Source: an uncultured Bacteroidota bacterium (GTDB lineage: Bacteria; Bacteroidota; Bacteroidia; JABEUT01). Taken from it: DNA of 64,000 nt. The stretch spans positions 68,869 through 132,868 of the forward strand of contig CAIPDV010000042.1 of assembly GCA_903863935.1 (NCBI GenBank), in the 5' to 3' direction. The notes below the pieces were generated by a model. The model ran no database searches and was not told where the DNA came from. It worked only from the letters and a program-made list of their open reading frames with translations. Made by a program: the position numbers and the translations under genes. Of this stretch, positions 1 through 64,000 are shown in pieces. Within the stretch, counting starts at the first letter, position 1. The number at the start of each line of letters is the position of its first letter.

Positions 1-1
1 C

Positions 2-289
2 GACAATTCAAAATCGATACTTTTGGACCCTTCTAATTCATGGGCTTATGTATACAGGGGCTTAATGAAATTAGAATTCCACCATGACTCTATTGGTGCT
101 CTAGAAGACTTTAATATTGCCATTACAAAACCAAATCTATATGAACGCGCATACTTTGAAAAAGGCAGATTGAGCATTTATATGGGACAAAAAGATTTGG
201 GTTGTTCCTACCTTCACAAAGCTAAAGATTTGGGATATACCGAAGCAGATAAAGCAATTCAACAGTACTGTAATCATCAACAGAACTAA
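2..289 (+). CDS. C-terminal fragment of a TPR-repeat protein, 5'-truncated by the window edge
   Basis: The ORF is open from the window edge. TPR-like helical repeat residues are visible (AYFEKGRLSIYMGQKDLGCSYLHKAKDLGY). Confidence 0.45.
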   Translation, partial: DNSKSILLDPSNSWAYVYRGLMKLEFHHDSIGALEDFNIAITKPNLYERAYFEKGRLSIYMGQKDLGCSYLHKAKDLGYTEADKAIQQYCNHQQN

Positions 290-324
290 GACCTCATAGT
301 TGCCTTGTAATAATTTCATTATTC

Positions 325-332
325 TAACTTTG
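325..332 (+). promoter_or_regulatory. Candidate Bacteroidota sigma-A -7 box (TAACTTTG) about 48 nt upstream of the ATG at 381
   Basis: Matches the TAnnTTTG consensus known for Bacteroidetes promoters. A TTG-containing stretch lies about 20 nt upstream. Confidence 0.25.
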
Positions 333-380
333 CACTTGCTTACCTATTAAGCATAACGGAATCTTTTACACAGTATTGAT

Positions 381-1019
381 ATGAGGGCCTATTTCCTTTT
401 ACTTATTTTTTTCTCGGTATTTTTTATTGGCTGCCAATCAAACCCTGGTTCTGTTAAGCAAGCTCTTTCAACCGCTTCACAAGATAAAAACAATACACCT
501 GCCAAACCCTATTCGTACTTAAAACTTCAAACACTTGAAGGAAGAGATACATTGTTGAGTTCACTTATGAGAAACAAAGCATCTGTGTTTATCTTCTTAG
601 CTCCTGATTGTCCGTTATCGCAGAGCTATACGCTTACTTTAAACGAATTAAGTAAAATATATTTAAAGAATAACATTTTATTTTATGGAATCTTTCCCGG
701 AACGATGTATTGCATTGAAAAAATAAAATATTTCCGGCAAAAGTATCTGATTGAATTTCCGATTTTGCTCGACACCAATTATACCCTCACCCATTTATGC
801 AATGCCACCATAACCCCGGAAGCCTTTGTGATTGATAGTACAGGCACTATTCTTTATTCCGGAAGAATAGATAATTGGGCTTACGAAGTCAGTAAAAAAA
901 GAGCACAGATAACCGAACACGATTTACAGGACGCACTTGAAAGTATTGTAAACAACAAACCAATTGCAGTTGCAAAAACCAAAGCTGTTGGCTGTTTTAT
1001 TGAAGTCCCTAAAAAATGA
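381..1019 (+). CDS. Thioredoxin-fold lipoprotein with a CxxS motif (redoxin/SCO-like), function unclear
   Basis: Lipoprotein signal (FFIGCQS). The motif FLAPDCPLSQ is typical of the thioredoxin-like fold. Its stop overlaps the next start (ATGA), which implies translational coupling. Confidence 0.4.
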   Translation: MRAYFLLLIFFSVFFIGCQSNPGSVKQALSTASQDKNNTPAKPYSYLKLQTLEGRDTLLSSLMRNKASVFIFLAPDCPLSQSYTLTLNELSKIYLKNNILFYGIFPGTMYCIEKIKYFRQKYLIEFPILLDTNYTLTHLCNATITPEAFVIDSTGTILYSGRIDNWAYEVSKKRAQITEHDLQDALESIVNNKPIAVAKTKAVGCFIEVPKK

Positions 1020-2398
1020 AAAAGTTTTCTGTTATAATTTTTCTTTTTGCTTCCGTTATTTTAATGGTCTATACTTCCTGTCATCAAAAGAAAAAAGGCC
1101 TGCCGGATAAAATTAAATTCAGCGAGAATATTGCCCCAATTATTTACAAGAACTGCATGCCTTGCCATAGGCCAAATGAGCCGGGACCTTTTCCACTCAT
1201 AACCTATGACGATGTAGCCAAACGGGCAAAGATGATAGCCTATGTTACGGGCAAAAAAATAATGCCCCCATGGCCTGCCGATCCAACCTACAGCCATTTT
1301 GCAGGAGAACGTTATCTTACGGATGATGAGATAACCATGATAAAAATGTGGGCCGACAGCGGAGCACCAATGGGTGACCCGAAACTATTACCTGCACCTC
1401 CAATTTTCCCTTCCAATTCGCAATTTGGCAAACCGGACCTTGTTTTAAAAATGCCATCAGCCTATCACATTAAAGGCGATAACAAAGACCATTTTATTGT
1501 GTTTAAGATTCCATACGAGATGGCGAAGGACACGTTCATACGGTTTATTGAATTTGTACCTGACAACCGGAAATACCTTCACCATATGAATGCTCACCTC
1601 ATACAATATAAACCGGGTGCCAAAAAAGATGTTTTTTCGGATGAGGAATATGTAGACCAGGATGCTTTTGACACGCGCGTTATTCATGAAAAACTTGGTT
1701 TAGCCAATGATGACGGTTCGTATCCTTTGCTCACACCTTCGGTTGCAAATTATTTGCCGGGTGTTACTCCTGCACTTTACCCAGAAGGTATTGGTGGTTA
1801 CCGTATGGCAAAGCAAGGAGTTATATATATAAATAACATGCATTACGGCCCGGCTCCGGTTAATGACAGCGATCGATCTTACTTTAATATTTTCTTTTAC
1901 AACAAGCCACCCGTAAGACCTGTAATGGAGTTCCAAATGGGAACCCTGGGAATTTCTCCTGTTGTTCCTCCCCTATCCGTCCCACCCAACACCATTAAAA
2001 AATTCCACACGGAAGCAAGAATGCCACAGGATATTTCAATACTCACGGTAAATCCGCACATGCATTTACTCGGAAAATCGTTTCTGGCGTATGCCATAAA
2101 ACCGGATGGTGATACGATACACCTGGTACGAATTAATAACTGGGATTTCCGCTGGCAATATTTTTACACATTTAAAACCCCGGTAAAAATTCCGAAGGGA
2201 ACATTAATTTACGCCGAAGGGGTATATGATAATACTACGAATAATCCTAACAATCCTTTCACACCTCCACAAACCGTTGCAGAACGGGAAGGCAGCATGC
2301 GAACTACCGATGAAATGTTCCAGTTGATAGTGACATATATGCCTTATAAGCCCGGAGATGAAAACATCCGGATGGATAGCACATATATCAAAAATTAA
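1016..2398 (+). CDS. Cytochrome c domain fused to a copper type-II ascorbate-dependent monooxygenase-like (PHM/DBH-like) domain
   Basis: N-terminal signal or TM segment. Heme motif CMPCH. An HH...H triad (YLHHMNAH ... NNMHYGP) and an H-x-H ... M triad (NPHMHLLGKS ... DEMF) are spaced like the CuH and CuM sites of peptidylglycine monooxygenase. Confidence 0.5.
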   Translation: MKKFSVIIFLFASVILMVYTSCHQKKKGLPDKIKFSENIAPIIYKNCMPCHRPNEPGPFPLITYDDVAKRAKMIAYVTGKKIMPPWPADPTYSHFAGERYLTDDEITMIKMWADSGAPMGDPKLLPAPPIFPSNSQFGKPDLVLKMPSAYHIKGDNKDHFIVFKIPYEMAKDTFIRFIEFVPDNRKYLHHMNAHLIQYKPGAKKDVFSDEEYVDQDAFDTRVIHEKLGLANDDGSYPLLTPSVANYLPGVTPALYPEGIGGYRMAKQGVIYINNMHYGPAPVNDSDRSYFNIFFYNKPPVRPVMEFQMGTLGISPVVPPLSVPPNTIKKFHTEARMPQDISILTVNPHMHLLGKSFLAYAIKPDGDTIHLVRINNWDFRWQYFYTFKTPVKIPKGTLIYAEGVYDNTTNNPNNPFTPPQTVAEREGSMRTTDEMFQLIVTYMPYKPGDENIRMDSTYIKN

Positions 2399-2479
2399 TT
2401 TTTTATGAGTTAGATAAATCATTATAATGTTTATCTAACATTAATTTATTATTTATAAATAATATTTAATAAAACCTAT

Positions 2480-4249
2480 TTACCTGAACTGGTAATTAAG
2501 GCCTGGTGCGGATTGCGTTAGCAGTGTAGGCAAGGCATCAGTGGCAATTGCTCTTCCTTCAATCTGCGGTGCAACCGGAGAAAAAACGGAAAGGTAATCT
2601 TCAATAACATCGTGTAGCAACACATGCTGTGGTGCAGGATTATGTACATCAGGCATACGGCAAAGTACATTATCGGGGTCACCTTCGCGCTCGCAGGCAA
2701 GCATGGTGTATGTTTTTGCAGGATCAAGTGGTTGATCGTTTACCAGTACTTCATTTACACGGCTACCCATAGTTGCAGCAATTGTAAAGTTTATTTTCAT
2801 TCCTTTAAAACGCACCAACCATCCGCCGAAACGCTTGGTAGCATCCTTAGCAAATACATTTTCAAGTTCGCGCTCCAGCCAGGTTTTAATCTGTGCACCG
2901 GTAACTTCTGCCATCTTCACTTCGGAATCTACCGGAAGCATGCTCCATAAATATTCCTTGGTTATTTCGGCAAACCCATCCTTCCCCGGCACTAGTGGGG
3001 GGCAAAAGCGGAATCCATTAGAAACTACAATATCTGTTTTGAACCTCCACATAAGGGCATCCGTAATCAGGTTGTCCATGGGGGTTTCAATAATATAATA
3101 ACGCACCAGTGGAGTTTTCGATTTCCCAATCACCACATCCAGGGCTTCTTTATATGGCTCACGGGCCATGGCTACCATCGTTTTCAGTTCCCTGTCTTCG
3201 GCATATTTTTCCGGGTCTACATCAAGCAGCGCATAATTTTCTTCTTTCACCTTTCCGTTTTCAAGTACAATATCCAGTTTACCTATAAAGGATGCAAAAG
3301 CCCCCGGTTCTGTTACTTTCGAATATTTCCCTTGCAGTGGTTCTCTTATTCTTTCATGGGTGTCTGCACCTAAAATATAATCTACCCCTAGTGTGGAGGG
3401 CTGGTCGGCCAGATGCAATTGCTGTGCCAAGCCCATATGGGAAATTACAAACACTAAAGCACACTTCTTTTCTTCCCGCAGAATTTTAATATATTTTGCT
3501 ATATTATATTCCGGTTTGGTAAATTGAATTCCCGAGGAATAGGCGGGAGATTGCCTGATTGGAGTTAGCGGGTCATTATAGCCTATAAACCCAATTCTCG
3601 TTCCGCTTACGTTAAATATTTGATAGGGAGGGAAAATAGATTCGTGTTCGGAATTGCTTTTATGAAACATATTGGCACATACCTTGGCTGCAGCGTATGA
3701 ATTCATATCATGTATCATCATCTTTTTCCCATATACCACCTCCCAGTTGCCCGGCAAAACCAGATCATAATTCATTTTATTAACTAACGGAATAATAGCC
3801 TGCCCTTGTGAAAGAGCTGCTACCGCACTGCCCTGGAAACAATCTCCGCCATCTACCACCAAGGTGTTCATGGGGTTTTGATTGCGCAGTTCGTTTATCA
3901 TGGTTCGGAGTGTAGCAAAGCCGCCGCGTTTTTTGTAAACAGCGTGGCCATTTTCCCAAAAAAATTCATCATGAATATCCAACTGTCCGTGTATATCCGA
4001 AGTATGCAGAATGGTTATATGTTGCGCTTTTCCGCTGGCTATAGTTGGGTTTTTTATAATTTCCTGTATGCTCGATTTATCCTGCAACCAGTATGTAATT
4101 GCAGGAGGTAGGGCAAGCCCTATACCCATTAAACCCATTCCTTTCAAAAAATCCCTGCGGTCACTTGTCTGACGGTGCTTGAAATTTTCATCTACATTTT
4201 CAGCAGTCTGGCAAGTACATTTAGGGTTATCGCATTTGTTGGAAGGCAT
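2480..4249 (-). CDS. Tat-exported binuclear metallophosphoesterase of the 5'-nucleotidase/SoxB family (SoxB-like)
   Basis: Twin-arginine signal (SDRRDFLKGMGLMGIGLAL). Calcineurin-like motifs ITILHTSDIHGQ, GGDCFQGS and LPGNWE. The length (589 aa) and the Tat signal fit SoxB thiosulfohydrolase. Sulfur-transporter genes lie downstream in the same operon. Confidence 0.55.
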   Translation of the reverse strand: MPSNKCDNPKCTCQTAENVDENFKHRQTSDRRDFLKGMGLMGIGLALPPAITYWLQDKSSIQEIIKNPTIASGKAQHITILHTSDIHGQLDIHDEFFWENGHAVYKKRGGFATLRTMINELRNQNPMNTLVVDGGDCFQGSAVAALSQGQAIIPLVNKMNYDLVLPGNWEVVYGKKMMIHDMNSYAAAKVCANMFHKSNSEHESIFPPYQIFNVSGTRIGFIGYNDPLTPIRQSPAYSSGIQFTKPEYNIAKYIKILREEKKCALVFVISHMGLAQQLHLADQPSTLGVDYILGADTHERIREPLQGKYSKVTEPGAFASFIGKLDIVLENGKVKEENYALLDVDPEKYAEDRELKTMVAMAREPYKEALDVVIGKSKTPLVRYYIIETPMDNLITDALMWRFKTDIVVSNGFRFCPPLVPGKDGFAEITKEYLWSMLPVDSEVKMAEVTGAQIKTWLERELENVFAKDATKRFGGWLVRFKGMKINFTIAATMGSRVNEVLVNDQPLDPAKTYTMLACEREGDPDNVLCRMPDVHNPAPQHVLLHDVIEDYLSVFSPVAPQIEGRAIATDALPTLLTQSAPGLNYQFR

Positions 4250-4283
4250 ATTTTACCGGTTAGTTAGGTGGTTCAATTTACAA

Positions 4284-4694
4284 TTACTGCGGAAGTTTAT
4301 TACGAATTAAGCCGTAAACAAAAGTCCCTAAAATAGCACTGAGGATGGCAATTACAATAACTGGAACACCACTACCGGCTAAAGCATAAAGAGGGCCCGG
4401 ACAAGCTCCTGTCATAGCCCAGCCAAAGCCGAATATCAATCCTCCAAAAATATTTCCCTTACTGAATTTCTTCGGCTCAATTTTTATTTCTTCCCCATCA
4501 ATGCTCTTTGCTTTGAATTTTTTAATCAGAAAGATGGATGTCATACCCACAGCCATGGCGCTCATCATAACACCATACATGTGGAAGGATTGGAAGTGGA
4601 ACATCTCCTGAATGCGGAACCAGGAAATAACTTCGGCTTTAATTAAAACAAACCCGAAAAATATACCGACCAGTAAGAATCTTAGTAATTTCAT
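4284..4694 (-). CDS. YeeE/YedE family sulfur-compound transporter component (second half)
   Basis: Multi-TM protein with the GxxxGxCPG-like motif (GWAMTGACPGPLYALAGSG) of the YeeE/YedE family. The ORF track extends to 4772 and overlaps the upstream gene. The likely start is the internal ATG (MKLLRF) at 4694. Confidence 0.6.
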   Translation of the reverse strand: MKLLRFLLVGIFFGFVLIKAEVISWFRIQEMFHFQSFHMYGVMMSAMAVGMTSIFLIKKFKAKSIDGEEIKIEPKKFSKGNIFGGLIFGFGWAMTGACPGPLYALAGSGVPVIVIAILSAILGTFVYGLIRNKLPQ

Positions 4695-4705
4695 TTTTGT
4701 TGGGG

Positions 4706-5269
4706 TTATAGGTTCATGATTAATGGAAGAATAAACCACGACATAGCCAATCCACCAATAAAAAAGCAACACGTAGCAATCATGGATGGAACTTGGAGGT
4801 TAGATATCCCCATAATGGAATGGCCCGATGTGCAACCCTCGGCATACCGTGTTCCGAAGCCAACAAAGAAGCCGCCAATCACAATCATTATAAAGCCTTT
4901 TAAAGTAAGGAGCGAATGAAAATTGAATATTTCCATGGGATGAAGGCCTCCATAATTTTTAATTCCTAGAGCATTTAAATCAGCAACCGTACTCGGTGAA
5001 ATCCTCACAGGATTGGGGTTTTTAAATATCACTCCACCAAGGAAACCTCCGCCAATAATGCCGATGGCAATAACAACATTCCAGAATTCTTTTTTCCAGT
5101 CGTATTGGAAATAACTGGCTTTATTCGGGATGCAGGCAGCACAAATATGTTTTAAGGAAGAAGAAATTCCAAAAGGTTTGTTTCCTAAAAATAACAGGAG
5201 TGGAACCATCAAACCTATTGCCGGGCCTGCAATATACCAGGGCCAGGGCTGTGATAGTAATTCTTTCAT
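4706..5269 (-). CDS. YeeE/YedE family sulfur-compound transporter component (first half)
   Basis: Multi-TM protein with conserved Cys motifs ([23 protein letters not shown]) typical of thiosulfate-uptake YeeE/YedE halves. Confidence 0.65.
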
Positions 5270-5293
5270 ATGGCTTTAATTGGGGTTTAAGGT

Positions 5294-6097
5294 TTATGAA
5301 TTGAAACTTTTTTCTGCAATAATATAAATTCCCATCAACAAAACCATCCAACCGAATATGGGTTTAAGTTTTGTACCGGAAATAAATTTGGAAAGCCATG
5401 AACCAACAAATATCCCTGCCAGGGCAAAGGATGAAAAAAGTGCGAGAAAATTCCAGTTAATTTCTACATGTCCGTAAAGATCGCCGGTAAAACCTATTAA
5501 GGAATTTACGGCGATAATAAACAAAGAAGTTCCAATGGCATTTTTCATAGGTTGGCGGGCAATTACCACCAGTACCGGAATAATTAAAAACCCGCCGCCG
5601 GCTCCTACAAACCCGGCAATAATTCCAACAAGCAATCCTTCAAAAGATATAAGCAGGTTACGGCTATTATCCAGCTCGGTAATTGGTTCCTCTGCGTCTT
5701 TGGGTTTTTGAATCATTTTAACAGCTGAAATGATCATGAGGACCGCGAAAAAAATCATGATGCCTATATCCTTAGTGAATACGAAACTTTTTATCGTGAA
5801 GAGTTCTTTTGGAATGGCAGGGAGAATAAATTTACGTGAGACCAATACGCCCACTACGGAAGGGATTCCAAAAATTAGGGCCATCCTGAAATTGAGCAAT
5901 TTCTTTTTCATGTAACTATAGGAGCCAACTAATGCTGAAATGCCAACAATAAATAAGGAATAGGAAGTAGCGAGCACAGGGGAAATACCCATTAGATAAA
6001 CTAAAATGGGTACCGTTAGAATTGAACCTCCGGCACCAATTAAACCAAGTGAAACTCCAATTAAAATAGCCGTAATATACCCCAGGACTATCATCAT
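5294..6097 (-). CDS. TauE/SafE (DUF81) family sulfite/anion exporter
   Basis: Membrane protein of 8-9 TM segments with duplicated G-x-G-G-G loops (GLIGAGGSILTVP and GFVGAGGGFLIIP). Confidence 0.7.
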   Translation of the reverse strand: MMIVLGYITAILIGVSLGLIGAGGSILTVPILVYLMGISPVLATSYSLFIVGISALVGSYSYMKKKLLNFRMALIFGIPSVVGVLVSRKFILPAIPKELFTIKSFVFTKDIGIMIFFAVLMIISAVKMIQKPKDAEEPITELDNSRNLLISFEGLLVGIIAGFVGAGGGFLIIPVLVVIARQPMKNAIGTSLFIIAVNSLIGFTGDLYGHVEINWNFLALFSSFALAGIFVGSWLSKFISGTKLKPIFGWMVLLMGIYIIAEKSFNS

Positions 6098-6121
6098 GTT
6101 TGCAAAAATAACAATTAAAAA

Positions 6122-7144
6122 TTAGGCTTTCTTAAGCCGCTTCTTAGCTTCTGCAATTGGCTTGAAAGGACCATACTTATGTTGTGCCTCGGGAAAGTTA
6201 TCTATAAAAGGACCGAAGGGATGGTCAACCGGTTTTAAGGAAATATCGGGCCAATCGGAGCTTATATCATGCGTCGGCCTTGGCTGCGAATTAATATAGG
6301 ATGCCACATCCCAGGCTTCCTCATCCGTAAGTTGGGAATTAGGGTAATTGGTGCCATAAGGCATATTGAATTTAGCGTATCCTGCAAGCCGCGAAATCCG
6401 CATCATTCCAGCACCTGCAGTGTAACTATGTTCTCCCCAAAGCGGAGGATATAAATAACCAGTTCGGGCAGGATCTTTCATTCCATCGCCGTTTTTTTCA
6501 TGACAAACGAGACATTTCTGCTCATAGACGAATCTTCCCTTTATGGTATCGGCTGCCCTGTCAAGATATGCCAGTTCCTTTATACCGGAGCCATAGGGCA
6601 CTTTCTTTTTAGGTACATCTTTTCCAACCCACTTAATATAGGCAGTTATGGCTTGCATTTCTTTACTGTTGCTATCTATTGCCTTACCATTCAGGCTGCG
6701 CTGAATGCAATCATTTACCCGTTTGTATATACTTTCAATGGAACCGGAGCGTGCTCGGAATTTGGGATACGTAGAAGCAACGGAAGCATAATTATTTCCA
6801 AAGGGCTTAGTCCCTGCCTGCAGGTGGCAATTCTGGCAATTCATGCCATTGGTAATTTGTGCCACAGTACCTTTTGGGCCAAGGTAATAGGAAGTGTTTG
6901 AAATTAGTTTTTGTCCATAGCGGATAAGGGTTGCATCCGGATTGCCGGAAATGGAAGAAGTGTCTGGGGCATGCCAGATTGAATCAACGGCTACAACAGG
7001 CTTGTTGGCAGCACTATTGCTATTTTGATTGCAGGCGGAAATGATAACTGCAATTATACCAACAAGGCTAAAACATGTAAAAATTAATTTTGATTTCATA
7101 GCAGTCCGGGCCAAAATTTTCAATGAAGTTACAAAGCTATTCAT
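6122..7144 (-). CDS. Diheme c-type cytochrome lipoprotein (TsdA/SoxA/CCP-like)
   Basis: Lipoprotein-like N-terminus (IISACNQ). Two CxxCH motifs (CQNCH, CLVCH) about 100 residues apart. It is the first gene of the minus-strand sulfur operon. Confidence 0.6.
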   Translation of the reverse strand: MNSFVTSLKILARTAMKSKLIFTCFSLVGIIAVIISACNQNSNSAANKPVVAVDSIWHAPDTSSISGNPDATLIRYGQKLISNTSYYLGPKGTVAQITNGMNCQNCHLQAGTKPFGNNYASVASTYPKFRARSGSIESIYKRVNDCIQRSLNGKAIDSNSKEMQAITAYIKWVGKDVPKKKVPYGSGIKELAYLDRAADTIKGRFVYEQKCLVCHEKNGDGMKDPARTGYLYPPLWGEHSYTAGAGMMRISRLAGYAKFNMPYGTNYPNSQLTDEEAWDVASYINSQPRPTHDISSDWPDISLKPVDHPFGPFIDNFPEAQHKYGPFKPIAEAKKRLKKA

Positions 7145-7356
7145 GTTCCTTTAATGTGCATTAAAAAAATGCCTCCACATTCATTTTCAACCCTATTACA
7201 AAAGAAATATGTATCTTGCTAAACAATTAGGCAGTTTAATTAATTCTGTGTGAAATGGTTTGTAAAAGTTTTGAACGTACCCAACCTTTGGAAGTAATAT
7301 ATCGTATCAGTTAACGTTAGGTAGAAGTGTCTATAATAAAATGATGAGGAATATAG

Positions 7357-10300
7357 ATGGAAAATAATTATTCAAATTTGAAATACAGAATAAAAAATAG
7401 GAGGTACATTCTCCTGTTATTTGTCTTAATTACTTTCACTTACAGCAAGAATTTATCCGCCCAAAGTTACTGGATGCAAAAAGGCGGTAGCGGCTCAGCC
7501 GACGAGGGTTACAGTATTTCATTAGATGATAGCGCGAACACCTATACAACGGGATATTTTACCGGCACCGCCACCTTCGGATCATTGAACATAACATGTA
7601 CAGGAGTTTCCGATATCTTCCTTGTTAAAACCAACAGCAGCGGAATTTTCAAATGGGCTGTAAAAGCAGGTGATGGCGGTTCGGACAGAGGCCTTGCCGT
7701 AAAGACCGATAAAAACGGGAATAGTTACCTAACAGGCTATTATTATGGTACGGCAACCTTCGGAACACACACCCTTACCAGCACAGGGTTACAAGATGTA
7801 TTTGTTGCGAAATACGATCGCAATGGAAATGTTTTATGGGTAAGCAGTGCAGGCGGCACCCAATCGGATATTGGTAATGCAATTACCATTGACAACAGCG
7901 GAAACGCTATAATAACAGGGCAATTTGCCGGTAAAGCCACTTTTGGTTCTTATACATTAAACAGCACTGCGAATAATATAAATGTCTTTACTGCTAAGTT
8001 GGATGGCGCTACCGGAAATTTTCTGTGGGCTAAAGGCGGAACCGGACCACATACTGACAGAGGCCTTGGTGTAGCCTGTGATCCTTCGGGAAATGTATAT
8101 GTAACAGGAGAATTTACGGACACCATTACATTCGACAACGTGCATAAAAGCCCGATGTATAATGCAATTTTCCTTATCAAATATAGTAATGCAGGAAACG
8201 AACTTTGGTTTACTGAAGCCGGAGGCGGAACCTACAACATAGCTAATGCCATAGCGGTAGATAATAGTTCAAATATTTACCTCACGGGTAATTTTACAGG
8301 AACGATCACCTTTTTTGCGCAAAGCAATTTTACCCTTACTAACCCCTACCCCAACCGGATTTTTGTTGTGAAGTATGACAATGCTGCAAACTTAATTTGG
8401 GATGTTTCCGATGGTTCAAACAACCCGGTAAGCGCGAACAGCATTAGTTTAGATGCCTCAGGTAATGCCTATATACTGGGCAATTTCGATTGTATTTTTA
8501 ACAGCTACGCTGACCAATACGGCCAAGGCACATTTAATTCTGTAGGCTCACTTGACATATTTGCTGCCGAGTATAGTGGGACTTCAGGCAAATGGCAGTG
8601 GAGCCGACAGATAGGCGGACATGGCAACAACTACGGTTATTCACTTGCCGTATCTGCTGCTGCAGATGTTTATACCGCCGGAAGTTTCGACCAGGATATG
8701 ATCATTACATCGGCGCCTGCGCCAAGCTTTATAGGCTATAATGCAGTTGATACAAAGTATTGCAACAGTACCTATTGCTCAGACCCTAATTACGGTCACT
8801 ATGCGGATTTCAGAACCTATGGTAACCTGGATATCGATATAGCAAAGCCATTTAACCTTGGAAGGCAACCCTACGATTTCTACCTGCGAAATGGTGCAGG
8901 TTGTGACAGGCCCCAGGTAAGTGTTTGCATCAGCACAAGCCTTTCAGGAGCCTGCATGGACACCGCTCAGTTTTGCACAAGCGGTGAGTTGTATGCTATA
9001 ACTAATACATGCTCAACTATCGGACCAAACTTCACCTATCTATGGTCGAATGGTTCCAGGTCGGGTGCAACCAGTGTAAATGTTACAGGATATTATTGGG
9101 TTACTCAAACTTCGGCTGATGGTTGCTTTGTAACCAAGGATACTATTTATGTTATTATCCATCCGCCACCACCCGCTCCATGTATTTCCGATAATGTTGT
9201 TATCAATACTAATTCTACCAATCCGCAGCCAATAAGGTTGTGCGACAAATCGGTTAAACTTACCGGGTGCAATTATGGTAAAGATTCCGCTTATTACTGG
9301 ACGACCCCTAAAATGAAACAGATCGATTCGTTAACTATTACTGTCGGACTTCATTCCGATAGTGGTTACTATTGTTTCAACGTAGTTGATTCGTTTGGTT
9401 GCGTAAATAAAACCTGTGTTTGGGTTGCGATAGACAGCAACCTTTCCAAAATTGTTCCAAAACTAAAATGCCTGACCTGCAAAAATGACACGGCATTCAT
9501 TTGCAAGGGAAGCAGCTTTGTCATGTTCCCATACGATTCAATTACCAACCCATTTGGCAATCCTGCATTATGCATTCCACCGCAATTCGGCACTACCAAC
9601 AAATGGCTGGTTACTCCGAATACAATTGCATATGCCCTGTACACTTATTGTCCTCCGCAAAATTATATGACTCCGTCAGACTCGGGCTGGTATCAGATTA
9701 CCGATTCAATACTACGCCATAACATTTGCGGTAATACCAAGCAAGCCGTTCACGATTCCGTTTATGTTAGATTATATCCACTGCCACCACCAATTTCATT
9801 AACCATTAAAGGTAAATCGCAATTGTGCTCGGGCGATTCCGAATGGGTTTCAGTTTCCGGTTTCAGGCCGTTCAAATGGTCGAACGGCAGCACTATGGAT
9901 AGTATTTTTGTAGGATATGGTACATATTCGGTTTCTGCCAGCGATACAAATCAGTATGGATGTACGACTTCCGGCTTCGCATCTATTAGTATTACGAAAG
10001 CAATTATGACTACTCCGTCTATTTCGTTCTTTCCTTCCAACGGTATCATCTGTCCTGGCGATTCCGTTGAAATAATTGCCACCGGAGGACCCTACCAGGA
10101 ATATAGTTGGTATGGACCAAGCGGACCTATTGCAGCTGACACGAACATTATTTGGGTTAAAAGCCCCGGTAGCTATTATCTTTTCGCATCCGATTCAAAC
10201 CCATGCGGGTTATCAGCCCTCTCAAATACGGTACTGATAGAAGCGTATGCAACTCCCTATATTCAAACGCCGAACACAAATATCTGTCCCGGTGATTCCG

Positions 10301-11436
10301 TTTTAATTTCAGTTGTTGCAACCAACGATGCAGTTATTACATGGCTGCCTCCTTTAAGTGGAAACTCAACAACAAAATATATTGATTCGGCTGGTACCTA
10401 TTCCGTAAAAGTTGTTTCGTGCGGAATTACTACTATATGCACTATAACGATAACAATGTCGCATCCATATGCTATCATTGGTTCAAAGCCTCATACACTA
10501 TGCGCTGGAGGTGACTCCCTTACCCTTACAGGTGATACTGGAATGGCTATTTATAAATGGTTGCCCGGTAATATTTATAGTCAATCACTTATAGTAAAAA
10601 AAGCAGGAACTTATACTTTAATAGCCACCGATGCATTTGGTTGCAGTGCCTCATCAACTATAAAAATAACAGCTCCGCTTAAAGGCTCTATTTCATCATT
10701 TTTGAATAAAAATTGTAATGGCGACAGTAATACCGGAACCATTAAAGTAAGCGTTCTGGGAGGAAGCGGACATTATTCATACGCATGGTCGCCCAATGTT
10801 GGCATCGGTCCAACGGAAACAGGATTGAAAGCAGGTTCTTACACTGTTACTATTACCGATACCAATGGATGTACGGTTGTTGAAACAGATTCCATCCCTT
10901 CTTATATTCTGCCGCAGGCTATAGCAGCTTTCACATTTACACCGGATACGGTAAGCCCGGGACAACTCGTCAACTTTATAAATGATAGTAAGGGCGGAAC
11001 CAGTTATTACTGGACGTTTGGCGATGGTCATTCCACTACCGATTCTTTCCCTTCCTATGCTTATGCAGGTGACGGTAGTTATGTGATAATGCTAATTACA
11101 TATAATGCATGGGGTTGCCCGGACACTACTTATGGTACGATATTTGTGACGGACGGAACTAATTTCCCGAATGTATTTACACCAAACGGAGATGGTCAAA
11201 ATGATATTTTCTATTTTGTAATTAAAGGTGCTAAATGTTTACATGCTAACATTTACAACCGTTGGGGCGTGCTTATTTATGAGATCAATAATTTGCAGGA
11301 TGGGTGGCCGGGAACTATAAGACAGACCGGAATGCCAGCCTCTGATGGAGTATATTATTACATCCTCGATTATTGTGATTGGGATTATGTCCATCACAAA
11401 AGAGACGGATTCTTACAATTGATCCGGAATAAATAA
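7357..11436 (+). CDS. Giant secreted T9SS cargo protein with SBBP beta-propeller repeats, Ig-like/PKD domains and a type-B (CHU_C, gliding-motility-associated) C-terminal domain
   Basis: Signal peptide. At least seven SBBP-type repeats (YTTGYFTGTATFGS...DIFLVKTNSSG pattern). Many Cys-containing Ig-like modules, and a PKD-like YYWTFGDGHSTTD. The C-terminus is PNVFTPNGDGQNDIFYFV...NRWGVLIYEI. Confidence 0.7.
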   Translation: MENNYSNLKYRIKNRRYILLLFVLITFTYSKNLSAQSYWMQKGGSGSADEGYSISLDDSANTYTTGYFTGTATFGSLNITCTGVSDIFLVKTNSSGIFKWAVKAGDGGSDRGLAVKTDKNGNSYLTGYYYGTATFGTHTLTSTGLQDVFVAKYDRNGNVLWVSSAGGTQSDIGNAITIDNSGNAIITGQFAGKATFGSYTLNSTANNINVFTAKLDGATGNFLWAKGGTGPHTDRGLGVACDPSGNVYVTGEFTDTITFDNVHKSPMYNAIFLIKYSNAGNELWFTEAGGGTYNIANAIAVDNSSNIYLTGNFTGTITFFAQSNFTLTNPYPNRIFVVKYDNAANLIWDVSDGSNNPVSANSISLDASGNAYILGNFDCIFNSYADQYGQGTFNSVGSLDIFAAEYSGTSGKWQWSRQIGGHGNNYGYSLAVSAAADVYTAGSFDQDMIITSAPAPSFIGYNAVDTKYCNSTYCSDPNYGHYADFRTYGNLDIDIAKPFNLGRQPYDFYLRNGAGCDRPQVSVCISTSLSGACMDTAQFCTSGELYAITNTCSTIGPNFTYLWSNGSRSGATSVNVTGYYWVTQTSADGCFVTKDTIYVIIHPPPPAPCISDNVVINTNSTNPQPIRLCDKSVKLTGCNYGKDSAYYWTTPKMKQIDSLTITVGLHSDSGYYCFNVVDSFGCVNKTCVWVAIDSNLSKIVPKLKCLTCKNDTAFICKGSSFVMFPYDSITNPFGNPALCIPPQFGTTNKWLVTPNTIAYALYTYCPPQNYMTPSDSGWYQITDSILRHNICGNTKQAVHDSVYVRLYPLPPPISLTIKGKSQLCSGDSEWVSVSGFRPFKWSNGSTMDSIFVGYGTYSVSASDTNQYGCTTSGFASISITKAIMTTPSISFFPSNGIICPGDSVEIIATGGPYQEYSWYGPSGPIAADTNIIWVKSPGSYYLFASDSNPCGLSALSNTVLIEAYATPYIQTPNTNICPGDSVLISVVATNDAVITWLPPLSGNSTTKYIDSAGTYSVKVVSCGITTICTITITMSHPYAIIGSKPHTLCAGGDSLTLTGDTGMAIYKWLPGNIYSQSLIVKKAGTYTLIATDAFGCSASSTIKITAPLKGSISSFLNKNCNGDSNTGTIKVSVLGGSGHYSYAWSPNVGIGPTETGLKAGSYTVTITDTNGCTVVETDSIPSYILPQAIAAFTFTPDTVSPGQLVNFINDSKGGTSYYWTFGDGHSTTDSFPSYAYAGDGSYVIMLITYNAWGCPDTTYGTIFVTDGTNFPNVFTPNGDGQNDIFYFVIKGAKCLHANIYNRWGVLIYEINNLQDGWPGTIRQTGMPASDGVYYYILDYCDWDYVHHKRDGFLQLIRNK

Positions 11437-11496
11437 AATTCCCTCTGATTAGCAGCAGTGTAGTTTTTCCTAACAATAAATGGAGTTTATTTTCGT

Positions 11497-14400
11497 TTGA
11501 GAAAAAAACTTTTCATGAAAAAAATTTACACTCCGTTATTTTTTATTTTTTGTATTGGGTTCATATCCCCTACCCTCCATGCTCAAACAGGCACCTGGAC
11601 AAAGATAACTACCAATGCACCTAACTACAATGAAGGTGTCACCCTTTTGATGACCGATGGTTCTGTGATATGTCATAATTCATCGGGCGGAGGATATGGT
11701 ATTGGATGGGACCGTCTCACTCCGAATGCTTCGGGTAGTTATATAAATGGAACCTGGAGTGCGATTGCACCAATGCTTTATGATGGCCTTTACTTTTCAT
11801 CACAGGTTTTACCAGATGGAAGCGTGTATGTTGCCGGTGGAGAATATGGAGCTGGAGCTACGCATGGAGAAGTGTATAGTCCATTTTCCAATACATGGAC
11901 CAAATGCGATTCCATTCCTTTAGGCTGGAATATTTATGATGGTAATTCCGAAATATTATATGATGGAACCGTTCTGGAAGGTCCGCAGATTGCAAGTTAT
12001 GGAGGCACATTGATATATCATCCCACAACCAATAAATATACGATAGGCCCTTCCGCATTATATGGACATGATGAAGCATCCTGGCTTAAGCTGAGGGATA
12101 GCAGTGTTCTTTTTGTAGGTATTGGCAGCACCTCTTCCAATCGTTATATCCCTCAAACCCAAACCTGGGTAAATGACGGAACTGTTCCGGGTAATTTGTA
12201 CGACAGTTATGGTCTTGAATCCGGTCCGGCATTTCTTTTGCCTAACGGAAAAGCCATATTTTTTGGTGCAACAGGATACAATGCCATTTATACTCCGAGC
12301 GGAAATACTGGTCCAGGAACATGGGCCACTGCCGATAGTTTTCCAATTATTAATGGCGCGCGCACAGGAATGCCCGATGCAGCAGCAGCCATGATGGTGA
12401 ACGGGAAAATTCTATGCGGAGTTTCGCCGGTTCCAACTGCAAGTAACAATGTATGGCGTACTCCTGTTTACTTTGTAGAATACGATTACACTACAAATAC
12501 TTTTGCGCAAGTAACAAGTATTTTTCCGGGGCAGGGTTCCGATTCCCTGAAAGGATATACGAGTTACCAGTTGAATATGCTCGACCTGCCAGATGGTAAT
12601 GTGCTTGTTTCTGTTGCGCAATCGGGAATTTCTAATCAATATTTTATTTATACTCCCGGAAGTGCAGCTATTCCGGAGGGAAAACCAACCATAAATAATA
12701 TTTATCAAACCAGTTGTTACAGTTATAATATTACGGGTAAATTATTTAATGGTATTTCAGAAGGTGCAGGATATGGCGACGATTGGCAATGTGAAACCAA
12801 CTACCCGATTGTCAGGCTAACAAACGGAAGTAATGTGTACTATACACAAACAAGCAAATGGAACAGAATAGGCGCTGTGCAAACCGATAGTTTGGAAGAT
12901 ACGGCTCAATTTACACTACCAATTAACCTTCCTATTGGAACATATTCTCTTGTATTAACGGCCAACGGTTTTGCTTCAAATCCTGTAATCTTTACAACAA
13001 CATATACAAAATTGAATGTTATAGCCATACCTGGCAATGAAAGTTGCATTGGCGGAAGTAATGGCAGCATCCAGGCGACTATTAGCGGAGGAGTTTCACC
13101 TTACACATATTCCTGGTCTACAGGTGCAACTACTTCATCTGTCACAGGACTTACAATAGGGAAATATAAAGTTACAGTAACAGATAAAAATGGATGTACT
13201 GCATCGGATTCTACAACAGTGGGACAACCAAATCCACTAACAGCAAGTGCCTCTGAATTAATTTCTGTTTTATGTAATGGAGGCAGCACTGGCAGCGCAT
13301 CCAGTTCTGTAACAGGTGGAACAAAACCCTATACCTACAATTGGTCAAACGCTATGACAGGAGCAGTTGTTAGCGGATTGAGCGCAGGCATATATTCACT
13401 CACAGTTTCCGATTCGTGTGGAAATACAGCGACAGCAACAGTTAGCATTTCTCAACCTCCTGTTGTATCTATTTCAATCACATCACAAATAAATCCACTT
13501 TGTTATGGTGGAACCGGAAGCGCAACTGCTAGTGCTGCAACAGGCGGAACTCCGATGAATATTATAACAACCATTACAGGAAACGGAACCTTCGGACATA
13601 TTGGAGATGGTGGGCTGGCAACAGCTGCCGAGGTGGCAAACCCATCCGGCGTAGCTGTGGACGCAGCAGGCAATATTTTTATAGCCGACCAGTTTAATAA
13701 TGAAATCCGCAGAATAGATTATTCAACCGGTATAATTACAACTGTTGCGGGAAATTTATCTTATGGCTATAATGGTGATGGAATACAAGCTACTGCCGCT
13801 AGCCTAAACTATCCTGCAGCAGTAGCGGTGGATGCTGCAGGCAATATATTTATTGCTGACGATGCCAATAACAGAATCCGGATGGTGGATCATTCAACAG
13901 GACTAATCAGCACAGTAGCCGGAACAGGTACTGCAGGATATAATTCAGACGGGATACAAGCAACCGCTGCTGAATTATACTATCCAATGTCACTTGCTCT
14001 TGATGCATCGGGCAATATATATATAGCAGACAATTACAACAATAGAATAAGGAAAGTTGACCATTCCACAGGATTGATAAGCACCATTGCTGGGGATGGA
14101 ACAGGAGCTTATAACGGAGACGGAATACTTGCCACTGCCGCTCAAGTAAATGCACCGACTGGTGTTGCACTTGACGCTTCTGCCAATATTTTTATTACTG
14201 ATTATAATAATCAAAGAATACGCGAGATAGACCACCTATCCGGAATTATAACCACGGTAGTAGGAAATGGATCGCTAGGATATAACGGTGACGGAATCCC
14301 CGCTACCGCTGCCGAATTGGCGTTTCCGTATAATACTTCAACGGATGGTCAGAACAATATTTTTATTGCCGATTATGATGGTGATGCTATCCGTAAAGTT

Positions 14401-15198
14401 GACTATTCTTCAGGAATAATAAATGCGGTAGCCGGAAACAGAGCGTATGGATACACCGGTGACGGAGGGCCTGCTACCATTGCCGAATTAGGCCAACCAT
14501 CGGATGTAAAAATTACCCCATCAGGTAATATTATTATAGCCGATAATGGAAATAATGCAATACGTGAAGTAACAAACTATACCTATCTGTGGTCGCCAAT
14601 TGGAGGCACAGGCATGGCAGCAACAGGACTAAGCGCAGGCACCTATACCATCACAGCCACCGATGGAAACGGATGTACGGCCACTGCTTCAGTTACTATT
14701 ACCCAGCCTGCTGTAATGACCATATTGCATGATTCAGTAGCCCAAAGCGGGCCATGCAATGGAATGGCCGGAGTAAACGTAAACGGAGGTTCGGCCCCAT
14801 ATACCTATTTGTGGTCGCCCGGAGGACAAACGAATGATACAATACAAAACCAATGTGCCGGAAGTTATTGCTGCGAAATAACTGACAACAATGGTTGCTC
14901 CCAAACCACATGTGTTACTGTTGTTCTTACAACGACTACAGGACCAGGTGCAATTGTAAATACGGTAAATATTTATCCTGAACCGAACAATGGTAAATTC
15001 ATGATCTCTGGCATTATGCAGGGACAGATTATCGATTTGTATGATTGCTTTGGAAGAAAAATAAAACATGCGGTAGTTGACCGAACAGACAATATTCAAA
15101 TGGATATTTCAACCATGGCTAACGGAATTTATTTTATCAGTATAAAAAATAAGGATGGCAGTATTATTACCCAAAAGAAAATTGTGAAAATGGAGTAA
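11497..15198 (+). CDS. Giant secreted T9SS cargo protein with SprB-type repeats, six NHL repeats and a type-A (Por_Secre_tail) C-terminal domain
   Basis: Signal peptide. SprB-like modules (GGVSPYTYSWSTG..., GGTKPYTYNWSN...). Six NHL repeats (GNIFIADxxNNxIRxxD). C-terminal ...IYPEPNNGKFMISG...IYFISIKNKDGSIITQKKIVKME. Confidence 0.7.
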   Translation: MRKKLFMKKIYTPLFFIFCIGFISPTLHAQTGTWTKITTNAPNYNEGVTLLMTDGSVICHNSSGGGYGIGWDRLTPNASGSYINGTWSAIAPMLYDGLYFSSQVLPDGSVYVAGGEYGAGATHGEVYSPFSNTWTKCDSIPLGWNIYDGNSEILYDGTVLEGPQIASYGGTLIYHPTTNKYTIGPSALYGHDEASWLKLRDSSVLFVGIGSTSSNRYIPQTQTWVNDGTVPGNLYDSYGLESGPAFLLPNGKAIFFGATGYNAIYTPSGNTGPGTWATADSFPIINGARTGMPDAAAAMMVNGKILCGVSPVPTASNNVWRTPVYFVEYDYTTNTFAQVTSIFPGQGSDSLKGYTSYQLNMLDLPDGNVLVSVAQSGISNQYFIYTPGSAAIPEGKPTINNIYQTSCYSYNITGKLFNGISEGAGYGDDWQCETNYPIVRLTNGSNVYYTQTSKWNRIGAVQTDSLEDTAQFTLPINLPIGTYSLVLTANGFASNPVIFTTTYTKLNVIAIPGNESCIGGSNGSIQATISGGVSPYTYSWSTGATTSSVTGLTIGKYKVTVTDKNGCTASDSTTVGQPNPLTASASELISVLCNGGSTGSASSSVTGGTKPYTYNWSNAMTGAVVSGLSAGIYSLTVSDSCGNTATATVSISQPPVVSISITSQINPLCYGGTGSATASAATGGTPMNIITTITGNGTFGHIGDGGLATAAEVANPSGVAVDAAGNIFIADQFNNEIRRIDYSTGIITTVAGNLSYGYNGDGIQATAASLNYPAAVAVDAAGNIFIADDANNRIRMVDHSTGLISTVAGTGTAGYNSDGIQATAAELYYPMSLALDASGNIYIADNYNNRIRKVDHSTGLISTIAGDGTGAYNGDGILATAAQVNAPTGVALDASANIFITDYNNQRIREIDHLSGIITTVVGNGSLGYNGDGIPATAAELAFPYNTSTDGQNNIFIADYDGDAIRKVDYSSGIINAVAGNRAYGYTGDGGPATIAELGQPSDVKITPSGNIIIADNGNNAIREVTNYTYLWSPIGGTGMAATGLSAGTYTITATDGNGCTATASVTITQPAVMTILHDSVAQSGPCNGMAGVNVNGGSAPYTYLWSPGGQTNDTIQNQCAGSYCCEITDNNGCSQTTCVTVVLTTTTGPGAIVNTVNIYPEPNNGKFMISGIMQGQIIDLYDCFGRKIKHAVVDRTDNIQMDISTMANGIYFISIKNKDGSIITQKKIVKME

Positions 15199-15305
15199 CG
15201 TATATTCTTACAAACTTACTATGCTAAACTCTAAAAATAAAAATGTGTTTTGATTTTATAGTGTCAGACCAAACCTAAAAAAAGACTATTAAAATTATTC
15301 GGAGC

Positions 15306-15566
15306 TTATTTAGATTCGGCTAATAGCCTTACCCCAGGGTTATTTACCAAATTGACAGAGATAATATCAGCCATGTATTTACCTGCATTTGTCATTTGCT
15401 TATCAATGTCTGTAATATACAGAACGACTATCTTTTTCTTGTTAAGAGTTTGAAGTTTTTGAGAAAGGTCTGCACTTATTGCTGTTAATGCCTTATCAAA
15501 TTCGCTTTGAGAAATACAAGCGAATGACAATGAGAAGAAATAAATTAGAGCAATAATCCTTTTCAT
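15306..15566 (-). CDS. Small secreted protein (86 aa), co-oriented 15 bp downstream of the HEPN-like membrane protein gene
   Basis: N-terminal signal peptide (MKRIIALIYFFSLSFACISQS). No recognisable family. Confidence 0.4.
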   Translation of the reverse strand: MKRIIALIYFFSLSFACISQSEFDKALTAISADLSQKLQTLNKKKIVVLYITDIDKQMTNAGKYMADIISVNLVNNPGVRLLAESK

Positions 15567-15580
15567 AGCTGCAAATTTAA

Positions 15581-16951
15581 TTAAAGAGATGAATGCTGGT
15601 CTCCATATATTATAAGAAGTTTCTGTAAAGCTGTTTCCTTAGCATCTGATTCAGTAACGTCATTTCCGATAGCTGAAATTTCAAAACTTTTAGAAATGGA
15701 TTTAGTAGAGGTTGATATAATGCTCATTGAAAGGGTGGCAGTGCAAATAATAGTACCCGAAGCTAATGTACCAGGGGTATATTTGTATTTGAGTTTTCCT
15801 ACAACCATATTCTTAGTGTAGTCGCTTAACTTTAATTTATCTATGATGTCAGAATTGCCCTCAAACAAGTCCTGAAACCCAGGTTTACTAGCAAAAATAC
15901 TTTTCAGCAACCCAAAGTTTGCATTTTCCCCCGATTTACTGTAAATACCCGCAATAGAGTTTGATAAATTATTCTCGATGCTCCCACCATCCTCAAATAT
16001 CGTTACCGATACATCAACTTTGCCTGAAGAGCTTGTTAAAGAGGAATTTATATAGGAACTATAATCTGTCTGCTCTGCCATTTTACCTGTATTATTCCCT
16101 GATTTAACTGTATTTGTGCCGCCAGAATGGGTCTTGACGGGACCGTGTCCTGGAGGGGGTGGTGGTGGTGGACCTATAATAATTATTTTTGGTGGTAATT
16201 TTGAACTAAACAATTGCTTCCATGGAACAAATTTATAACAAAGCCCAAAAACCAAAAGGGAAATTATAACCCAAAAAATTACTCTTGCTATCTTTGACCC
16301 CAAAAATCCAGATTTAACACTTACAGGTGATTCATTACTATTTTTTTTATTGGAATGATTTGAAAATATTTCTTTTAAAGTTACTCTCTCCTTTATATTA
16401 TTAAGTGAGTTTAGTAATTTAGTATCGTCAATTGCTTTTGCAATGCGACCCATATTATTCCACAATGCGACAATATCCTCTTCCTTCAAATAATCAGAAT
16501 TGAAATGGGCTACAGTATTCCTGACATAGGTAATTTCGCCAAGCCATGCGGGAAGGTTCATAGCTTGTTCATTGAAGTAAGGCCAAAACAGATTTTTATT
16601 GTACTCCGCAAATCCTTCAAAATATTGATAATCCAGAAGATCAGTATGTACTTTATTCGTATGCTTATTTATATCTTTAATCCACTTTTTCTGTAAATAA
16701 TCATTATTTTCATTCTTATCATAAAGAGCTTTCCTGAAATCGGGTTCCCATTTATCTGTATTTTTTGAGTGAAGGAGTTTATCTATAATAAATTCACCAA
16801 AAGATTTACGAAATATCTTCAGCGCACCGTAGACATCCTTTTCAAGGTCGGTCATACCTTCCTCTACAGGCTCATGTTCGTTAATTTCTTCGTCCATTTT
16901 AATATACCTTTTATCAAAGGTAATTTGGTTGGCTACTTGCAAAAATAGCAA
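15581..16951 (-). CDS. Membrane-anchored protein with an N-terminal HEPN-like (RNxxxH) domain, one TM helix, a poly-Pro linker and a C-terminal Ser/Thr-rich domain
   Basis: The motif YVRNTVAHF matches the Rx4-6H (RNxxxH) HEPN RNase signature, in an N-terminal domain of about 200 aa. TM helix VIFWVIISLLVFGLCY. Linker IIIGPPPPPPPGHGP. C-terminal domain of about 230 aa is rich in S/T/G/N. The true start is probably the internal ATG (MDEEINEHE, about 16897), because the ORF-track start sits 19 bp from the divergent gene start. Confidence 0.45.
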   Translation of the reverse strand: MLFLQVANQITFDKRYIKMDEEINEHEPVEEGMTDLEKDVYGALKIFRKSFGEFIIDKLLHSKNTDKWEPDFRKALYDKNENNDYLQKKWIKDINKHTNKVHTDLLDYQYFEGFAEYNKNLFWPYFNEQAMNLPAWLGEITYVRNTVAHFNSDYLKEEDIVALWNNMGRIAKAIDDTKLLNSLNNIKERVTLKEIFSNHSNKKNSNESPVSVKSGFLGSKIARVIFWVIISLLVFGLCYKFVPWKQLFSSKLPPKIIIIGPPPPPPPGHGPVKTHSGGTNTVKSGNNTGKMAEQTDYSSYINSSLTSSSGKVDVSVTIFEDGGSIENNLSNSIAGIYSKSGENANFGLLKSIFASKPGFQDLFEGNSDIIDKLKLSDYTKNMVVGKLKYKYTPGTLASGTIICTATLSMSIISTSTKSISKSFEISAIGNDVTESDAKETALQKLLIIYGDQHSSL

Positions 16952-16970
16952 ATTACATTATGCTTATTAA

Positions 16971-17336
16971 ATGACCATTGAACAAAACCCAAATGTATTT
17001 AATATGGAGGTTTTCAAGAAAGACTTAGAGTTAGGAGTTGAGGAATATGCCAAGTTTACTTCTTCGCGTCGCCGTTCGCATAGTTGGGATGAGAAGCCAA
17101 ATGATGAATCCGAGAATAGAATGGCAACTGAAAATAAAACCAAATTCGAAGAAATATCTAAAATGGTAATCAATGCATTAAAACAGAGTAAAAATAAGGA
17201 AGGCGTGCTTGAAGCGACTCATCTGGCTTTCTATGAAATTAATATGGAATATTACAGATATGGCGATAATCGTCCTATTATTTCACCTGAACAAGAAGCA
17301 ATCTTTTTTAGAGATATTATAGTAAAGTTATTTTAG
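16971..17336 (+). CDS. Hypothetical acidic cytoplasmic protein (121 aa), divergent from the HEPN-like gene
   Basis: ORF followed at +8 nt by a perfect 10-bp-stem hairpin. No recognisable motifs. Confidence 0.35.
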   Translation: MTIEQNPNVFNMEVFKKDLELGVEEYAKFTSSRRRSHSWDEKPNDESENRMATENKTKFEEISKMVINALKQSKNKEGVLEATHLAFYEINMEYYRYGDNRPIISPEQEAIFFRDIIVKLF

Positions 17337-17343
17337 AAAGAAG

Positions 17344-17365
17344 ATACCTATTAAATAATAGGTAT
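17344..17365 (+). terminator. Perfect hairpin ATACCTATTA-aa-TAATAGGTAT immediately after the 16971..17336 ORF stop
   Basis: The 10-bp inverted repeat with a 2-nt spacer is seen directly. The downstream tract is A/T-rich but not a clean U-run. Confidence 0.3.
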
Positions 17366-17826
17366 AGTTATAATATAAGTTGGTACTTATTAAATCCTGT
17401 GAGATATTTATAGAAGTTCCCAGCAGTTTGCACACTTGCTGCTTGCTATTTGGAACATCTACAAAACCTTCAACTATCTGCGTTTCCAATTTCTTTTAAA
17501 TTTAAACCTTGCAGACAAACCGTTTCGTTAAATCTTAATATAAGGAACAAAATAAACCCCTGCAAGCATTAAGCCATGCAGGGGCGTGTGGGGTTGGCTT
17601 CCCTAAAAAAGGAAAATTAACCCCCCGTAAATGCCATCTAAACTCCGAACGGTTTTGGAGTCAATATTAAATCTCGCTTAAAACAACTTGGGGGATTTGT
17701 CAAAAAAGTGCTTTAGTTTTTAAAACCGCACCCCAAAGCGCACCCCGACCGCACTCGACCTTTTTAGGGCTTTCCGCTTAATGAAAAAAGAGCCTAAAAT
17801 CGGCTCATTTTCAAACTCTTATTCAG

Positions 17827-17899
17827 TGATCCCGATGGGGCTCGAACCCATGACCCCAACATTAAAAGTGTTGTGCTCTACCAACTGAGCTACGGAATC
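17827..17899 (-). tRNA. tRNA-Lys (anticodon TTT)
   Basis: The reverse complement reads GATTCCGTAGCTCAGTTGGTAGAGCACAACACTTTTAATGTTGGGGTCATGGGTTCGAGCCCCATCGGGATCA. It has a 7-bp acceptor stem (one G-U pair), the D-loop AGCTCAGTTGGTAGAGC, the anticodon loop CTTTTAA and a GGTTCGAGCCC T-arm. CCA is not encoded. Confidence 0.85.
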
Positions 17900-17925
17900 A
17901 ACAATGTTTTCCTTAAAAAGGTGCG

Positions 17926-17933
17926 CAAAGATA
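17926..17933 (-). promoter_or_regulatory. Candidate -7 box TATCTTTG about 27 nt upstream of the tRNA-Lys 5' end
   Basis: The reverse complement of caaagata matches the Bacteroidota TAnnTTTG consensus. Confidence 0.3.
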
Positions 17934-18169
17934 ATAGAATTTAATATGACAAAACCCTTATGGGGAATATTTAAATCCTTAAACCCTAAATAACTTTATA
18001 ATCAAAAGGATATCAATCCTTTTTAAGTGTGGTTATTGTTGGAGATATTACCGGATTTTCACATTTAGAGCATGCAGCCTTCTCTTTATGGCTAATTGTC
18101 TTATATATTTTCCAACCCGCATATACCAATGCCAAAGCAAAAATAATATATACAAGTATGGTTTGCATC

Positions 18170-19489
18170 TTAGCTTACAGCTTTAACTACACCGAATTTT
18201 TTTTGCAAAGCTTCAGTTGTCATTGAGCCCGGACGTTCAATTGGGAACCCAAGGACCCTATCCCAGATAAGTGAAGCGAGCACTCCAAGAGATCGTGAAA
18301 CACCGAATAAAACAGTATAGAAATCATTTTCAACAATACCAAAATGGGTGAGCAAAACACCAGAATGCGCATCCACATTAGGCCAAGGGTTTTTTATTTT
18401 CCCTGTTGACTGTAATATAGGTGGGGCTACTTCATATATCATCTGTACTATTTCGCAAAGGTCGTCATGCTTGATATATCGCTTGTAAAAATCTTGCTGG
18501 GCAAGAAAACGAGGGTCCGTTTTACGCAATACGGCATGTCCGTATCCAGGAACCACACGGCCTTCCGCCAATGTCTTTTTTATATAATCTGCAATTTGCT
18601 CTTTAGTAGGTAATCCTCCGCCTAATTCACGCTTCAGTTCCATAATCCATGATAGAACTTCCTGATTTGCCAACCCATGTAAAGGACCCGCAAGGCCATT
18701 CATTCCTGCTGCAAAACTAAGATAAGGATCGCTTAAAGCAGAGCCAACAAGGTGGGTTGTATGAGCAGATACGTTTCCTCCTTCATGATCGACATGAATT
18801 GTTAGATATAGTCGCATAAGGCGTTTCACATCAAACAAATCATATCCCATCATGTGGGCCAGGTTTGCTGCCCAGTCCAGTTTTGGGTCTGGTTCAATAT
18901 GTTCGTTATTCTTATATTTTCTGCGGTATATATACGCTGCAAGTCTTGGCAGGCGTGCAATCAGGTTCATAGAATCTTCGTAAACATAATCCCAATAATC
19001 CTTTTTGTTAATCCCTTTTTTGTAGGCGGCAGCAAATAATGATTCTGTTTGCATTGCCATAGCTCCTATGCTGAATTCAGTCATGGGGTGGGTATTGGCA
19101 GGAAGAGAATCTAAGGTATCGAATACATGGCGTGGCACGATGCTTCTGCGTGCCCAATTATTGGTAATATCATCAACATCTTCCTGAGAAGGAAGTTCGC
19201 CCATTAGCATGAGATAGAAAATACCTTCGGGCAAAGGTTCAGTACCATTGGGGGCTTTTGGAAGTTTTTCCCGTAGCTCCGGAATGGTGTATCCACGGAA
19301 GCGTATACCTTCTTCAGGATCGAGTTTAGAAGTTTCAGTTATCAAACCAACCATTCCGCGCATACCCTGGTATACCTGAGCAACATTATACTCCCCCAGT
19401 TTTTGTTCGCCATATTGGGCAATGAACTGTTTTACATTATCTGCTTCAACTGTTGCTTTTTTTAAGAACTTCTCTTTTAGCCTGTCCAT
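18170..19489 (-). CDS. gltA: Citrate synthase
   Basis: 439 aa. Signature HVDHEGGNVSAHT and other conserved citrate synthase segments (GYGHAVLRKTDPR). Confidence 0.9.
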   Translation of the reverse strand: MDRLKEKFLKKATVEADNVKQFIAQYGEQKLGEYNVAQVYQGMRGMVGLITETSKLDPEEGIRFRGYTIPELREKLPKAPNGTEPLPEGIFYLMLMGELPSQEDVDDITNNWARRSIVPRHVFDTLDSLPANTHPMTEFSIGAMAMQTESLFAAAYKKGINKKDYWDYVYEDSMNLIARLPRLAAYIYRRKYKNNEHIEPDPKLDWAANLAHMMGYDLFDVKRLMRLYLTIHVDHEGGNVSAHTTHLVGSALSDPYLSFAAGMNGLAGPLHGLANQEVLSWIMELKRELGGGLPTKEQIADYIKKTLAEGRVVPGYGHAVLRKTDPRFLAQQDFYKRYIKHDDLCEIVQMIYEVAPPILQSTGKIKNPWPNVDAHSGVLLTHFGIVENDFYTVLFGVSRSLGVLASLIWDRVLGFPIERPGSMTTEALQKKFGVVKAVS

Positions 19490-19513
19490 GATAATTTTAG
19501 TGATATATTAATT

Positions 19514-20866
<1,353 letters not shown>

Positions 20867-20902
20867 CTAATAAATATCTCCAAACTACATGACAAAAATC
20901 AG

Positions 20903-21823
20903 CTATGCATTCTCCTTAAGTTGCCTGTCAACAATTGCGAGTCCTTCTACGAATGAATGTGGCTCGTAACCAAGATCCTTACGGGCCTTATCAAGAATAA
21001 ATCCGGTTTTTAAGGGACGTTGAGCGGGTTGACCTAATGTAGCGGTTTTTGAAGGGTGAATTAAGGCTTTATTAAATTTCCAATAGTCAGCCACCACGTT
21101 AACCAATTCAATTATGCTCATAAAATCTTTGCCTGAAATGTGGTATACGCCTGTTGCACCTTTAAATGCGGCCAGAATACAGCCTTCTGCAAGATCTTCG
21201 GCTAATGTAGGCGTGCGGAATTGGTCATCTACCACATTAATATCTTTCCCTTTTGAAAGTGCATCTTTTGCCCATAAAACAATATTGCTACGGCTCATAA
21301 AATCCACCACTCCATAAACAAGAATAGTTCTTATTATAGTCCATTTCAAGCCTGACTTTTCCACTAATTTTTCCGATACATATTTTGATTCGGCATAAAC
21401 TGAGTTGGGCGGATACGGGATATCTGTTTCCCTGTATGGTCCATGGTTTCCGTCGAAAATAAAATCGGTAGAAAGATGTATCAAATGCCCTTGTACCGGA
21501 AGTTCTTTCATAGTATTTATGAGGTATTCCACTGCATCTACATTCAATTTGCGGCATGCTTCTCGCTCCGTTTCGCAGGCATCCACATTGGTCATAGCGG
21601 CTGTATTTATTACCACATCAGGAACATATTTCGACAAAACATCTTTTACAGACTTTTCATCTGTAATATCCATTGGAGCATATTGATAGCCGGCCTGTAC
21701 TTTAAGCCTGTTAGCACCTTTTGAAGTAGCTATCACTTCAACATTTGACTCCTTAATTAGTCTGTAAACAAGCTTTTGACCCAGAAGCCCATTTGAACCT
21801 GTGATTAATATTTTTTTCTTCAT
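20903..21823 (-). CDS. SDR-family NAD(P)-dependent epimerase/reductase (RmlD-like dTDP-4-dehydrorhamnose reductase family)
   Basis: N-terminal Rossmann motif ILITGSNGLLGQKL, a YAESK catalytic motif, 306 aa. Confidence 0.55.
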   Translation of the reverse strand: MKKKILITGSNGLLGQKLVYRLIKESNVEVIATSKGANRLKVQAGYQYAPMDITDEKSVKDVLSKYVPDVVINTAAMTNVDACETEREACRKLNVDAVEYLINTMKELPVQGHLIHLSTDFIFDGNHGPYRETDIPYPPNSVYAESKYVSEKLVEKSGLKWTIIRTILVYGVVDFMSRSNIVLWAKDALSKGKDINVVDDQFRTPTLAEDLAEGCILAAFKGATGVYHISGKDFMSIIELVNVVADYWKFNKALIHPSKTATLGQPAQRPLKTGFILDKARKDLGYEPHSFVEGLAIVDRQLKENA

Positions 21824-22005
21824 GATTTTTTTCTGCCGTCAAAATTAATAAAATGGGGTTACCTGTAATCAATTTTAGTTGTCATTTAATCTACTTAACA
21901 AACAAACAGATTCAAATGAAAAGTAGGTATAAGTAAAATATGTCACAACTTGAAGCAAGCTAAATTGTAACTTGCGCTTATTATTAAATATTAAATTCCC
22001 TTCCC

Positions 22006-22530
22006 ATGAAAAAGATTTTATTTATAGCCGGTGTTGCTGCTATATTATTATTTACCGGATTTAAATTCGATGAGTGGTATAAGTTCACTTCTTCAACAGG
22101 CCATTTTTCCATAAGTTTCCCATCAAAACCTGAAGAATCAACAGAAAAGCAAAAGACAACCGACGGGACTCCTTTTGACGTGAATTATGTATCGTATGCA
22201 CCAAGTGATAGCGAGGTTTACATGGTAGGCTATATTGATATGAAAGACTTTTATCCGGCTGATAAAACCATGAAAGAAATACTTGAAAATAGCCGTGATG
22301 GTGCCACTTCTTCCTTAGAGGCAACCAGCGTTAATACTATAACTACGAACCTTGAAGGTGATGCCTACATAGAGTTTACTTTTACTGCTCCAAAAATAAC
22401 CGGGAAAGACAGGATTTATGTAATAAATAAATTTCAGTATTCTGTTATAACCATATTCTCCTCAAGTACAGGAATAGGTACAAACGCTGATAAATTCATC
22501 AGATCCTTCAAGCATCAAGGTGAGTATTAA
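22006..22530 (+). CDS. Hypothetical secreted protein (174 aa)
   Basis: Signal peptide or N-terminal anchor (MKKILFIAGVAAILLF). No family recognised. Confidence 0.4.
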   Translation: MKKILFIAGVAAILLFTGFKFDEWYKFTSSTGHFSISFPSKPEESTEKQKTTDGTPFDVNYVSYAPSDSEVYMVGYIDMKDFYPADKTMKEILENSRDGATSSLEATSVNTITTNLEGDAYIEFTFTAPKITGKDRIYVINKFQYSVITIFSSSTGIGTNADKFIRSFKHQGEY

Positions 22531-22608
22531 AAGACTTCTTTACTATAAATTTAATAAAACGGGGTCCTGATTATTTTGGGTTAATCCATACTGTACTTTA
22601 TTGTACTT

Positions 22609-23841
22609 TTGGGAAACCAGACACAACCAACCATGCCCCTTGAAAAGACAATTCCGTTCAAGTTTATAATCTTTATTGTAGTTTTTCTACTTCTTGACTT
22701 TGTTATTGAAAACGTAAACCATAAATTTCAATTAAATGATTTCAAAGTATACTACGGGGCAGCCCAGGCCTTGACTAGTGGTAAACAAGTATATGGAACA
22801 TTATTTGCACTTGGTTCTGGTTATTATAAATATTCTCCTTTCACGTCCCTTCTATTTTACCCGTTAACCGTACTCCCCTATTATGTAGCATGCATTATTG
22901 ACTTCCTCCTGATTTCAATTGCTGTTGTATTTACCTCAGTTATTCTTCTACAGGTTGTAAATGCTTATGTTTTCAGGAAGCAATCCAACAACTCCAGCTT
23001 AATTTTAACATTGGGAATTATTTGCATTTCTACCCATCTGGTTCGGGAATTGGAACTCGGTAACGTAAATGTTTTACTGCTTTTCCTGCTTTCCTTTTGT
23101 CTGTTTTATATACTCCAAAATAAAATGATTATTGCAGGGATATTGCTTGCATTGGTAATTATTACCAAACCATTTTTTATTCTTTTATTTATTCCTTTAC
23201 TAATGCACAGGTATTACAAAGCTTTATTTATTACTTCTGCCAGTTTGCTATTGTTTCTTATTTTACCCGCAGCCTTTTTCGGCTTCGTAAAAAACCTGGA
23301 TCTTCACCACCAATGGCTGAATACCATGCTTACACATGCCGAGGCGTTCCCTAGCCCAAATACGCTAGATGCCATGATACGCAATCACGTTAGCTCATCA
23401 CTTTCCTCGAATTTTCAATATATCGCATTGCTAATTCTGTTGATTCCTTACATTTTATTTATTTTCAGAAATACTCAAAATTCAAAAAACAATAAGATTC
23501 AGAAATCCTCGGATTTATATATCGAGTGGTTCACACTTATTGCTTTTATGCCTTCCATTTTTAAAACAGATACGGAACATTTTTTAATGACCTTGCCCAT
23601 CCTTATTTTTATCCTTGTTTATTTATTCCATACCAAAAATATTTTGCTGAGTGTTCTATTTGGGTTGCTTATCATTTTATATGCCGGCAATTCGTCCGAC
23701 ATTTTAGGGAAAAGCTTGTCAGTTAAGGTTTATGATATGGGTATACTTGGCATTAGTAACATACTCATTGTTGCCATGGGACTAACTCTCTACTATACTC
23801 ATTCTCGGAAATTAATTACAGTTCAGTCGCAACTAAACTGA
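22609..23841 (+). CDS. Polytopic membrane protein, GT-C-type glycosyltransferase-like (DUF2029/GT87-like)
   Basis: About 11 predicted TM helices. A conserved acidic N-terminal loop (DFKVYYGAAQAL) resembles polyprenol-P-sugar-dependent mannosyltransferase-like proteins. Confidence 0.4.
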   Translation: MGNQTQPTMPLEKTIPFKFIIFIVVFLLLDFVIENVNHKFQLNDFKVYYGAAQALTSGKQVYGTLFALGSGYYKYSPFTSLLFYPLTVLPYYVACIIDFLLISIAVVFTSVILLQVVNAYVFRKQSNNSSLILTLGIICISTHLVRELELGNVNVLLLFLLSFCLFYILQNKMIIAGILLALVIITKPFFILLFIPLLMHRYYKALFITSASLLLFLILPAAFFGFVKNLDLHHQWLNTMLTHAEAFPSPNTLDAMIRNHVSSSLSSNFQYIALLILLIPYILFIFRNTQNSKNNKIQKSSDLYIEWFTLIAFMPSIFKTDTEHFLMTLPILIFILVYLFHTKNILLSVLFGLLIILYAGNSSDILGKSLSVKVYDMGILGISNILIVAMGLTLYYTHSRKLITVQSQLN

Positions 23842-23995
23842 GTTATTTTCCAAGGCAAAATTTCTTACCCCCTGACAATAGAGGGTTATAGGGATTTGAG
23901 GCACAAATAGGGTACACACTACGACGAACGCAATAGTAAACCAAGCATTGTTTGCTGTGAATGATTGTTGAGGAATTGTTTGTCCGTGAAAAAAA

Positions 23996-25057
23996 TTAAT
24001 GCAGAGAACTTAAAGGACATTTCCAAATCTGTCCTACGATATTATAATGGTCGGGATCAGGATCAATTACATTGCCACCGCCACAATACAGAATGCCGTC
24101 CTTTATTAAGACGGAGGATTGTGTGGCATTAGTTGTCGGGAATCCTCCAAGGAGTGTCCAACTGGTTCCATTGTCTGTAGAAAGATAAATGCGTCCTGGT
24201 GTACTAGCAAATATATAATTGCCAAAAATTCTGATTGAGTTTATTTCAGGATATCCTGGATTATACTGGGGCATCTGGGGCAGTCCATTATTTATTGCTG
24301 TCCAGTTTGCACCATTGTCATTTGAGAGATATATTCCATGGTTATAAGTGCCTGCAAAAATATTGTTTCCTTGAACTGCTAAAGCGTATACGGTTTCACC
24401 TGAAGGTAAACCATTACTAACAGATGACCAACTTGAATTTTGTTGATTAAAAAGATACACTCCTATTGTTCCGGCCAAAAGATTAGTGTCTTTTAATGCC
24501 AAAGTAAAAGCTGGCAGATAAGGATAAGATGAAGTAGAAACAGGAAATCCTGAATAAAGATTTGTCCAAATGCTTCCATTATTTGAGTGGACTGCACATT
24601 CTGTACCTGCATAAATATTATTACCACTTGCGGCAAGTGCATTCACGTTATCTCCTATATTAGAACCTATTTCTGTCCAATTATTTCCGTTGTCGTTTGA
24701 CATAAATATCATATCAACGAACCCTAAAAAAATATCATTGCCATTCACACAGAAGCATTGTCCGTTCATAGAATTATGAGGATTATGTAGTATTGTCCAA
24801 TTACTGCCATTGTCAGATGTTCTGTAAAGTAAATCAGAACTCACGAAAATAAAACTGTCTTTTATTCCCAAAAGGTAAGCTCCTGCGTTAGCAGAAAATC
24901 CAGTGGCTGTCCAGCTACCAGTAATTGTCGGGACAGGTGTGGGTATGGGTGTACTGTTATTTTGTTGAATAGCACTGTCCTTTTTTCAAGAGGCAAAAGA
25001 GAGGACAACAATCAAAAAATAAACTATGTGAAAATATTTTTTCCCGTCTTGAAACAT
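23996..25057 (-). pseudogene. BNR/Asp-box repeat (sialidase/sortilin-like beta-propeller) protein gene interrupted by an in-frame TGA (24986..24988) right after the signal peptide
   Basis: ATG at 25057 encodes the signal peptide MFQDGKKYFHIVYFLIVVLSFAS. An in-frame TGA follows. The same frame then continues KKDSAIQQNNSTPIPTPVPT... into the ORF-track ORF 23996..24871, which has only a TTG start. Asp-box repeats are present (SxDxGxxW: SNDNGNNWT, STDNGTSWT, SNDNGANWT). Confidence 0.5.
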
Positions 25058-25205
25058 TTGAATTAGCTTTCTGCTACATTGGTGGTTTCTAGTTATACTT
25101 TCAAAAGTAAACAAAAATAATGAAATTAAAGCAAAACAACCTCAATATCTTTGATTTGAAATTTAATAAGAGCTCTAATGTAAATTCTTTGGCTGCTTAA
25201 GGTTC

Positions 25206-26585
25206 TTATTTTCCGATGCAAAACTTGCCGAAAATATTTCCAAGCAAATCGTCGGTTGTAACTTCTCCAGTTATCTCACCCAAGTGGTTCAGTGCTGAAC
25301 GAATATCGGAAGCAACCAGTTCACCTGACAATTTATTTTCAATGCCATTATGAGCATTGATCAGATTTTGCAATGTCGCCTCTAATGCTTCATAGTGCCG
25401 GGCATTACTGAGTATTACGCCTTCATGAATATTGGCCCCTTTCACAGCAGCCTCATATAGTTGCGTTTTTAACGTCTCTACCCCTACCCCACTTTTAGCT
25501 GATAGGAAAATAATTCCTTCTATATTTTTAAATTTTTTCTGACATGCTTTTTCTTCGGCTAGATCAACCTTATTCGCCAATGGAAGAACAGGAGTATTGC
25601 TATCTTTCCTTAGCTTTATTAAATCTTCACCAACTTCGGCAGAGGTCATTTCATTTGCATCAAAAAGATACATTACTATAGAAGCCTGTTCAATTTTTTG
25701 CATGGTTCGCTCGACTCCTTTCTTCTCAATTATATCGGCGGCTTCACGAATTCCGGCGGTATCGGTGAGCCTGAAAGCGATTCCATTTATAATTAATGTT
25801 TCCTCAATTGTATCGCGTGTTGTTCCGGGAATATCGCTAACAATGGCTCGTTCTTCATTCAATAATTTATTGAGCAATGTTGATTTGCCCGCATTTGGCC
25901 TTCCTGCAATAACCGCAGAAACTCCATTCTTTATTACGTTTCCTAATTTAAATGATTCGCACAATGCTTTTATTTTTCCTTGCATTTTTTCAAGAAGATT
26001 CAACAATTGACCACGGTTTGCAAATTCCACATCCTCTTCACTAAAATCAAGCTCTAATTCCAGTAATGAGGCAAAGTGCATTAACTCTTCCCGCAAGGCT
26101 TTAAGTTCCCCGGAAAAGCCTCCCCTCATCTGGTTGATGGCTAAATCATGGGCAGCTTGAGTTTCCGAAGCAATTAAATCACTTACGGCTTCAGCTTGCG
26201 ACAGGTCGAAACGCCCATTAATAAAAGCACGCATGGTAAACTCTCCCGGCTTTGCCGGACGAGCCCCTTTACTGATAAGTAACTGAAGAACCTTCTGCAA
26301 AATATACGGTGAACCGTGACAAGATATCTCCACCACATCTTCGCAAGTAAAAGAATGCGGTGCCCTGAAAATACCTGCAACAACTTCATCCAAAACATTA
26401 TCGTCATCACGTATAATTCCGAAATGCATGGTATGGCTTTCAGCAGCCGACAGTTTTAGACCCGGCAATACTTTCTCGCTTATATAAATGGCTTTCGGAC
26501 CCGAAAGCCTGATAACACCTATAGCTCCAACCCCGGGTGGAGTGGAAAGAGCAACTATTGTATCATCTGTAATTGGGTTCTTCAT
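25206..26585 (-). CDS. mnmE: tRNA modification GTPase MnmE (TrmE)
   Basis: 459 aa. N-terminal DTIVALSTPPGVGAIGVIRLSG, the G-domain GRPNAGKSTLLN, and the C-terminal CIGK tetrapeptide. Confidence 0.9.
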   Translation of the reverse strand: MKNPITDDTIVALSTPPGVGAIGVIRLSGPKAIYISEKVLPGLKLSAAESHTMHFGIIRDDDNVLDEVVAGIFRAPHSFTCEDVVEISCHGSPYILQKVLQLLISKGARPAKPGEFTMRAFINGRFDLSQAEAVSDLIASETQAAHDLAINQMRGGFSGELKALREELMHFASLLELELDFSEEDVEFANRGQLLNLLEKMQGKIKALCESFKLGNVIKNGVSAVIAGRPNAGKSTLLNKLLNEERAIVSDIPGTTRDTIEETLIINGIAFRLTDTAGIREAADIIEKKGVERTMQKIEQASIVMYLFDANEMTSAEVGEDLIKLRKDSNTPVLPLANKVDLAEEKACQKKFKNIEGIIFLSAKSGVGVETLKTQLYEAAVKGANIHEGVILSNARHYEALEATLQNLINAHNGIENKLSGELVASDIRSALNHLGEITGEVTTDDLLGNIFGKFCIGK

Positions 26586-26640
26586 GTTTGCAAGGGTAAA
26601 AATAGATAAACAAAAGCAATGGCATATAAACTGAGGGTTA

Positions 26641-26885
26641 TGTTTTACACTGACCCCTTAATTCAAAAATTCCATCCCTTCATTTTCACATTAATAACCA
26701 GCAGATTCTGACTTTTGTTTTACACTTTTATACAGTTTTAAGGGGTATCAAAGATGCGTAAAACAAATACACTAAATACTGACAACCAATTCGATATGAT
26801 TATTCATGTTTTACACACAGTTAGGCAAGGTGTAAAACAAAACTCACATGCAATTGATTATCTGCCTCATATTGCCGTTTTACAC
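26641..26885. repeat. Array of six copies of the decamer TGTTTTACAC (one variant TGTTTTACGC, one CGTTTTACAC) in both orientations within about 245 bp of intergenic DNA
   Basis: Direct reading gives copies at 26641-26650 (+), 26716-26725 (+), 26756-26765 (-), 26807-26816 (+), 26830-26839 (-) and 26876-26885 (+). Confidence 0.6.
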
Positions 26886-26907
26886 TATTTCTATGATGAT
26901 TGTGGGA

Positions 26908-27630
26908 TTAATGCACTACCCCATGCATATAAACCATATTCAGTTTTTCCCACATACCAATTTCGTAATGCCGTATTACAACCATAAAAATAAGAACTAC
27001 AATTGGGATGGTAATATTATCAAGTCCTTTGATGGTAAAAGATTCGGCAAGGGTTGATATAAATGCAATGGCAATTGGAATCCAAATGATTTTTTCCAAT
27101 GTATAAATACGATGGAAATAAATGCATCCGGCAGCTACTAGTATTGCCATCACAAAAAACATAATGGACCCACTCAGTGTTTTTGTCTCCTTAAAGACTT
27201 TGAACTTCCCATATTGAAATTTCTGTCCGACCAAAGCTGCTAAAGGGTCAGCAATAGCGAGTATAAGCATGGGTAAATAGAAAAATATTCTGTCCTTTTG
27301 CCACCAGTAAGCATCAAAACAAACATATACTGCAACTGCATACGACACACTTCCAAACGATTCGCGGCCTATATCGTTAATCGATTTTAAAAAGCCTAGT
27401 TTTATACTGGTCAGGAGGAGCAAAGCAAACGAAGCACACAATGCTAATACATACCAATGATTTGTGATCAACAATGGGCAAAGCAGCGTAATGCCGCCTG
27501 TTCCGGCATGAATTAGCTTGCGTGTATATTCAGCTTTAACTTTTGCATAAATATGGAGCATTTCTCCAACTGCAAACAATAAAAGTACCATTACAGCGAG
27601 CAAAATGGTGTATAACAGATTATCAGCCAT
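26908..27630 (-). CDS. Polytopic membrane protein of the CTP-dependent polyprenol/dolichol/phytol kinase-CDS superfamily
   Basis: Six to seven TM helices. The motif RKLIHAGTGG resembles the R-K-x-x-H motif of dolichol/phytol kinases. Confidence 0.35.
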   Translation of the reverse strand: MADNLLYTILLAVMVLLLFAVGEMLHIYAKVKAEYTRKLIHAGTGGITLLCPLLITNHWYVLALCASFALLLLTSIKLGFLKSINDIGRESFGSVSYAVAVYVCFDAYWWQKDRIFFYLPMLILAIADPLAALVGQKFQYGKFKVFKETKTLSGSIMFFVMAILVAAGCIYFHRIYTLEKIIWIPIAIAFISTLAESFTIKGLDNITIPIVVLIFMVVIRHYEIGMWEKLNMVYMHGVVH

Positions 27631-27735
27631 AGCCGGATAAAGATAAGATTATTGATTAAATGAATATGAACAATATCTTGGCTTTACCTATATTGGCAAT
27701 TAATACGGCTGCAAATAATCAGGATAGCTTCGATT

Positions 27736-28308
27736 ATGGAAGAAAAATTCAGGTGGACTATTCCAAATATATTGTCTGTTTACAGGCTATGTGTTTCACC
27801 TGTTATACTTGTTACTTTAATCCTGAAGAATGAATCGGTATTTACAGTACTATTATTGGTTAGCCTTATAACCGACATATTAGACGGATTTATTGCACGA
27901 CAATTTAATTTGAAGACAAAAATGGGTGCAAAGCTTGATTCTATTGCCGATGCCGTTACAGTTGTTTTAGCTATTGTCGGAATGTTCAGGTTTAAACAAC
28001 TGGATATCTTTCCATTTTTAACTCCATTTTATATATTGATCGGTTTCTATTTCCTAGTGTATATTATATCTGCCCTAAAGTTTAAAAAATTCAGCAGCAT
28101 GCATTTATATTCGGCTAAAATTACGGGCTACGCCCAGGGAATTTTCTTCTTTGTGCTTTTCTGTTTTCAATTTTACAATTGGCTTTTCTGGGTTATGTTT
28201 ACCATTTCAATTCTTACATACATCGAGGAAATTATTGCCATACTACTATTGAAAGATATGATATCGGATGCTAAAGGGATTTACTGGATAATTAAAAAGA
28301 AGGTTTAA
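27736..28308 (+). CDS. CDP-alcohol phosphatidyltransferase family protein (PgsA/PIP-synthase-like)
   Basis: The motif DILDGFIARQFNLKTKMGAKLDSIADAV matches D-G-x2-A-R-x8-G-x3-D-x3-D. Confidence 0.75.
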   Translation: MEEKFRWTIPNILSVYRLCVSPVILVTLILKNESVFTVLLLVSLITDILDGFIARQFNLKTKMGAKLDSIADAVTVVLAIVGMFRFKQLDIFPFLTPFYILIGFYFLVYIISALKFKKFSSMHLYSAKITGYAQGIFFFVLFCFQFYNWLFWVMFTISILTYIEEIIAILLLKDMISDAKGIYWIIKKKV

Positions 28309-29048
28309 TGGAATATGTCCTTTTCATAACATTGGGGTATTTTATCCTTGGCGCAATAGGAACGTTACTGGCCAACCGGGGCAAGGAAAAAGAACTGAAA
28401 AAAGAACGCTGGATAAAAATCCTGTCTTATTTTATTATCGTTCATTTCATAATTCTTTTACTTCTGATTGTTCCTGAAGCATTTATTTACCTGGCTTCCT
28501 TAATTGTGTTAATAGGAATTTACGAAATAGTTAAAGTAAGTCAGCATAAGGGCCACACACCGGCACTCATAACCGGCCTTATCATTTACATATTAGTTTC
28601 AGCAGGGTTTCTATTAACATGCATGATTGTTCAGGCGTATGGATTGATAGAATTATTTGTCCTTGTTTTCGTATTTGACGGGTTCAGCCAGATAACTGGC
28701 CAGCTTTTCGGCAAACATAAATTACTTCCGAAAGTAAGCCCCGGAAAAACAATTGAAGGGCTATTCGGTGGACTTGTTTTTGCTATTGCCACGGCTTATT
28801 TGCTTTTAAATGGCGAAGCACCTACGGGACAAATTATTTTTGTTGCCGCTATACTTTGCCTGTCAGCTTTGGGTGGTGACCTATTGGCATCTTACTACAA
28901 ACGAATTATGGGAATTAAAGATTTCAGCAGACTTATTCCCGGGCATGGAGGTGTGCTCGACAGATTCGACAGCCTTATTACCGCTGGCTTTGCGGCCGCT
29001 ATTCTGATATACGCATACTTTTTCTTTGGTCCTCAGGTAAGGATTTAG
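28308..29048 (+). CDS. cdsA: Phosphatidate cytidylyltransferase (CDP-diglyceride synthase)
   Basis: CdsA signature region SPGKTIEGLFGG...GGDLLASYYKR...PGHGGVLDRFDS. Confidence 0.8.
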   Translation: MEYVLFITLGYFILGAIGTLLANRGKEKELKKERWIKILSYFIIVHFIILLLLIVPEAFIYLASLIVLIGIYEIVKVSQHKGHTPALITGLIIYILVSAGFLLTCMIVQAYGLIELFVLVFVFDGFSQITGQLFGKHKLLPKVSPGKTIEGLFGGLVFAIATAYLLLNGEAPTGQIIFVAAILCLSALGGDLLASYYKRIMGIKDFSRLIPGHGGVLDRFDSLITAGFAAAILIYAYFFFGPQVRI

Positions 29049-30085
29049 GCTTTCTTAGAAAACTCTAATCTTGCTTTAGGCACAAGATCTATATCTGCAA
29101 ATTCTTTCTTCAGGAATTTGTAATATCCAACTATTCCAATCATAGCTGCATTATCGGTACAATACTGCATTTTTGGTATGTATACTTTCCAGCTATATTT
29201 ATCAGCAGCCTCAGCTACTGCTTTACGTAATCCTGAATTAGCAGCTACTCCTCCTGCTATAGCTATTTCTTTCACACCAGTTTGCTGTGCTGCTTTGGTA
29301 ATTTTATCTATTAGGATCGAAACCACACGATATTGAAAAGATGCACAGAGGTCGTTTTTATGTTCTTCCGCAAAATTGGGGTTTGCCAATTTTCCATCCC
29401 TTACCAGATAAAGGAATGAGGTCTTCAAACCACTAAAGCTAAAATTAAGTTCAGGAATATGAGGCGTTGGAAAATTGAAAGCCTTAGGATTTCCAAGTGC
29501 AGCAAACTTATCTACTAAAGGTCCGCCGGGATAAGGCAGTGTCATTATCTTTGCCGCTTTATCGAACGCCTCTCCGGCTGCATCATCAAGGGTTTGACCT
29601 AATATTTCCATATCGAAATAATCTCTAACCAAAACAATTTGGGTATGTCCACCCGAAACTGTCAAACATAAAAAGGGAAAGGATGGTGGATTAAATTCCT
29701 CACCCGGTGTTCGTATAAAATGTGAAAGGATATGCGCCTGCATGTGGTTCACCTCAATAAGCGGCTTATTCAACCCTATACTTAATGCCTTCGCAAATGA
29801 AACACCTACCAACAAAGAACCCATCAAACCAGGGCCTCTTGTAAGCGCGATTGCATCAATTTCTTCCTTTTTTATACCGGCTTTTTTTAAAGCTATATCA
29901 ACAACAGGTACAATATTCTGCTGGTGGGCTCGTGAGGCCAATTCCGGTACCACCCCTCCGAAATCGTGGTGCACCTGCTGACCTGCCACCACATTGGAAA
30001 GAAGCAGGTTTCCGGAGAGAACAGCAGCACAAGTGTCATCGCAGGAAGATTCAATGGCTAAAATCTTCACATTCCGCTCATCCAT
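29045..30085 (-). CDS. tsaD: tRNA N6-adenosine threonylcarbamoyltransferase
   Basis: 346 aa. N-terminal ILAIESSCDDTCAAV, plus HMQAHI and the C-terminal CTDNAAMIG. Confidence 0.9.
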   Translation of the reverse strand: MDERNVKILAIESSCDDTCAAVLSGNLLLSNVVAGQQVHHDFGGVVPELASRAHQQNIVPVVDIALKKAGIKKEEIDAIALTRGPGLMGSLLVGVSFAKALSIGLNKPLIEVNHMQAHILSHFIRTPGEEFNPPSFPFLCLTVSGGHTQIVLVRDYFDMEILGQTLDDAAGEAFDKAAKIMTLPYPGGPLVDKFAALGNPKAFNFPTPHIPELNFSFSGLKTSFLYLVRDGKLANPNFAEEHKNDLCASFQYRVVSILIDKITKAAQQTGVKEIAIAGGVAANSGLRKAVAEAADKYSWKVYIPKMQYCTDNAAMIGIVGYYKFLKKEFADIDLVPKARLEFSKKA

Positions 30086-30096
30086 TATTTCTAACT

Positions 30097-33000
30097 TTGT
30101 TAATTAATTCAATCACCAAAGGTATTAAAAAGCTAAGGAAAATACTGTCCGTTATTCTTACCTTCATAGCGGTAGTGTTACTTTTTTTGAACCTGCTCAT
30201 CAATTTTCCTGCTGTTCAAACGGCTCTCACCCACTCTCTTGCCGATTATTATTCGAAAAAATTGCATGTTAAAATCCGTATCGGCAAAGTTGAATTTGAA
30301 TTCCTGAAAAAGCTGGTTTTAAAAGATGTTTATATAGAAGACCAGCATGCCGATACTTTGCTTTGCGCCAGCACTATAAAATTGGATATCGGGCAACTTA
30401 GCTTTAAGAATCATCAGCTTTTTTTAAGTAACGTAATTTTAGATAAAGCTACCATTCACCTTACCACTTACAAGAAAGATTCTGCTTTAAACTTCCAATT
30501 CCTCATTGATGCCTTTGCATCAAAAGATACCACAAAAAATGTTGCTCCCGGATGGAAAATAGCATTGGGTAAAATCACATTGAACAACATTGATTTCCGT
30601 TTATTAAATCAACACGACACTACGCCCGATACATATGGTGTGATATTTTCCAATCTTCGGGTACATGATTTGAATGCGCGGATAAATACCATTAAATTTT
30701 TAGGCGATACAATACGCGCCACCATTGAAAATCTTTCCGCTAAAGAGCAAAGTGGATTTAATCTGCAACGTTTTTCATGCTTTGTAAACCTGTCGCCAAG
30801 GCGTATGGAACTTGATGAACTCAAAATCATCACTCCCAATACTGAAATTTCCACTGATCTGGTTTTCAGATATAACAAATTCTCCGATTTTGATGACTTT
30901 ATAAACAAGGTTGACATGAAAGCTGATTTCCATAAAAGCAAAGTATGCTTTCAGGATATAGGGTATTTTGCTCATTCGCTTAAAGCAGTGCATAACTGCC
31001 TTACCATATCAGGCGAATACAGGGGAACGGTTAATCACCTTAGCGCGCATAAAATGAATATTGGCTGGGGCAAATACTCAATGCTGGAGGGAGAGGCAGT
31101 TCTCAACAATATTACAGAAATAGATTCCGCCATTATCAAAGTAAATATTACCAATATGGTTACTTCCAAAACAGAAATAGAAGATTTGCCTATTCCACCG
31201 TTTGATCAGGAAAATCATATAGATCTACCGGAGAATATCAGCAAACTTAAAACGATACATTTCACCGGTTTCTTTGATGGAACAATAAAAACTTTCAAGG
31301 CTTCCGGGGCAATAGAAACAGAAATCGGTAATGTTTCGGCTAATTTACACATGTGGGAAAAACGGGGAAGTAAAGAACCTGAATACAGTGGAAAAATTGA
31401 AACCAAAGATTTTGACCTGGGTGCATTCTGGCAAATTCCACAAATTGGTGCGGTTACTACATCCGTTACTATTAATGGAACAGGTTTGAAAAAGGAAAAT
31501 GCAGATGCAAGCCTTTCAGGAGTGATTGAAAGTATAACCGTCTTGAAATACAAATATCAAAATTCAGCAGTAACAGGCGAATTAAAGAAAGGATACTTTT
31601 CCGGTTTGGTGAAAATTATCGATCCGCATTTGCTTATGGATTTTAACGGGAAAATAAACCTGGAGTCTAAAAACAGTGTATTCCAGTTTGAAACCCATAT
31701 TGACAAAGCAAACCTCACAGCCCTTCACTTTATTAAAGATACGAATACAGTTGCTTTTTTATCGAGCCATATTAAAGTGAATGCAACAGGAAACTCGCTG
31801 GATAATCTGGAAGGCTCCGTTTATATTGACAGCACAATGTATGCCATTCATACAAGTGTTTACCATCTTAAAACACTATCCCTTACTTCAGCGGTAAAAG
31901 GAGATTATCATGATATAAATCTGAAATCTGATTATGCTGATGGTGAACTATCGGGCCATTTTCACCTTGCCAACACAATAGAATGTTTGCAAAATCTATT
32001 ATCGAATTATATTCCAAACGTTTTCCCGAAAGAAAAAAATGCGAAAGGAGTAAAAGAGGATGCCCACGATTATGCACTAACGTTGCGCTTTAACGAGGAT
32101 ACAGGGCTTACAAATCTATTTGTTCCCGGATTAAGAATTGCCCAGGGCACTCTTATTAAAGGTCGTTATAATGAAGCCTCCAACAATTTTAATTTAAGCG
32201 GTTCTTCGGAAGAAATAGATATCTCGGCAAAGAAACTTAAGAATTGGAATATTTCTGCCTCAGGTGATCAATCCTCCATGGTTTTTAATTCCGGCTGCGA
32301 TACCTTGTTTTTAAGTGATAGTTTATATGCGGCTAGTTTTGCACTTAATGGCAACATACGAAAAGACACTATTCACTACACAATTGCCTGGAATAATGAT
32401 TCAGGAAATTTTGCAAATATCCCCGGGTTTGTAGGCTTCCCTTCCAAATCAAAAATTGCATTCCGCTTTTTACACCCCGTTATAAGCATGGTAGATTCTG
32501 TCTGGAAAATAAACGATGAAAACCTTATTGTGTACGATTCTTCCCGATGGTCTATCCTTTCATTTATTATTTCTCATAACCGGCAATCTTCTATTTCTCT
32601 CAAAGGTGTTGTTTCAAACTACCACGATGATAAACTTGGCATAGAATTACATAATTTGAATTTAGCGAGTTTCAAACTTGGCAGTACTCCTTTAGCAGGG
32701 GAGTTGAATGGAACCGCATCCATTTCCGATTTATTTGATCATCCTTATTTCATAAGTGCCATCAATTTTACCGGCCTTACATTCAATAAGGAATATATAG
32801 GCGATGGCAATGTGAATTGCAGTTGGGATACTTCATCTCAAGCTATAGTTGTTGATGCTCACGTAACGCACCATGGCACGCCGGTACTTACAGCCACCGG
32901 AAAGTATACCCCCGGCAATAATACCAATAGTTTAAGTATTGATGCAGGTCTTACAGCTTTTCCAACAAAACTGTTTCAGCCTTATTTAAAAGTTGTAAGT

Positions 33001-34551
33001 TCTGTGTTGGATGGTTCGGTAACAGGCCAGGCGCATATTTCGGGAGAGCCGTCCAAACCAATAATTACCGGAAATGTGAATGTCGTTTTAAAACAAATGA
33101 AGTTCGATTACTTGAATACATCCTATCACTCGCCAAGTATAAATGTGGATATTGTACCAGATACATTTAAAATCAATTCTTCGCAACTAATAGATGAAAA
33201 GGGAAATTCTGCCACATTGAGCGGAACATTTACACACACTAATTTTAAAGACCTACAGATGGATCTGAATATAGATGCCACAAACTTTTTATGCCTGAAT
33301 ACAGGAGAAGGGAATAATAGCGCGTACTTCGGAACTGCCTACGCAACGGGTAATTTAGAAGTATACGGACCTCTGGATGCACTCACTGTGTATGCCAATG
33401 TTACAACCGAGAAAAACACCACATTCAATATTTCATTGGATAACTCATCCGATGTTGATCAGGGAAATTATATTCAGTTTAAGAACAAAGGAAAAAATAA
33501 AAATAAATCCTCTGCTTACAAAGTGACACTTGGTGGAATACAAATGGATTTTACGATTCATGTTACTCCTGATGCCAAAGCGAGAATTCTTTTTTCATCC
33601 AAGGGTGAGGTATTGGAAAGTCAGGGTTATGGAACGATTAAATTCGGCATGGATAATATTGGGGTAATTAATATGCGTGGTACCTATACCGTTGAAAGTG
33701 GATATTACAACTTTGTTCTTCAGAACATCATCAATAAAAAATTCCTGTTGCAATCCGGCGGAAACATAACATGGAATGGGGATCCTTACAATGCTGATAT
33801 TAATTTAACCACTGTTTATGCAACATCAGCATCTCTTGAACCTTTTTATCCATCGGATATTTCAGGCATATACAACAAGAGGGTTCAGGTAAATTGCAAC
33901 CTTGATCTGTCAGGTAAATTAGCTTCTCCGTTAATTAAATTTGGTATTGATCTGCCTACCGTAGACAATGACACCAAGAGCTATGTTGAAAGCACATTAA
34001 GTAACCAGGATGAATTAACAACCCAGGTGTTCGGGTTACTACTTATCAATAGCTTTATGCCTGTTGGCAGCGGTATTGGAAGCACAATAGGAAACAACGT
34101 TGCCGGGGCAAGTTCAGCACAAATTTTATCGAACCAGCTTACCAACATGTTTAATAATATAAATAAAAATTTTAATATTGCTTTAGATTATCAACCGGGC
34201 ACTGCCCTTAATCCTACCGAAGTAAAATTGGCATTTTCAAAGCAATTCTTTAACAATAAAGTAGAGGTAAAAACTGATGTTGGTGCTATAAGTTCCACAA
34301 ACCAAACAAACCCAGGAAGTAATGTTGTTGGTGAAGTGACGGTTGAATATAAGATAACAAAAAATGGGAAATTAAGGGCTAAAGCATTCAATAAAGCCAA
34401 TGATAACACCGCTTTATATACCAACTCCCCCTACACGCAAGGTGCGGGTTTCTCCTACAAAGAGGGATTCAACGTTTGGAGAGAACTCTGGCATAAAATG
34501 TTTGGCAAAAAAACACCAGATGCCAAAGCACCTATCGGTACAAATAAATAA
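30097..34551 (+). CDS. TamB/AsmA-like translocation-and-assembly-module protein (about 1480 aa)
   Basis: An in-frame TTG at 30097 gives an N-terminal TM anchor (KKLRKILSVILTFIAVVLLFLNLL). The protein is long, beta-rich and low-complexity, with a C-terminal segment (EVKTDVGAIS...GEVTVEYKITKNGKLRAKAFNKAND) typical of the TamB C-terminal domain. The ORF-track start at 29851 would overlap tsaD on the opposite strand and is rejected. Confidence 0.55.
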   Translation: MLINSITKGIKKLRKILSVILTFIAVVLLFLNLLINFPAVQTALTHSLADYYSKKLHVKIRIGKVEFEFLKKLVLKDVYIEDQHADTLLCASTIKLDIGQLSFKNHQLFLSNVILDKATIHLTTYKKDSALNFQFLIDAFASKDTTKNVAPGWKIALGKITLNNIDFRLLNQHDTTPDTYGVIFSNLRVHDLNARINTIKFLGDTIRATIENLSAKEQSGFNLQRFSCFVNLSPRRMELDELKIITPNTEISTDLVFRYNKFSDFDDFINKVDMKADFHKSKVCFQDIGYFAHSLKAVHNCLTISGEYRGTVNHLSAHKMNIGWGKYSMLEGEAVLNNITEIDSAIIKVNITNMVTSKTEIEDLPIPPFDQENHIDLPENISKLKTIHFTGFFDGTIKTFKASGAIETEIGNVSANLHMWEKRGSKEPEYSGKIETKDFDLGAFWQIPQIGAVTTSVTINGTGLKKENADASLSGVIESITVLKYKYQNSAVTGELKKGYFSGLVKIIDPHLLMDFNGKINLESKNSVFQFETHIDKANLTALHFIKDTNTVAFLSSHIKVNATGNSLDNLEGSVYIDSTMYAIHTSVYHLKTLSLTSAVKGDYHDINLKSDYADGELSGHFHLANTIECLQNLLSNYIPNVFPKEKNAKGVKEDAHDYALTLRFNEDTGLTNLFVPGLRIAQGTLIKGRYNEASNNFNLSGSSEEIDISAKKLKNWNISASGDQSSMVFNSGCDTLFLSDSLYAASFALNGNIRKDTIHYTIAWNNDSGNFANIPGFVGFPSKSKIAFRFLHPVISMVDSVWKINDENLIVYDSSRWSILSFIISHNRQSSISLKGVVSNYHDDKLGIELHNLNLASFKLGSTPLAGELNGTASISDLFDHPYFISAINFTGLTFNKEYIGDGNVNCSWDTSSQAIVVDAHVTHHGTPVLTATGKYTPGNNTNSLSIDAGLTAFPTKLFQPYLKVVSSVLDGSVTGQAHISGEPSKPIITGNVNVVLKQMKFDYLNTSYHSPSINVDIVPDTFKINSSQLIDEKGNSATLSGTFTHTNFKDLQMDLNIDATNFLCLNTGEGNNSAYFGTAYATGNLEVYGPLDALTVYANVTTEKNTTFNISLDNSSDVDQGNYIQFKNKGKNKNKSSAYKVTLGGIQMDFTIHVTPDAKARILFSSKGEVLESQGYGTIKFGMDNIGVINMRGTYTVESGYYNFVLQNIINKKFLLQSGGNITWNGDPYNADINLTTVYATSASLEPFYPSDISGIYNKRVQVNCNLDLSGKLASPLIKFGIDLPTVDNDTKSYVESTLSNQDELTTQVFGLLLINSFMPVGSGIGSTIGNNVAGASSAQILSNQLTNMFNNINKNFNIALDYQPGTALNPTEVKLAFSKQFFNNKVEVKTDVGAISSTNQTNPGSNVVGEVTVEYKITKNGKLRAKAFNKANDNTALYTNSPYTQGAGFSYKEGFNVWRELWHKMFGKKTPDAKAPIGTNK

Positions 34552-34555
34552 AGAG

Positions 34556-37180
34556 CTATAAATTCTCCAATTGCTTTTCCAATGCCTGAATTTTTGATTC
34601 GGCATCGGCCTTTTTATTCTTTTCGTTTTGAATTACCTCAGGCTTGGCATTGCTGACAAATTTCTGATTGCTCAACTTTGCCTCAACAGACCGCAGGAAT
34701 CCTTTGTTGTAATCAAGTTCTTTCAGTAGCTTTTCTTTCTCCTGGCTTTTATCCAATACAACACCTTCGGGCAAAGTGAATATAAATTCGTGGTCTTTCA
34801 ACACAAAACTTAACTTATCCTTTCCTTCATCCGTCAATGTATTGGAAGATTGATAAACGGAACCGGATAACTCCATATCTGATGGAAGAATACCAATACT
34901 TGCAGGATCCGGAGACACTAAAATTAATCGCTGTTTTAACGGAAGATTTATTTGCTGATGCAAGTTGCGTCCGTTTCTCACAAATGATTTACGGATTTCC
35001 TCAAAATGAGAAACCATTGCATTGTCAAATTTCCCGCTTGCCGGAAAATCACTTACTATAATTCTGTCTTTGCCTTCTCTTTGCCTTATATTATCCCAGA
35101 TTTCCTCTGTAATAAAAGGCATGAACGGATGAACAAGTTTCAACAAAACTTCAAGGTAATTTATAGTGTCGTCATAAATTTTTTGCGGAAAACCATTCCT
35201 GCAGGAAATCTTTATTCGCTCAAGGTATTCTGAACAATAGTCATCCCAAACAAGCTTGTAAATAGCCATCAAAGCCTCAGAAATACGGTATGAACTGAAA
35301 TGCAGCTCAATGATCGCAATTTGTTCTTCTAACTTATTTTTAAACCAAAGTGAATTTTTCAAAGCATCTTCACTCGGTTCCGTATTTTCCGGTTTCCAGG
35401 TGGAGATAAGCCGGAATGAATTCCATAGTTTATTTGAAAAATTACGCCCCTGTTCGCAAAGTGATTCATCAAACGGAAGGTCGTTACCGGCCGGTGAACA
35501 CAAAAGAATTCCAACTCTTACTCCATCGGCACCGAATTGAGCAATCAGGTCGAGCGGGTCAGGTGAATTGCCCAACGATTTACTCATTTTACGCCCCTGT
35601 TTATCGCGAACAATTCCGGTGAGATAAACATTTTTAAATGGTTCTTTTCCCAAATATTCATATCCTGCTATAATCATACGTGCCACCCAGAAGAAAAGAA
35701 TTTCAGGTGCTGTTACAAGGTCATTGGTTGGGTAGTAATAGTTAATGTCTTTGTTTCCGGGAGATTTAAAACCATCGAAAACACTGATCGGCCAAAGCCA
35801 AGAAGAGAACCAGGTATCCAAGACATCTTCATCCTGACGAATATTTGCAGAGCCGCAATGAGGGCATTTCTCAGGGTTTGTTTCTGAAACAATTGCCTCT
35901 CTGCACGCAGGCATAGGAGCATCAATGCAATAATAAGCCGGAATACGCTGCCCCCACCAAAGCTGGCGTGAAATGCACCAATCGTGCACATTTTCCATCC
36001 AGTGGCGATAGGTATTAATGTATTTTTCCGGAATTAATTTTATAGTTCCGTTCAGAACATTTTCCAGTGCCGGCTTTGAAATTTGATCCATCTTTAAAAA
36101 CCATTGCATGGAAAGTTTCGGCTCTATAACCGCATTGGTACGCTCGGAGTAGCCTACCTTGTTTCGGATATTATCAACTTTTACAATGTGTCCAAGCTCG
36201 TCAAGGTCTTTCACTATTTTCTCGCGGACAACAAATCTATCTTCCCCAATATAAAATCCTGCTTCCTTACTCATCGTACCATCCGGATTAATGGTATCAA
36301 TGATTGGCAGATTATGTTTTACGCCAAGATTATAGTCATTAATATCATGTGCAGGGGTCACCTTTAATGCACCTGTACCAAATTCCATTAAAATATAATC
36401 GTCCGCAATAATAGGCACAGAGCGGTTTACCATAGGTATAATAGCCCTCTTGCCAACCAATTTTTTATAGCGTTCATCATTCGGATGCACACATACTGCC
36501 GTATCACCCAGAATTGTTTCAGGCCGTGTAGTGGCAATAGTTATCCATTCATCGGCCGTGTTTTCAATTTTATATTTTACATAATAAAGTTTTGAGTCGA
36601 CTTCTTTATGAATCACCTCTTCATCCGACACAGCTGTTAATCCTTTTGGGTCCCAGTTTATCATGCGGACTCCACGGTAAATATTTCCTTTTTTATAAAG
36701 ATCGACAAACACTTGCAGAACTGCATCGCTCATGTCCTTATCCATGGTAAAACGCAACCTATCCCAATCGCATGAACAGCCGAGTTTTTTAATTTGCTCG
36801 ATTATAATTCCACCGTATTTCTCTTTCCATTCCCAGGCATATTTCAAAAACTCATTTCTTGTCAGATCATTTTTTGAAATACCCTTTTCTTTCAACATAG
36901 CCACAACTTTTGCCTCCGTTGCAATGGAAGCATGATCAGTCCCCGGCACCCAGCAGGCATTTTTACCTTTCATGCGGGCATGGCGAACCAGCACGTCCTG
37001 AATGGTGTTATTGAGAACATGGCCCATGTGCAATACTCCCGTAACGTTTGGTGGAGGAATAACAATAGTGTAAGGTTCACGCCCATCCGGTTCCGAATGA
37101 AAAAATCCATTCTCCATCCAGTAGCTATACCACTTTTCTTCGCTTTTTTTCGGGTCGTATATTTTAGAAATCTCTTCCAT
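34556..37180 (-). CDS. valS: Valine--tRNA ligase
   Basis: 874 aa. HIGH-type motif PPPNVTGVLHMGH, a KMSKS motif, and a C-terminal coiled coil. Confidence 0.95.
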   Translation of the reverse strand: MEEISKIYDPKKSEEKWYSYWMENGFFHSEPDGREPYTIVIPPPNVTGVLHMGHVLNNTIQDVLVRHARMKGKNACWVPGTDHASIATEAKVVAMLKEKGISKNDLTRNEFLKYAWEWKEKYGGIIIEQIKKLGCSCDWDRLRFTMDKDMSDAVLQVFVDLYKKGNIYRGVRMINWDPKGLTAVSDEEVIHKEVDSKLYYVKYKIENTADEWITIATTRPETILGDTAVCVHPNDERYKKLVGKRAIIPMVNRSVPIIADDYILMEFGTGALKVTPAHDINDYNLGVKHNLPIIDTINPDGTMSKEAGFYIGEDRFVVREKIVKDLDELGHIVKVDNIRNKVGYSERTNAVIEPKLSMQWFLKMDQISKPALENVLNGTIKLIPEKYINTYRHWMENVHDWCISRQLWWGQRIPAYYCIDAPMPACREAIVSETNPEKCPHCGSANIRQDEDVLDTWFSSWLWPISVFDGFKSPGNKDINYYYPTNDLVTAPEILFFWVARMIIAGYEYLGKEPFKNVYLTGIVRDKQGRKMSKSLGNSPDPLDLIAQFGADGVRVGILLCSPAGNDLPFDESLCEQGRNFSNKLWNSFRLISTWKPENTEPSEDALKNSLWFKNKLEEQIAIIELHFSSYRISEALMAIYKLVWDDYCSEYLERIKISCRNGFPQKIYDDTINYLEVLLKLVHPFMPFITEEIWDNIRQREGKDRIIVSDFPASGKFDNAMVSHFEEIRKSFVRNGRNLHQQINLPLKQRLILVSPDPASIGILPSDMELSGSVYQSSNTLTDEGKDKLSFVLKDHEFIFTLPEGVVLDKSQEKEKLLKELDYNKGFLRSVEAKLSNQKFVSNAKPEVIQNEKNKKADAESKIQALEKQLENL

Positions 37181-37189
37181 CGTTCTATC

Positions 37190-38326
37190 TCAGAATGTTT
37201 TTCGGAATGTTATAAATTTTTTATAGGGTACTACTTGCAAAAGGGCAACCAGTAAGTGAATCATCTTCTCATTAAAGTCGCCTATCCAGCTTATTAAAAT
37301 TTTGTCGTAGGTTTTCTTGGGCTGTATTATTTTTCCAAGCTCTGTAAATATTCCTGCTTCCAATCCTTTTCCCTGGTATTCCGGAATAATTCCGAATACA
37401 ATTCCCATAGTTGCACGCGGTGGTTTGGTTTTCATGTAATAATAGGTTTTGAGTTTTCCAAGCCAGTTAAGGTCGCCATGAACATATTTAAATACTTCAT
37501 TCAATTCAGGAATGGAAACATAAACCCCGACCGGAATATCATTGTGGTATACATACCAGCAGGTATCTTCATCAATTATAGGTTTCATTTTATTCATGAT
37601 CTCCAATGCCCTTTTGCTGGTCATTTCTTCATGGTCGCTCCGTTCTGCAATCCATGCTTTATTATAGATAATCCTGAAATCTTCCGCAAACTTTTCTGCC
37701 TGATCCTTTTTTATACGCTCGAATCTGTATTCCTTATTTCGGGTTACTCTTTCCGCAACGGCATTAAGCCGCGGGTGTGGTGGGTCGGCTGCACTCCTGT
37801 AATAGACAATTTGCTCATAATACTTTGTAAAACCATAGGCTTCAAAAAAACTCCGATAGTAATCCGGGTTATGGTTCATAGTGTAAATAGAAGGCTTATC
37901 TCCACCCTCCGATAACAAGCCCCAATAGCGGTCCTTTTCACCAAAGTTTATAGGTCCATCCATGGCTTTCATTTCCCTTTCTACCAACCAATCCTTGCAT
38001 TTATCAAAAAGCATAAATGCAGCATCTTTATCATTGATGCATTCAAAAAAACCCATCCCTCCGGTAGGTTGCTCGAAAGTAAAAGCAGTTTTTTTATTTA
38101 TGAATGCGGCAACTCGCCCAACAGGTTCATTTTTTTCATTGTACAAAACCCACCTGGTAGAATCCCCATGAGAAAAATAGGGGTTCTTGGTTCGATCAAA
38201 AACAGTTTCAACCTCTTGCTTAATGTGTGGAACCCAATTGGGGTCTCCCGCATAAATTTTAAAAGGCAGTTTATGAAAATCCTGAATACTTTTCTTATCC
38301 TTTACCTCTATTAAAGTATAAGTCAT
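37190..38326 (-). CDS. Hypothetical protein, possibly a double acyl-CoA N-acyltransferase (GNAT/Fem-like) fold
   Basis: 378 aa with two internally similar halves of about 170 aa. No catalytic motif identified with confidence. Confidence 0.3.
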   Translation of the reverse strand: MTYTLIEVKDKKSIQDFHKLPFKIYAGDPNWVPHIKQEVETVFDRTKNPYFSHGDSTRWVLYNEKNEPVGRVAAFINKKTAFTFEQPTGGMGFFECINDKDAAFMLFDKCKDWLVEREMKAMDGPINFGEKDRYWGLLSEGGDKPSIYTMNHNPDYYRSFFEAYGFTKYYEQIVYYRSAADPPHPRLNAVAERVTRNKEYRFERIKKDQAEKFAEDFRIIYNKAWIAERSDHEEMTSKRALEIMNKMKPIIDEDTCWYVYHNDIPVGVYVSIPELNEVFKYVHGDLNWLGKLKTYYYMKTKPPRATMGIVFGIIPEYQGKGLEAGIFTELGKIIQPKKTYDKILISWIGDFNEKMIHLLVALLQVVPYKKFITFRKTF

Positions 38327-38329
38327 ATT

Positions 38330-38833
38330 TTAATCTTTAAGAATTACCGATTCTTTTCCCTTAGTTTTTAAGTTAACCTTAATATGTTCCTGTAAAGTAG
38401 TTGAAATTGATAGCCCGGTATAGTCCGATTTTATTGGAAATATGGTATGATTCCGGTCTACAAGTACTGCAATGCGCAGCGACTTAACAGGGAATTGCAA
38501 AATAGTCTTCATACAATACGACAACATTTGCCCGGTATTCAGCACATCATCTACAAGTATAACCGTTTTCCCGGAAAGGTTTATTTTCTTATCTAATTTC
38601 ACCCCACCTTCTTTGGCAAGCGATTTCTTATCTACATCAACCTTTGTGAGAATGATTTTAAGCGGCGAGATCTTTTTTAGTATCTGTTCAAGCTTTTGGG
38701 CAAGTTCAAATCCCCCCGGATAAGTACCAGCCAGCACCACTTCCTTTTCAGTTGAATTATCTTCATATATCTCATATGCAATACGAGTTATCTTCTTTTC
38801 AATCTGGTCGGTATTTAAAATTGAAGTCTCCAT
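38330..38833 (-). CDS. Phosphoribosyltransferase-family protein, PyrR-like (pyr operon regulator/uracil PRTase)
   Basis: 167 aa. PRPP-binding motif VILVDDVLNTGQM. Confidence 0.55.
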   Translation of the reverse strand: METSILNTDQIEKKITRIAYEIYEDNSTEKEVVLAGTYPGGFELAQKLEQILKKISPLKIILTKVDVDKKSLAKEGGVKLDKKINLSGKTVILVDDVLNTGQMLSYCMKTILQFPVKSLRIAVLVDRNHTIFPIKSDYTGLSISTTLQEHIKVNLKTKGKESVILKD

Positions 38834-38978
38834 TTCACCTAATTTTCGTCAAAGGTAAAAAACAAGAGGGAAATAGTGTAATGGATTCTGTGTTTGTTTA
38901 TGAGCAATCATTAACAAACACAGAGATTGAATATAAAACCTTGTGATTAAAGCCTATAAAATCAAATGAAAAAGCCCT

Positions 38979-40418
38979 TTATTGCCTGACAAACTTACCC
39001 TGTGCTAGTTGCCTGCCATCCTTAGATACTATCATATATAGGTACATGCCTTTCGGTTGATTTGAAAGGTCAATTTGTGTGTTGTTCTTAAATTCTCCGT
39101 TATAGATCCTTTCTCCTGTCATGTTATACACTCGTACTTGATTTATAGCTTCAAAATTCTCGCCCGAAATTGTAATAATACCACTGATGGATGGGTTAGG
39201 AGCAACTCTGGCCGTAGGTAAATTTATAGAAAATGAACAATGATTTTCAACCACTATCAGGTCGGCTGTAGGATAAGCACCATCAACACCACTAAAATCA
39301 TAAAGCTTCACAAAATTTCCGGTATGAATATCATATGAAATCAATGTACCCAGGCCATTTGCTCCGCCTGAATCAATAGGAGATATTAAAATTCCTGAAC
39401 GCGGTATTTGTACATAACCTGTTGCATAAGGATTCTCCCCAAACGGAACTCCCGGAGAACTAAAATCAATTAAAATACTGTCCTTGCCCGTATTTAAATT
39501 ATAGCTGTATAAAAGTCCGTTATTGTTCGTTCCACCCATTTGGGCAATACCATATATAAGGCCATTAGTAGCTTGAAGAAGCGCGCTTGCGTCAGAACTT
39601 GGATACATCCCATTTTTCCCTGAAAAACTAAATACCACACTATACGTTCTGCTTACAAGATCATAGGAATATAGAGCACCCCAATTACTGTCGCCACCCA
39701 AATATGTTGTACCGTAAATCAATCCGTTATTAGCCTGCATTAACCCACGTGGTTGCTTACCTGCTGCTCCATTAAAATTGACTAATACGCTATCCTTCCC
39801 GGTATTGATATTGTAATAAAAAATAGTTCCATTTCCATAGGTTCCACCTAAGGCTGTATGCCCCACTAACAACCCATTTGTGGCTTCAATAAAGTGACCG
39901 GTTGGCTTTGCTCCGTTCGAATCATTAAAGCTGAATAATATGGTTTGAGTTTTGGTTGAAAGATCATAACTATAACATATTCCCTTTCCCGCCGATCCGC
40001 CTGCAGAGGTTAATCCATAAATAAGCCCGTTACTTGCCTGAAATACCCCACCCAGCGGGGTTGCACCATTGGGTCCGCCAAAGTTGATCAATACTGTATC
40101 CTTATTTGTTTTTGGGTTCAGGCAGAACAGTACTCCTAAATTATAGGTTCCACCCAACGAAGTCTGGCTATACAAATTCCCATCGTTAGCCAATATCATA
40201 TATCCACGCGGGGTAGATCCATTAGTATCATTAAAATTGAGCATGACGGATTGCCCTCCTGACGGGTATGAATATTTGTACACACATCCTTTATTGTAAG
40301 CTCCTCCAAATTCGGTTACTCCATAAAGAGTAAAAGATTGCGCCCTGCCTGAATGGTTCAGAAATAATGCAAGAAACAATGCAGCAAGGGATGGCTTAAA
40401 TTTGGATTTAATTTTCAT
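38979..40418 (-). CDS. Secreted repeat protein ('choice-of-anchor'/GloVer-type tandem repeats) with a T9SS type-A C-terminal sorting domain
   Basis: Signal peptide. About seven tandem repeats of around 45 aa (xNGxxPxGxLxQAxNGLIYGxTxxGGxxxxGxxxxYxL). C-terminal VRVYNMTGERIYNGEF...GMYLYMIVSKDGRQLAQGKFV. Confidence 0.6.
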   Translation of the reverse strand: MKIKSKFKPSLAALFLALFLNHSGRAQSFTLYGVTEFGGAYNKGCVYKYSYPSGGQSVMLNFNDTNGSTPRGYMILANDGNLYSQTSLGGTYNLGVLFCLNPKTNKDTVLINFGGPNGATPLGGVFQASNGLIYGLTSAGGSAGKGICYSYDLSTKTQTILFSFNDSNGAKPTGHFIEATNGLLVGHTALGGTYGNGTIFYYNINTGKDSVLVNFNGAAGKQPRGLMQANNGLIYGTTYLGGDSNWGALYSYDLVSRTYSVVFSFSGKNGMYPSSDASALLQATNGLIYGIAQMGGTNNNGLLYSYNLNTGKDSILIDFSSPGVPFGENPYATGYVQIPRSGILISPIDSGGANGLGTLISYDIHTGNFVKLYDFSGVDGAYPTADLIVVENHCSFSINLPTARVAPNPSISGIITISGENFEAINQVRVYNMTGERIYNGEFKNNTQIDLSNQPKGMYLYMIVSKDGRQLAQGKFVRQ

Positions 40419-40601
40419 AAAATTATGCGTTTATTTTTCTAAATACAGACTATTCAATATCAAATATAATAACATTTTTAATATGGAAATACAAAAATAT
40501 AAATATTTAACATTTAAACAATCAATAGCTTATCCGTTATTTTAATAACCATTAAGAAAAGACAAATAGAAAGGTTGGGGAAGAAGAAATTATTTATGAA
40601 A

Positions 40602-41738
40602 TCAGACTTTTGTTTTTACGACTTCAAACCTGTCCTTCATTCTCAGGAATGGTTTTTCAAAGAATTCGTAGGAAAGAATTGATATAATAATTGTAAACAT
40701 CAGGGTGGATAAGTAGAAAACCAAATTCATTTGCCATCCACCTAAGCCACGCCCAAATAATCTTTCTGTAAATGCAAGGCAAAATATCCGCAGGATAGCA
40801 CTGTACAAATACAATCCATAGGATATCTTACCGAGGTAATTGGTCCATTTAAAATCAAGTTTTATAACTGAATTGGGATTTGCCGCAAGGTTTATAATGA
40901 TGAAACAAAAAAATAGTGAATAGAATTCAAAATAAATAAATGGCACCCGGATATTAAAAACTAGCAAGAGTAAAGTAACTATATAGACACCCCATTGCAA
41001 ATCCTTTCGAAAAAGGGTCTTTAAAATCTTATCCTTTTCTGCAACCACTAAATAAGCACCTATTCCACCAATGGCCATACAACTCAGACGATAAAATGAA
41101 ATGATCTTTTGAAAATGCCTCAACCAGGGTGACAGATGCAAGACACGACAAAAAAATCCATACCCGTTACGAATCAGCAACACGGAAATTATAACTAATA
41201 CAAAAACCTGAACATATTTTTTGGTTCTTCTTAAAAGAAAAGGTTCCATAAAATAAAACACCTCCTCTACCCTTACAGACCATGTTGCGCCAATAGCCCT
41301 TAATGTTATTCCGATGGGAGGAATAAATAAAAGGCAGAGGAAAAAGTCAATATTTTTATACGGAGAATCAACTCCCAAATCATCAATATTCATTTTTTCA
41401 CCCAGGTAAGGAAGTATGAAAAAACCGATTATGATCACTAAGTAATAGAGCGGCCAAATCCTTAATGCTCTTCGCATCAAATACTTTTTAATGTTGATGT
41501 CCCCAGTATCCATTTTCTCTTTCAATAATAAATAGCCAATGAGAAAACCACTTAAAACAAAAAACAGGGATACATCCAAACCACCAATTGGTAAATAGGA
41601 TTTTACCCATAAATGCGGCTCCTTTCCATGAAGCACTTTCAGCTCTTCGTTATGCAGAATAATAAGAATTAATGAACCAACCAAACGGAGTCCGTCGAGA
41701 TTTGGGAAGTGTACTTTATCCTTTACAACTCCATCCAT
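40602..41738 (-). CDS. Acyltransferase family 3 (OatA/OafA-like) membrane O-acyltransferase, copy a
   Basis: N-terminal FPNLDGLRLVGSLILIILH motif and about 10 TM helices. It is a paralog of 51723..52910. Confidence 0.75.
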   Translation of the reverse strand: MDGVVKDKVHFPNLDGLRLVGSLILIILHNEELKVLHGKEPHLWVKSYLPIGGLDVSLFFVLSGFLIGYLLLKEKMDTGDINIKKYLMRRALRIWPLYYLVIIIGFFILPYLGEKMNIDDLGVDSPYKNIDFFLCLLFIPPIGITLRAIGATWSVRVEEVFYFMEPFLLRRTKKYVQVFVLVIISVLLIRNGYGFFCRVLHLSPWLRHFQKIISFYRLSCMAIGGIGAYLVVAEKDKILKTLFRKDLQWGVYIVTLLLLVFNIRVPFIYFEFYSLFFCFIIINLAANPNSVIKLDFKWTNYLGKISYGLYLYSAILRIFCLAFTERLFGRGLGGWQMNLVFYLSTLMFTIIISILSYEFFEKPFLRMKDRFEVVKTKV

Positions 41739-41739
41739 C

Positions 41740-42495
41740 TTAACCCTTGAAAAGATTATAAATTGGCTTGCCTATAATAACAATCATCATAACAAAGCCA
41801 AAAAGAAGGGTTTTCATAAAAACAGGCATCTTGTTAATTATAGTGGTCTTATTATAGATGTAGGAAACGTGTCGGGCAAGTATGGATGCACAAATCAAAG
41901 TCTTTTTATTCATAAATTCCGGCCGGATAACATCCATAATAATTATAATACGTCTTTTGTCTGTATTGTTCCATGCTGAATGCTTGTAGGCATCGTTAAA
42001 TATCAGACATTTCCCATTTTCCCAACTTTGTGATTCGCCATTTACCTTAAATCCGCATTCTGGTAAAACCCCTGGAATTTCAATACCGATATGGCAACGC
42101 ATAATTCCATTTGTATCACCTTCGTGCTCTCCTATTTTTGAATTTGCACTTAGCCTGCTTATAGTTACCGAGACAAGCCCCGGAATTTGTTTTAGTAGCT
42201 TATCCATTTTGGGACATTTCTTATCAAACTCATTTGAAATTTTAAGTCCCCAGAAAAGTGATGTAATCGCACTCCAGCTTTTTGCCGTATCTAATCCGCC
42301 GTAAAAAGTTGCAGTTGAAACAAATTTATCGTCTTTTTCTTTAATAAAGTTGCTGATCTCCTCCTGCCAGGCAGGCCAGTTGTCTTCCAAAGCCATAGCC
42401 CACGGGAAATCCTTCACCTTAAAATACCAGGGCTCATTTCCCGGGTAAGGTCGCCTGCTTGAACCATACCACAATTGTTTCTTTCCGACTTCCAT
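41740..42495 (-). CDS. Aspartyl/asparaginyl beta-hydroxylase-family (LpxO/OlsC-like) Fe(II)/2OG dioxygenase with a C-terminal TM anchor
   Basis: Similar to PF05118-type sequences (WYFKVKDFPWAMALEDNWP...HEGDTNGIMRCHIGIEIPG). Hydrophobic C-terminus. Confidence 0.6.
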   Translation of the reverse strand: MEVGKKQLWYGSSRRPYPGNEPWYFKVKDFPWAMALEDNWPAWQEEISNFIKEKDDKFVSTATFYGGLDTAKSWSAITSLFWGLKISNEFDKKCPKMDKLLKQIPGLVSVTISRLSANSKIGEHEGDTNGIMRCHIGIEIPGVLPECGFKVNGESQSWENGKCLIFNDAYKHSAWNNTDKRRIIIIMDVIRPEFMNKKTLICASILARHVSYIYNKTTIINKMPVFMKTLLFGFVMMIVIIGKPIYNLFKG

Positions 42496-42594
42496 TACTT
42501 GACCTATTATTGCACAAATATAGAGTAATATGGTGCTCTTTAACCGGGCATTACTCCTTAATTGAATTTATATGCTTTAGTATCTTTGTGACGG

Positions 42595-43638
42595 ATGAAT
42601 GCACAAGTTTCATTATATACAACGGAAGAAATTGAAAGGATAAAAAACACGCCGATGTTTTTTGTTTTGGGTAAAGAACGTTCCGGGACAACATTATTGC
42701 AACTGATGCTTAATGCTCATGCAAACATTATTGCTCCGCCTGAATCAAGGTTTATTATTCTTCTCTATTTCAGATATGGAAAAACAAAAAAATGGACGGA
42801 ACAAATAATTTCTTCCCTGTGCGATAATCTTTTTGAAGAGGGCCTATTTCGTGATTTTTGGGGCATTGATAAACAGCAATTGAAAAATCAATTAATTACT
42901 GCAAAGGATATGCTTACCTTCTCTTTACTTTGCAAAATAATTTTCCGGATTTCAGCCCCCGGCAAAAATGAAGTACGGATATTTTTCGATAAAAATCCTT
43001 TATACTATTACTTCCTGCCGGAACTAAATAAAATTTTTCCGGAAGCGAAATATCTCCACTTGGTTCGCGATTATAGGGCAAATTTGGTAAGCCACCGCAA
43101 AGTATTTACTGTAAAAAAAGGTACGGATATTGCATTCCGCTGGATGAAAGTAAATATGCTGGTGGAAGAGGCAAAGAAAATGGCTCCACAAAATTATTTT
43201 ACGCTCACCTATGAGTCGCTTGTGGGTAGTCCTGTCGATACTCTAAGTAAAGTCTGCCTGTTTCTGAATCTACCCTTTGATGAAAACATGGTTCAGAACC
43301 ATCAGTCAGGCATGTATTCAAAATTCAACAGCAATAAAAAAGAAGGATTCTTAAAAGTTCATCAAAATGTATTTAATCCAATAAATCCGTCTCTCATAAG
43401 CGAATGGAAAGAAAAAATTCCAAAAGAGGAATTAATGAACGTGGAAGCAGCAGTTGGTAACTTTGCAAAGTCGATGTATGGTTATGAATTAATATTTCCT
43501 GAAAAATCAGGGAATAATCCTAACGGCTTTTTTATGATGAACCTAAAATATAAAGCCATTAAATCCCTTTATCGGAAAGCATTAGCCAACTTATGGCTTT
43601 ATCGTAATATCAAGAAATATGTATGGGGAGGTTTTTAA
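42595..43638 (+). CDS. PAPS-dependent sulfotransferase (Sulfotransfer_3-like), ST1
   Basis: 5'-PSB motif GKERSGTTLL and 3'-PB motif VRDYRANL. Confidence 0.8.
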   Translation: MNAQVSLYTTEEIERIKNTPMFFVLGKERSGTTLLQLMLNAHANIIAPPESRFIILLYFRYGKTKKWTEQIISSLCDNLFEEGLFRDFWGIDKQQLKNQLITAKDMLTFSLLCKIIFRISAPGKNEVRIFFDKNPLYYYFLPELNKIFPEAKYLHLVRDYRANLVSHRKVFTVKKGTDIAFRWMKVNMLVEEAKKMAPQNYFTLTYESLVGSPVDTLSKVCLFLNLPFDENMVQNHQSGMYSKFNSNKKEGFLKVHQNVFNPINPSLISEWKEKIPKEELMNVEAAVGNFAKSMYGYELIFPEKSGNNPNGFFMMNLKYKAIKSLYRKALANLWLYRNIKKYVWGGF

Positions 43639-43648
43639 TCTCTTTCAA

Positions 43649-44701
43649 TTAATATGCTTCACCAATCCTTCCTTTTTTAAATTTTTTGGAGTACCAAAGG
43701 TTAAAGCTAAGGTTAGAAAATCTAAATCGGGTGAATCCAATCCACAAATTAAATACTATCATTTTCCATATTATTAATATGACTGGAATTCCAGTACTTC
43801 TTTTTGAAACATTCGTATTATAACCATACTTGGTATTTGCAAACTCTCCTGTGATATATTCAACAATTATTTTCTCTTCTGCCTTCAACTCACCTTCCCA
43901 TTTATTTATACTTTCAATATTTACAGGTTTCGTAAGACTTTTATGGATTTTTTCCAGGTATTTTTTCTCGAATTTCCGGTTATGAGACATGTCAGGAATT
44001 TTATGGGTCAGCATCTCCTCATTGAATGGCAGATTTAAAAAACCGCATAAATCTTTCAAAGTACCTTCGGTATCTTCCACCAATTTCTCATACTTAATTG
44101 TAAAATATTTTGATGGATTATTTTTTTTATCACTCTCTATAATTGAATTCTGAATAACCCATCCATTAGCATTAAAAATATAATTTTTCATACTAAAGGT
44201 CTTCATTGTACTATTTATAACGGCTCTGGGATCACGAACTATATGAATAAATTTCCCATTGGGATAAAGCACCCTAAGCTTATCAATAAATAAAATATAA
44301 AGCGGGTTTTTATCTGAAATAAGCTTCACATCTCCTTTATCTCGTTTCATTTGGTAATAGACCATCTTACATATCAATGAAAAGTCCGCAACTTCCCGGG
44401 CCGCCATCAGGTTTTTCAAAAGCAGGTCCCAATTTATATTCCAGTATTCAACAAACTGCGGATCCATTTTTAAGGAGTCGACAAAATCAATAATATCACT
44501 TTCCGTCCATTTTTTAATGGATGAAAATCGTGGATAAAGAATTGCAATAAATTTTGTTTCGGGTGGTGCAACAATATTGGGATGCGCATCAAGGAGTGAT
44601 TGTAATAGGGTTGTTCCTGAGCGACCTGTGCCTAACACAAATACAACTGGAATTTCCTTCAATTTATCTATTTCATCCGCTTTAATTACTTTCTCCATCA
44701 T
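43649..44701 (-). CDS. PAPS-dependent sulfotransferase, ST2
   Basis: GTGRSGTTLL and VRDPRAVI. Confidence 0.8.
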   Translation of the reverse strand: MMEKVIKADEIDKLKEIPVVFVLGTGRSGTTLLQSLLDAHPNIVAPPETKFIAILYPRFSSIKKWTESDIIDFVDSLKMDPQFVEYWNINWDLLLKNLMAAREVADFSLICKMVYYQMKRDKGDVKLISDKNPLYILFIDKLRVLYPNGKFIHIVRDPRAVINSTMKTFSMKNYIFNANGWVIQNSIIESDKKNNPSKYFTIKYEKLVEDTEGTLKDLCGFLNLPFNEEMLTHKIPDMSHNRKFEKKYLEKIHKSLTKPVNIESINKWEGELKAEEKIIVEYITGEFANTKYGYNTNVSKRSTGIPVILIIWKMIVFNLWIGFTRFRFSNLSFNLWYSKKFKKGRIGEAY

Positions 44702-44744
44702 AACAAAGCTAAGCTTTTCCTGACTTTATGAATTCCAAATGAGC

Positions 44745-45782
44745 TCAAAGGCCATAACCTTTCAAATAATTTTTCCGGTAATACGAATTGAACTTATACC
44801 AATTATACCTTGCTTTTGTAAATCCCTCCCAAAGAGCGTAAACAACTTTCGTTTTAAATAATCTATATGCAGAAATATGCTTATTGGGTTTTGATTCACC
44901 CAGTAAATAGCCATATTTTTCTTTGGCATATTTGCCTGTAATATTTTCAGTAACTGCCAAATCATATTCATCAAGTTCAGTCTTCCATTTGCCAATATTA
45001 GAGGCATTAATTGGCTTTAAAAGGCTCTCATGAATTTCTTTATATCGTTCAAATATTGCCTCTTCCTTCAAATTTTCAACATTTTCTGCGAACTTATTTT
45101 TCATTATTGAATTATCATATGGCACATTCAGAAATTCGCATAATAATTTAAAAGTATCGTTAGGATTGGTCACCATCTTCTCGTAAATAACCGTAATAAA
45201 TTGTTGCGGAAATTGCTCTTTCACCTTTTCAATTGCTTGATTCAGACCAACCCACTGCCGGGAAATAAAAAACGTATTTTTCTTTTTCAATCTTTTAATA
45301 TGTCCGTTTATAACATCCCTGGGATCCCTAATTATATGTATGAATCTGGCTTCAGGAAATATCCCGAGAAGCTTATTTGCAAAATAAGAATTCCGAGGAT
45401 CTTTATCCGAGATAAGCAATATGTTTTCTTTATTATTTTTCTTTTGAAGGAAAACAATTTTGCAAGCAAGTTGATAATTTAAACCTTCCCTTAATCTTAT
45501 TAGCTCTTCAAAGAGATTTGCTTTATTCAAAAGCCAGATTTTTGATATTCGCGGAAGACTGAAAAGATCTTCAACAAAATCGTGAACAGTTTTTTCAGTC
45601 CACCTTTTTATCCCTCCAAACTTCGGATACAAAAACAGAATAAAATCGCTTTCCGGCGGGCCCACAATCTGCGGATGTGAATCAAGCATTTCCTGCATTA
45701 AGGTAGTACCGGAACGGCTGCTTCCCAAAATAAAAAGCATTGGTAACTTTTCAATTTCACTGCTCGTAATCCCTTCATTCAT
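44745..45782 (-). CDS. PAPS-dependent sulfotransferase, ST3
   Basis: GSSRSGTTLM and IRDPRDVI. A 4-bp overlap with the upstream GT2 gene implies translational coupling. Confidence 0.8.
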   Translation of the reverse strand: MNEGITSSEIEKLPMLFILGSSRSGTTLMQEMLDSHPQIVGPPESDFILFLYPKFGGIKRWTEKTVHDFVEDLFSLPRISKIWLLNKANLFEELIRLREGLNYQLACKIVFLQKKNNKENILLISDKDPRNSYFANKLLGIFPEARFIHIIRDPRDVINGHIKRLKKKNTFFISRQWVGLNQAIEKVKEQFPQQFITVIYEKMVTNPNDTFKLLCEFLNVPYDNSIMKNKFAENVENLKEEAIFERYKEIHESLLKPINASNIGKWKTELDEYDLAVTENITGKYAKEKYGYLLGESKPNKHISAYRLFKTKVVYALWEGFTKARYNWYKFNSYYRKNYLKGYGL

Positions 45783-46894
45783 CGTGATAAATATTTAATT
45801 AAAAAATAAACCCCGATTGAAATAAATAGATAGGCAAAGAATTTTATAGCTGCCCAAAATCGTTGATAGTTAATATTTTTTCCATTGCAAAAGAAATCAA
45901 ATCGCTTACTAATCCCTTGAAAAATCGTAAATTTTTGGAATTGCATTTTTAATCTTCCATAATCTATTGCTGCTCTTACCCATATAACCTCATGCGTGAA
46001 TTTGCTTTTGCCTAACCCTCCACTCTTCTGCAACCTCATAAACTCCACAATAAATTCTCCTGCAAGCACTCCGATAGAAACACAAAGAATTGGAAGGAAT
46101 GAGTGGATGCAAAAACATACAATTAAGGTAAGTGGGAGGCCAACAAGGAAACACTCCACCATATTGGGAAATGTATAAAACGAATATTGAGGAAATTTTT
46201 GCATTAAAATTGCTGCACCTCCGTTAACCCTTATAAACCTTGAATAATCTCTCTTCCCTTTATTCCACCAATCGTGATAAACAGGAGTATTGGTAAGGCA
46301 TTGCAATTCCTGCTTCGTATTATTATAAATCCGGAGAAAAAAATCAGCTTCCTCACAGGCTCCCCGTTTATCGTATATTTCCAGAAAACGGACATCGCCT
46401 ATTGCGGAGCGCTTTACAACCACATTAGCTGTAGCAGCACATTTTGAATGCTCACGCAAACGGGCCACAGAAAATCCTGCCAGAATACTACCGGCACGCA
46501 AACCTGCGGTGAAACTATTTATGGATTCGGGAAATATAACTTCTCCTAAAAACCCAACCTCTCCTGGCCTTTCAATGATGGCCTTTAAATAGTTTATCAG
46601 TAAATCTTTAGGTGGCTTTACATCATCATCCAAAAACAAAATCCAATCGGCCGTTGATTTATCAATACCGATATTCCTTGTTTTGCTTACTCCATAATTA
46701 GCTTCATTCGCAATTAGGATAACTTTATCATTGTCGACCTGTGTTGCAAAATCTGCCGGTATTTTGCCCTGCGGGTTATCAGAAATTATCAGAAACCTGA
46801 CTTTCGCTTCACTGGGAATATCCATGCTTACTATGGCAGTGAGATATTCACTTTGCAAACGGAAAGAAGGAACTATAACATCCAATGAAACCAT
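45779..46894 (-). CDS. Glycosyltransferase family 2 with a C-terminal membrane region, GT2-a
   Basis: N-terminal VSLDVIVPSFR and the DxD-type motif ILFLDDDV. Two to three C-terminal TM helices. Confidence 0.7.
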   Translation of the reverse strand: MVSLDVIVPSFRLQSEYLTAIVSMDIPSEAKVRFLIISDNPQGKIPADFATQVDNDKVILIANEANYGVSKTRNIGIDKSTADWILFLDDDVKPPKDLLINYLKAIIERPGEVGFLGEVIFPESINSFTAGLRAGSILAGFSVARLREHSKCAATANVVVKRSAIGDVRFLEIYDKRGACEEADFFLRIYNNTKQELQCLTNTPVYHDWWNKGKRDYSRFIRVNGGAAILMQKFPQYSFYTFPNMVECFLVGLPLTLIVCFCIHSFLPILCVSIGVLAGEFIVEFMRLQKSGGLGKSKFTHEVIWVRAAIDYGRLKMQFQKFTIFQGISKRFDFFCNGKNINYQRFWAAIKFFAYLFISIGVYFLIKYLSR

Positions 46895-46964
46895 ACTTAA
46901 CTATTCCCCAAAAGTAAATAAAATTAAGGAATAAATCTATTTGTGAAACCCACCTGAACTCCCG

Positions 46965-47900
46965 CTATTTAAGTAGGGGCGAATTGTAATTTTTCAAGAT
47001 CTCATCATTCAGTATTTTACTGAATTTGATCGCGCCATCCTTATTAAGATGTGTTACTTCCCTGAAGTCTTCGTCTGTAAATCTTGAATCGGTATGGTAA
47101 TCATACTTCCTGCAACTATAAATTGAACACAACCCATTTATTGCACTATCAATGGTTTTCATCCTGTTCTTATCTAAATATTTATTATAAAAATGGTTGT
47201 AAGGCGCAATAAAAAACACCGGTTCAATATTGCGTTTCTTCAATTCCCCGATAAATATTTTCAGATCGCTAATGTTATCTGCAAAATTTTCCTGCTTCAT
47301 TTCCTTTTCATGAGCTTTGGCAAGATTATACCCGGCCGAATCATTCAAGGGGCCTTTCTTTCCGCCAATAGCCCAACCGTTTTCCTGATAGCCTCTTTCA
47401 AGATCAGTACTAAATCCACTTAGGGCAAAATTCCAGGCTTTTTCATTTCCATACGCCAATATTTTACTGTATAAATGGATATCATACCACTTGATTGAAG
47501 GATACCGAATACCCCATTCCCTGGCATAAAAATAATCGCGAAATGGTTCATCGCATGTATGTACCTGGAACCAAAAACTTGGGTAAGAAATATCGATGAG
47601 TACCACTTTTAGCGAGGTCATTTTATCCAGATACTTCAAGGTTATTCTGGTATCATAATAAATTGACTGCTGAATATTTGCAACGTTATATCCCTTCATT
47701 GAAAAACAATCAGGGTCAACCCCTCTTAGCGAGTGGGAAGGGCCAAGCACAAGCACTTCTATCTTTGGAGCCAATGACTCAAGATGTTCCCTTTTCATTG
47801 AATAACTATCGGGCATGCGACTCAATCCATACTCCCATGCAGCAATAAATCCACTGATGGGGATGAGAAAAATAAATAATCGAATTACAAATTTTTTCAT
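46965..47900 (-). CDS. MBOAT-partner protein (DltD/AlgX/AlgJ-like SGNH-type, DUF1574-like)
   Basis: N-terminal anchor, 311 aa. Immediately downstream of the MBOAT gene and abutting it (47900/47901). Candidate catalytic residues VLVLGPSHS ... D..H (TDEDFREVTHLN). Confidence 0.45.
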   Translation of the reverse strand: MKKFVIRLFIFLIPISGFIAAWEYGLSRMPDSYSMKREHLESLAPKIEVLVLGPSHSLRGVDPDCFSMKGYNVANIQQSIYYDTRITLKYLDKMTSLKVVLIDISYPSFWFQVHTCDEPFRDYFYAREWGIRYPSIKWYDIHLYSKILAYGNEKAWNFALSGFSTDLERGYQENGWAIGGKKGPLNDSAGYNLAKAHEKEMKQENFADNISDLKIFIGELKKRNIEPVFFIAPYNHFYNKYLDKNRMKTIDSAINGLCSIYSCRKYDYHTDSRFTDEDFREVTHLNKDGAIKFSKILNDEILKNYNSPLLK

Positions 47901-49340
47901 CTAAAACTGGAAATAAATAAATTGCCTGTGCTCAAAAATTCCATATACCCCTATTACAAATATGGCTGCATAATAAACTGCCCACCTGATATATACCGGT
48001 TGCTTAAGAAACCTGTTTAACAACGAGTGATTTCTATAGAAATATTGTAATAACTCAAGAACAATTATTAAACCGAATGAAAGAACCAAATAGGAGTTTT
48101 TAACTCCCATAAACTGCAAGTGATGAAAATGCAACAGGTCGTTAAAACTAGTAAACATGTGCCCTGCAATGTAAAACGCATTTGAAATATTATTGGAAGC
48201 GAAAAATATGGTGGCAAAACCAACCAGTGTAAACGTACCAACAATAGAAAATATGCTATATTTCCGGATGCCTATGGCCGTTCGAAATGCCTTCCATGGT
48301 TTACGTGCCAGGGTACCTATCATTAAATAAACGCCGTTTATCACTCCCCACATAATGAAATTCCAACTGGCACCGTGCCAAAGCCCGACAAGAAAAAATA
48401 TTACAAACACATTAAAAAGGTGGCCGGGCACGCCTCTGTACTTTCTGCTCATTGGCATGAACAGGTAATCCCTGAACCAGGTGGATAATGATATATGCCA
48501 TCGTGTCCAAAATTCCGCGATTGTTTTTGACATGAATGGGTAGTTGAAATTCTGCATAAGTTTAATACCCATTACTCTTGCAGCCCCCCGGGCAATATCA
48601 GTATATCCGGAAAAATCGCAATAAATTTTATAGTTGCAAAATAAGGTAGCAATAACCAGGCTTATTCCATTAAAGTGATGAGGATCAGTATAAACATTAT
48701 CTATTAATATAGCCAACCGGTCAGCAATAACAACCTTTTTAAAGAGCCCCCAAGCCATCAAGCGCAACCCACTTGCAACATTCGCATAATCGAATTCGTG
48801 GTTCTGTTTTAATTGCGGAAGCAAATTCTGAGGTCTTTCAATTGGCCCGGCAACTAATTGCGGATAGAACATTACATACAGTGAGTATATCCCGAAGTGT
48901 CGCTCCGCCTTTTGGTTGCCACGATAAACCTCGATGGTATAACTCATGGCCTGAAACGTGTGGAATGAAAGCCCTATTGGAAGCAATATAGCCAGACCGG
49001 GGATTGGGTTAGCGACGTGAAAATTACCCAGAAGAAAAGTAAGGTTATCGTTCAAAAAATTATAATACTTGAAAACCGCCAGCACGCCTATGTTTGCAAC
49101 AAGGCTACAAGTCAAATAGAGTTTTCTTCGTTTGCCCTGGGCACCTTCAATAAAAATCCCGGCGAAATAATCAATAACAATGGTAAAGCCCAGTATCAGT
49201 ATATATATTGGCACAAAGGCCATATAGAAATAACAACTGGCCGCAAGCAGAAGCACCCATCTCCATTGGTGTGTTAAACTAAAATAGAGCACCGTTACAA
49301 TTACAAAAAAATAGAGAAACTGCAGGGAGTTAAAGAGCAT
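47901..49340 (-). CDS. MBOAT-family membrane O-acyltransferase (AlgI/DltB-like)
   Basis: Signature WTRWHISLSTWFRDYLF and the conserved His in GLWHGASWNF. 479 aa, polytopic. Confidence 0.8.
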   Translation of the reverse strand: MLFNSLQFLYFFVIVTVLYFSLTHQWRWVLLLAASCYFYMAFVPIYILILGFTIVIDYFAGIFIEGAQGKRRKLYLTCSLVANIGVLAVFKYYNFLNDNLTFLLGNFHVANPIPGLAILLPIGLSFHTFQAMSYTIEVYRGNQKAERHFGIYSLYVMFYPQLVAGPIERPQNLLPQLKQNHEFDYANVASGLRLMAWGLFKKVVIADRLAILIDNVYTDPHHFNGISLVIATLFCNYKIYCDFSGYTDIARGAARVMGIKLMQNFNYPFMSKTIAEFWTRWHISLSTWFRDYLFMPMSRKYRGVPGHLFNVFVIFFLVGLWHGASWNFIMWGVINGVYLMIGTLARKPWKAFRTAIGIRKYSIFSIVGTFTLVGFATIFFASNNISNAFYIAGHMFTSFNDLLHFHHLQFMGVKNSYLVLSFGLIIVLELLQYFYRNHSLLNRFLKQPVYIRWAVYYAAIFVIGVYGIFEHRQFIYFQF

Positions 49341-49550
49341 ACGTAATTATCGTTGCAATTGGGATTGATGCAAAATTATATTTTTATCTTTGCGCAATGC
49401 AGATTTGGATTGAAAAAGAAAATCGGCCTGCTTTTCGGGTTATTTAACAATCCTTTCTATTAAAACTGCTGAATGGCTTATTGCTACAAAATGCTTATAG
49501 AGTTGTCCAAGCAAAAAACAGTTATAAAGATTAATACTTTTCAAAAATAA

Positions 49551-50624
49551 GTGAGCTCCGACCACCCGATAAACGCCAAGGAAATTAATAATATCCCAAT
49601 GTTATTTATTTTAGGCAATGCGCGCTCTGGCACTACACTTCTACAGGTATTGCTTGATGCACATCCGGAAATAGTCGGAAGCCCTGAATCGAAATTTGCA
49701 GTCTTATTTTACCCAAGATATAAGCATATAAAAAAGTGGAAAGAATCTGATATCATTGATTTTGTAGAGCATTTATATAAGGAACCATTGTTTGTTCAGT
49801 TATGGCATTTGGATAAGGAAAAACTAAAAAAAGAGTTATTGAAAGTGAAGGAAAATGCCACCTATTCTTTGCTTTGCAAAATGGTGTACTATCAAATGCG
49901 AAATGGGAAAAATAATCCGTTGTATCTTTCTGATAAGAACCCTGAATACACTCTTTATATTGATACAATTTTAAAAATGTTTCCGGAGGCAAAGTTTATA
50001 CATATCATTCGGGAACCGAGGGATACGATTTACAGCCAGATGATTTCCTTCAAAGAAAAGAATTCCAAATTCAAAGCCTTTAAATGGTTAGCATTTAATA
50101 CAATTGTAGAGGGAAAAAAGAAAAAAGATCCGGAGCGATATTTTACACTGCTTTATGAAAACCTGGTGAATGATACGGAAGCAACCATGAAAGATTTATC
50201 ATCCTTTTTAAACATTCCATTTTCAGCCTCAATGGCTCAAAACAAAAGCCCTGAGTGGTTAAATGCTCATCTGGAAAAAAATGTGCTCACCGAAAATGCA
50301 AAACCATTTTATGCAAATCTTCTGAAACCAATTAACCCTTCTAAAATCGGGAATTGGAAAAACCACATGGATGTTTATGATCAGACATTAGCGGAGATAA
50401 TTACCGGAGATTTTGCTCACAAAATGTATGGGTATGAAATTGACAGCAACCATAAAAACAAACCGGTAAAAATTTCTGCATACTCGCTGTTTAAAGGCAA
50501 TTGCCTTTACTTTTTCTGGCAAATGTTTAAGCAGGTAAAGGTCAAATCTACCCGCCTGAATTTGTTATATGCCAGGTTCCGAATCATGCTCAATCCGAAT
50601 GTTCGAATTTCGAAGTTTTTCTGA
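49551..50624 (+). CDS. PAPS-dependent sulfotransferase, ST4
   Basis: GNARSGTTLL and IREPRDTI. Confidence 0.8.
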   Translation: MSSDHPINAKEINNIPMLFILGNARSGTTLLQVLLDAHPEIVGSPESKFAVLFYPRYKHIKKWKESDIIDFVEHLYKEPLFVQLWHLDKEKLKKELLKVKENATYSLLCKMVYYQMRNGKNNPLYLSDKNPEYTLYIDTILKMFPEAKFIHIIREPRDTIYSQMISFKEKNSKFKAFKWLAFNTIVEGKKKKDPERYFTLLYENLVNDTEATMKDLSSFLNIPFSASMAQNKSPEWLNAHLEKNVLTENAKPFYANLLKPINPSKIGNWKNHMDVYDQTLAEIITGDFAHKMYGYEIDSNHKNKPVKISAYSLFKGNCLYFFWQMFKQVKVKSTRLNLLYARFRIMLNPNVRISKFF

Positions 50625-50664
50625 TAAAGTTCCTTCCGATATCGAATAATAAGTTCTGAATTAT

Positions 50665-51726
50665 ATGAATAATCCCGGGTTAAGAGAAATAGAAGAGATA
50701 AGGAAGATACCCATGCTTCTAATATTCGGGAAAGGTCGTTCTGGTACTACATTATTACAATCTGTGCTTAATGCTCATCCGAGCGTTGTAGCTCCACCCG
50801 AATCTAAATTTATGATGGTGCTTTATCCCAAGTTCAGAAGCATAAAAAAATGGAGCGAAAAGGATGCATTAAGTTTTGTTGAAGAAGTATTCAATTTTCC
50901 GACTTTCAACAACCGCTGGCACATGGATAAAGAAGTTGTAACTTCCTATATTATGGCTGCAAGGGAACAACTTGATTATGCACTGGCCTGCAAAATTATC
51001 TATTATATATGGGGAGAAAAAAGAACCGTACTTTATTTATCAGATAAAAATCCGGATTATTATCTATTCACTAAAAAACTATTCAAACTTTATCCCGAAG
51101 TAAAATTCATACATCTGGTTAGAGAACCAAGAGATAATGCGCTGAGTACATTTAAGGCATTCGAGAGCAAAAGCCCATTCTACGCAGCATTTAAATGGGT
51201 TGCAGTAAATTCCATTATGGATAAGCTGGTAAAGAAAATGCCCGGGAAAGGAATTACAGTTTTTTATGAAAACATGGTGGAGAATCCCGAGGCCTTTTTT
51301 AAAAATATCTGTGGCTTTCTGGATATACCTTATGTGCCTGAAATGCTAAACCGCGATATGCCTGAAAAGTTCTACAAAGACAAAACGGTAATGGAAGCAA
51401 TTTTAAAAAAGCAGAATAAACTTTTCACCCCTATCACTCCATCTTCAGTTGGGAAATGGAAAACCGATTTAAAGCCATTCGCCATTGCAGTTACTGAGAA
51501 AATTACGGGGAAATATGCATTAGAAAACTATAAATACACAGTAGGTTCTGAAGAAGGAAAAAATGTTTCAGTAAGCTATTTTAAGATTCTAAAGGGAAGC
51601 TGTATTTATTACGGATGGCAAGCATTTACTCGCTTCCGCTATACATCCTTCAGATTAAATAAAACATATTCATGGTTGAGGCGAAAACTAAGCGGGGGCA
51701 AGCTATTGCCCTGGCAATATTACTAA
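50665..51726 (+). CDS. PAPS-dependent sulfotransferase, ST5
   Basis: GKGRSGTTLL and VREPRDNAL. Confidence 0.8.
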   Translation: MNNPGLREIEEIRKIPMLLIFGKGRSGTTLLQSVLNAHPSVVAPPESKFMMVLYPKFRSIKKWSEKDALSFVEEVFNFPTFNNRWHMDKEVVTSYIMAAREQLDYALACKIIYYIWGEKRTVLYLSDKNPDYYLFTKKLFKLYPEVKFIHLVREPRDNALSTFKAFESKSPFYAAFKWVAVNSIMDKLVKKMPGKGITVFYENMVENPEAFFKNICGFLDIPYVPEMLNRDMPEKFYKDKTVMEAILKKQNKLFTPITPSSVGKWKTDLKPFAIAVTEKITGKYALENYKYTVGSEEGKNVSVSYFKILKGSCIYYGWQAFTRFRYTSFRLNKTYSWLRRKLSGGKLLPWQYY

Positions 51727-52910
51727 GCAGTTTTTGCAACTCTGAATCGCTTGCCGAAAGAAAGAAGCCTTTTCTCGAATAATTGATAAGATACTGCCGC
51801 TATGCCAATTGTTGAGAGTATTGTAGTCAAATAGTAAATCAAATTCATTTGCCACCCGGCTATTTGCCTGCCAGCTATTTTTTCAATTAATTCCATAGCC
51901 AAAATCCTCATGATTGGGCTATACATATAGAGCCCATACGATATTTTCCCCAGATAATTCATCCATGGGAAATCAAGTTTAATAATGGATTTAGGATTAG
52001 CAGCAAGGTTAACAATAATGCACATAAAGAGAACAGAATACCATTCGTAATTCATACTGGGAAAGCTTTCCCGGCCAATGGCTCGTAACCCAATTCTTGA
52101 AAACAACAGACCAAGAGTTAAAAGGTATATCCCAAACTGTACATCTCTCCTGAATAAAAAAGAAAGCACTTTTTTATTTTCCGTAATTACCAAATACGCG
52201 CCTATTCCTCCAATAGCCATGCTGCTTATGCGGTATTGCACAGACATGCTTCGCAAGAACTTGAAAATATTTTCACTGGCCAACGAACCATTAAATAATG
52301 GCTCACATAGGAGCACTGCATTGCGGAGCAATATAATTCCCGCAATAATCAGTATGAACAATTTTAAATAATTCTTTGCCCTTTTTAAAAATAAAGGCCA
52401 GCACAAATAAAATACTTCTTCTACCCCGATTGACCATATAGGGCCAATCGTTTGCGGAAGTCCGGTAGCAGTCCTCACGATTGGGCTTAAGAACAAAATA
52501 CAACCGATAAAATACAGCCAAAAATGTTTATAAATATGAAATGAATACGCGGTACTGAAATAGGCATCTAAATGTGGCAACACAAAAAAACCTAAAATGA
52601 CAATTAAAAAGTAAAGGGGCCAAATACGTAATGTTCTGCGTAAATAAAATGCCTTAAGGTCAATAGTATTTGTTTTCTTCTTTTCCTGAAGCAACAGGAA
52701 TGTTATCAGAAAACCACTGAGCACAAAGAATAATGTCACGTCCATTTCTCCCGTAGGATGGAAATAGCGGATCCATGGAATCACCTCCCGGCCATGCTTG
52801 AATTTAATGTCCTCAATATGAAGAATGATAATAATGAGCGAGCCTACGAACCTCAATCCGTCCAGATTTGGGAAGTATTTCCGTTGATTTGGACTGAGAT
52901 CTTTTTCCAC
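51723..52910 (-). CDS. Acyltransferase family 3 membrane O-acyltransferase, copy b
   Basis: YFPNLDGLRFVGSLIIIILH. Paralog of 40602..41738. Confidence 0.75.
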   Translation of the reverse strand: MEKDLSPNQRKYFPNLDGLRFVGSLIIIILHIEDIKFKHGREVIPWIRYFHPTGEMDVTLFFVLSGFLITFLLLQEKKKTNTIDLKAFYLRRTLRIWPLYFLIVILGFFVLPHLDAYFSTAYSFHIYKHFWLYFIGCILFLSPIVRTATGLPQTIGPIWSIGVEEVFYLCWPLFLKRAKNYLKLFILIIAGIILLRNAVLLCEPLFNGSLASENIFKFLRSMSVQYRISSMAIGGIGAYLVITENKKVLSFLFRRDVQFGIYLLTLGLLFSRIGLRAIGRESFPSMNYEWYSVLFMCIIVNLAANPKSIIKLDFPWMNYLGKISYGLYMYSPIMRILAMELIEKIAGRQIAGWQMNLIYYLTTILSTIGIAAVSYQLFEKRLLSFGKRFRVAKTA

Positions 52911-52922
52911 TAAAATTAAGTC

Positions 52923-54014
52923 TTAAGCCGCGTTTGTTTTCAGGTTTTTTAACCTTTCTTTTTCTGCTTTCTCTTTCAGATAATCGTCTAGCTTTCCTGA
53001 TTCCGCAAGGTGTACAAGATTATTGTCCTTCTTAACCAATTTGTAGCTTTTCCAGATGGGAGGATGGAGGGCAAATAAATCTAAAAAGGTATATAACGGA
53101 GATATTTTGAAAGAGTAGAACGGTGCTACCCAACGGTACCCAACACCAATGGAGTCGGAACCATTTTTTACGGTATGCCAGTAAAATGGAGGGTTCCAGA
53201 ACACATCTCCCGGTTTAAGGCTAACGGATATCCCGTCAATATATTTATATAACTCATTCGGGGGACTGAAATCAGTATTGAAAGGATCGAAGGGCATATT
53301 ATTTTTGGCCCTGAAAGGCGCATTACGATAAATATTTCGTACCGGATCCGGGTCAATTATCGGAGTGTAATAATGGGAATATAAAACCCAGTTCTTTTCT
53401 CCGTAGGTCTGCACAAATAAATTTGGCGCATTAGCATTATGCAGATAAGAAACTGTTCCCTTCCCACCAATAAAAAGCTGAAAAGAATCAAAAAAAGTAA
53501 ACCCCTTTCTCCTCTCAAGAAGCCAGCTATAATCAAAGTCTTTAATGTGTTCCGGATGATGATCGAGCAATGGATAAAAACGATAGTACTTGCCACCTCC
53601 GCTCCGAATGTTATCAAGCACTTCGCCAAGGGTGGTGGTTTCGTAATTCTTCATATCCGATTGGTCAGTCACCATCATAATTTCATCTGAACCATGCAAC
53701 TCTTTAAAATAGTCGAGAGACCATTTCTTTACGCAATCCCATTCTTTTGCAGCACCCTCCATAACAACAGGAATGCCCTTCTTCACGTAGTGATTAAAAA
53801 ATTCTTCCTTACTTAGATTAGTTCTTCTATCAATTGGAAATATCTTCCCTTCCCCACTCTTTTTGAGGGTTTCAAGCAGATTACGGTAGAATTTTTTACG
53901 GCGTTTCCCAAGAAGTTTAAATACCCTTGCCCTACCAACAAATTGATCAAGGATTTGATATATCCCATATTCAATTCGTTGACCTGCTTTTATATTTCTT
54001 CTGAAATCGCCCAT
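52923..54014 (-). CDS. Cupin-like/JmjC-domain protein (putative Fe/2OG hydroxylase), copy a
   Basis: 363 aa. Cupin_8/JmjC-like architecture (…VVMEGAAKEWDCVKKW… FYWHTVKN…). It is a tandem paralog of 54054..55127, with about 65-70% identity by eye. Confidence 0.5.
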   Translation of the reverse strand: MGDFRRNIKAGQRIEYGIYQILDQFVGRARVFKLLGKRRKKFYRNLLETLKKSGEGKIFPIDRRTNLSKEEFFNHYVKKGIPVVMEGAAKEWDCVKKWSLDYFKELHGSDEIMMVTDQSDMKNYETTTLGEVLDNIRSGGGKYYRFYPLLDHHPEHIKDFDYSWLLERRKGFTFFDSFQLFIGGKGTVSYLHNANAPNLFVQTYGEKNWVLYSHYYTPIIDPDPVRNIYRNAPFRAKNNMPFDPFNTDFSPPNELYKYIDGISVSLKPGDVFWNPPFYWHTVKNGSDSIGVGYRWVAPFYSFKISPLYTFLDLFALHPPIWKSYKLVKKDNNLVHLAESGKLDDYLKEKAEKERLKNLKTNAA

Positions 54015-54053
54015 TAATACCTAATTAATACTGACAAATATAAAATAATTCCA

Positions 54054-55127
54054 TTAAGATTTTTGTGCGGCTTCTTGCTCAGCTTTATCTTTCAAATATT
54101 TGTCCAAATTACCATATTCCGCTAAATGTACAAGGTTTATATCCTTTTTATACAGTGAATATGACTTCCAAAATGGAGGATTGGTGGCCAGCATATCCAG
54201 GAACATATATAGCGGAGCTATTTTGAATGAATATAATGGCGGCAGCCAGCGATAACCGACCCCAATTGAGTCAGTATTGTTCCTGACACAATGCCAATAA
54301 AATGGAGGATTCCAAAGAACATCACCGGGATGAAGATGTACAGAAAGCCCATCAATATATTTATAAAGAGAGTAAGGTTTTTCATAGTCCGGATTAAATG
54401 GGTCGAATTGCCCTATATCATTTCTCTTAGGCCCATTACGGTAAACATTGCGAACTGGATCGGGGTCAATTATCATCGTATGATATTGCGAGTATAAAAT
54501 CCATTCCTTTTCTCCATAGACCTGAACAAAGAGATTGCATTGGTTCGCGTTATGCAAATCGGTTACAGAGCCTTTCCCCCCAATAAATACCTGGAATGCT
54601 TCAAACCATGTCCTTGGGTTTCTGCGTTCGCGCAACCATTTATAATCGAAATCTTTTAAATGCTCCGGATGCCTGTCCAGCAATGGATAGAAACGATAGT
54701 ATTTGCTGCCACCCGAACGGATATTATCGATAACATTTCCCAATGTTGTCTCTTCGTAAGGATAGCCCGGTTTATCTACTTCAACCCTAACAATCTTATC
54801 ATCTCCATGAAGGTCTTTAAAGTATTCTAGCGACCATTTTTTAACACAATCCCAATCTTTTGCTGCACCTTCCAAAACTACGGGAATACCTTTTTTAACG
54901 TATTCGTTGATAAACTCCTCTTTGCTTAAATTGGCTCTCCTCTGAATAGGTATTATTTTCCCTTCTCCACTCTTTTTAAGTGTTTCCGTAAGGTTTTTGT
55001 AAAATTTCTTCCTTCGCTTCCCAAGGAGTTTAAATACCCTTTTCCTTCCAATAAATTGGTCTAATATCTGATAAAACCCATACTCAATACGCTGACTTGT
55101 TTTAATATTTCTCCTGAAATCCCCCAT
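54054..55127 (-). CDS. Cupin-like/JmjC-domain protein (putative Fe/2OG hydroxylase), copy b
   Basis: 357 aa. Begins MGDFRRNIKTSQRIEYG..., nearly identical to the N-terminus of copy a. Confidence 0.5.
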   Translation of the reverse strand: MGDFRRNIKTSQRIEYGFYQILDQFIGRKRVFKLLGKRRKKFYKNLTETLKKSGEGKIIPIQRRANLSKEEFINEYVKKGIPVVLEGAAKDWDCVKKWSLEYFKDLHGDDKIVRVEVDKPGYPYEETTLGNVIDNIRSGGSKYYRFYPLLDRHPEHLKDFDYKWLRERRNPRTWFEAFQVFIGGKGSVTDLHNANQCNLFVQVYGEKEWILYSQYHTMIIDPDPVRNVYRNGPKRNDIGQFDPFNPDYEKPYSLYKYIDGLSVHLHPGDVLWNPPFYWHCVRNNTDSIGVGYRWLPPLYSFKIAPLYMFLDMLATNPPFWKSYSLYKKDINLVHLAEYGNLDKYLKDKAEQEAAQKS

Positions 55128-55248
55128 TTGAACAGCATTTATAAATACAAATGTAAAATAAAAACATAATTTATCACGTTAGTAGCCAAAAGCCTACCTT
55201 TTAAGCTGTGTATGGAAAATATTAACTTTGTGAAAATTACGTAAACAA

Positions 55249-56250
55249 TTGGGCGCTTATATTAAAGCTGTGAGTTATTATATGCCTGAAAAGGTTCTTA
55301 CCAATGAGGAATTATCGGTCATATTTCCTGAATTCAGTACCGATGAAATATTCAGAAGATCGGGAGTAAGAACACGTCATATTTCTGCTGAACATGAACT
55401 TGCTTCAGATATGGCTGTTGTTGCAGCGGAAAAATTGTTTTCGGAAAGTAGCATTCAAAAAAACGAGATAGGCTTTACTCTTTTTTGTGCTGAAATTTTA
55501 GATAGAACCGCACCTGCAACAGCTTGTATTTTGCAAAACAGAATCGGGCTTCCTAAACAATCTGGTGCAATGGACATCCCCATGGGATGTTCAGGCTTTA
55601 TGTATGGGTTATTATTAGCAAAATCTTTGGTTTGCAGCAATGCAGTCGACAACGTTCTTTTACTCACCGGGGAATGTGAAACCAAAACAATACACCCGGC
55701 TGACCATGAACTGCGTATGATTTTCGGAGATGGCATGGCAGCAACCATTATTAGCCGTAATGAAGATAATTCGATTGGTGATTTTGTAATTGGAACAGAT
55801 GGTAGTGGTTGGGAAAATTTAGCAGTAAGAGGCTGCAATGCCAGAGAATTAGCTAGCGTAGAGTGGCTAAAAGAAAATGAGAGTGCAGGTGGTATGCCTT
55901 ATGGAAGGCTTACTATGAATGGAACAGAAATACTTAATTTCACCCTGAAAAACGTGCCAAAAATGGTGAACGAAGTATTGGAAAAAGAGAAACTGACAAT
56001 GGACAATATCGACCTGGTTATTTTTCACCAGGCAAGTGGGTTTATGTTGGAAGTATTGAGAAGAAAAATGAAAATACCTAAAGAAAAATTCTTTACCAAT
56101 ATTGCAGAAAAAGCGAATACCGTTTCAGCAACTATACCCATCGCATTGCGCGATGCAATGGATGCAGGCCTTGTTAAAAAAGGGAATAAAGTTTTGCTCG
56201 CAGGCTTCGGTATTGGTTATTCATGGGGTGCTACAGTTATTACAATTTAA
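55249..56250 (+). CDS. 3-oxoacyl-ACP synthase III family (FabH-like KAS III), copy a
   Basis: Active-site Cys in MGCSGFMYGL. His and Asn regions are present (IFHQASGFM; N-T-x-S-A-T). Confidence 0.8.
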   Translation: MGAYIKAVSYYMPEKVLTNEELSVIFPEFSTDEIFRRSGVRTRHISAEHELASDMAVVAAEKLFSESSIQKNEIGFTLFCAEILDRTAPATACILQNRIGLPKQSGAMDIPMGCSGFMYGLLLAKSLVCSNAVDNVLLLTGECETKTIHPADHELRMIFGDGMAATIISRNEDNSIGDFVIGTDGSGWENLAVRGCNARELASVEWLKENESAGGMPYGRLTMNGTEILNFTLKNVPKMVNEVLEKEKLTMDNIDLVIFHQASGFMLEVLRRKMKIPKEKFFTNIAEKANTVSATIPIALRDAMDAGLVKKGNKVLLAGFGIGYSWGATVITI

Positions 56251-56261
56251 TAAGAAGATAT

Positions 56262-56504
56262 ATGGGGATAGAAGATCTACTAAAACAATTACAAGCAGAA
56301 TTTGAAGATATTCCTGCAGGAACTTTAAAACCCGAAACTAAAATTTCTGATATTGAAGGCTGGGGTTCCATGCACGCATTGATAGTTATTGCGCTTGCCG
56401 ATACCGAATATGGCGTTACGATAAAAGGTGATGAACTCCGCAAAGTACAATCGGTTCAGGAATTATATGATTTGATAATTGAAAAACAAAAAAATCCGGA
56501 GTAA
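56262..56504 (+). CDS. Acyl carrier protein (about 80 aa)
   Basis: A helical protein of about 80 aa with a putative phosphopantetheine Ser in DIEGWGSMHAL. The ATG at 56262 avoids overlapping the FabH gene. The ORF-track start at 56223 is rejected. Confidence 0.6.
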   Translation: MGIEDLLKQLQAEFEDIPAGTLKPETKISDIEGWGSMHALIVIALADTEYGVTIKGDELRKVQSVQELYDLIIEKQKNPE

Positions 56505-56510
56505 GTAAGT

Positions 56511-57566
56511 ATGGCATTTTTCTCGGTTGAAAATATTCGCATTAAAGGTATTGGCGCAGCCGTTCCTAAGAAAGAAATTTCTAATTGGGATTATACCTAC
56601 ATTTCAGAGTCGGACAGAAAGCTACTAATAAAAACAACAGGTGTTGAGAAGCGCAGATCTATTGGTGATAGCGGAGTAACTGAAACCGACCTTGCCAAAG
56701 CGGCTGCCGAAAAATTACTTATTGAAACCGACACACTTAAAGACGAAATTGAAATTTTAGTTTTTGTTTCTCAAACTCCCGATTACTTTTTACCTGCCAG
56801 TAGTATATTGTTGCAAAACCGATTGGGGCTAAAAAAGAGCTGCATGGCTTTTGATATTAACCTTGGGTGCTCCGGATATGTATACGGACTCTCTGCTATC
56901 AGTTCAATAATGAGCAGTGGCAAGTTCAAAAAAGGTCTTTTATTAGCAGGCGACACGTCTACCATTGGAACACCCTGGGAAGATAAAAGTGTTTATCCTT
57001 TGTTTGGAGATTCAGGCACTGCTACTTTGCTTGAATATGATGAAACAGCCGGAAAAACTACCTTCAGCCTGAATTCGGATGGTTCCGGATATGAGGCTAT
57101 TATTGTGCGAGACGGGGGGACAAGAAGCCCCTATACCAAGGAATCGTTTGAAATAAAAGAAAGAAATCAGGGAGTACTTCGTGCTGACCGCAACCTGGAA
57201 CTAAACGGGATGGAAGTGTTCAATTTTTCAGTAACTGTGGTACCAAAACACCTTGATGAATTTTTACAGAAGACTATTACAACTCCTGATTCATACGATT
57301 TTTTTGTAATGCACCAGGCCAATTTGCTTATGAATGAAACCATCCGGAAAAAATTAAAATTTCCTCCCGAGAAAGTCCCTTATTCCATACAAAAATTTGG
57401 TAATACAAGTTCGGGGTCCATTCCTCTAACCATAGTTTCTGAATTGAAAGATAAGGTTGCAGGTGAAAAAAATTTCCTGATGTCAGGCTTTGGAGTTGGC
57501 TTGTCATGGGCCACTGTTTCTCTGAAAACTAATAACTTAATTTGCACCGATATTGTTGAAATATAA
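56511..57566 (+). CDS. 3-oxoacyl-ACP synthase III family (FabH-like), copy b
   Basis: NLGCSGYVYGL active-site Cys, FVMHQANL His region, NTSSGS Asn region. Confidence 0.75.
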   Translation: MAFFSVENIRIKGIGAAVPKKEISNWDYTYISESDRKLLIKTTGVEKRRSIGDSGVTETDLAKAAAEKLLIETDTLKDEIEILVFVSQTPDYFLPASSILLQNRLGLKKSCMAFDINLGCSGYVYGLSAISSIMSSGKFKKGLLLAGDTSTIGTPWEDKSVYPLFGDSGTATLLEYDETAGKTTFSLNSDGSGYEAIIVRDGGTRSPYTKESFEIKERNQGVLRADRNLELNGMEVFNFSVTVVPKHLDEFLQKTITTPDSYDFFVMHQANLLMNETIRKKLKFPPEKVPYSIQKFGNTSSGSIPLTIVSELKDKVAGEKNFLMSGFGVGLSWATVSLKTNNLICTDIVEI

Positions 57567-57568
57567 GA

Positions 57569-58318
57569 ATGACTACGCCGTTTCATCTAACCAATAAAAC
57601 TATATTTATTACCGGTGCATCATCCGGCATTGGCAGGCAGATTGCCATTTCCTGTAGTGCAATGGGGGCAAAAGTTATTATCAGCGGGCGAGATGAAGAA
57701 AGGTTGAATGAAACCCTTGCATTACTTCAGGGAGAAGGGCATTCACAGTTTACTTCAGACTTGACAGATGAAAAACAACGCAATGATTTAATTGACCTGA
57801 TACCAGGTATTGATGGCTTTGTTCACTCTGCAGGAATAGTTCTTCCTGTTCCTGTTAAATTCATTGCAGAAAAACATTTGAGAAGCGTGATGGGAATTAA
57901 TTTTGAGTCTGCAGTGCTTACAGTAGCAAGGCTTCTCAAAAATAAAAAGCTGAATGAAAAAGCTTCGTTGGTTTTCTTTTCTTCTGTTTCGGTAAATCAT
58001 CCGTATAGTGGAGGTTCATTGTATACCGCATCCAAAGGGGCCATTGAAGCATACAGTAAAAACCTAGCACTTGAGATCTATCAAAAGAAAATGCGTTCGA
58101 ATGTAATTGTCCCTGCAATGGTAAGAACCCCCTTATATGAGGAAACCATTAACCAGGGCATGTACAGAAATGTTGAAGAATATGAAAGCAAATATCCCCT
58201 TGGAATAGGAAGACCCGAAGATGTTGCAAATGCGGCGGTGTACCTGCTTTCAGATGCATCGTGCTGGGTGACCGGAACAAATTTATTACTGGATGGTGGA
58301 TTTACAATTGGCAAATAA
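57569..58318 (+). CDS. SDR-family oxidoreductase (FabG-like 3-oxoacyl reductase)
   Basis: TGASSGIGRQIA Rossmann motif, YTASKGA catalytic YxxxK. 249 aa. Confidence 0.8.
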   Translation: MTTPFHLTNKTIFITGASSGIGRQIAISCSAMGAKVIISGRDEERLNETLALLQGEGHSQFTSDLTDEKQRNDLIDLIPGIDGFVHSAGIVLPVPVKFIAEKHLRSVMGINFESAVLTVARLLKNKKLNEKASLVFFSSVSVNHPYSGGSLYTASKGAIEAYSKNLALEIYQKKMRSNVIVPAMVRTPLYEETINQGMYRNVEEYESKYPLGIGRPEDVANAAVYLLSDASCWVTGTNLLLDGGFTIGK

Positions 58319-58329
58319 AAACTGTTGAA

Positions 58330-59259
58330 ATGGCTGAACAACCAAAAAAAATATCGATTGTAATTCCGGTTTATAATGCTTCTACAGTTTTGATAGAACT
58401 GCAAAAAAGGATTGACGGCGTTTTTAAAGAAATTAATATTCCTTACCAACTTGTTTTGGTAGATGATTGTTCCAGAGATGACAGTTGGAGCGTAATTAAG
58501 GAAATAAAAAGCCAATTTCCTGAAAACATTACCGCAATAAGGCTTGCCAAAAATTTCGGCCAGCATAATGCTATTGCATGCGGCTTTCATTATTGCTCCG
58601 GTGATTATATAATTACAATGGATGACGACCTTCAGCATCCGCCGGAAGAAATACCAAAGCTCATAAAAAAAGCTACTGAAAATGGTGCTGATGTAGTATA
58701 TGGTATATCAGATAAATACAAAAGGTCTTTGCTTAGAAATACAACAAGCATAGTATTTAAAGTTACCACGAAATATACTTCTGCCAGCACAGGTAATGGC
58801 TCTCCATTCAGGATAATCAAGAAAAGTATTGTAAAAAAAATCATCACGCACAATCAGCAATTTGTTTTTATTGATGAACTTATTTCATGGTACACCAAAA
58901 ATATTGAATTTGTGGTGGTAGACCATAAAGCCTCCGGTCTTAAAGCCTCACGTTACTCTGGTTATAAATTGATGAACCTTTACTTTAATTTGGTGTTCGG
59001 GTACAATGCCCTGCCATTGCGATTAATAACTTATCTGGGTCTTATTGCATCCTTCATTTCATTTTTAGTAGGGCTTTTCTTTTTTATCAAAAAGATGTTT
59101 TTCAATGTCAGGGTAGGATTTACCGGTATAGTTGTGAGTATAACTTTTACAGCTGGTATAATTCTCCTTAGCATTGGCGTTATTGGCGAATACATGCGCA
59201 GAATGTATAACATTCTTAATGCTCAGCCGCAACATTCAATCGGCGAAATTTTAGAATAA
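58330..59259 (+). CDS. GT2 glycosyltransferase of the polyprenyl-phosphate sugar synthase type (ArnC/GtrB/DPM1-like) with two C-terminal TM helices, GT2-b
   Basis: ISIVIPVYNAS, VLVDDCSRDDS and ITMDDDLQHPP motifs, plus two C-terminal TM helices. ATG at 58330 (MAEQPKK) is chosen over the ORF-track start at 58261. Confidence 0.75.
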   Translation: MAEQPKKISIVIPVYNASTVLIELQKRIDGVFKEINIPYQLVLVDDCSRDDSWSVIKEIKSQFPENITAIRLAKNFGQHNAIACGFHYCSGDYIITMDDDLQHPPEEIPKLIKKATENGADVVYGISDKYKRSLLRNTTSIVFKVTTKYTSASTGNGSPFRIIKKSIVKKIITHNQQFVFIDELISWYTKNIEFVVVDHKASGLKASRYSGYKLMNLYFNLVFGYNALPLRLITYLGLIASFISFLVGLFFFIKKMFFNVRVGFTGIVVSITFTAGIILLSIGVIGEYMRRMYNILNAQPQHSIGEILE

Positions 59260-59260
59260 C

Positions 59261-59938
59261 ATGCTTATCCGCAAGTACGGAATCACCCTTAAAAGACTCA
59301 AGGAAGAGGATATTGAACTTGTGCGTGAAATGCGTAATTCTACTGTTATTTCAAGAACCATGGCTTATCGGGAACACATTACTCCTGAAATGCAGAAAAA
59401 GTGGTTTGAATCCATCAATAATAAATACAACGGATACTTTATAATTGTTTATGAGGGGAAAAAAATAGGCCTGATAAACGGCAAAAATATTGACTTTGAA
59501 AAAAGATGCTGTGAAGGCGGGATTTTTATCTGGGATGAACATTATAAAAACACAATTGTTCCCGGGCTGGCTTCCATAATCATGAACGATTGGACCTTCC
59601 TCATCATTAATTTTAATGTCATTTATGCGAAGGTTCTTCAAGAAAATGGCAATGCACTCACATATGACAAACTGATGGGATACGAGCCATGCCAGCCTCT
59701 GACAGATGAAAAAGGGGTGCAATGGCTAAAACTTACAAAGGAAAATTATTTACGAAAAGTGAAATTACTGCGAAAAAGTTTCCTGCAAAACTTTGGTGGG
59801 GTTGAACCATTGACACCCCTCGATGTTGATGCATCAGATGATTTGGGTAAAGAAATTAACCTCTTCTATACAGGACTCCCAACCGATATTCAGGAAAAAG
59901 CAGATGAGTTGCTGGAAAGAGCAAGAAGTAAGTCATAA
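59261..59938 (+). CDS. GNAT-family (RimL-like) N-acyltransferase
   Basis: N-terminal ITLKRLKEEDIELV is typical of RimJ/RimL-type GNATs. 225 aa. Confidence 0.4.
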   Translation: MLIRKYGITLKRLKEEDIELVREMRNSTVISRTMAYREHITPEMQKKWFESINNKYNGYFIIVYEGKKIGLINGKNIDFEKRCCEGGIFIWDEHYKNTIVPGLASIIMNDWTFLIINFNVIYAKVLQENGNALTYDKLMGYEPCQPLTDEKGVQWLKLTKENYLRKVKLLRKSFLQNFGGVEPLTPLDVDASDDLGKEINLFYTGLPTDIQEKADELLERARSKS

Positions 59939-60021
59939 TTCCTAAATATTCTTAATTCTTCCCTTCTACTTCTTAATTTTTGTGTCTTATTACTACATTT
60001 GCAGTTTAACCACAAGCGGAT

Positions 60022-62118
60022 ATGCCCCAGACCATGACAGCTAAAAGTGAATCGGTTGGTTCTGTACCTGTAAATTCTGTAATCAGAGCATTTGAACTCA
60101 TGTGCACGGCCAAGGCTATGACTGAGATATTTGAAAAGAATGCTGCTGTTACAAGTAAATATGTTCATGCCACTTCCCGCGGACATGAAGCCATACAAAT
60201 TGCATTGGGCTTGCAACTGAAGCCACAGGATTACCTAAGTGCTTATTATCGCGATGACAGTATTCTTCTTTCAATTGGAATGACACCATATGAGCTTATG
60301 CTTCAATTAATGGCAAAAGCTGATGACCCATTCTCCGGTGGAAGAACCTACTATTGCCACCCAAGTTTGCGAAGGGATAATATGCCTAAAATTCCGCACC
60401 AGTCCTCGGCGACAGGAATGCAGGCCATACCCACAACAGGTATAGCCATGGGAATTCAATACCAGGAAAAAAGAGGACTGCTTCCTTCCTATGAAGATGG
60501 AAAACCAATCGTAGTTTGTTCGTTGGGAGACGGCTCTGTTACCGAAGGTGAAGTAGCAGAAGCTTTTCAGATGGCGGTTTTGAAAAAACTGCCGATATTA
60601 TATTTAGTGCAGGATAACGATTGGGATATTTCAGCAACCGGCAAAGAAACCCGTGCCATGGATGCAGTGGAGTATGCAAAAGGGTTCAAAGGGCTGGAAA
60701 CACGCAGCATAGATGGCACCGACTTTATGCGCAGCTATCAAACCTTGCGCGAGGTTATCCATACCATTCGTGAAGAACGCAGACCGTTTTTAGTTCATGC
60801 AAAAGTGCCATTGCTTAACCACCACACCTCAGGTGTACGTAAAGAATGGTACCGGGCAGATCTGGAAGAAGCAGCAAAACGCGATCCATATCCGCGACTA
60901 AGAAGCCAGCTTTTAATTGCAGGCTTCACACAGGATAAGATAAAACAAATTGAAGCAAAAGAAACCGCCGCAGTTGCAGAAGCTTACGAAATGGCCCTTA
61001 AAGCTGCCGATCCAAAACCGGAAGATCTGTTCAAACATGACTTTGCACCAACCCCAGTTACAGAAGAAAAAGGAGTACGTGAACCTGAAGGCGGAGAAAA
61101 AAAGGTAATGGTTGATTGTGCTCTTTTTGCTATAAGGGAATTGATGGAAAAACATCCGGAGTGCTTATTTTATGGCCAGGATGTTGGAGGACGCCTTGGT
61201 GGCGTATTCCGCGAGGCAGCTACCTTGGCCCAGCAATTTGGTGACGACAGGGTATTTAATACGCCTATACAGGAAGCATTTATTGTCGGTAGTACAGTAG
61301 GTATGTCGGCTACTGGCTGCAAACCCATTGTGGAAATTCAATTTGCCGATTATATATGGCCCGGACTTAACCAGTTATTTACAGAAGTAAGCCGCTCCTG
61401 TTATCTGACAAACGGAAAATGGCCCGTGAGTTGTATTATCCGTGTACCCATTGGTGCGTACGGCAGCGGCGGACCATATCACTCTTCAAGTGTAGAGTCT
61501 GTATTAACCAATATCCGGGGAATTAAAATTGCTTATCCTTCAACGGGAGCTGACTTAAAAGGCTTGCTGAAATCCGCCTACTATGACCCGAATCCGGTAG
61601 TGATGCTGGAACACAAAGGTCTTTATTGGTCGAAGATAAAGGGAACTGAAGATGCAAAAACGGTAGAACCGGATGCCGATTATATTATTCCATTTGGGAA
61701 AGGCCGAATCGTTCAAAGTGCTGAGGCGTCACAAACCCTTAAAGGGGCTTCCACTGTAACTGTAATCACCTATGGTATGGGAGTTTATTGGGCACAAAAT
61801 GCTGCTAAAAACTTCCCGGATAAAGTAGAGATCATTGATCTGCGAACACTATATCCATTGGATGAAGAACTGATTTTTTCTTCTGTAAAAAAACACAGCC
61901 GTTGCATCGTACTTACGGAAGAACCTGTTAACAATGGCTTTGCACAATCCATTGCTTCACGCATACAGCAAAATTGTTTTGAATATTTGGATGCTCCGGT
62001 TACCGTAATTGGTTCTGAAAATATGCCGGCAGTTCCACTTAATACAATTTTAGAACAAACCATGTTACCTAATGCCGGCAAGGTTTCTGTAGCCATTGAA
62101 AAAATTTTAGCCTACTAA
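60022..62118 (+). CDS. 2-oxoacid (branched-chain alpha-keto acid) dehydrogenase E1 component, fused alpha/beta subunits
   Basis: 698 aa. ThDP-binding GDGSVTEGE...NDWDIS in the N-terminal half and a transketolase-like beta domain in the C-terminal half. Confidence 0.8.
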   Translation: MPQTMTAKSESVGSVPVNSVIRAFELMCTAKAMTEIFEKNAAVTSKYVHATSRGHEAIQIALGLQLKPQDYLSAYYRDDSILLSIGMTPYELMLQLMAKADDPFSGGRTYYCHPSLRRDNMPKIPHQSSATGMQAIPTTGIAMGIQYQEKRGLLPSYEDGKPIVVCSLGDGSVTEGEVAEAFQMAVLKKLPILYLVQDNDWDISATGKETRAMDAVEYAKGFKGLETRSIDGTDFMRSYQTLREVIHTIREERRPFLVHAKVPLLNHHTSGVRKEWYRADLEEAAKRDPYPRLRSQLLIAGFTQDKIKQIEAKETAAVAEAYEMALKAADPKPEDLFKHDFAPTPVTEEKGVREPEGGEKKVMVDCALFAIRELMEKHPECLFYGQDVGGRLGGVFREAATLAQQFGDDRVFNTPIQEAFIVGSTVGMSATGCKPIVEIQFADYIWPGLNQLFTEVSRSCYLTNGKWPVSCIIRVPIGAYGSGGPYHSSSVESVLTNIRGIKIAYPSTGADLKGLLKSAYYDPNPVVMLEHKGLYWSKIKGTEDAKTVEPDADYIIPFGKGRIVQSAEASQTLKGASTVTVITYGMGVYWAQNAAKNFPDKVEIIDLRTLYPLDEELIFSSVKKHSRCIVLTEEPVNNGFAQSIASRIQQNCFEYLDAPVTVIGSENMPAVPLNTILEQTMLPNAGKVSVAIEKILAY

Positions 62119-62130
62119 ATAAACCGACCT

Positions 62131-62694
62131 ATGAAATACGCTTCTTTATCGTTATTCCTGCTTTCATTATTTGTAATGCTGCAAAGCACATCCTGCAAGT
62201 TTGGAAATAAATTCCCGAAAGAAACAAGGACACTTGATAGCTTGCAAATACTAGTTATTAAAGCTGACTCAGCAGTTAAATTAATTGATTCGGCTAAAAT
62301 CACCGGGTATGCAACTATTGTAATGAACGACAACCAATTGATTCAAATGGCGCATTTGGACAGTATGAGCCCTTCATCAGCAGATATTTTCAGACAATTT
62401 AACAAGGTTCGGTGGGACTTATTGACTGTTGCAGGCAAAAGAGGCCCACTGCTAATCGAACTCAGAAAATCGCAAAAACAATTAGACCACCTTAGCCATG
62501 ATATAACCAATAACCTTGTGGCAAAAGATAGTGTGCCTATATATGTTGGATTTGAAAGCAAAAAAGCTTCGGAACTGGTGCAGGTTTCAAATATCTCAGT
62601 TGCAGAGGTAAATCAGGAAATTCCTAAATTTACAATGCTTGCCCCGAAAGCCGATTCGCTTATGACCCTTATTAAGGAGCATAAAAAGATTTAA
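62131..62694 (+). CDS. Hypothetical lipoprotein (187 aa)
   Basis: Lipobox-like LQSTSC after a hydrophobic N-terminus. Confidence 0.4.
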   Translation: MKYASLSLFLLSLFVMLQSTSCKFGNKFPKETRTLDSLQILVIKADSAVKLIDSAKITGYATIVMNDNQLIQMAHLDSMSPSSADIFRQFNKVRWDLLTVAGKRGPLLIELRKSQKQLDHLSHDITNNLVAKDSVPIYVGFESKKASELVQVSNISVAEVNQEIPKFTMLAPKADSLMTLIKEHKKI

Positions 62695-62706
62695 TCTTTT
62701 CCGCAA

Positions 62707-64000
62707 TATGAAGAAGCTCATTTTATTTTTTTGCCTGATTTGCTTCTTCGGGCAGGGTTATTCGCAAAACACCGATGACCAGCTTGCCTTTCAGTTCTTC
62801 CAAAACAAGGAATACGATAAGGCACTTTCTTTTTACGAAAGGATATACAACCGTAATCCAACCTACGAGAATTTTAATTTCTACTTGGTGTGCATGGTGC
62901 AAACCAAAGATTATAAAGATGCCGAAAAACTTATTAAGAAGGAAATAAAACATGAACCGGGTAACAGCATATTATATGTTGATCTCGGAAGCCTATATAA
63001 ACTTGAAGGTGATGAAAAACAAAGCAAGGATAACTATAATAAAGCCATAAAGAAGTTAACTGCTGACCGGGATAAGATTCTCGACCTTGGCAAAGCTTTT
63101 ATGGATCTGAAGGAATATGATAATGCCCTTGAAGTGTATAAGCAGGGTAAAAATATGTTGGGTGACGGATATCCATTCGTCGCTGAAATAGGTGCGGTTT
63201 ATAAGGCACAAGGAAATACCGTTGCCATGATAGACTCCTACTTCGAAACGCTTGCTATTTCGCCTTCCTACGTGCAATTTGTTCAGGATGCGCTGCAGTT
63301 GAGTGTGGGGGCTTATGCCGATGATGCCCAAAACACATTAGTGAAAAATGAATTACTAAAATACATTCAGCGTTACCCGGAAAAGCAGGTCTTCGCCGAA
63401 TTATTAACATGGATGCTTATACAGTTAAAGGATTATCAAAATGCTTTAGTGCAAGTTAAGGCATTAGACAGAAGAAAAAATGAAGGCGGATGGAGGCTCA
63501 TGAGTTTTGCCACAACCTGCGTTAATGCCGGTGCTTACGATCCCGCTATACAAGCTTACCAATATATAATTGACCGTGGCCCTAAAGGTGATAACTACAC
63601 TGAAGCAAAAATGAAACAATTAACTGTGATGTATCAGAAATTGGTTGGTGGCGGGGCCTGCACACAAACAGAACTGACCAACCTTGAAGACAAATACAAA
63701 CAAACTTTAAATGAATTAAACAAGACGGCTGGAAGTATTTCCATCATGCAGCAACTTGCCCATTTGCAGGGGTTCTATCTGCATCATGATTCGGCTGCCA
63801 TGGCATTGATGCAGGAAGCGGTTGCACTTCCGGGCGTTACACCTATGGCTCAGGCGCGTTGCCAAATGGAACTTGCCGATCTCATGCTCGCTTCCGGATT
63901 AACCTGGGATGCATCGCTGTTATATAGTAAGGTAGAACAGGATTTCAAAGAAGAACCTATTGGTGATGAAGCCAAATTCAGGAATGCGAAGATCTATTAT
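62707..64000 (+). CDS. TPR-repeat protein, 3'-truncated by the window edge
   Basis: An ATG at 62707 opens a frame that stays uninterrupted to the window end. Signal peptide MKKLILFFCLICFFGQGYSQ followed by TPR-like repeats. It is absent from the ORF track because it has no stop within the window. Confidence 0.55.

Follow-up and report, generated by a model that had tools for sequence, protein, structure and literature searches.

Several Fe(II)/2OG-dependent halogenases act on acyl or aminoacyl chains tethered to a carrier protein; this is true of SyrB2, CmaB, CurA-Hal and OocP, and not of all halogenases. In SyrB2, CmaB, CurA-Hal, HctB, WelO5 and BesD the iron site carries the motif HxA/G...H, and the missing acidic residue of the Fe/2OG halogenases was pointed out by Iyer et al. 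(2010, PMC2938197). OocP has been described as an Fe/2OG halogenase heterodimer (PMC11260071). AspH, LpxO and OlsC likewise bind iron naturally through two histidines, with the small residue Gly where the carboxylate would be, and AspH, with two histidine ligands only, hydroxylates without halogenating (PMC13168262). Within the JmjC fold, JMJD5 (KDM8) and FIH have an HxD site and act on protein substrates. An association with sulfotransferases is also on record, in that Iyer et al. (2010, PMC2938197) describe fusions of FIH-like domains with P-loop sulfotransferases, found in Monosiga and stramenopiles, as well as bacterial neighbourhoods that combine a beta-hydroxylase with a sulfotransferase.

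The locus described here lies in a window of 64,000 nucleotides (the whole stretch of DNA analysed) from an uncultured Bacteroidota bacterium. The locus includes a pair of genes, JmjA and JmjB, with a divergent intergenic region on the JmjA side:

52923..54014, minus strand: JmjB, tandem paralog of JmjA; 363 aa; Cupin_8 E 9.4e-22; same H-N-A...K...H site
54054..55127, minus strand: JmjA, Cupin_8/JmjC-fold Fe(II)/2OG oxygenase; 357 aa; Pfam Cupin_8 E 8.7e-28
55128..55248, no strand: divergent intergenic region; separates JmjA from the KASIII-ACP cassette; 121 bp, from the ORF coordinates

The two genes are separated by a spacer of 39 nt and their products are 73% identical across 353 aa (BLASTP E = 0), each with a weak Pfam match to JmjC_2. 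The initial annotation had described tandem paralogs of about 360 aa with near-identical N-termini, and this was borne out, the sequence MGDFRRNIK(T/A)(S/G)QRIEYG being present in both. Since JmjA and JmjB fall into separate, old paralog clades, the likeness of the N-termini is attributed to family-wide conservation; recent duplication or gene conversion was considered as its source and rejected on the same ground.

An AlphaFold2 model of JmjA (pLDDT 92.6) found its best Foldseek match in JMJD5 (TM 0.82), followed by FIH, JMJD7 and TYW5 (probability 1.00), and JMJD5 was also the best sequence match among structures (E 3e-19). The Pfam matches and the model assign the double-stranded beta-helix JmjC fold to the pair, as had been proposed from the letters of the DNA, with family-typical helical extensions of about 60 residues at either terminus that are extra to JMJD5 and FIH. 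In JmjA the iron site reads H192-N-A194 ... K207 ... H279, the carboxylate ligand being replaced by alanine, and Ala194 (LHNAN) aligns with the Asp of JMJD5 (LHQDP) and with D201 of FIH (HYD). Both proteins had been labelled hydroxylases with the expectation of an HxD/E...H facial triad, the absence of which was named beforehand as evidence against that view; H-x-Ala...His was found in both, and the label loses this basis. The D201A mutant entry of FIH (2ilm) outscores wild-type FIH against JmjA (2.9e-11 vs 2.8e-10). The positions that bind 2OG, which the initial annotation had proposed for inspection, are retained: Tyr143, Thr189 (His-3), Asn198 (His+6) and Lys207 (His+15), together with His279, align with their counterparts in JMJD5. 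In an alignment of 29 homologs Tyr143, Asn198, Lys207 and His279 are invariant, Thr being the one position that is not. With 2OG-binding residues and both histidines invariant, a catalytically dead enzyme is unlikely. The homolog alignment also shows invariant basic residues beyond the 2OG site, namely R39, R63, R145, R230, R293, K104 and K321.

An Ala or Gly in place of the carboxylate with both histidines kept is a hallmark of the Fe/2OG halogenases, and it is found in JmjA and JmjB alike (HxA). A two-histidine site is no proof in itself, AspH (HxG) being a hydroxylase, and the sequences are compatible both with chlorination and with two-histidine hydroxylation in the manner of AspH. It is possible, and only a little less likely than chlorination, that JmjA and JmjB are hydroxylases that follow AspH-like logic in a JmjC fold, with water filling the site vacated by the change to Ala. 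Unactivated carbons of an acyl chain or sugar would then be hydroxylated and afterwards sulfated by the sulfotransferases of the locus or O-acylated by the neighbouring AT3b, which is in essence the model put forward by the initial annotation. Given the existence of AspH and other two-histidine hydroxylases (PMC13168262), hydroxylation followed by O-sulfation or O-acylation is a live rival. Structures of both the D201A and the D201G variants of FIH are available. The D201G variant still hydroxylates.

The replacement is not peculiar to this pair. HxA is found in 112/120 close homologs, and among 129 family representatives (50% identity) the carboxylate position is A in 81, G in 17, E in 15, D in 8 and another residue in 8, a bimodal distribution of Ala/Gly (98/129) against Asp/Glu (23/129). 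On a rough NJ tree the residue changes between small and acidic about 16 times. The HxE paralogs group together in a derived clade, sharing clusters (L010 and L011) with three HxA paralogs, and a search for a second-sphere signature among 122 paralogs found no columns co-varying with Ala versus Glu at 194. This bimodality, and the coexistence of HxE paralogs without other consistent change, suggest two chemistries and so count against hydroxylation by the HxA members, whereas the variants HxS (9) and HxN (2) that occur among the paralogs could hold water and count in its favour. Within E 1e-30 the wider family falls into 143 clusters (50% identity), with members in Bacteroidota, Planctomycetota, Acidobacteriota and Bdellovibrionota. 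JmjA and JmjB are part of a large uncharacterised clade in which loss of the carboxylate is the rule.

The only solved natural carboxylate-less Cupin_8 protein encountered in the present comparison is PDB 8a82_A, entered as a 'Cupin_8 domain-containing protein', which has the site WHQGN...K(+15)...H with its Gly aligned to Ala194. We take 8a82 to be OocP of the OocP/OocQ oocydin halogenase. Its similarity to JmjA is remote (phmmer E 1e-4, against 3e-19 to JMJD5); P0252, a bridging member of the wider JmjA family, matches it at E 8e-16, and hhalign of a JmjA-family profile that included P0252, itself a wider-family member, gave a probability of 99.85%. A 205-aa fragment of 8a82 rebuilt from an alignment matched only relatives of 52-66% and short fragments of 94-95% in a search. 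One 8a82-like fragment adjoins a 6,897-aa ORF and PKS genes, which fits the presumed OocP/OocQ identity and is suggestive of it rather than proof. That the one natural structure of this type encountered is apparently a halogenase speaks against hydroxylation by JmjA and JmjB.

Across the intergenic region from JmjA lies a carrier-protein cassette followed by two further genes:

55249..56250, plus strand: KAS III (FabH-like) 1; ACP_syn_III and ACP_syn_III_C; NCBIfam beta-ketoacyl-ACP synthase III subfamily, 259 bits, above cut-off
56262..56504, plus strand: stand-alone acyl carrier protein (ACP); 80 aa; motif GWGSM; weak PP-binding match, E 0.0047
56511..57566, plus strand: KAS III (FabH-like) 2; Pfam and NCBIfam profile searches
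57569..58318, plus strand: SDR/FabG-like ketoreductase; adh_short_C2 E 4.7e-44; FabG-type NCBIfam matches
58261..59259, plus strand: ArnC/GtrB-like GT2 of the polyprenyl-phosphate sugar transferase type; Glycos_transf_2 E 2.3e-32
59261..59938, plus strand: PseH/SpeG-like GNAT amine N-acyltransferase; Acetyltransf_3; PseH model E 1.6e-16; SpeG structures E 1e-7

The best PDB match of the ACP is the putative ACP 2lml, its Ser aligning with the DSL serine, and L001 too has a gene call of 80 aa for this protein. The ArnC-like GT2 matches the NCBIfam ArnC model at E 1.6e-55, under the cut-off, has TM-like segments at its C-terminus (residues 250-312) and probably starts at an ATG near 58330.

On the other side of JmjB are two O-acyltransferase genes, a second oxygenase and a block of sulfotransferases:

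40602..41738, minus strand: AT3a, membrane O-acyltransferase; Acyl_transf_3 E 6.8e-24; abuts the OlsC-like gene
41740..42495, minus strand: OlsC/LpxO-like two-histidine lipid-acyl hydroxylase homolog; Asp_Arg_Hydrox E 6.9e-36
42595..43638, plus strand: sulfotransferase ST1; Sulfotransfer_3
43649..44701, minus strand: sulfotransferase ST2; Sulfotransfer_3
44745..45782, minus strand: sulfotransferase ST3; 36-41% identity to the other STs; PAPS motifs intact
45779..46894, minus strand: GT2a, by Pfam; lineage-specific accessory
46965..47900, minus strand: DltD/SGNH-like protein, by Pfam; lineage-specific accessory
47901..49340, minus strand: MBOAT/DltB-like protein, by Pfam; DltB model E 7e-43; lineage-specific accessory
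49551..50624, plus strand: sulfotransferase ST4; Sulfotransfer_3 E 3.7e-36
50665..51726, plus strand: sulfotransferase ST5; annotated Sulfotransfer_1/_3 in L001
51723..52910, minus strand: AT3b, membrane O-acyltransferase; Acyl_transf_3 E 7.6e-25; 12 nt after JmjB

The five Sulfotransfer_3 genes between the two oxygenase regions (four identified via Pfam, ST3 via identity and PAPS motifs) encode proteins 36-43% identical among themselves, and the PAPS loop GxxRSGTT is intact in ST4 and ST5; no PAPS-synthesis genes were found in the window. For the oxygenase beside AT3a the nearest NCBIfam models are OlsC (E 1.1e-32) and LpxO (E 9.3e-23), both far under their equivalog cut-offs (113 bits vs 450 and 81 vs 500), and on these scores the protein is a homolog, not an ortholog, of OlsC and LpxO. 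It has H-E-G ... D ... H aligned to human AspH and a TM-like segment near its C-terminus (residues 222-249). This H-x-G...D...H arrangement places a likely two-histidine hydroxylase in the same locus, a point for hydroxylation by JmjA and JmjB; that a dedicated hydroxylase family is already there is a point against it. The initial annotation was right that an LpxO/OlsC-like gene lies beside AT3a and that AT3b adjoins the tandem pair. The 'mirrored' arrangement of hydroxylase and AT3 that it saw is in fact a same-strand repeat, oxygenase then AT3, all on the minus strand, AT3a and AT3b being 47% identical.

The gene order KASIII-ACP-KASIII-ketoreductase-ArnC-like GT2-PseH-like GNAT is conserved within 10 kb in 24/48 long loci from several Bacteroidota families, and after the cassette come JmjC paralogs (1-5), sulfotransferases (0-4) and OlsC-like hydroxylases (0-3). 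Near the JmjC genes sulfotransferases and OlsC-like hydroxylases each occur in 22/48 long loci, as compared with 24/48 for the KASIII-ACP cassette, and an OlsC-like hydroxylase is present in 19/24 cassette loci. L056 has its JmjC genes within the cassette itself, between KAS1 and ACP. Cultured carriers are Acidiluteibacter ferrifornacis S-15 (L046), Haloflavibacter putidus PLHSN227 (L051) and Mesonia aquimarina (L053). The GT2a, DltD/SGNH-like and MBOAT/DltB-like genes are kept in 0-2 of 48 loci. AT3 genes lie near JmjC genes in 3/48 long loci only, with further cases on the short contigs L012, L013 and L069, and every one of these comes from a close relative; the pairing of JmjC with AT3 is lineage-specific and does not form the conserved 'hydroxylase + AT3' module that had been suggested.

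This linkage bears on whether JmjA and JmjB might be classical protein or ribosome hydroxylases of the JMJD5, FIH or YcfD type unrelated to the locus, or else dead paralogs. JMJD5 and FIH are the top matches in both sequence and fold, and one cluster member is publicly auto-named 'ribosomal protein L16 Arg81 hydroxylase'. In the related loci, however, the linked partners of the JmjC genes are ACP, KAS, sulfotransferase and OlsC-like genes, or else the gene for a membrane protein, and no conserved linkage to ribosomal or translation operons or to protein substrates was found there, in agreement with the non-protein context first proposed. With the 2OG-binding residues and both histidines preserved as described above, we regard either possibility as very improbable.

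Copy numbers of JmjC and sulfotransferase genes correlate (Spearman 0.51, p 0.011, from loci that are incomplete and with kinship ignored). This correlation, and the coupling of JmjB with AT3b in parallel to that of the OlsC-like gene with AT3a, fit a hydroxyl product. Among the close homologs, one in two is a single-copy gene whose surroundings are housekeeping-like and which adjoins a polytopic membrane protein (about 550 aa, with no recorded Pfam match and no NCBIfam or PDB match); such widespread solitary copies look more like general lipid modification, which again suits hydroxylation. Against it, JmjC genes outnumber sulfotransferases in 10/24 cassette loci and 4/24 have no sulfotransferase at all, and JmjC genes are kept without sulfotransferases in L053, L056, L062 and L068. 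The same occurrence without sulfotransferases weakens a further alternative, which we consider rather unlikely, namely that the outcome is some other 2OG-oxygenase reaction (desaturation, epimerisation or C-C chemistry) or that the iron site is completed by a substrate anion such as sulfate, phosphate or carboxylate. The many invariant basic residues outside the 2OG site would agree with it, as would the anionic substrates made by the surrounding genes (sulfate esters, Und-P, phosphopantetheine); we know of no precedent for it in the JmjC fold.

JmjA and JmjB are best read as Fe(II)/2OG oxygenases with a two-histidine site whose role is to tailor an acyl chain, built on the ACP and carried by a lipid-linked N-acyl amino sugar, and they probably help to decorate a sulfated, possibly chlorinated, surface glycolipid. 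We tentatively suggest, at a little less than an even chance, that they act as radical aliphatic halogenases which chlorinate the chain built by the cassette. This suggestion draws on Ala194 at the carboxylate site, the kept 2OG site and the family-wide A/G motif, on the likeness to 8a82 and the tight linkage to the carrier-protein cassette, and on the dedicated OlsC-like hydroxylase already present. JmjA and JmjB are read as soluble, cytoplasmic enzymes whose iron is held by two protein ligands, His192 and His279. In the halogenase model, reaction of 2OG and O2 would give an Fe(IV)=O species, chloride would fill the iron coordination site vacated via Ala, and the substrate radical would rebound onto Cl. 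The substrate would be a short (hydroxy)acyl chain from the adjacent KASIII-ACP-KASIII-ketoreductase cassette, modified on the ACP or later, once sugar-linked. The PseH-like GNAT may N-link the chain to an amino sugar, which the ArnC-like GT2 would load onto undecaprenyl phosphate. Hydroxyls from the OlsC-like hydroxylase and the ketoreductase would be sulfated by the five membrane-tailed sulfotransferases, and the AT3 and MBOAT proteins may add lineage-specific O-acyl groups. A bolder extension, improbable in our estimation, is that the 1-5 JmjC paralogs are regiospecific chlorinases which with 1-5 sulfotransferases produce an acyl-amino-sugar lipid that is both polychlorinated and polysulfated, and so would be the bacterial equivalent of algal chlorosulfolipids; were this so, the stramenopile-expanded JmjC-sulfotransferase fusions would be candidate eukaryotic equivalents. 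To our knowledge no chlorinated lipid or glycan is known from these bacteria and no halogenase has been assigned to chlorosulfolipid biosynthesis, and no chlorosulfolipid biosynthetic genes were found in the literature searched.

If chlorination is the true activity, the family would represent a large, mostly untouched reservoir of JmjC-fold radical halogenases, with hydroxylase-type (HxE/D) sisters in the same clusters that would be useful for C-H functionalisation biocatalysis and for the control of Cl versus OH rebound, and it would also point to a novel sulfated, possibly chlorinated envelope glycolipid in common aquatic and soil Bacteroidota. If JmjA and JmjB are instead two-histidine hydroxylases, nature would have done without the carboxylate of the facial triad in a second lineage besides AspH/LpxO. 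Literature searches joining Cupin_8 with halogenase found nothing, those joining JmjC with halogenase found, apart from Iyer et al. (2010), only papers of a general or computational kind, and those on JmjC and sulfotransferase in Bacteroid* found only Iyer et al. (2010); the cluster KASIII-ACP-KASIII-KR-ArnC-like-GNAT with multiple JmjC, sulfotransferase and OlsC-like genes was not found in the literature searched.

Among known systems, those of Iyer et al. (2010, PMC2938197) resemble the present locus in the co-occurrence of JmjC/AspH-type oxygenases with P-loop sulfotransferases; they were read as peptide-modifying, and the passages searched in that paper do not mention the KASIII-ACP/ArnC-like/GNAT cluster or carboxylate-less JmjC members. 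JMJD5 and FIH share with JmjA and JmjB the 2OG-binding Tyr, Ser/Thr, Asn and Lys and both His ligands, and differ in that JmjA and JmjB have Ala for Asp and a lipid, sugar and ACP context. AspH, LpxO and OlsC belong to a different Pfam family, and in AspH a second-sphere Asp holds water; the substrates of LpxO and OlsC are lipid acyl chains, and one Asp_Arg_Hydrox member is encoded in the JmjA/JmjB locus itself. The SyrB2-type halogenases belong to the classical PhyH/TauD-like branch rather than to the JmjC branch and are without detectable sequence similarity to JmjA and JmjB beyond the fold. It is 8a82 that combines the Cupin_8/JmjC fold with natural loss of the carboxylate (H-Q-G vs H-N-A), a Lys at His+15, a kept second His, a helical region N-terminal to the barrel and a tie to carrier-protein (PKS) chemistry, JmjA and JmjB for their part adjoining a carrier-protein cassette, with no PKS found in the window, nor in any of 74 related loci. 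It differs from JmjA in having Gly rather than Ala and in the remoteness of the similarity, and whereas OocP forms a heterodimer with its partner inside a trans-AT PKS, JmjA and JmjB are tandem paralogs beside sulfotransferases in Bacteroidota.

The initial annotation described a tandem pair of JmjC/cupin-like genes (here JmjA and JmjB) beside AT3b, one of the window's two Acyl_transf_3 paralogs, and an LpxO/OlsC-like ORF beside the other, AT3a; both associations are real. The genes concerned are the following.

54054..55127, minus strand: JmjA, 357 aa, Pfam Cupin_8 (E 8.7e-28) and weak JmjC_2
52923..54014, minus strand: JmjB, 363 aa, Pfam Cupin_8 (E 9.4e-22) and weak JmjC_2
51723..52910, minus strand: AT3b, starting 12 nt past JmjB
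42595-45782 and 49551-51726: sulfotransferases ST1-ST5, five paralogs
41740..42495, minus strand: OlsC/LpxO-like protein, Asp_Arg_Hydrox (E 6.9e-36), beyond the sulfotransferase block and abutting AT3a
40602..41738, minus strand: AT3a, abutting the OlsC-like ORF

JmjA and JmjB are 73% identical across 353 residues, and AT3a and AT3b 47% identical. The nearest named models to the OlsC-like ORF are OlsC (1.1e-32) and LpxO (9.3e-23), with both matches far under the equivalog cut-offs. The arrangement, previously termed mirrored, is in fact a same-strand repeat of an oxygenase followed by an AT3 gene. Elsewhere in the window, directly downstream of an AhpC/TSA redoxin gene, 381-2398 encodes a protein whose C-terminal domain is that of the PHM/DBH-like copper type II ascorbate-dependent monooxygenases. 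A sulfur-handling block at 4284-7144 encodes a TauE/SafE exporter, a protein of the Sulf_transp family and a dihaem cytochrome c similar to SoxA/TsdA. Two very large type IX secretion cargo proteins, 1359 and 1233 aa long, contain SprB, NHL, PKD and beta-propeller repeats (7357-15198), and a further type IX cargo protein borders the cluster (38979-40418). The 456-aa product of an ORF at 15581-16951 weakly matches a Swt1-like HEPN domain (E 1.2e-5, below the Pfam cut-off).

The JmjA segment GSVTDLHNANQCNLFVQVYGEK was aligned by phmmer with a 22-residue segment of human JMJD5, and JmjA FYWHCV with JMJD5 KYWHYV. The HxD/E...H iron triad is incomplete in this alignment, His192 and His279 being kept while the Asp ligand is replaced by Ala194. 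The register is confirmed by the FIH D201A mutant entry 2ilm, which outscores wild-type FIH in a search with JmjA (2.9e-11 vs 2.8e-10). These alignments were computed; the residue numbers of JMJD5 and FIH are those of their structures. All of the 2OG positions are present, namely Tyr143, Thr189 (His-3), Asn198 (His+6) and Lys207 (His+15); across 29 homologs all but Thr189 are invariant, as are the two histidines. AlphaFold2 gives a high-confidence model (pLDDT 92.6, pTM 0.90), for which the best Foldseek matches are JMJD5 (TM 0.82 on target), FIH, JMJD7 and TYW5. From sequence and model, JmjA and JmjB are predicted to fold well as JmjC enzymes whose co-substrate site is complete and whose metal is held by two histidines. 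They do not look like decayed copies, and it is very improbable that the pair represents a protein hydroxylase or a dead enzyme.

Absence of the carboxylate is a family trait. The best 120 homologs (58-100% identity), of which the named ones are Bacteroidota MAGs, comprise 112 HxA, five HxE, two HxS and one HxN. Searching 1.84 billion representatives exhaustively with HMMER gave 143 clusters at E <= 1e-30, and the ligand position in 129 full-length representatives is bimodal, either small (A 81, G 17) or acidic (E 15, D 8), with few others (S 4, N 2, V 1, T 1). The second His is present in all 129 and Lys (His+15) in 128, with Arg in one. On a crude NJ tree the small residue is ancestral, with about 16 switches between small and acidic. 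Public sources give no functional name to any of the ten members checked there (Planctomycetota, Terriglobia, Bdellovibrionota and also Bacteroidota), their labels being 'cupin-like domain-containing protein', 'hypothetical' or a few automatic ones such as 'lysine-specific demethylase 8'. Three five-JmjC clusters (L010, L011 and L058) mix three HxA with two HxE copies, and these are natural pairs for study of a Cl versus OH outcome.

Scanning a single genome for each GTDB species yielded 74 loci, onto which homologs of the window genes were mapped by tblastn, with conservation counted in the 48 that span 15 kb or more. In 24 of these the JmjC genes lie within one conserved array, in the order KASIII-ACP-KASIII-SDR-GT2-GNAT, then 1-5 JmjC paralogs, 0-4 sulfotransferases (present in 20/24) and 0-3 OlsC-like genes (19/24). 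The array is co-directional across ~11.5 kb in L008/L081, and in L056 two JmjC genes are placed between KAS1 and ACP. Array-bearing MAGs are labelled Flavobacteriales, Vicingaceae, Parvicellaceae, Crocinitomicaceae, Saprospiraceae and Chitinophagales, and three isolates carry it, Acidiluteibacter ferrifornacis (L046), Haloflavibacter putidus (L051) and Mesonia aquimarina (L053). In each of the remaining 24 loci a lone HxA gene lies in a housekeeping-like neighbourhood. AT3 is kept in only 3 of the 48 loci, all close relatives of the window, and conservation of MBOAT and DltD-like genes is almost nil. Of the earlier interpretation the fold and the non-protein context stand, while the label 'hydroxylase' and the proposed partnership with AT3 are insecure.

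A family of polytopic membrane proteins of ~550 aa (L017:8302-9951; L081:6412-8037 and 8385-9986) directly adjoins the JmjC gene at 13 of the 25 loci inspected and sits between the GNAT and JmjC genes in several clusters. It is absent from the window, matches nothing in NCBIfam or PDB and has no recorded Pfam hit, and may be the pathway's missing transferase or flippase. In L069, the window's ORFs of 378 aa (without a Pfam hit) and 167 aa (37190-38833) both accompany AT3 and sulfotransferase genes; L009 has the shorter one by itself and L011 the longer. These two ORFs may be part of the cluster's lineage-specific portion. A locus binned as Hydrocarboniphaga (Gammaproteobacteria; L033) matches a Flavobacterium MAG locus (L034) in gene arrangement, and the JmjC genes of the two are adjacent on the tree; L033 is probably a mis-binned contig.

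Both KASIII genes of the window are of the FabH subfamily, ORF 56262..56504 (80 aa) is an ACP with a Ser aligned to the DSL serine of 2lml, and the SDR is FabG-like. The GT2 (GT2b) is ArnC-like (E 1.6e-55, below cut-off) with TM helices at its C-terminus, and the GNAT resembles the amine N-acyltransferases PseH and SpeG. The listed GT2b start is a GTG giving a 58-nt overlap with the SDR gene end (58261-58330); conservation of an N-terminus MAEQPKK... suggests an ATG near 58330 instead. Judging from these family assignments, the cassette would make a short (hydroxy)acyl-ACP, an amino sugar would then be N-acylated and loaded onto undecaprenyl phosphate, and the product would be tailored by membrane-associated enzymes. 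The five sulfotransferases (36-43% identity, PAPS loops intact) are old paralogs, each with an aromatic/basic C-terminal tail of ~70 residues; the tails, and a TM-like segment in that of ST2, suggest anchoring at the membrane surface. No PAPS-synthesis genes were found within the window. The OlsC-like protein carries a TM helix at its C-terminus and, by alignment, shares the H-x-G...D...H arrangement of human AspH.

The signature that defines Fe/2OG halogenases is HxA/G...H together with an intact 2OG site, and halogenation is, tentatively and by a narrow margin, the favoured reading of JmjA and JmjB. Among the solved structures examined, 8a82_A is the sole natural Cupin_8 protein that lacks the carboxylate; its site is WHQGN...K(+15)...H with the Gly aligned to Ala194; hhalign gave a probability of 99.85 against it, with a profile that included P0252, itself a wider JmjA-family member. 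8a82 is probably the OocP/OocQ oocydin halogenase. OocP is an Fe/2OG halogenase heterodimer (PMC11260071). The halogenase reading is also favoured by the coexistence of HxE and HxA paralogs in the same clusters with no other consistent change between them, by retention of JmjC genes where sulfotransferases are absent, by the dedicated hydroxylase family already in the loci, and by a carrier-protein linkage that fits SyrB2-/OocP-type logic. An 8a82-like Cupin_8 gene in L080 (GCA_000400565.1; 9965-10384), truncated, frameshifted or masked such that its C-terminal third alone is detectable, adjoins a 6,897-aa ORF and giant PKS genes.

That JmjA and JmjB are instead two-histidine hydroxylases is a close alternative. 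FIH D201G hydroxylates, and FIH variant structures are among the Foldseek matches. Loci with more JmjC genes tend to have more sulfotransferase genes (rho 0.51, p 0.011, from truncated loci and with no phylogenetic correction), the JmjB-AT3b pair parallels OlsC-like-AT3a in the window, solitary JmjC copies resemble a general lipid function, and HxS and HxN variants occur. AspH shares the ligand set and does not halogenate (PMC13168262). Some other chemistry is unlikely. Extending the halogenase reading to a bacterial chlorosulfolipid-like pathway, with a polychlorinated, polysulfated glycolipid as product, is bold and also unlikely; the environmental producers of chlorosulfolipids are still unresolved (PMC13413282).

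In the literature that could be searched there was no publication on Cupin_8 halogenases or on a Bacteroidota KASIII-ACP/JmjC/sulfotransferase cluster. The portions of Iyer et al. 2010 (PMC2938197) consulted report that JmjC domains are fused to sulfotransferases in Monosiga and stramenopiles and that beta-hydroxylase and sulfotransferase genes are neighbours in bacteria, both read as peptide-modifying systems; in those portions a missing acidic residue is mentioned for PhyH-type halogenases only, and the present cluster is not described. The JmjA/JmjB family is a Bacteroidota-centred, multi-paralog group of carboxylate-less JmjC oxygenases embedded in a conserved ACP/sulfotransferase/OlsC-like cluster. 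JmjA and JmjB themselves are homologous to the 8a82 family but distant from it and outside a PKS setting; they share the fold and 2OG site of canonical JmjC hydroxylases but lack the HxD/E...H triad, and they have every feature of Fe/2OG halogenases that can be tested in a sequence.

Follow-up and report, generated by a model that had tools for sequence, protein, structure and literature searches.

The stretch of DNA analysed here (64 kb; the window) carries at 55249-59938 a cassette of six co-directional plus-strand genes that encode, in order, a KAS III, an ACP, a second KAS III, an SDR, an ArnC/GtrB-type GT2 and a GNAT. These genes and the promoter-like element in front of them are as follows.

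55223-55230, plus strand: Bacteroidetes-type -7 promoter-like box, TAACTTTG, 26 nt 5' of the FabH1 start
55249-56250, plus strand: FabH1, condensing enzyme of the KAS III type and variable "starter" ketosynthase (333 aa, TTG start)
56262-56504, plus strand: dedicated acyl carrier protein (ACP), motif GWGS36M (80 aa)
56511-57566, plus strand: FabH2, the cassette's conserved core KAS III (351 aa)
57569-58318, plus strand: classical SDR-family beta-ketoacyl reductase, probably NADPH-dependent (249 aa)
58330-59259, plus strand: ArnC/GtrB-type GT2, predicted polyprenyl-phosphate sugar synthase (309 aa)
59261-59938, plus strand: GNAT N-acyltransferase, proposed acyl-ACP:amino-sugar N-acyltransferase (225 aa)

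The intergenic gaps are 11, 6, 2, 11 and 1 bp, and genes and spacing agree with those of identical metagenome contigs that were gene-called independently; the tightly packed six-gene operon described in an earlier sequence-only reading of this DNA is thus borne out, as are the domain identities it gave to the six genes (Pfam, NCBIfam, PDB and profile matches). Catalytic residues are intact in all six proteins. Gene callers place the start of FabH1 at a later ATG; the TTG at 55249 is preferred here because the residues between TTG and ATG correspond in alignment to E. coli FabH's N-terminal strand. The sequence TAnnTTTG, which we take to be the Bacteroidetes -7 promoter consensus, occurs only 31 times on the plus strand of the 64 kb window, and of the three matches between 54.9 and 62.8 kb, two precede the starts of FabH1 and of a fused 2-oxoacid dehydrogenase E1 gene, by 26 and 28 nt. 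A mirror box on the minus strand (55148-55155) belongs to the divergent Cupin_8 genes (see below).

Both KAS III proteins match ACP_syn_III and ACP_syn_III_C, and the Cys-His-Asn residues are invariant in FabH1 (n = 65 orthologues) and in FabH2 (n = 82). FabH1 scores above the NCBIfam PRK09352 cutoff (259.5 vs. 249 bits) and is variable, its orthologues being only 38-57% identical to it. FabH2 relatives were found in 528 species genomes, the best 80 of which are 51-96% identical to it; its nearest PDB entry is 4efi. The 80-aa ACP ORF gave no Pfam match at the default threshold; PF00550 is matched by 20 of 20 orthologues, and a profile built from these 20 matches solved ACPs (2lml, E 2e-7). Trp34 and Ser36 are invariant and align with the phosphopantetheine site, Ser36 being the phosphopantetheine serine. 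The objection that this ORF might lack a modifiable serine therefore fails, and we regard it as a true ACP. The SDR matches adh_short_C2 (E 5e-44) and keeps GxxxGxG, Arg41, Ser139, Tyr152 and Lys156 in at least 97% of 70 orthologues. As had been claimed, dehydratase, enoyl reductase and thioesterase domains are absent from the Pfam-scanned ORFs (40.6-62.7 kb). A KAS III/ACP/ketoreductase set that lacks dehydratase and enoyl reductase would yield a beta-hydroxy (or beta-oxo) acyl-ACP, in agreement with the 3-hydroxy or 3-oxo chain predicted earlier.

The sequence-only reading had compared the operon with NodEF/NodA and DarB systems, but much nearer precedents are the acylation trio of the viosamine/flagellin glycosylation island and wfpC-F of F. 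psychrophilum. The KAS III, SDR and ACP of the R. peacockii pRPR cluster share 42%, 42% and 48% identity with FabH2, SDR and ACP of the cassette, and that cluster has been equated with the P. aeruginosa flagellin glycosylation-island orfs B, C and D (PMC2791219); these in turn have been equated with acp, vioS and vioR, and deletion of vioR in P. syringae abolishes N-(3-hydroxybutanoyl)viosamine on flagellin (PMC3927599). The trio is also present in a capsule-type (CPS) locus of P. distasonis, with identities of 43% (KAS III), 42-43% (reductases of the island and CPS locus) and 39% (carrier protein). In F. psychrophilum, a KAS-ACP-KAS-KR set in the same order as in the cassette has a predicted 3,5-dihydroxyhexanoyl product (PMC6519341). 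The viosamine and F. psychrophilum systems use LbH acyltransferases (VioB, WfpG), whereas the cassette has a GNAT.

Two FabH-type enzymes with an ACP and a FabG-like SDR, and a fused E1 (698 aa; 60022-62118) 83 bp downstream of the GNAT gene, would also fit a housekeeping or auxiliary initiation module that makes iso-fatty acids from branched acyl-CoA primers supplied by a BCKDH E1. We consider this very improbable: FabH2 shares about 42% identity with KAS III enzymes of the pRPR/P. aeruginosa glycosylation-island type but just 25% with E. coli FabH, and both KAS III proteins score below the TIGR00747 fabH cutoff. The E1 adjoins the cassette in only 6 of 83 loci, all of the window's own clade; it has its own -7 promoter-like box, 28 nt before its start, and in one locus (L012) an opposite-strand gene separates it from the GNAT gene. 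It does lie directly downstream, as reported, but that it is a BCKDH and not the E1 of some other 2-oxoacid dehydrogenase is unproven, and it is probably unrelated to the cassette. The functional tie that had been drawn between operon and E1 is thus unsupported, and with it the "branched" character of the chain. Least probable of the alternatives is a DarB/StlD-type dialkylresorcinol, flexirubin-type pigment or other polyketide pathway. Bacteroidota flexirubin and dialkylresorcinol clusters carry KAS III-like enzymes with an ACP, and DarB models match both proteins weakly and in part; however, DarB and StlD/DarB scores are 45-54 bits for FabH1 and 21-26 bits for FabH2 against cutoffs of 450-550 (45 and 21 vs. 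550 for DarB), over short stretches only. DarA, aromatase, dehydratase and lipid-carrier genes were found neither in the Pfam annotation of the window nor in the gene-family survey of related loci, and the genes conserved with the cassette are those of sugar metabolism.

The GT2 matches PDB structures of ArnC (9hwj, E 1e-46) and GtrB (5ekp, E 6e-42) over residues 5-308 and has two C-terminal TM helices (at about residues 227 and 260); D46, D50 and D98-D99-D100 are kept in at least 97% of 67 orthologues. Its match to the ArnC model NF007986 is significant (E 1e-55), but at 189 bits lies well under the equivalog cutoff of 529. We know of no precedent for a dTDP-sugar donor in this class of GT2. 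The GNAT (108 clusters at E<=1e-30) has a conserved C-terminal extension and matches Acetyltransf_3/4; its top NCBIfam match is PseH (E 1.6e-16, under the PseH cutoff), and among solved structures the family profile matches best FdhC (5kta, E 1e-10), a sugar N-acyltransferase, followed by SpeG and PseH (8.5e-7). Given the score under the PseH cutoff and the likeness to SpeG, donor and acceptor are only putative. The GNAT gene starts 1 bp past GT2 here and overlaps it in relatives, and GT2-GNAT fusion proteins occur naturally, which implies that the two enzymes share one substrate stream. Of the earlier proposal that the acyl group goes onto an amino sugar or amino acid borne on polyprenyl phosphate, the FdhC/PseH-like GNAT and the ArnC/GtrB-type GT2 give indirect support to the amino sugar on polyprenyl phosphate; the amino acid is not favoured.

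The cassette is common to hundreds of Bacteroidota species. Among 67 well-flanked loci, the complete six-gene set is present in 55, and identical gene order in dozens of distant genomes places the arrangement far beyond chance. Genes encoded within 10 kb include sulfotransferases (42/67), a TMTC/PMT_2-like membrane glycosyltransferase with TPR repeats (42/67), Fe/2OG-type hydroxylases (36/67) and a WecE-type sugar aminotransferase (DegT; 19/67), for which the Aequorivita protein exceeds the WecE cutoff (490 vs. 375 bits). With about 10 TM helices, the TPR protein carries in loop 1 a DD that is invariant, and TMTC_DUF1736 and PMT_2 are matched by 15 and 10 of 26 members, respectively. Flippase candidates are of the ABC-transporter type in some lineages and Wzx-like in others, and two GT-C-like proteins flank a gammaproteobacterial copy. 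This adjoining aminotransferase, flippase and GT-C repertoire is consistent with the polyprenyl-phosphate sugar logic suggested earlier. GT2 and GNAT always accompany the condensing enzymes, sulfotransferases and GT-C usually; FabD, FabF, FabZ and FabI were never found with the cassette in the survey of related loci. The cassette is not a housekeeping fab cluster, and the linkage to sulfotransferases, which such a cluster had been expected to lack, recurs. No aminotransferase, flippase or TMTC-like gene was detected in the 64 kb window (tblastn, E<1); in this genome these would have to be located elsewhere.

The DNA upstream of the cassette holds the following neighbours.

40602-41738, minus strand: Acyl_transf_3 membrane O-acyltransferase (PF01757, E 7e-24)
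41740-42495, minus strand: Asp/Asn beta-hydroxylase-family oxygenase (PF05118, E 7e-36)
42595-43638, plus strand: sulfotransferase paralogue
43649-44701, minus strand: sulfotransferase paralogue
44745-45782, minus strand: sulfotransferase paralogue (these three: Sulfotransfer_3, E 1e-28 to 1e-34)
45779-46894, minus strand: second GT2 (Pfam)
46965-47900, minus strand: DltD-like protein (Pfam)
47901-49340, minus strand: MBOAT (Pfam)
49551-51726, plus strand: two sulfotransferase paralogues (Sulfotransfer_3, E 4e-36 and 9e-29)
51723-52910, minus strand: second copy of the Acyl_transf_3 membrane O-acyltransferase (PF01757, E 8e-25)
52923-55127, minus strand, divergent from the operon: two tandem Cupin_8 (JmjC-type) Fe/2OG oxygenase paralogues (Pfam E 9e-28 and 9e-22)

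Orthologues of the Cupin_8 proteins (55-68% identical) adjoin the cassette in 17 loci, and these paralogues are probably tailoring hydroxylases; the Asp/Asn beta-hydroxylase family adjoins it in 32. The sulfotransferases at 42595-45782 are 29-35% identical to cassette-adjacent ones in Aequorivita and a gammaproteobacterium. By position, the second GT2, DltD-like protein and MBOAT (45779-49340) are probably glycan-modifying accessory genes; related loci have an MBOAT with a DUF1574-like partner (L061, L071) or alone (L065, L077). The Acyl_transf_3 genes, homologues of which occur in some relatives' clusters, may likewise belong to the system, as judged from their position. The closest solved relatives of the sulfotransferases and Cupin_8 proteins (TPST, CurM ST, JMJD5 and FIH) act on protein or acyl-ACP, not sugar.

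Two further explanations draw on these neighbours. The GNAT could transfer the acyl group from the ACP to an amine of a protein or peptide, as in the maturation of lipopeptides by GNATs; JmjC/AspH hydroxylases and TPST-like sulfotransferases would modify that polypeptide too, and an ordinary sugar would be added by the GT2/TMTC-like pair. The nearest solved relatives of the Cupin_8 pair are the protein hydroxylases JMJD5 (E 3e-19) and FIH, protein tyrosine sulfotransferase is a joint-best relative of the sulfotransferase family profile (TPST1, E 8e-33; CurM ST, E 1.4e-32), the GNAT is similar both to amine acetyltransferases of the SpeG type and to sugar N-acyltransferases, and proteins are glycosylated by TMTC-type enzymes (PMC7801869). 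However, the ACP is the only small ORF conserved in the vicinity of the cassette across 83 loci, FdhC heads the solved relatives of the GNAT, a sugar aminotransferase recurs as neighbour, and the GT2-GNAT fusions speak for a common substrate stream; direct modification of a protein or peptide is accordingly quite doubtful. Unlikely too, if less so, is that the product is a membrane glycolipid or aminolipid instead of a glycan decoration. In that case FabH1 (or the Bacteroidales acyl-AMP ligases) would supply a primer of medium or long chain, possibly iso-branched, to be extended by a single beta-hydroxy unit through FabH2 and the SDR; the GNAT would attach this lipid to the nitrogen of an amino sugar or of another amine, and sulfotransferases would produce a sulfated lipid. 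In most of the 65 FabH1 orthologues Gly, Ala or Thr replaces Phe87 of E. coli FabH, which we take to be the residue capping the primer pocket, and Bacteroidales loci that lack FabH1 carry AMP-binding/PP-binding didomain proteins instead, so that the starter, and with it the chain, could exceed C4-C6. The oxygenase at 41740-42495 most resembles OlsC (E 1e-32) and LpxO (E 9e-23), which hydroxylate lipid acyl chains at position 2, with both matches under their cutoffs; CurM ST sulfates beta-hydroxyacyl-ACP; and a 2-oxoacid dehydrogenase E1 adjoins the cassette in this clade, albeit in those few loci only. Against a lipid stand the homology of the trio to glycosylation-island and capsule trios, the characterised P. 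syringae counterpart of which delivers a C4 acyl group, and the ArnC-type GT2, TMTC-like GT-C and flippase candidates, which speak for a sugar that is linked to a carrier and handed on rather than for an end-product lipid.

The reading we favour, with moderate confidence, agrees in outline with the sequence-only one: the cassette would produce an amino-deoxyhexose that bears an N-(beta-hydroxyacyl) group and load it onto polyprenyl phosphate. In the predicted order of steps, the dedicated ACP would be malonylated by housekeeping FabD; FabH2 and the variable FabH1 would carry out one or two decarboxylative condensations; and the SDR would reduce each beta-keto group, the product staying hydroxylated because dehydratase and enoyl reductase are lacking. 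By analogy with the precedents, one round would give 3-hydroxybutanoyl-ACP and two rounds 3,5-dihydroxyhexanoyl-ACP. The FdhC/PseH-like GNAT would then use this acyl group to N-acylate a nucleotide-activated 4-amino-4,6-dideoxyhexose, a sugar that the adjacent WecE-type aminotransferase would supply in relatives, and the GT2 would transfer the acylated sugar to polyprenyl phosphate. After flipping, the TMTC/PMT_2-like GT-C with TPR repeats would pass it to a periplasmic acceptor, presumably a protein or glycan. Hydroxylation and sulfation of the acyl-sugar would probably fall to the neighbouring oxygenases (OlsC/LpxO-like and JmjC-type) and to the five sulfotransferases. On the gene content of this and related loci, the product of the cassette is thus predicted to be an acylated sugar, most likely a 4-amino-6-deoxyhexose, destined for periplasmic transfer and possibly further hydroxylated and sulfated.

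The cassette comprises six genes on the + strand, separated by gaps of 11, 6, 2, 11, and 1 bp, at the place given by the sequence-only reading; gene calls on identical public metagenome contigs show the same genes and spacing:

55249–56250, + strand: FabH1, a KAS III
56262–56504, + strand: small ORF encoding the ACP (80 aa)
56511–57566, + strand: FabH2, a KAS III
57569–58318, + strand: SDR
58330–59259, + strand: GT2
59261–59938, + strand: GNAT

The TTG at 55249 is a better start for FabH1 than the ATG chosen by gene callers, since the extra residues encoded between TTG and ATG extend the alignment to E. coli FabH into its first strand. An 83-bp gap separates GNAT from E1, a fused 2-oxoacid dehydrogenase E1 gene (698 aa, with E1_dh, Transket_pyr, and Transketolase_C domains). 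The motif TAnnTTTG, which we take to be the Bacteroidetes-type −7 consensus and which occurs 31 times on the + strand of the 64 kb, is located 26 nt upstream of FabH1 and again 28 nt upstream of E1 (59994–60001); a mirror −7 box serves the Cupin_8 genes, which are transcribed divergently from the operon. Our reading is that the six genes form a single transcription unit and that E1 is under a separate promoter. No terminator was evident between GNAT and E1 in a terminator scan; matches in the sigma-70 promoter and terminator scan were no commoner than in shuffled sequence, and the scan is thus uninformative for a Bacteroidota genome.

Relatives of FabH2 were found by genome scan in 528 species genomes, the best 80 of which are Bacteroidota of several orders; the window belongs to an uncultured Bacteroidia genome whose closest match (96% identity in FabH2) is “Umea_bin-09912,” and a gammaproteobacterial copy of the cassette also exists. 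Eighty-three loci were annotated by BLAST against reference proteins and de novo clustering, and features were counted in the 67 loci with sufficient flanks.

Table. Recurrence of cassette genes and of features within 10 kb (≤10 kb) in 67 related loci.
All six genes: 55/67
Five genes without FabH1: 62/67
Sulfotransferase: 42/67
“TPR” membrane protein (TMTC-like): 42/67
AspH-family or Cupin_8 oxygenase: 36/67
DegT aminotransferase: 19/67
E1: 6/67 (6/83 overall)
At least one of four glycan-related companions (sulfotransferase, TMTC-like protein, hydroxylase, DegT): 58/67

This conserved context, which the sequence-only reading had named as its own refutation test, rules out a housekeeping fab cluster: glycan-related companions are present in 58 of 67 loci, the cassette is linked to sulfotransferases in 42, and fabD-, fabF-, or fabZ-type partners are absent from the recurrent gene families of the related loci.

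The sequence-only reading had placed the operon directly upstream of a BCKDH E1 and had suggested a possibly branched acyl chain. E1 accompanies the cassette in 6 of 83 loci, all within the window's own clade, has its own promoter-like −7 box, and in one related locus (L012) is separated from GNAT by an opposite-strand gene. Functional coupling between cassette and E1 is rejected on these grounds as unsupported, E1 is best treated as a neighbor, and the branched chain loses its support along with the link. The rival explanation that the operon carries out fatty-acid initiation coupled to BCKDH, for which the adjacency of E1 speaks, is thus highly improbable; the BCKDH label is itself an assumption, since the top NCBIfam matches of E1 are PDH E1 models, all under cutoff. 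In 6 of 6 E1-bearing loci of the window's clade, E1 co-travels with a gene for a predicted lipoprotein of 187 aa, which has no family match and whose signal peptide ends in Cys, and in the window the pair spans 60022–62694 (+).

Related loci also vary in gene content. Seven loci from Bacteroidales and Lentimicrobiaceae (L048, L059, L061, L063, L071, L073, and L081) carry the cassette without FabH1. In its place they encode AMP-binding + PP-binding didomain proteins, often more than one per locus; the variant also includes a free AMP-binding enzyme, a radical SAM enzyme of the B12-binding kind, and, between two sulfotransferases, a Wzx-like flippase, which suggests a different starter acid and additional tailoring. 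In some loci of Flavobacteriales and Vicingaceae (L008, at 13392–16966, and L019/L021), GNAT is followed by two paralogous polytopic membrane proteins of ~540 aa with no Pfam/NCBIfam match, whose site fits a transferase or flippase.

Both KAS III proteins match PF08545 (ACP_syn_III; E 4e-18 and 2.5e-16) and PF08541 (ACP_syn_III_C; E 7e-29 and 7e-23), and the Cys-His-Asn triad, aligned to C112, H244, and N274 of E. coli FabH, is invariant in 65 FabH1 and 82 FabH2 orthologues. Neither protein reaches the housekeeping fabH model TIGR00747 (FabH1 235.3 and FabH2 193.7 bits; cutoff 292.1), and PRK09352 (cutoff 249) is passed by FabH1 (259.5) and failed by FabH2 (232.5). NCBIfam scores rule out DarB, OleA, or HMG-CoA synthase identity for the pair; the matches to the DarB/StlD models NF053539 and NF005293 cover partial stretches at 54 bits or less, against cutoffs of 550 and 450. 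A DarB- or flexirubin-type pathway, the rival that the KAS III genes might bring to mind, is on these scores extremely improbable. The FabH1 residue at the position of E. coli Phe87 is small, which, like the ligase-bearing variants of the locus, would allow a longer starter and a lipid product; a long-chain, sulfated glycolipid or aminolipid is an unlikely, though not negligible, alternative.

The ACP alone has no Pfam match (PF00550 at 17.6 bits, below the gathering score of 20.8), but a family profile of 20 orthologues matches solved ACPs (2lml at E 2e-7), and 20/20 orthologues match PF00550. The sequence-only reading had made its case depend on a modifiable serine, and one is present: Ser36 is invariant and aligns with the phosphopantetheine (DSL) serine of solved ACPs. 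The SDR retains GxxxGxG, Arg41, and Ser139-Tyr152-Lys156.

GT2 has end-to-end structure matches to ArnC (E 1e-46) and GtrB (E 6e-42), a conserved DDD motif (D98-D99-D100), and two C-terminal TM segments at approximately residues 227 and 260; at 188.7 bits it fails the ArnC equivalog model NF007986 (cutoff 529). Judged by sequence and by its layout, a GT-A domain followed by juxtamembrane and TM helices, GT2 belongs to the ArnC/GtrB/DPM1-type polyprenyl-phosphate glycosyltransferases but is not an ArnC orthologue. Single-sequence comparisons of GNAT gave SpeG- or PseH-like matches; the family profile finds FdhC as its best solved relative (5kta, E 1e-10, nearly full length) and also recovers PseH, and the cassette GNAT is longer than FdhC by ~40 C-terminal residues. 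Natural GT2-GNAT fusion proteins were found. Two representative-library proteins, P0232 (425 aa) and P0248 (414 aa), combine a GT2 catalytic domain with a C-terminal cassette-type GNAT; the GT2 domain, compared directly for P0232, shares 45% identity with that of the window across residues 11–124, and the fusion in P0248 is deduced from where its GNAT match falls.

The recurrent “TPR” protein crosses the membrane ~10 times, keeps an Asp-Asp pair unchanged in its first loop, contains an HPxHTE motif, and bears TPR repeats at the C-terminus; its members match TMTC_DUF1736 (15/26) and PMT_2 (10/26). On these features it is a TMTC/PMT-like GT-C enzyme, a class whose donors are polyprenyl-phosphate sugars. 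A PDB profile search returned no solved relative of the TMTC-like N-terminal domain, and Pfam supplied the assignment; among solved proteins, ArnT is reported to be the nearest homologue of the TMTCs in their membrane (N-terminal) halves (PMC7801869). In the gammaproteobacterial locus, two GT-C-like proteins flank the cassette, one of which weakly matches PMT_2. The DegT protein of Aequorivita scores above cutoff in both WecE models, whose subject is dTDP-4-amino-4,6-dideoxyhexose transaminases, and the candidate flippase varies between lineages: Aequorivita has an ABC_membrane/ABC_tran protein, Bacteroidales a Wzx-like one. Genes for the aminotransferase, flippase, and TMTC-like protein are absent from the 64-kb window, in which tblastn gave no DegT, TMTC-like, GT-C-like, or ABC transporter match at E<1. 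By Pfam, the window has a single GT-C-like gene (22609–23841, +), which encodes a 410-aa protein with 10 TM helices and a match to GT87 (PF09594, E 5e-18), a family of polyprenyl-phosphate-mannose-dependent GT-C mannosyltransferases; this protein could be an acceptor-side transferase for a lipid-linked sugar, but its gene is 31 kb away from the cassette.

Among the putative tailoring enzymes of the window, the AspH-family protein comes closest to OlsC and LpxO, two acyl 2-hydroxylases, and the Cupin_8 pair to JMJD5 and FIH. Five paralogous sulfotransferases of ~350 aa are encoded within 9 kb (42595–45782, 49551–51726); in the profile of this family, protein tyrosine sulfotransferase (TPST) and CurM ST tie at E ~1e-32, and no carbohydrate sulfotransferase is among the matches. 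The closest solved relatives of the tailoring enzymes act on proteins or acyl-ACP. Direct modification of a protein or peptide is nevertheless improbable, as the only conserved small ORFs in the 83 loci are the ACP and its antisense shadow, a result on which a RiPP or lipopeptide precursor is rejected as well.

Several other genes of the window may be recorded here. An MBOAT + DltD-like pair at 46965–49340 (−) is arranged as DltB/DltD or AlgI/AlgJ, and L061 and L071 carry a similar MBOAT + DUF1574-like pair; since the acyl group used by the MBOAT protein of the Dlt system comes from a carrier protein, the window pair could offer the acyl group on the ACP a second outlet. A sulfur-related set at 4284–7144 (−) combines two Sulf_transp halves with a sulfite exporter of the TauE/SafE type and a SoxA/TsdA-like dihaem cytochrome c, and may or may not be tied to the many sulfotransferases found 35 kb from it. 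Large cargo proteins of type IX secretion (7357–15198, +; 38979–40418, −), with SprB repeats, NHL, and PKD domains and a C-terminal CHU_C or Por_Secre_tail, are candidate periplasm-transiting acceptors, and the source contig carries PorP/SprF just past the edge of the window. Beside a phosphoribosyltransferase, 37190–38326 (−) encodes a soluble protein of 378 aa without a Pfam match, and the 456-aa product of 15581–16951 (−) weakly matches a Swt1-like HEPN domain (E 1e-5).

The sequence-only reading compared the operon with NodEF/NodA and DarB systems and left the closest known systems unnamed. FabH2 is 42% identical to the KAS III of the pRPR cluster of R. peacockii, 43% to that of a P. distasonis capsule-type locus, and 25% to E. 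coli FabH; the corresponding values for pRPR and P. distasonis are 42 and 43% for the SDR and 48 and 39% for the ACP, and FabH1 is ~30% identical to the pRPR, P. distasonis, and E. coli ketosynthases alike. Among the relatives of orfs B, C, and D in the flagellin glycosylation island of P. aeruginosa, the pRPR genes are reported to be the closest (PMC2791219); through these copies FabH2 was matched to orfC, the SDR to orfD, and the ACP to orfB, and the equivalence to VioS and VioR is taken from PMC2791219 and PMC3927599. In P. syringae, dTDP-N-(3-hydroxybutanoyl)viosamine is the joint product of the homologous acp, vioS, and vioR and of vioA and vioB, and deletion of vioR strips the modified sugar from flagellin, as demonstrated by genetic and mass-spectrometric evidence (PMC3927599). 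The viosamine island (vioA, vioS, vioR, acp, vioB, vioT, vioM) and PAK orfA–orfD share with the window a dedicated KAS III, ACP, and ketoreductase, a trio that in those systems provides a 3-hydroxyacyl group for the 4-amino group of a 4-amino-4,6-dideoxyhexose made by a WecE/VioA-type aminotransferase. The window differs in having an extra KAS III, a GNAT in place of the LbH-type VioB, and an ArnC-type GT2 that would transfer the sugar to polyprenyl phosphate, whereas VioT transfers it directly to flagellin; the cassette also differs in its companions (sulfotransferases, Fe/2OG oxygenases, and TMTC-like GT-C) and its Bacteroidota host, and no flagellar genes were found in the window or the fetched related loci. 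The annotated acetyltransferases of the pRPR and P. distasonis clusters have a hexapeptide-repeat look by eye.

Within the same phylum, wfpC–F of F. psychrophilum and a PglD-like acyltransferase are predicted to supply the 3,5-dihydroxyhexanoyl group of the O-antigen (PMC6519341). By its published description, wfpC–wfpG has the same KAS-ACP-KAS-ketoreductase order, and wfpC–F, like the cassette, lacks a dehydratase and enoyl reductase; a chain condensed and reduced twice and never dehydrated, as in the wfp model, would explain the two ketosynthases. F. psychrophilum is not among the best 80 loci of the genome scan. Its function is predicted only, on Qui2NAc4N, with WfpG as the PglD-like acyltransferase in a Wzx/Wzy O-antigen locus for which an ArnC-type GT2, sulfotransferases, and a TMTC-like gene are not reported.

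The logic of the Arn pathway for lipid A aminoarabinose (ArnB, ArnA, ArnC, ArnT) is shared with the model proposed for the cassette: a DegT-type aminotransferase, N-acylation of an amino-sugar nucleotide, ArnC-type loading on undecaprenyl phosphate, flipping, and a GT-C enzyme. The N-acyl group of the cassette would be ACP-derived and added by GNAT, in contrast to the formyl group added by ArnA; no ArnD-like deformylase was seen, the GT-C partner is of TMTC/PMT_2 type with TPR and not ArnT, and the sugar, unlike that of Arn, is probably a dTDP-6-deoxyhexose. FdhC of Acinetobacter nosocomialis, a GNAT-fold sugar N-acyltransferase, reportedly moves 3-hydroxybutanoyl to a dTDP-amino-dideoxyhexose (work of Salinger et al. 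in 2016); its similarity to GNAT is distant, and it uses an acyl-CoA donor with no partner ACP. The recurrent “TPR” partner resembles TMTC/PMT-type protein O-mannosyltransferases in its polytopic N-terminus, loop-1 DD, HPxHTE, and TPR; it is bacterial, however, and its proposed donor is an acylated amino-deoxyhexose, not mannose. CurM/OLS activating sulfotransferases act on beta-hydroxyacyl-ACP, which is the predicted product of the cassette, but those of the cluster are free-standing, occur as multiple paralogues, and have no thioesterase for decarboxylative elimination.

The beta-functionalised acyl group, amino sugar, and polyprenyl phosphate anticipated by the sequence-only reading hold in outline. 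Starting from the observed gene content, motifs, homologies, and linkage, we infer substrates, chain length, step order, and acceptor. Housekeeping FabD would malonylate the dedicated ACP, on which FabH2 (conserved core) and FabH1 (variable) would carry out one or two condensations; the SDR would reduce every beta-keto group, with no dehydration to follow. GNAT would then transfer the hydroxyacyl group to the amino group of a nucleotide-linked 4-amino-6-deoxyhexose, and the ArnC-type GT2 would place the acylated sugar on polyprenyl phosphate; after flipping, the TMTC-like GT-C would hand the sugar to a periplasmic acceptor. The oxygenases and five sulfotransferases (40.6–55.1 kb) may hydroxylate and sulfate the acyl-sugar, and sulfation of the acyl beta-hydroxyl is an attractive option given the similarity to CurM ST. 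Several observations weigh against this model: the missing aminotransferase, flippase, and TMTC-like genes of the window, the small FabH1 residue together with the ligase-bearing variants, and the action of the tailoring enzymes' solved relatives on proteins or acyl-ACP. A bolder possibility, less likely than not, is that many Bacteroidota and a few Proteobacteria have an undescribed periplasmic glycosylation system in which the cassette and its sulfotransferase/oxygenase partners would build, in the cytoplasm, a single N-(polyhydroxyacyl), possibly sulfated 4-amino-6-deoxyhexose on polyprenyl phosphate, and the TPR-bearing TMTC-like GT-C would transfer it to proteins or envelope glycans.

A literature search found no description of the cassette or of its association with sulfotransferases and the TMTC-like enzyme. 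To our knowledge, the known KAS III/ACP/reductase sets for hydroxyacyl amino sugars (flagellin islands and O-antigen loci) pass a soluble nucleotide sugar to a conventional glycosyltransferase; here the same chemistry appears joined to an ArnC-type lipid-carrier step and a GNAT, in a six-gene block that is maintained across Bacteroidota orders and recurs with sulfotransferases, Fe/2OG oxygenases, and a TMTC-like GT-C. The chemistry has clear precedents and does not contradict established biochemistry, and a tempting link to branched-chain 2-oxoacid metabolism has been corrected. Wide conservation and the TMTC-like/sulfotransferase partnership make the cassette a good experimental target. If the inferred pathway is right, it would reveal an uncharacterised, probably anionic modification of envelope or protein in a major environmental and host-associated phylum, define an ACP-dependent GNAT sugar acyltransferase, and give a first functional handle on bacterial TMTC-like enzymes; the bolder glycosylation system, if real, would parallel in bacteria the TMTC O-glycosylation of eukaryotes, with an anionic, acylated amino sugar as the unit used.
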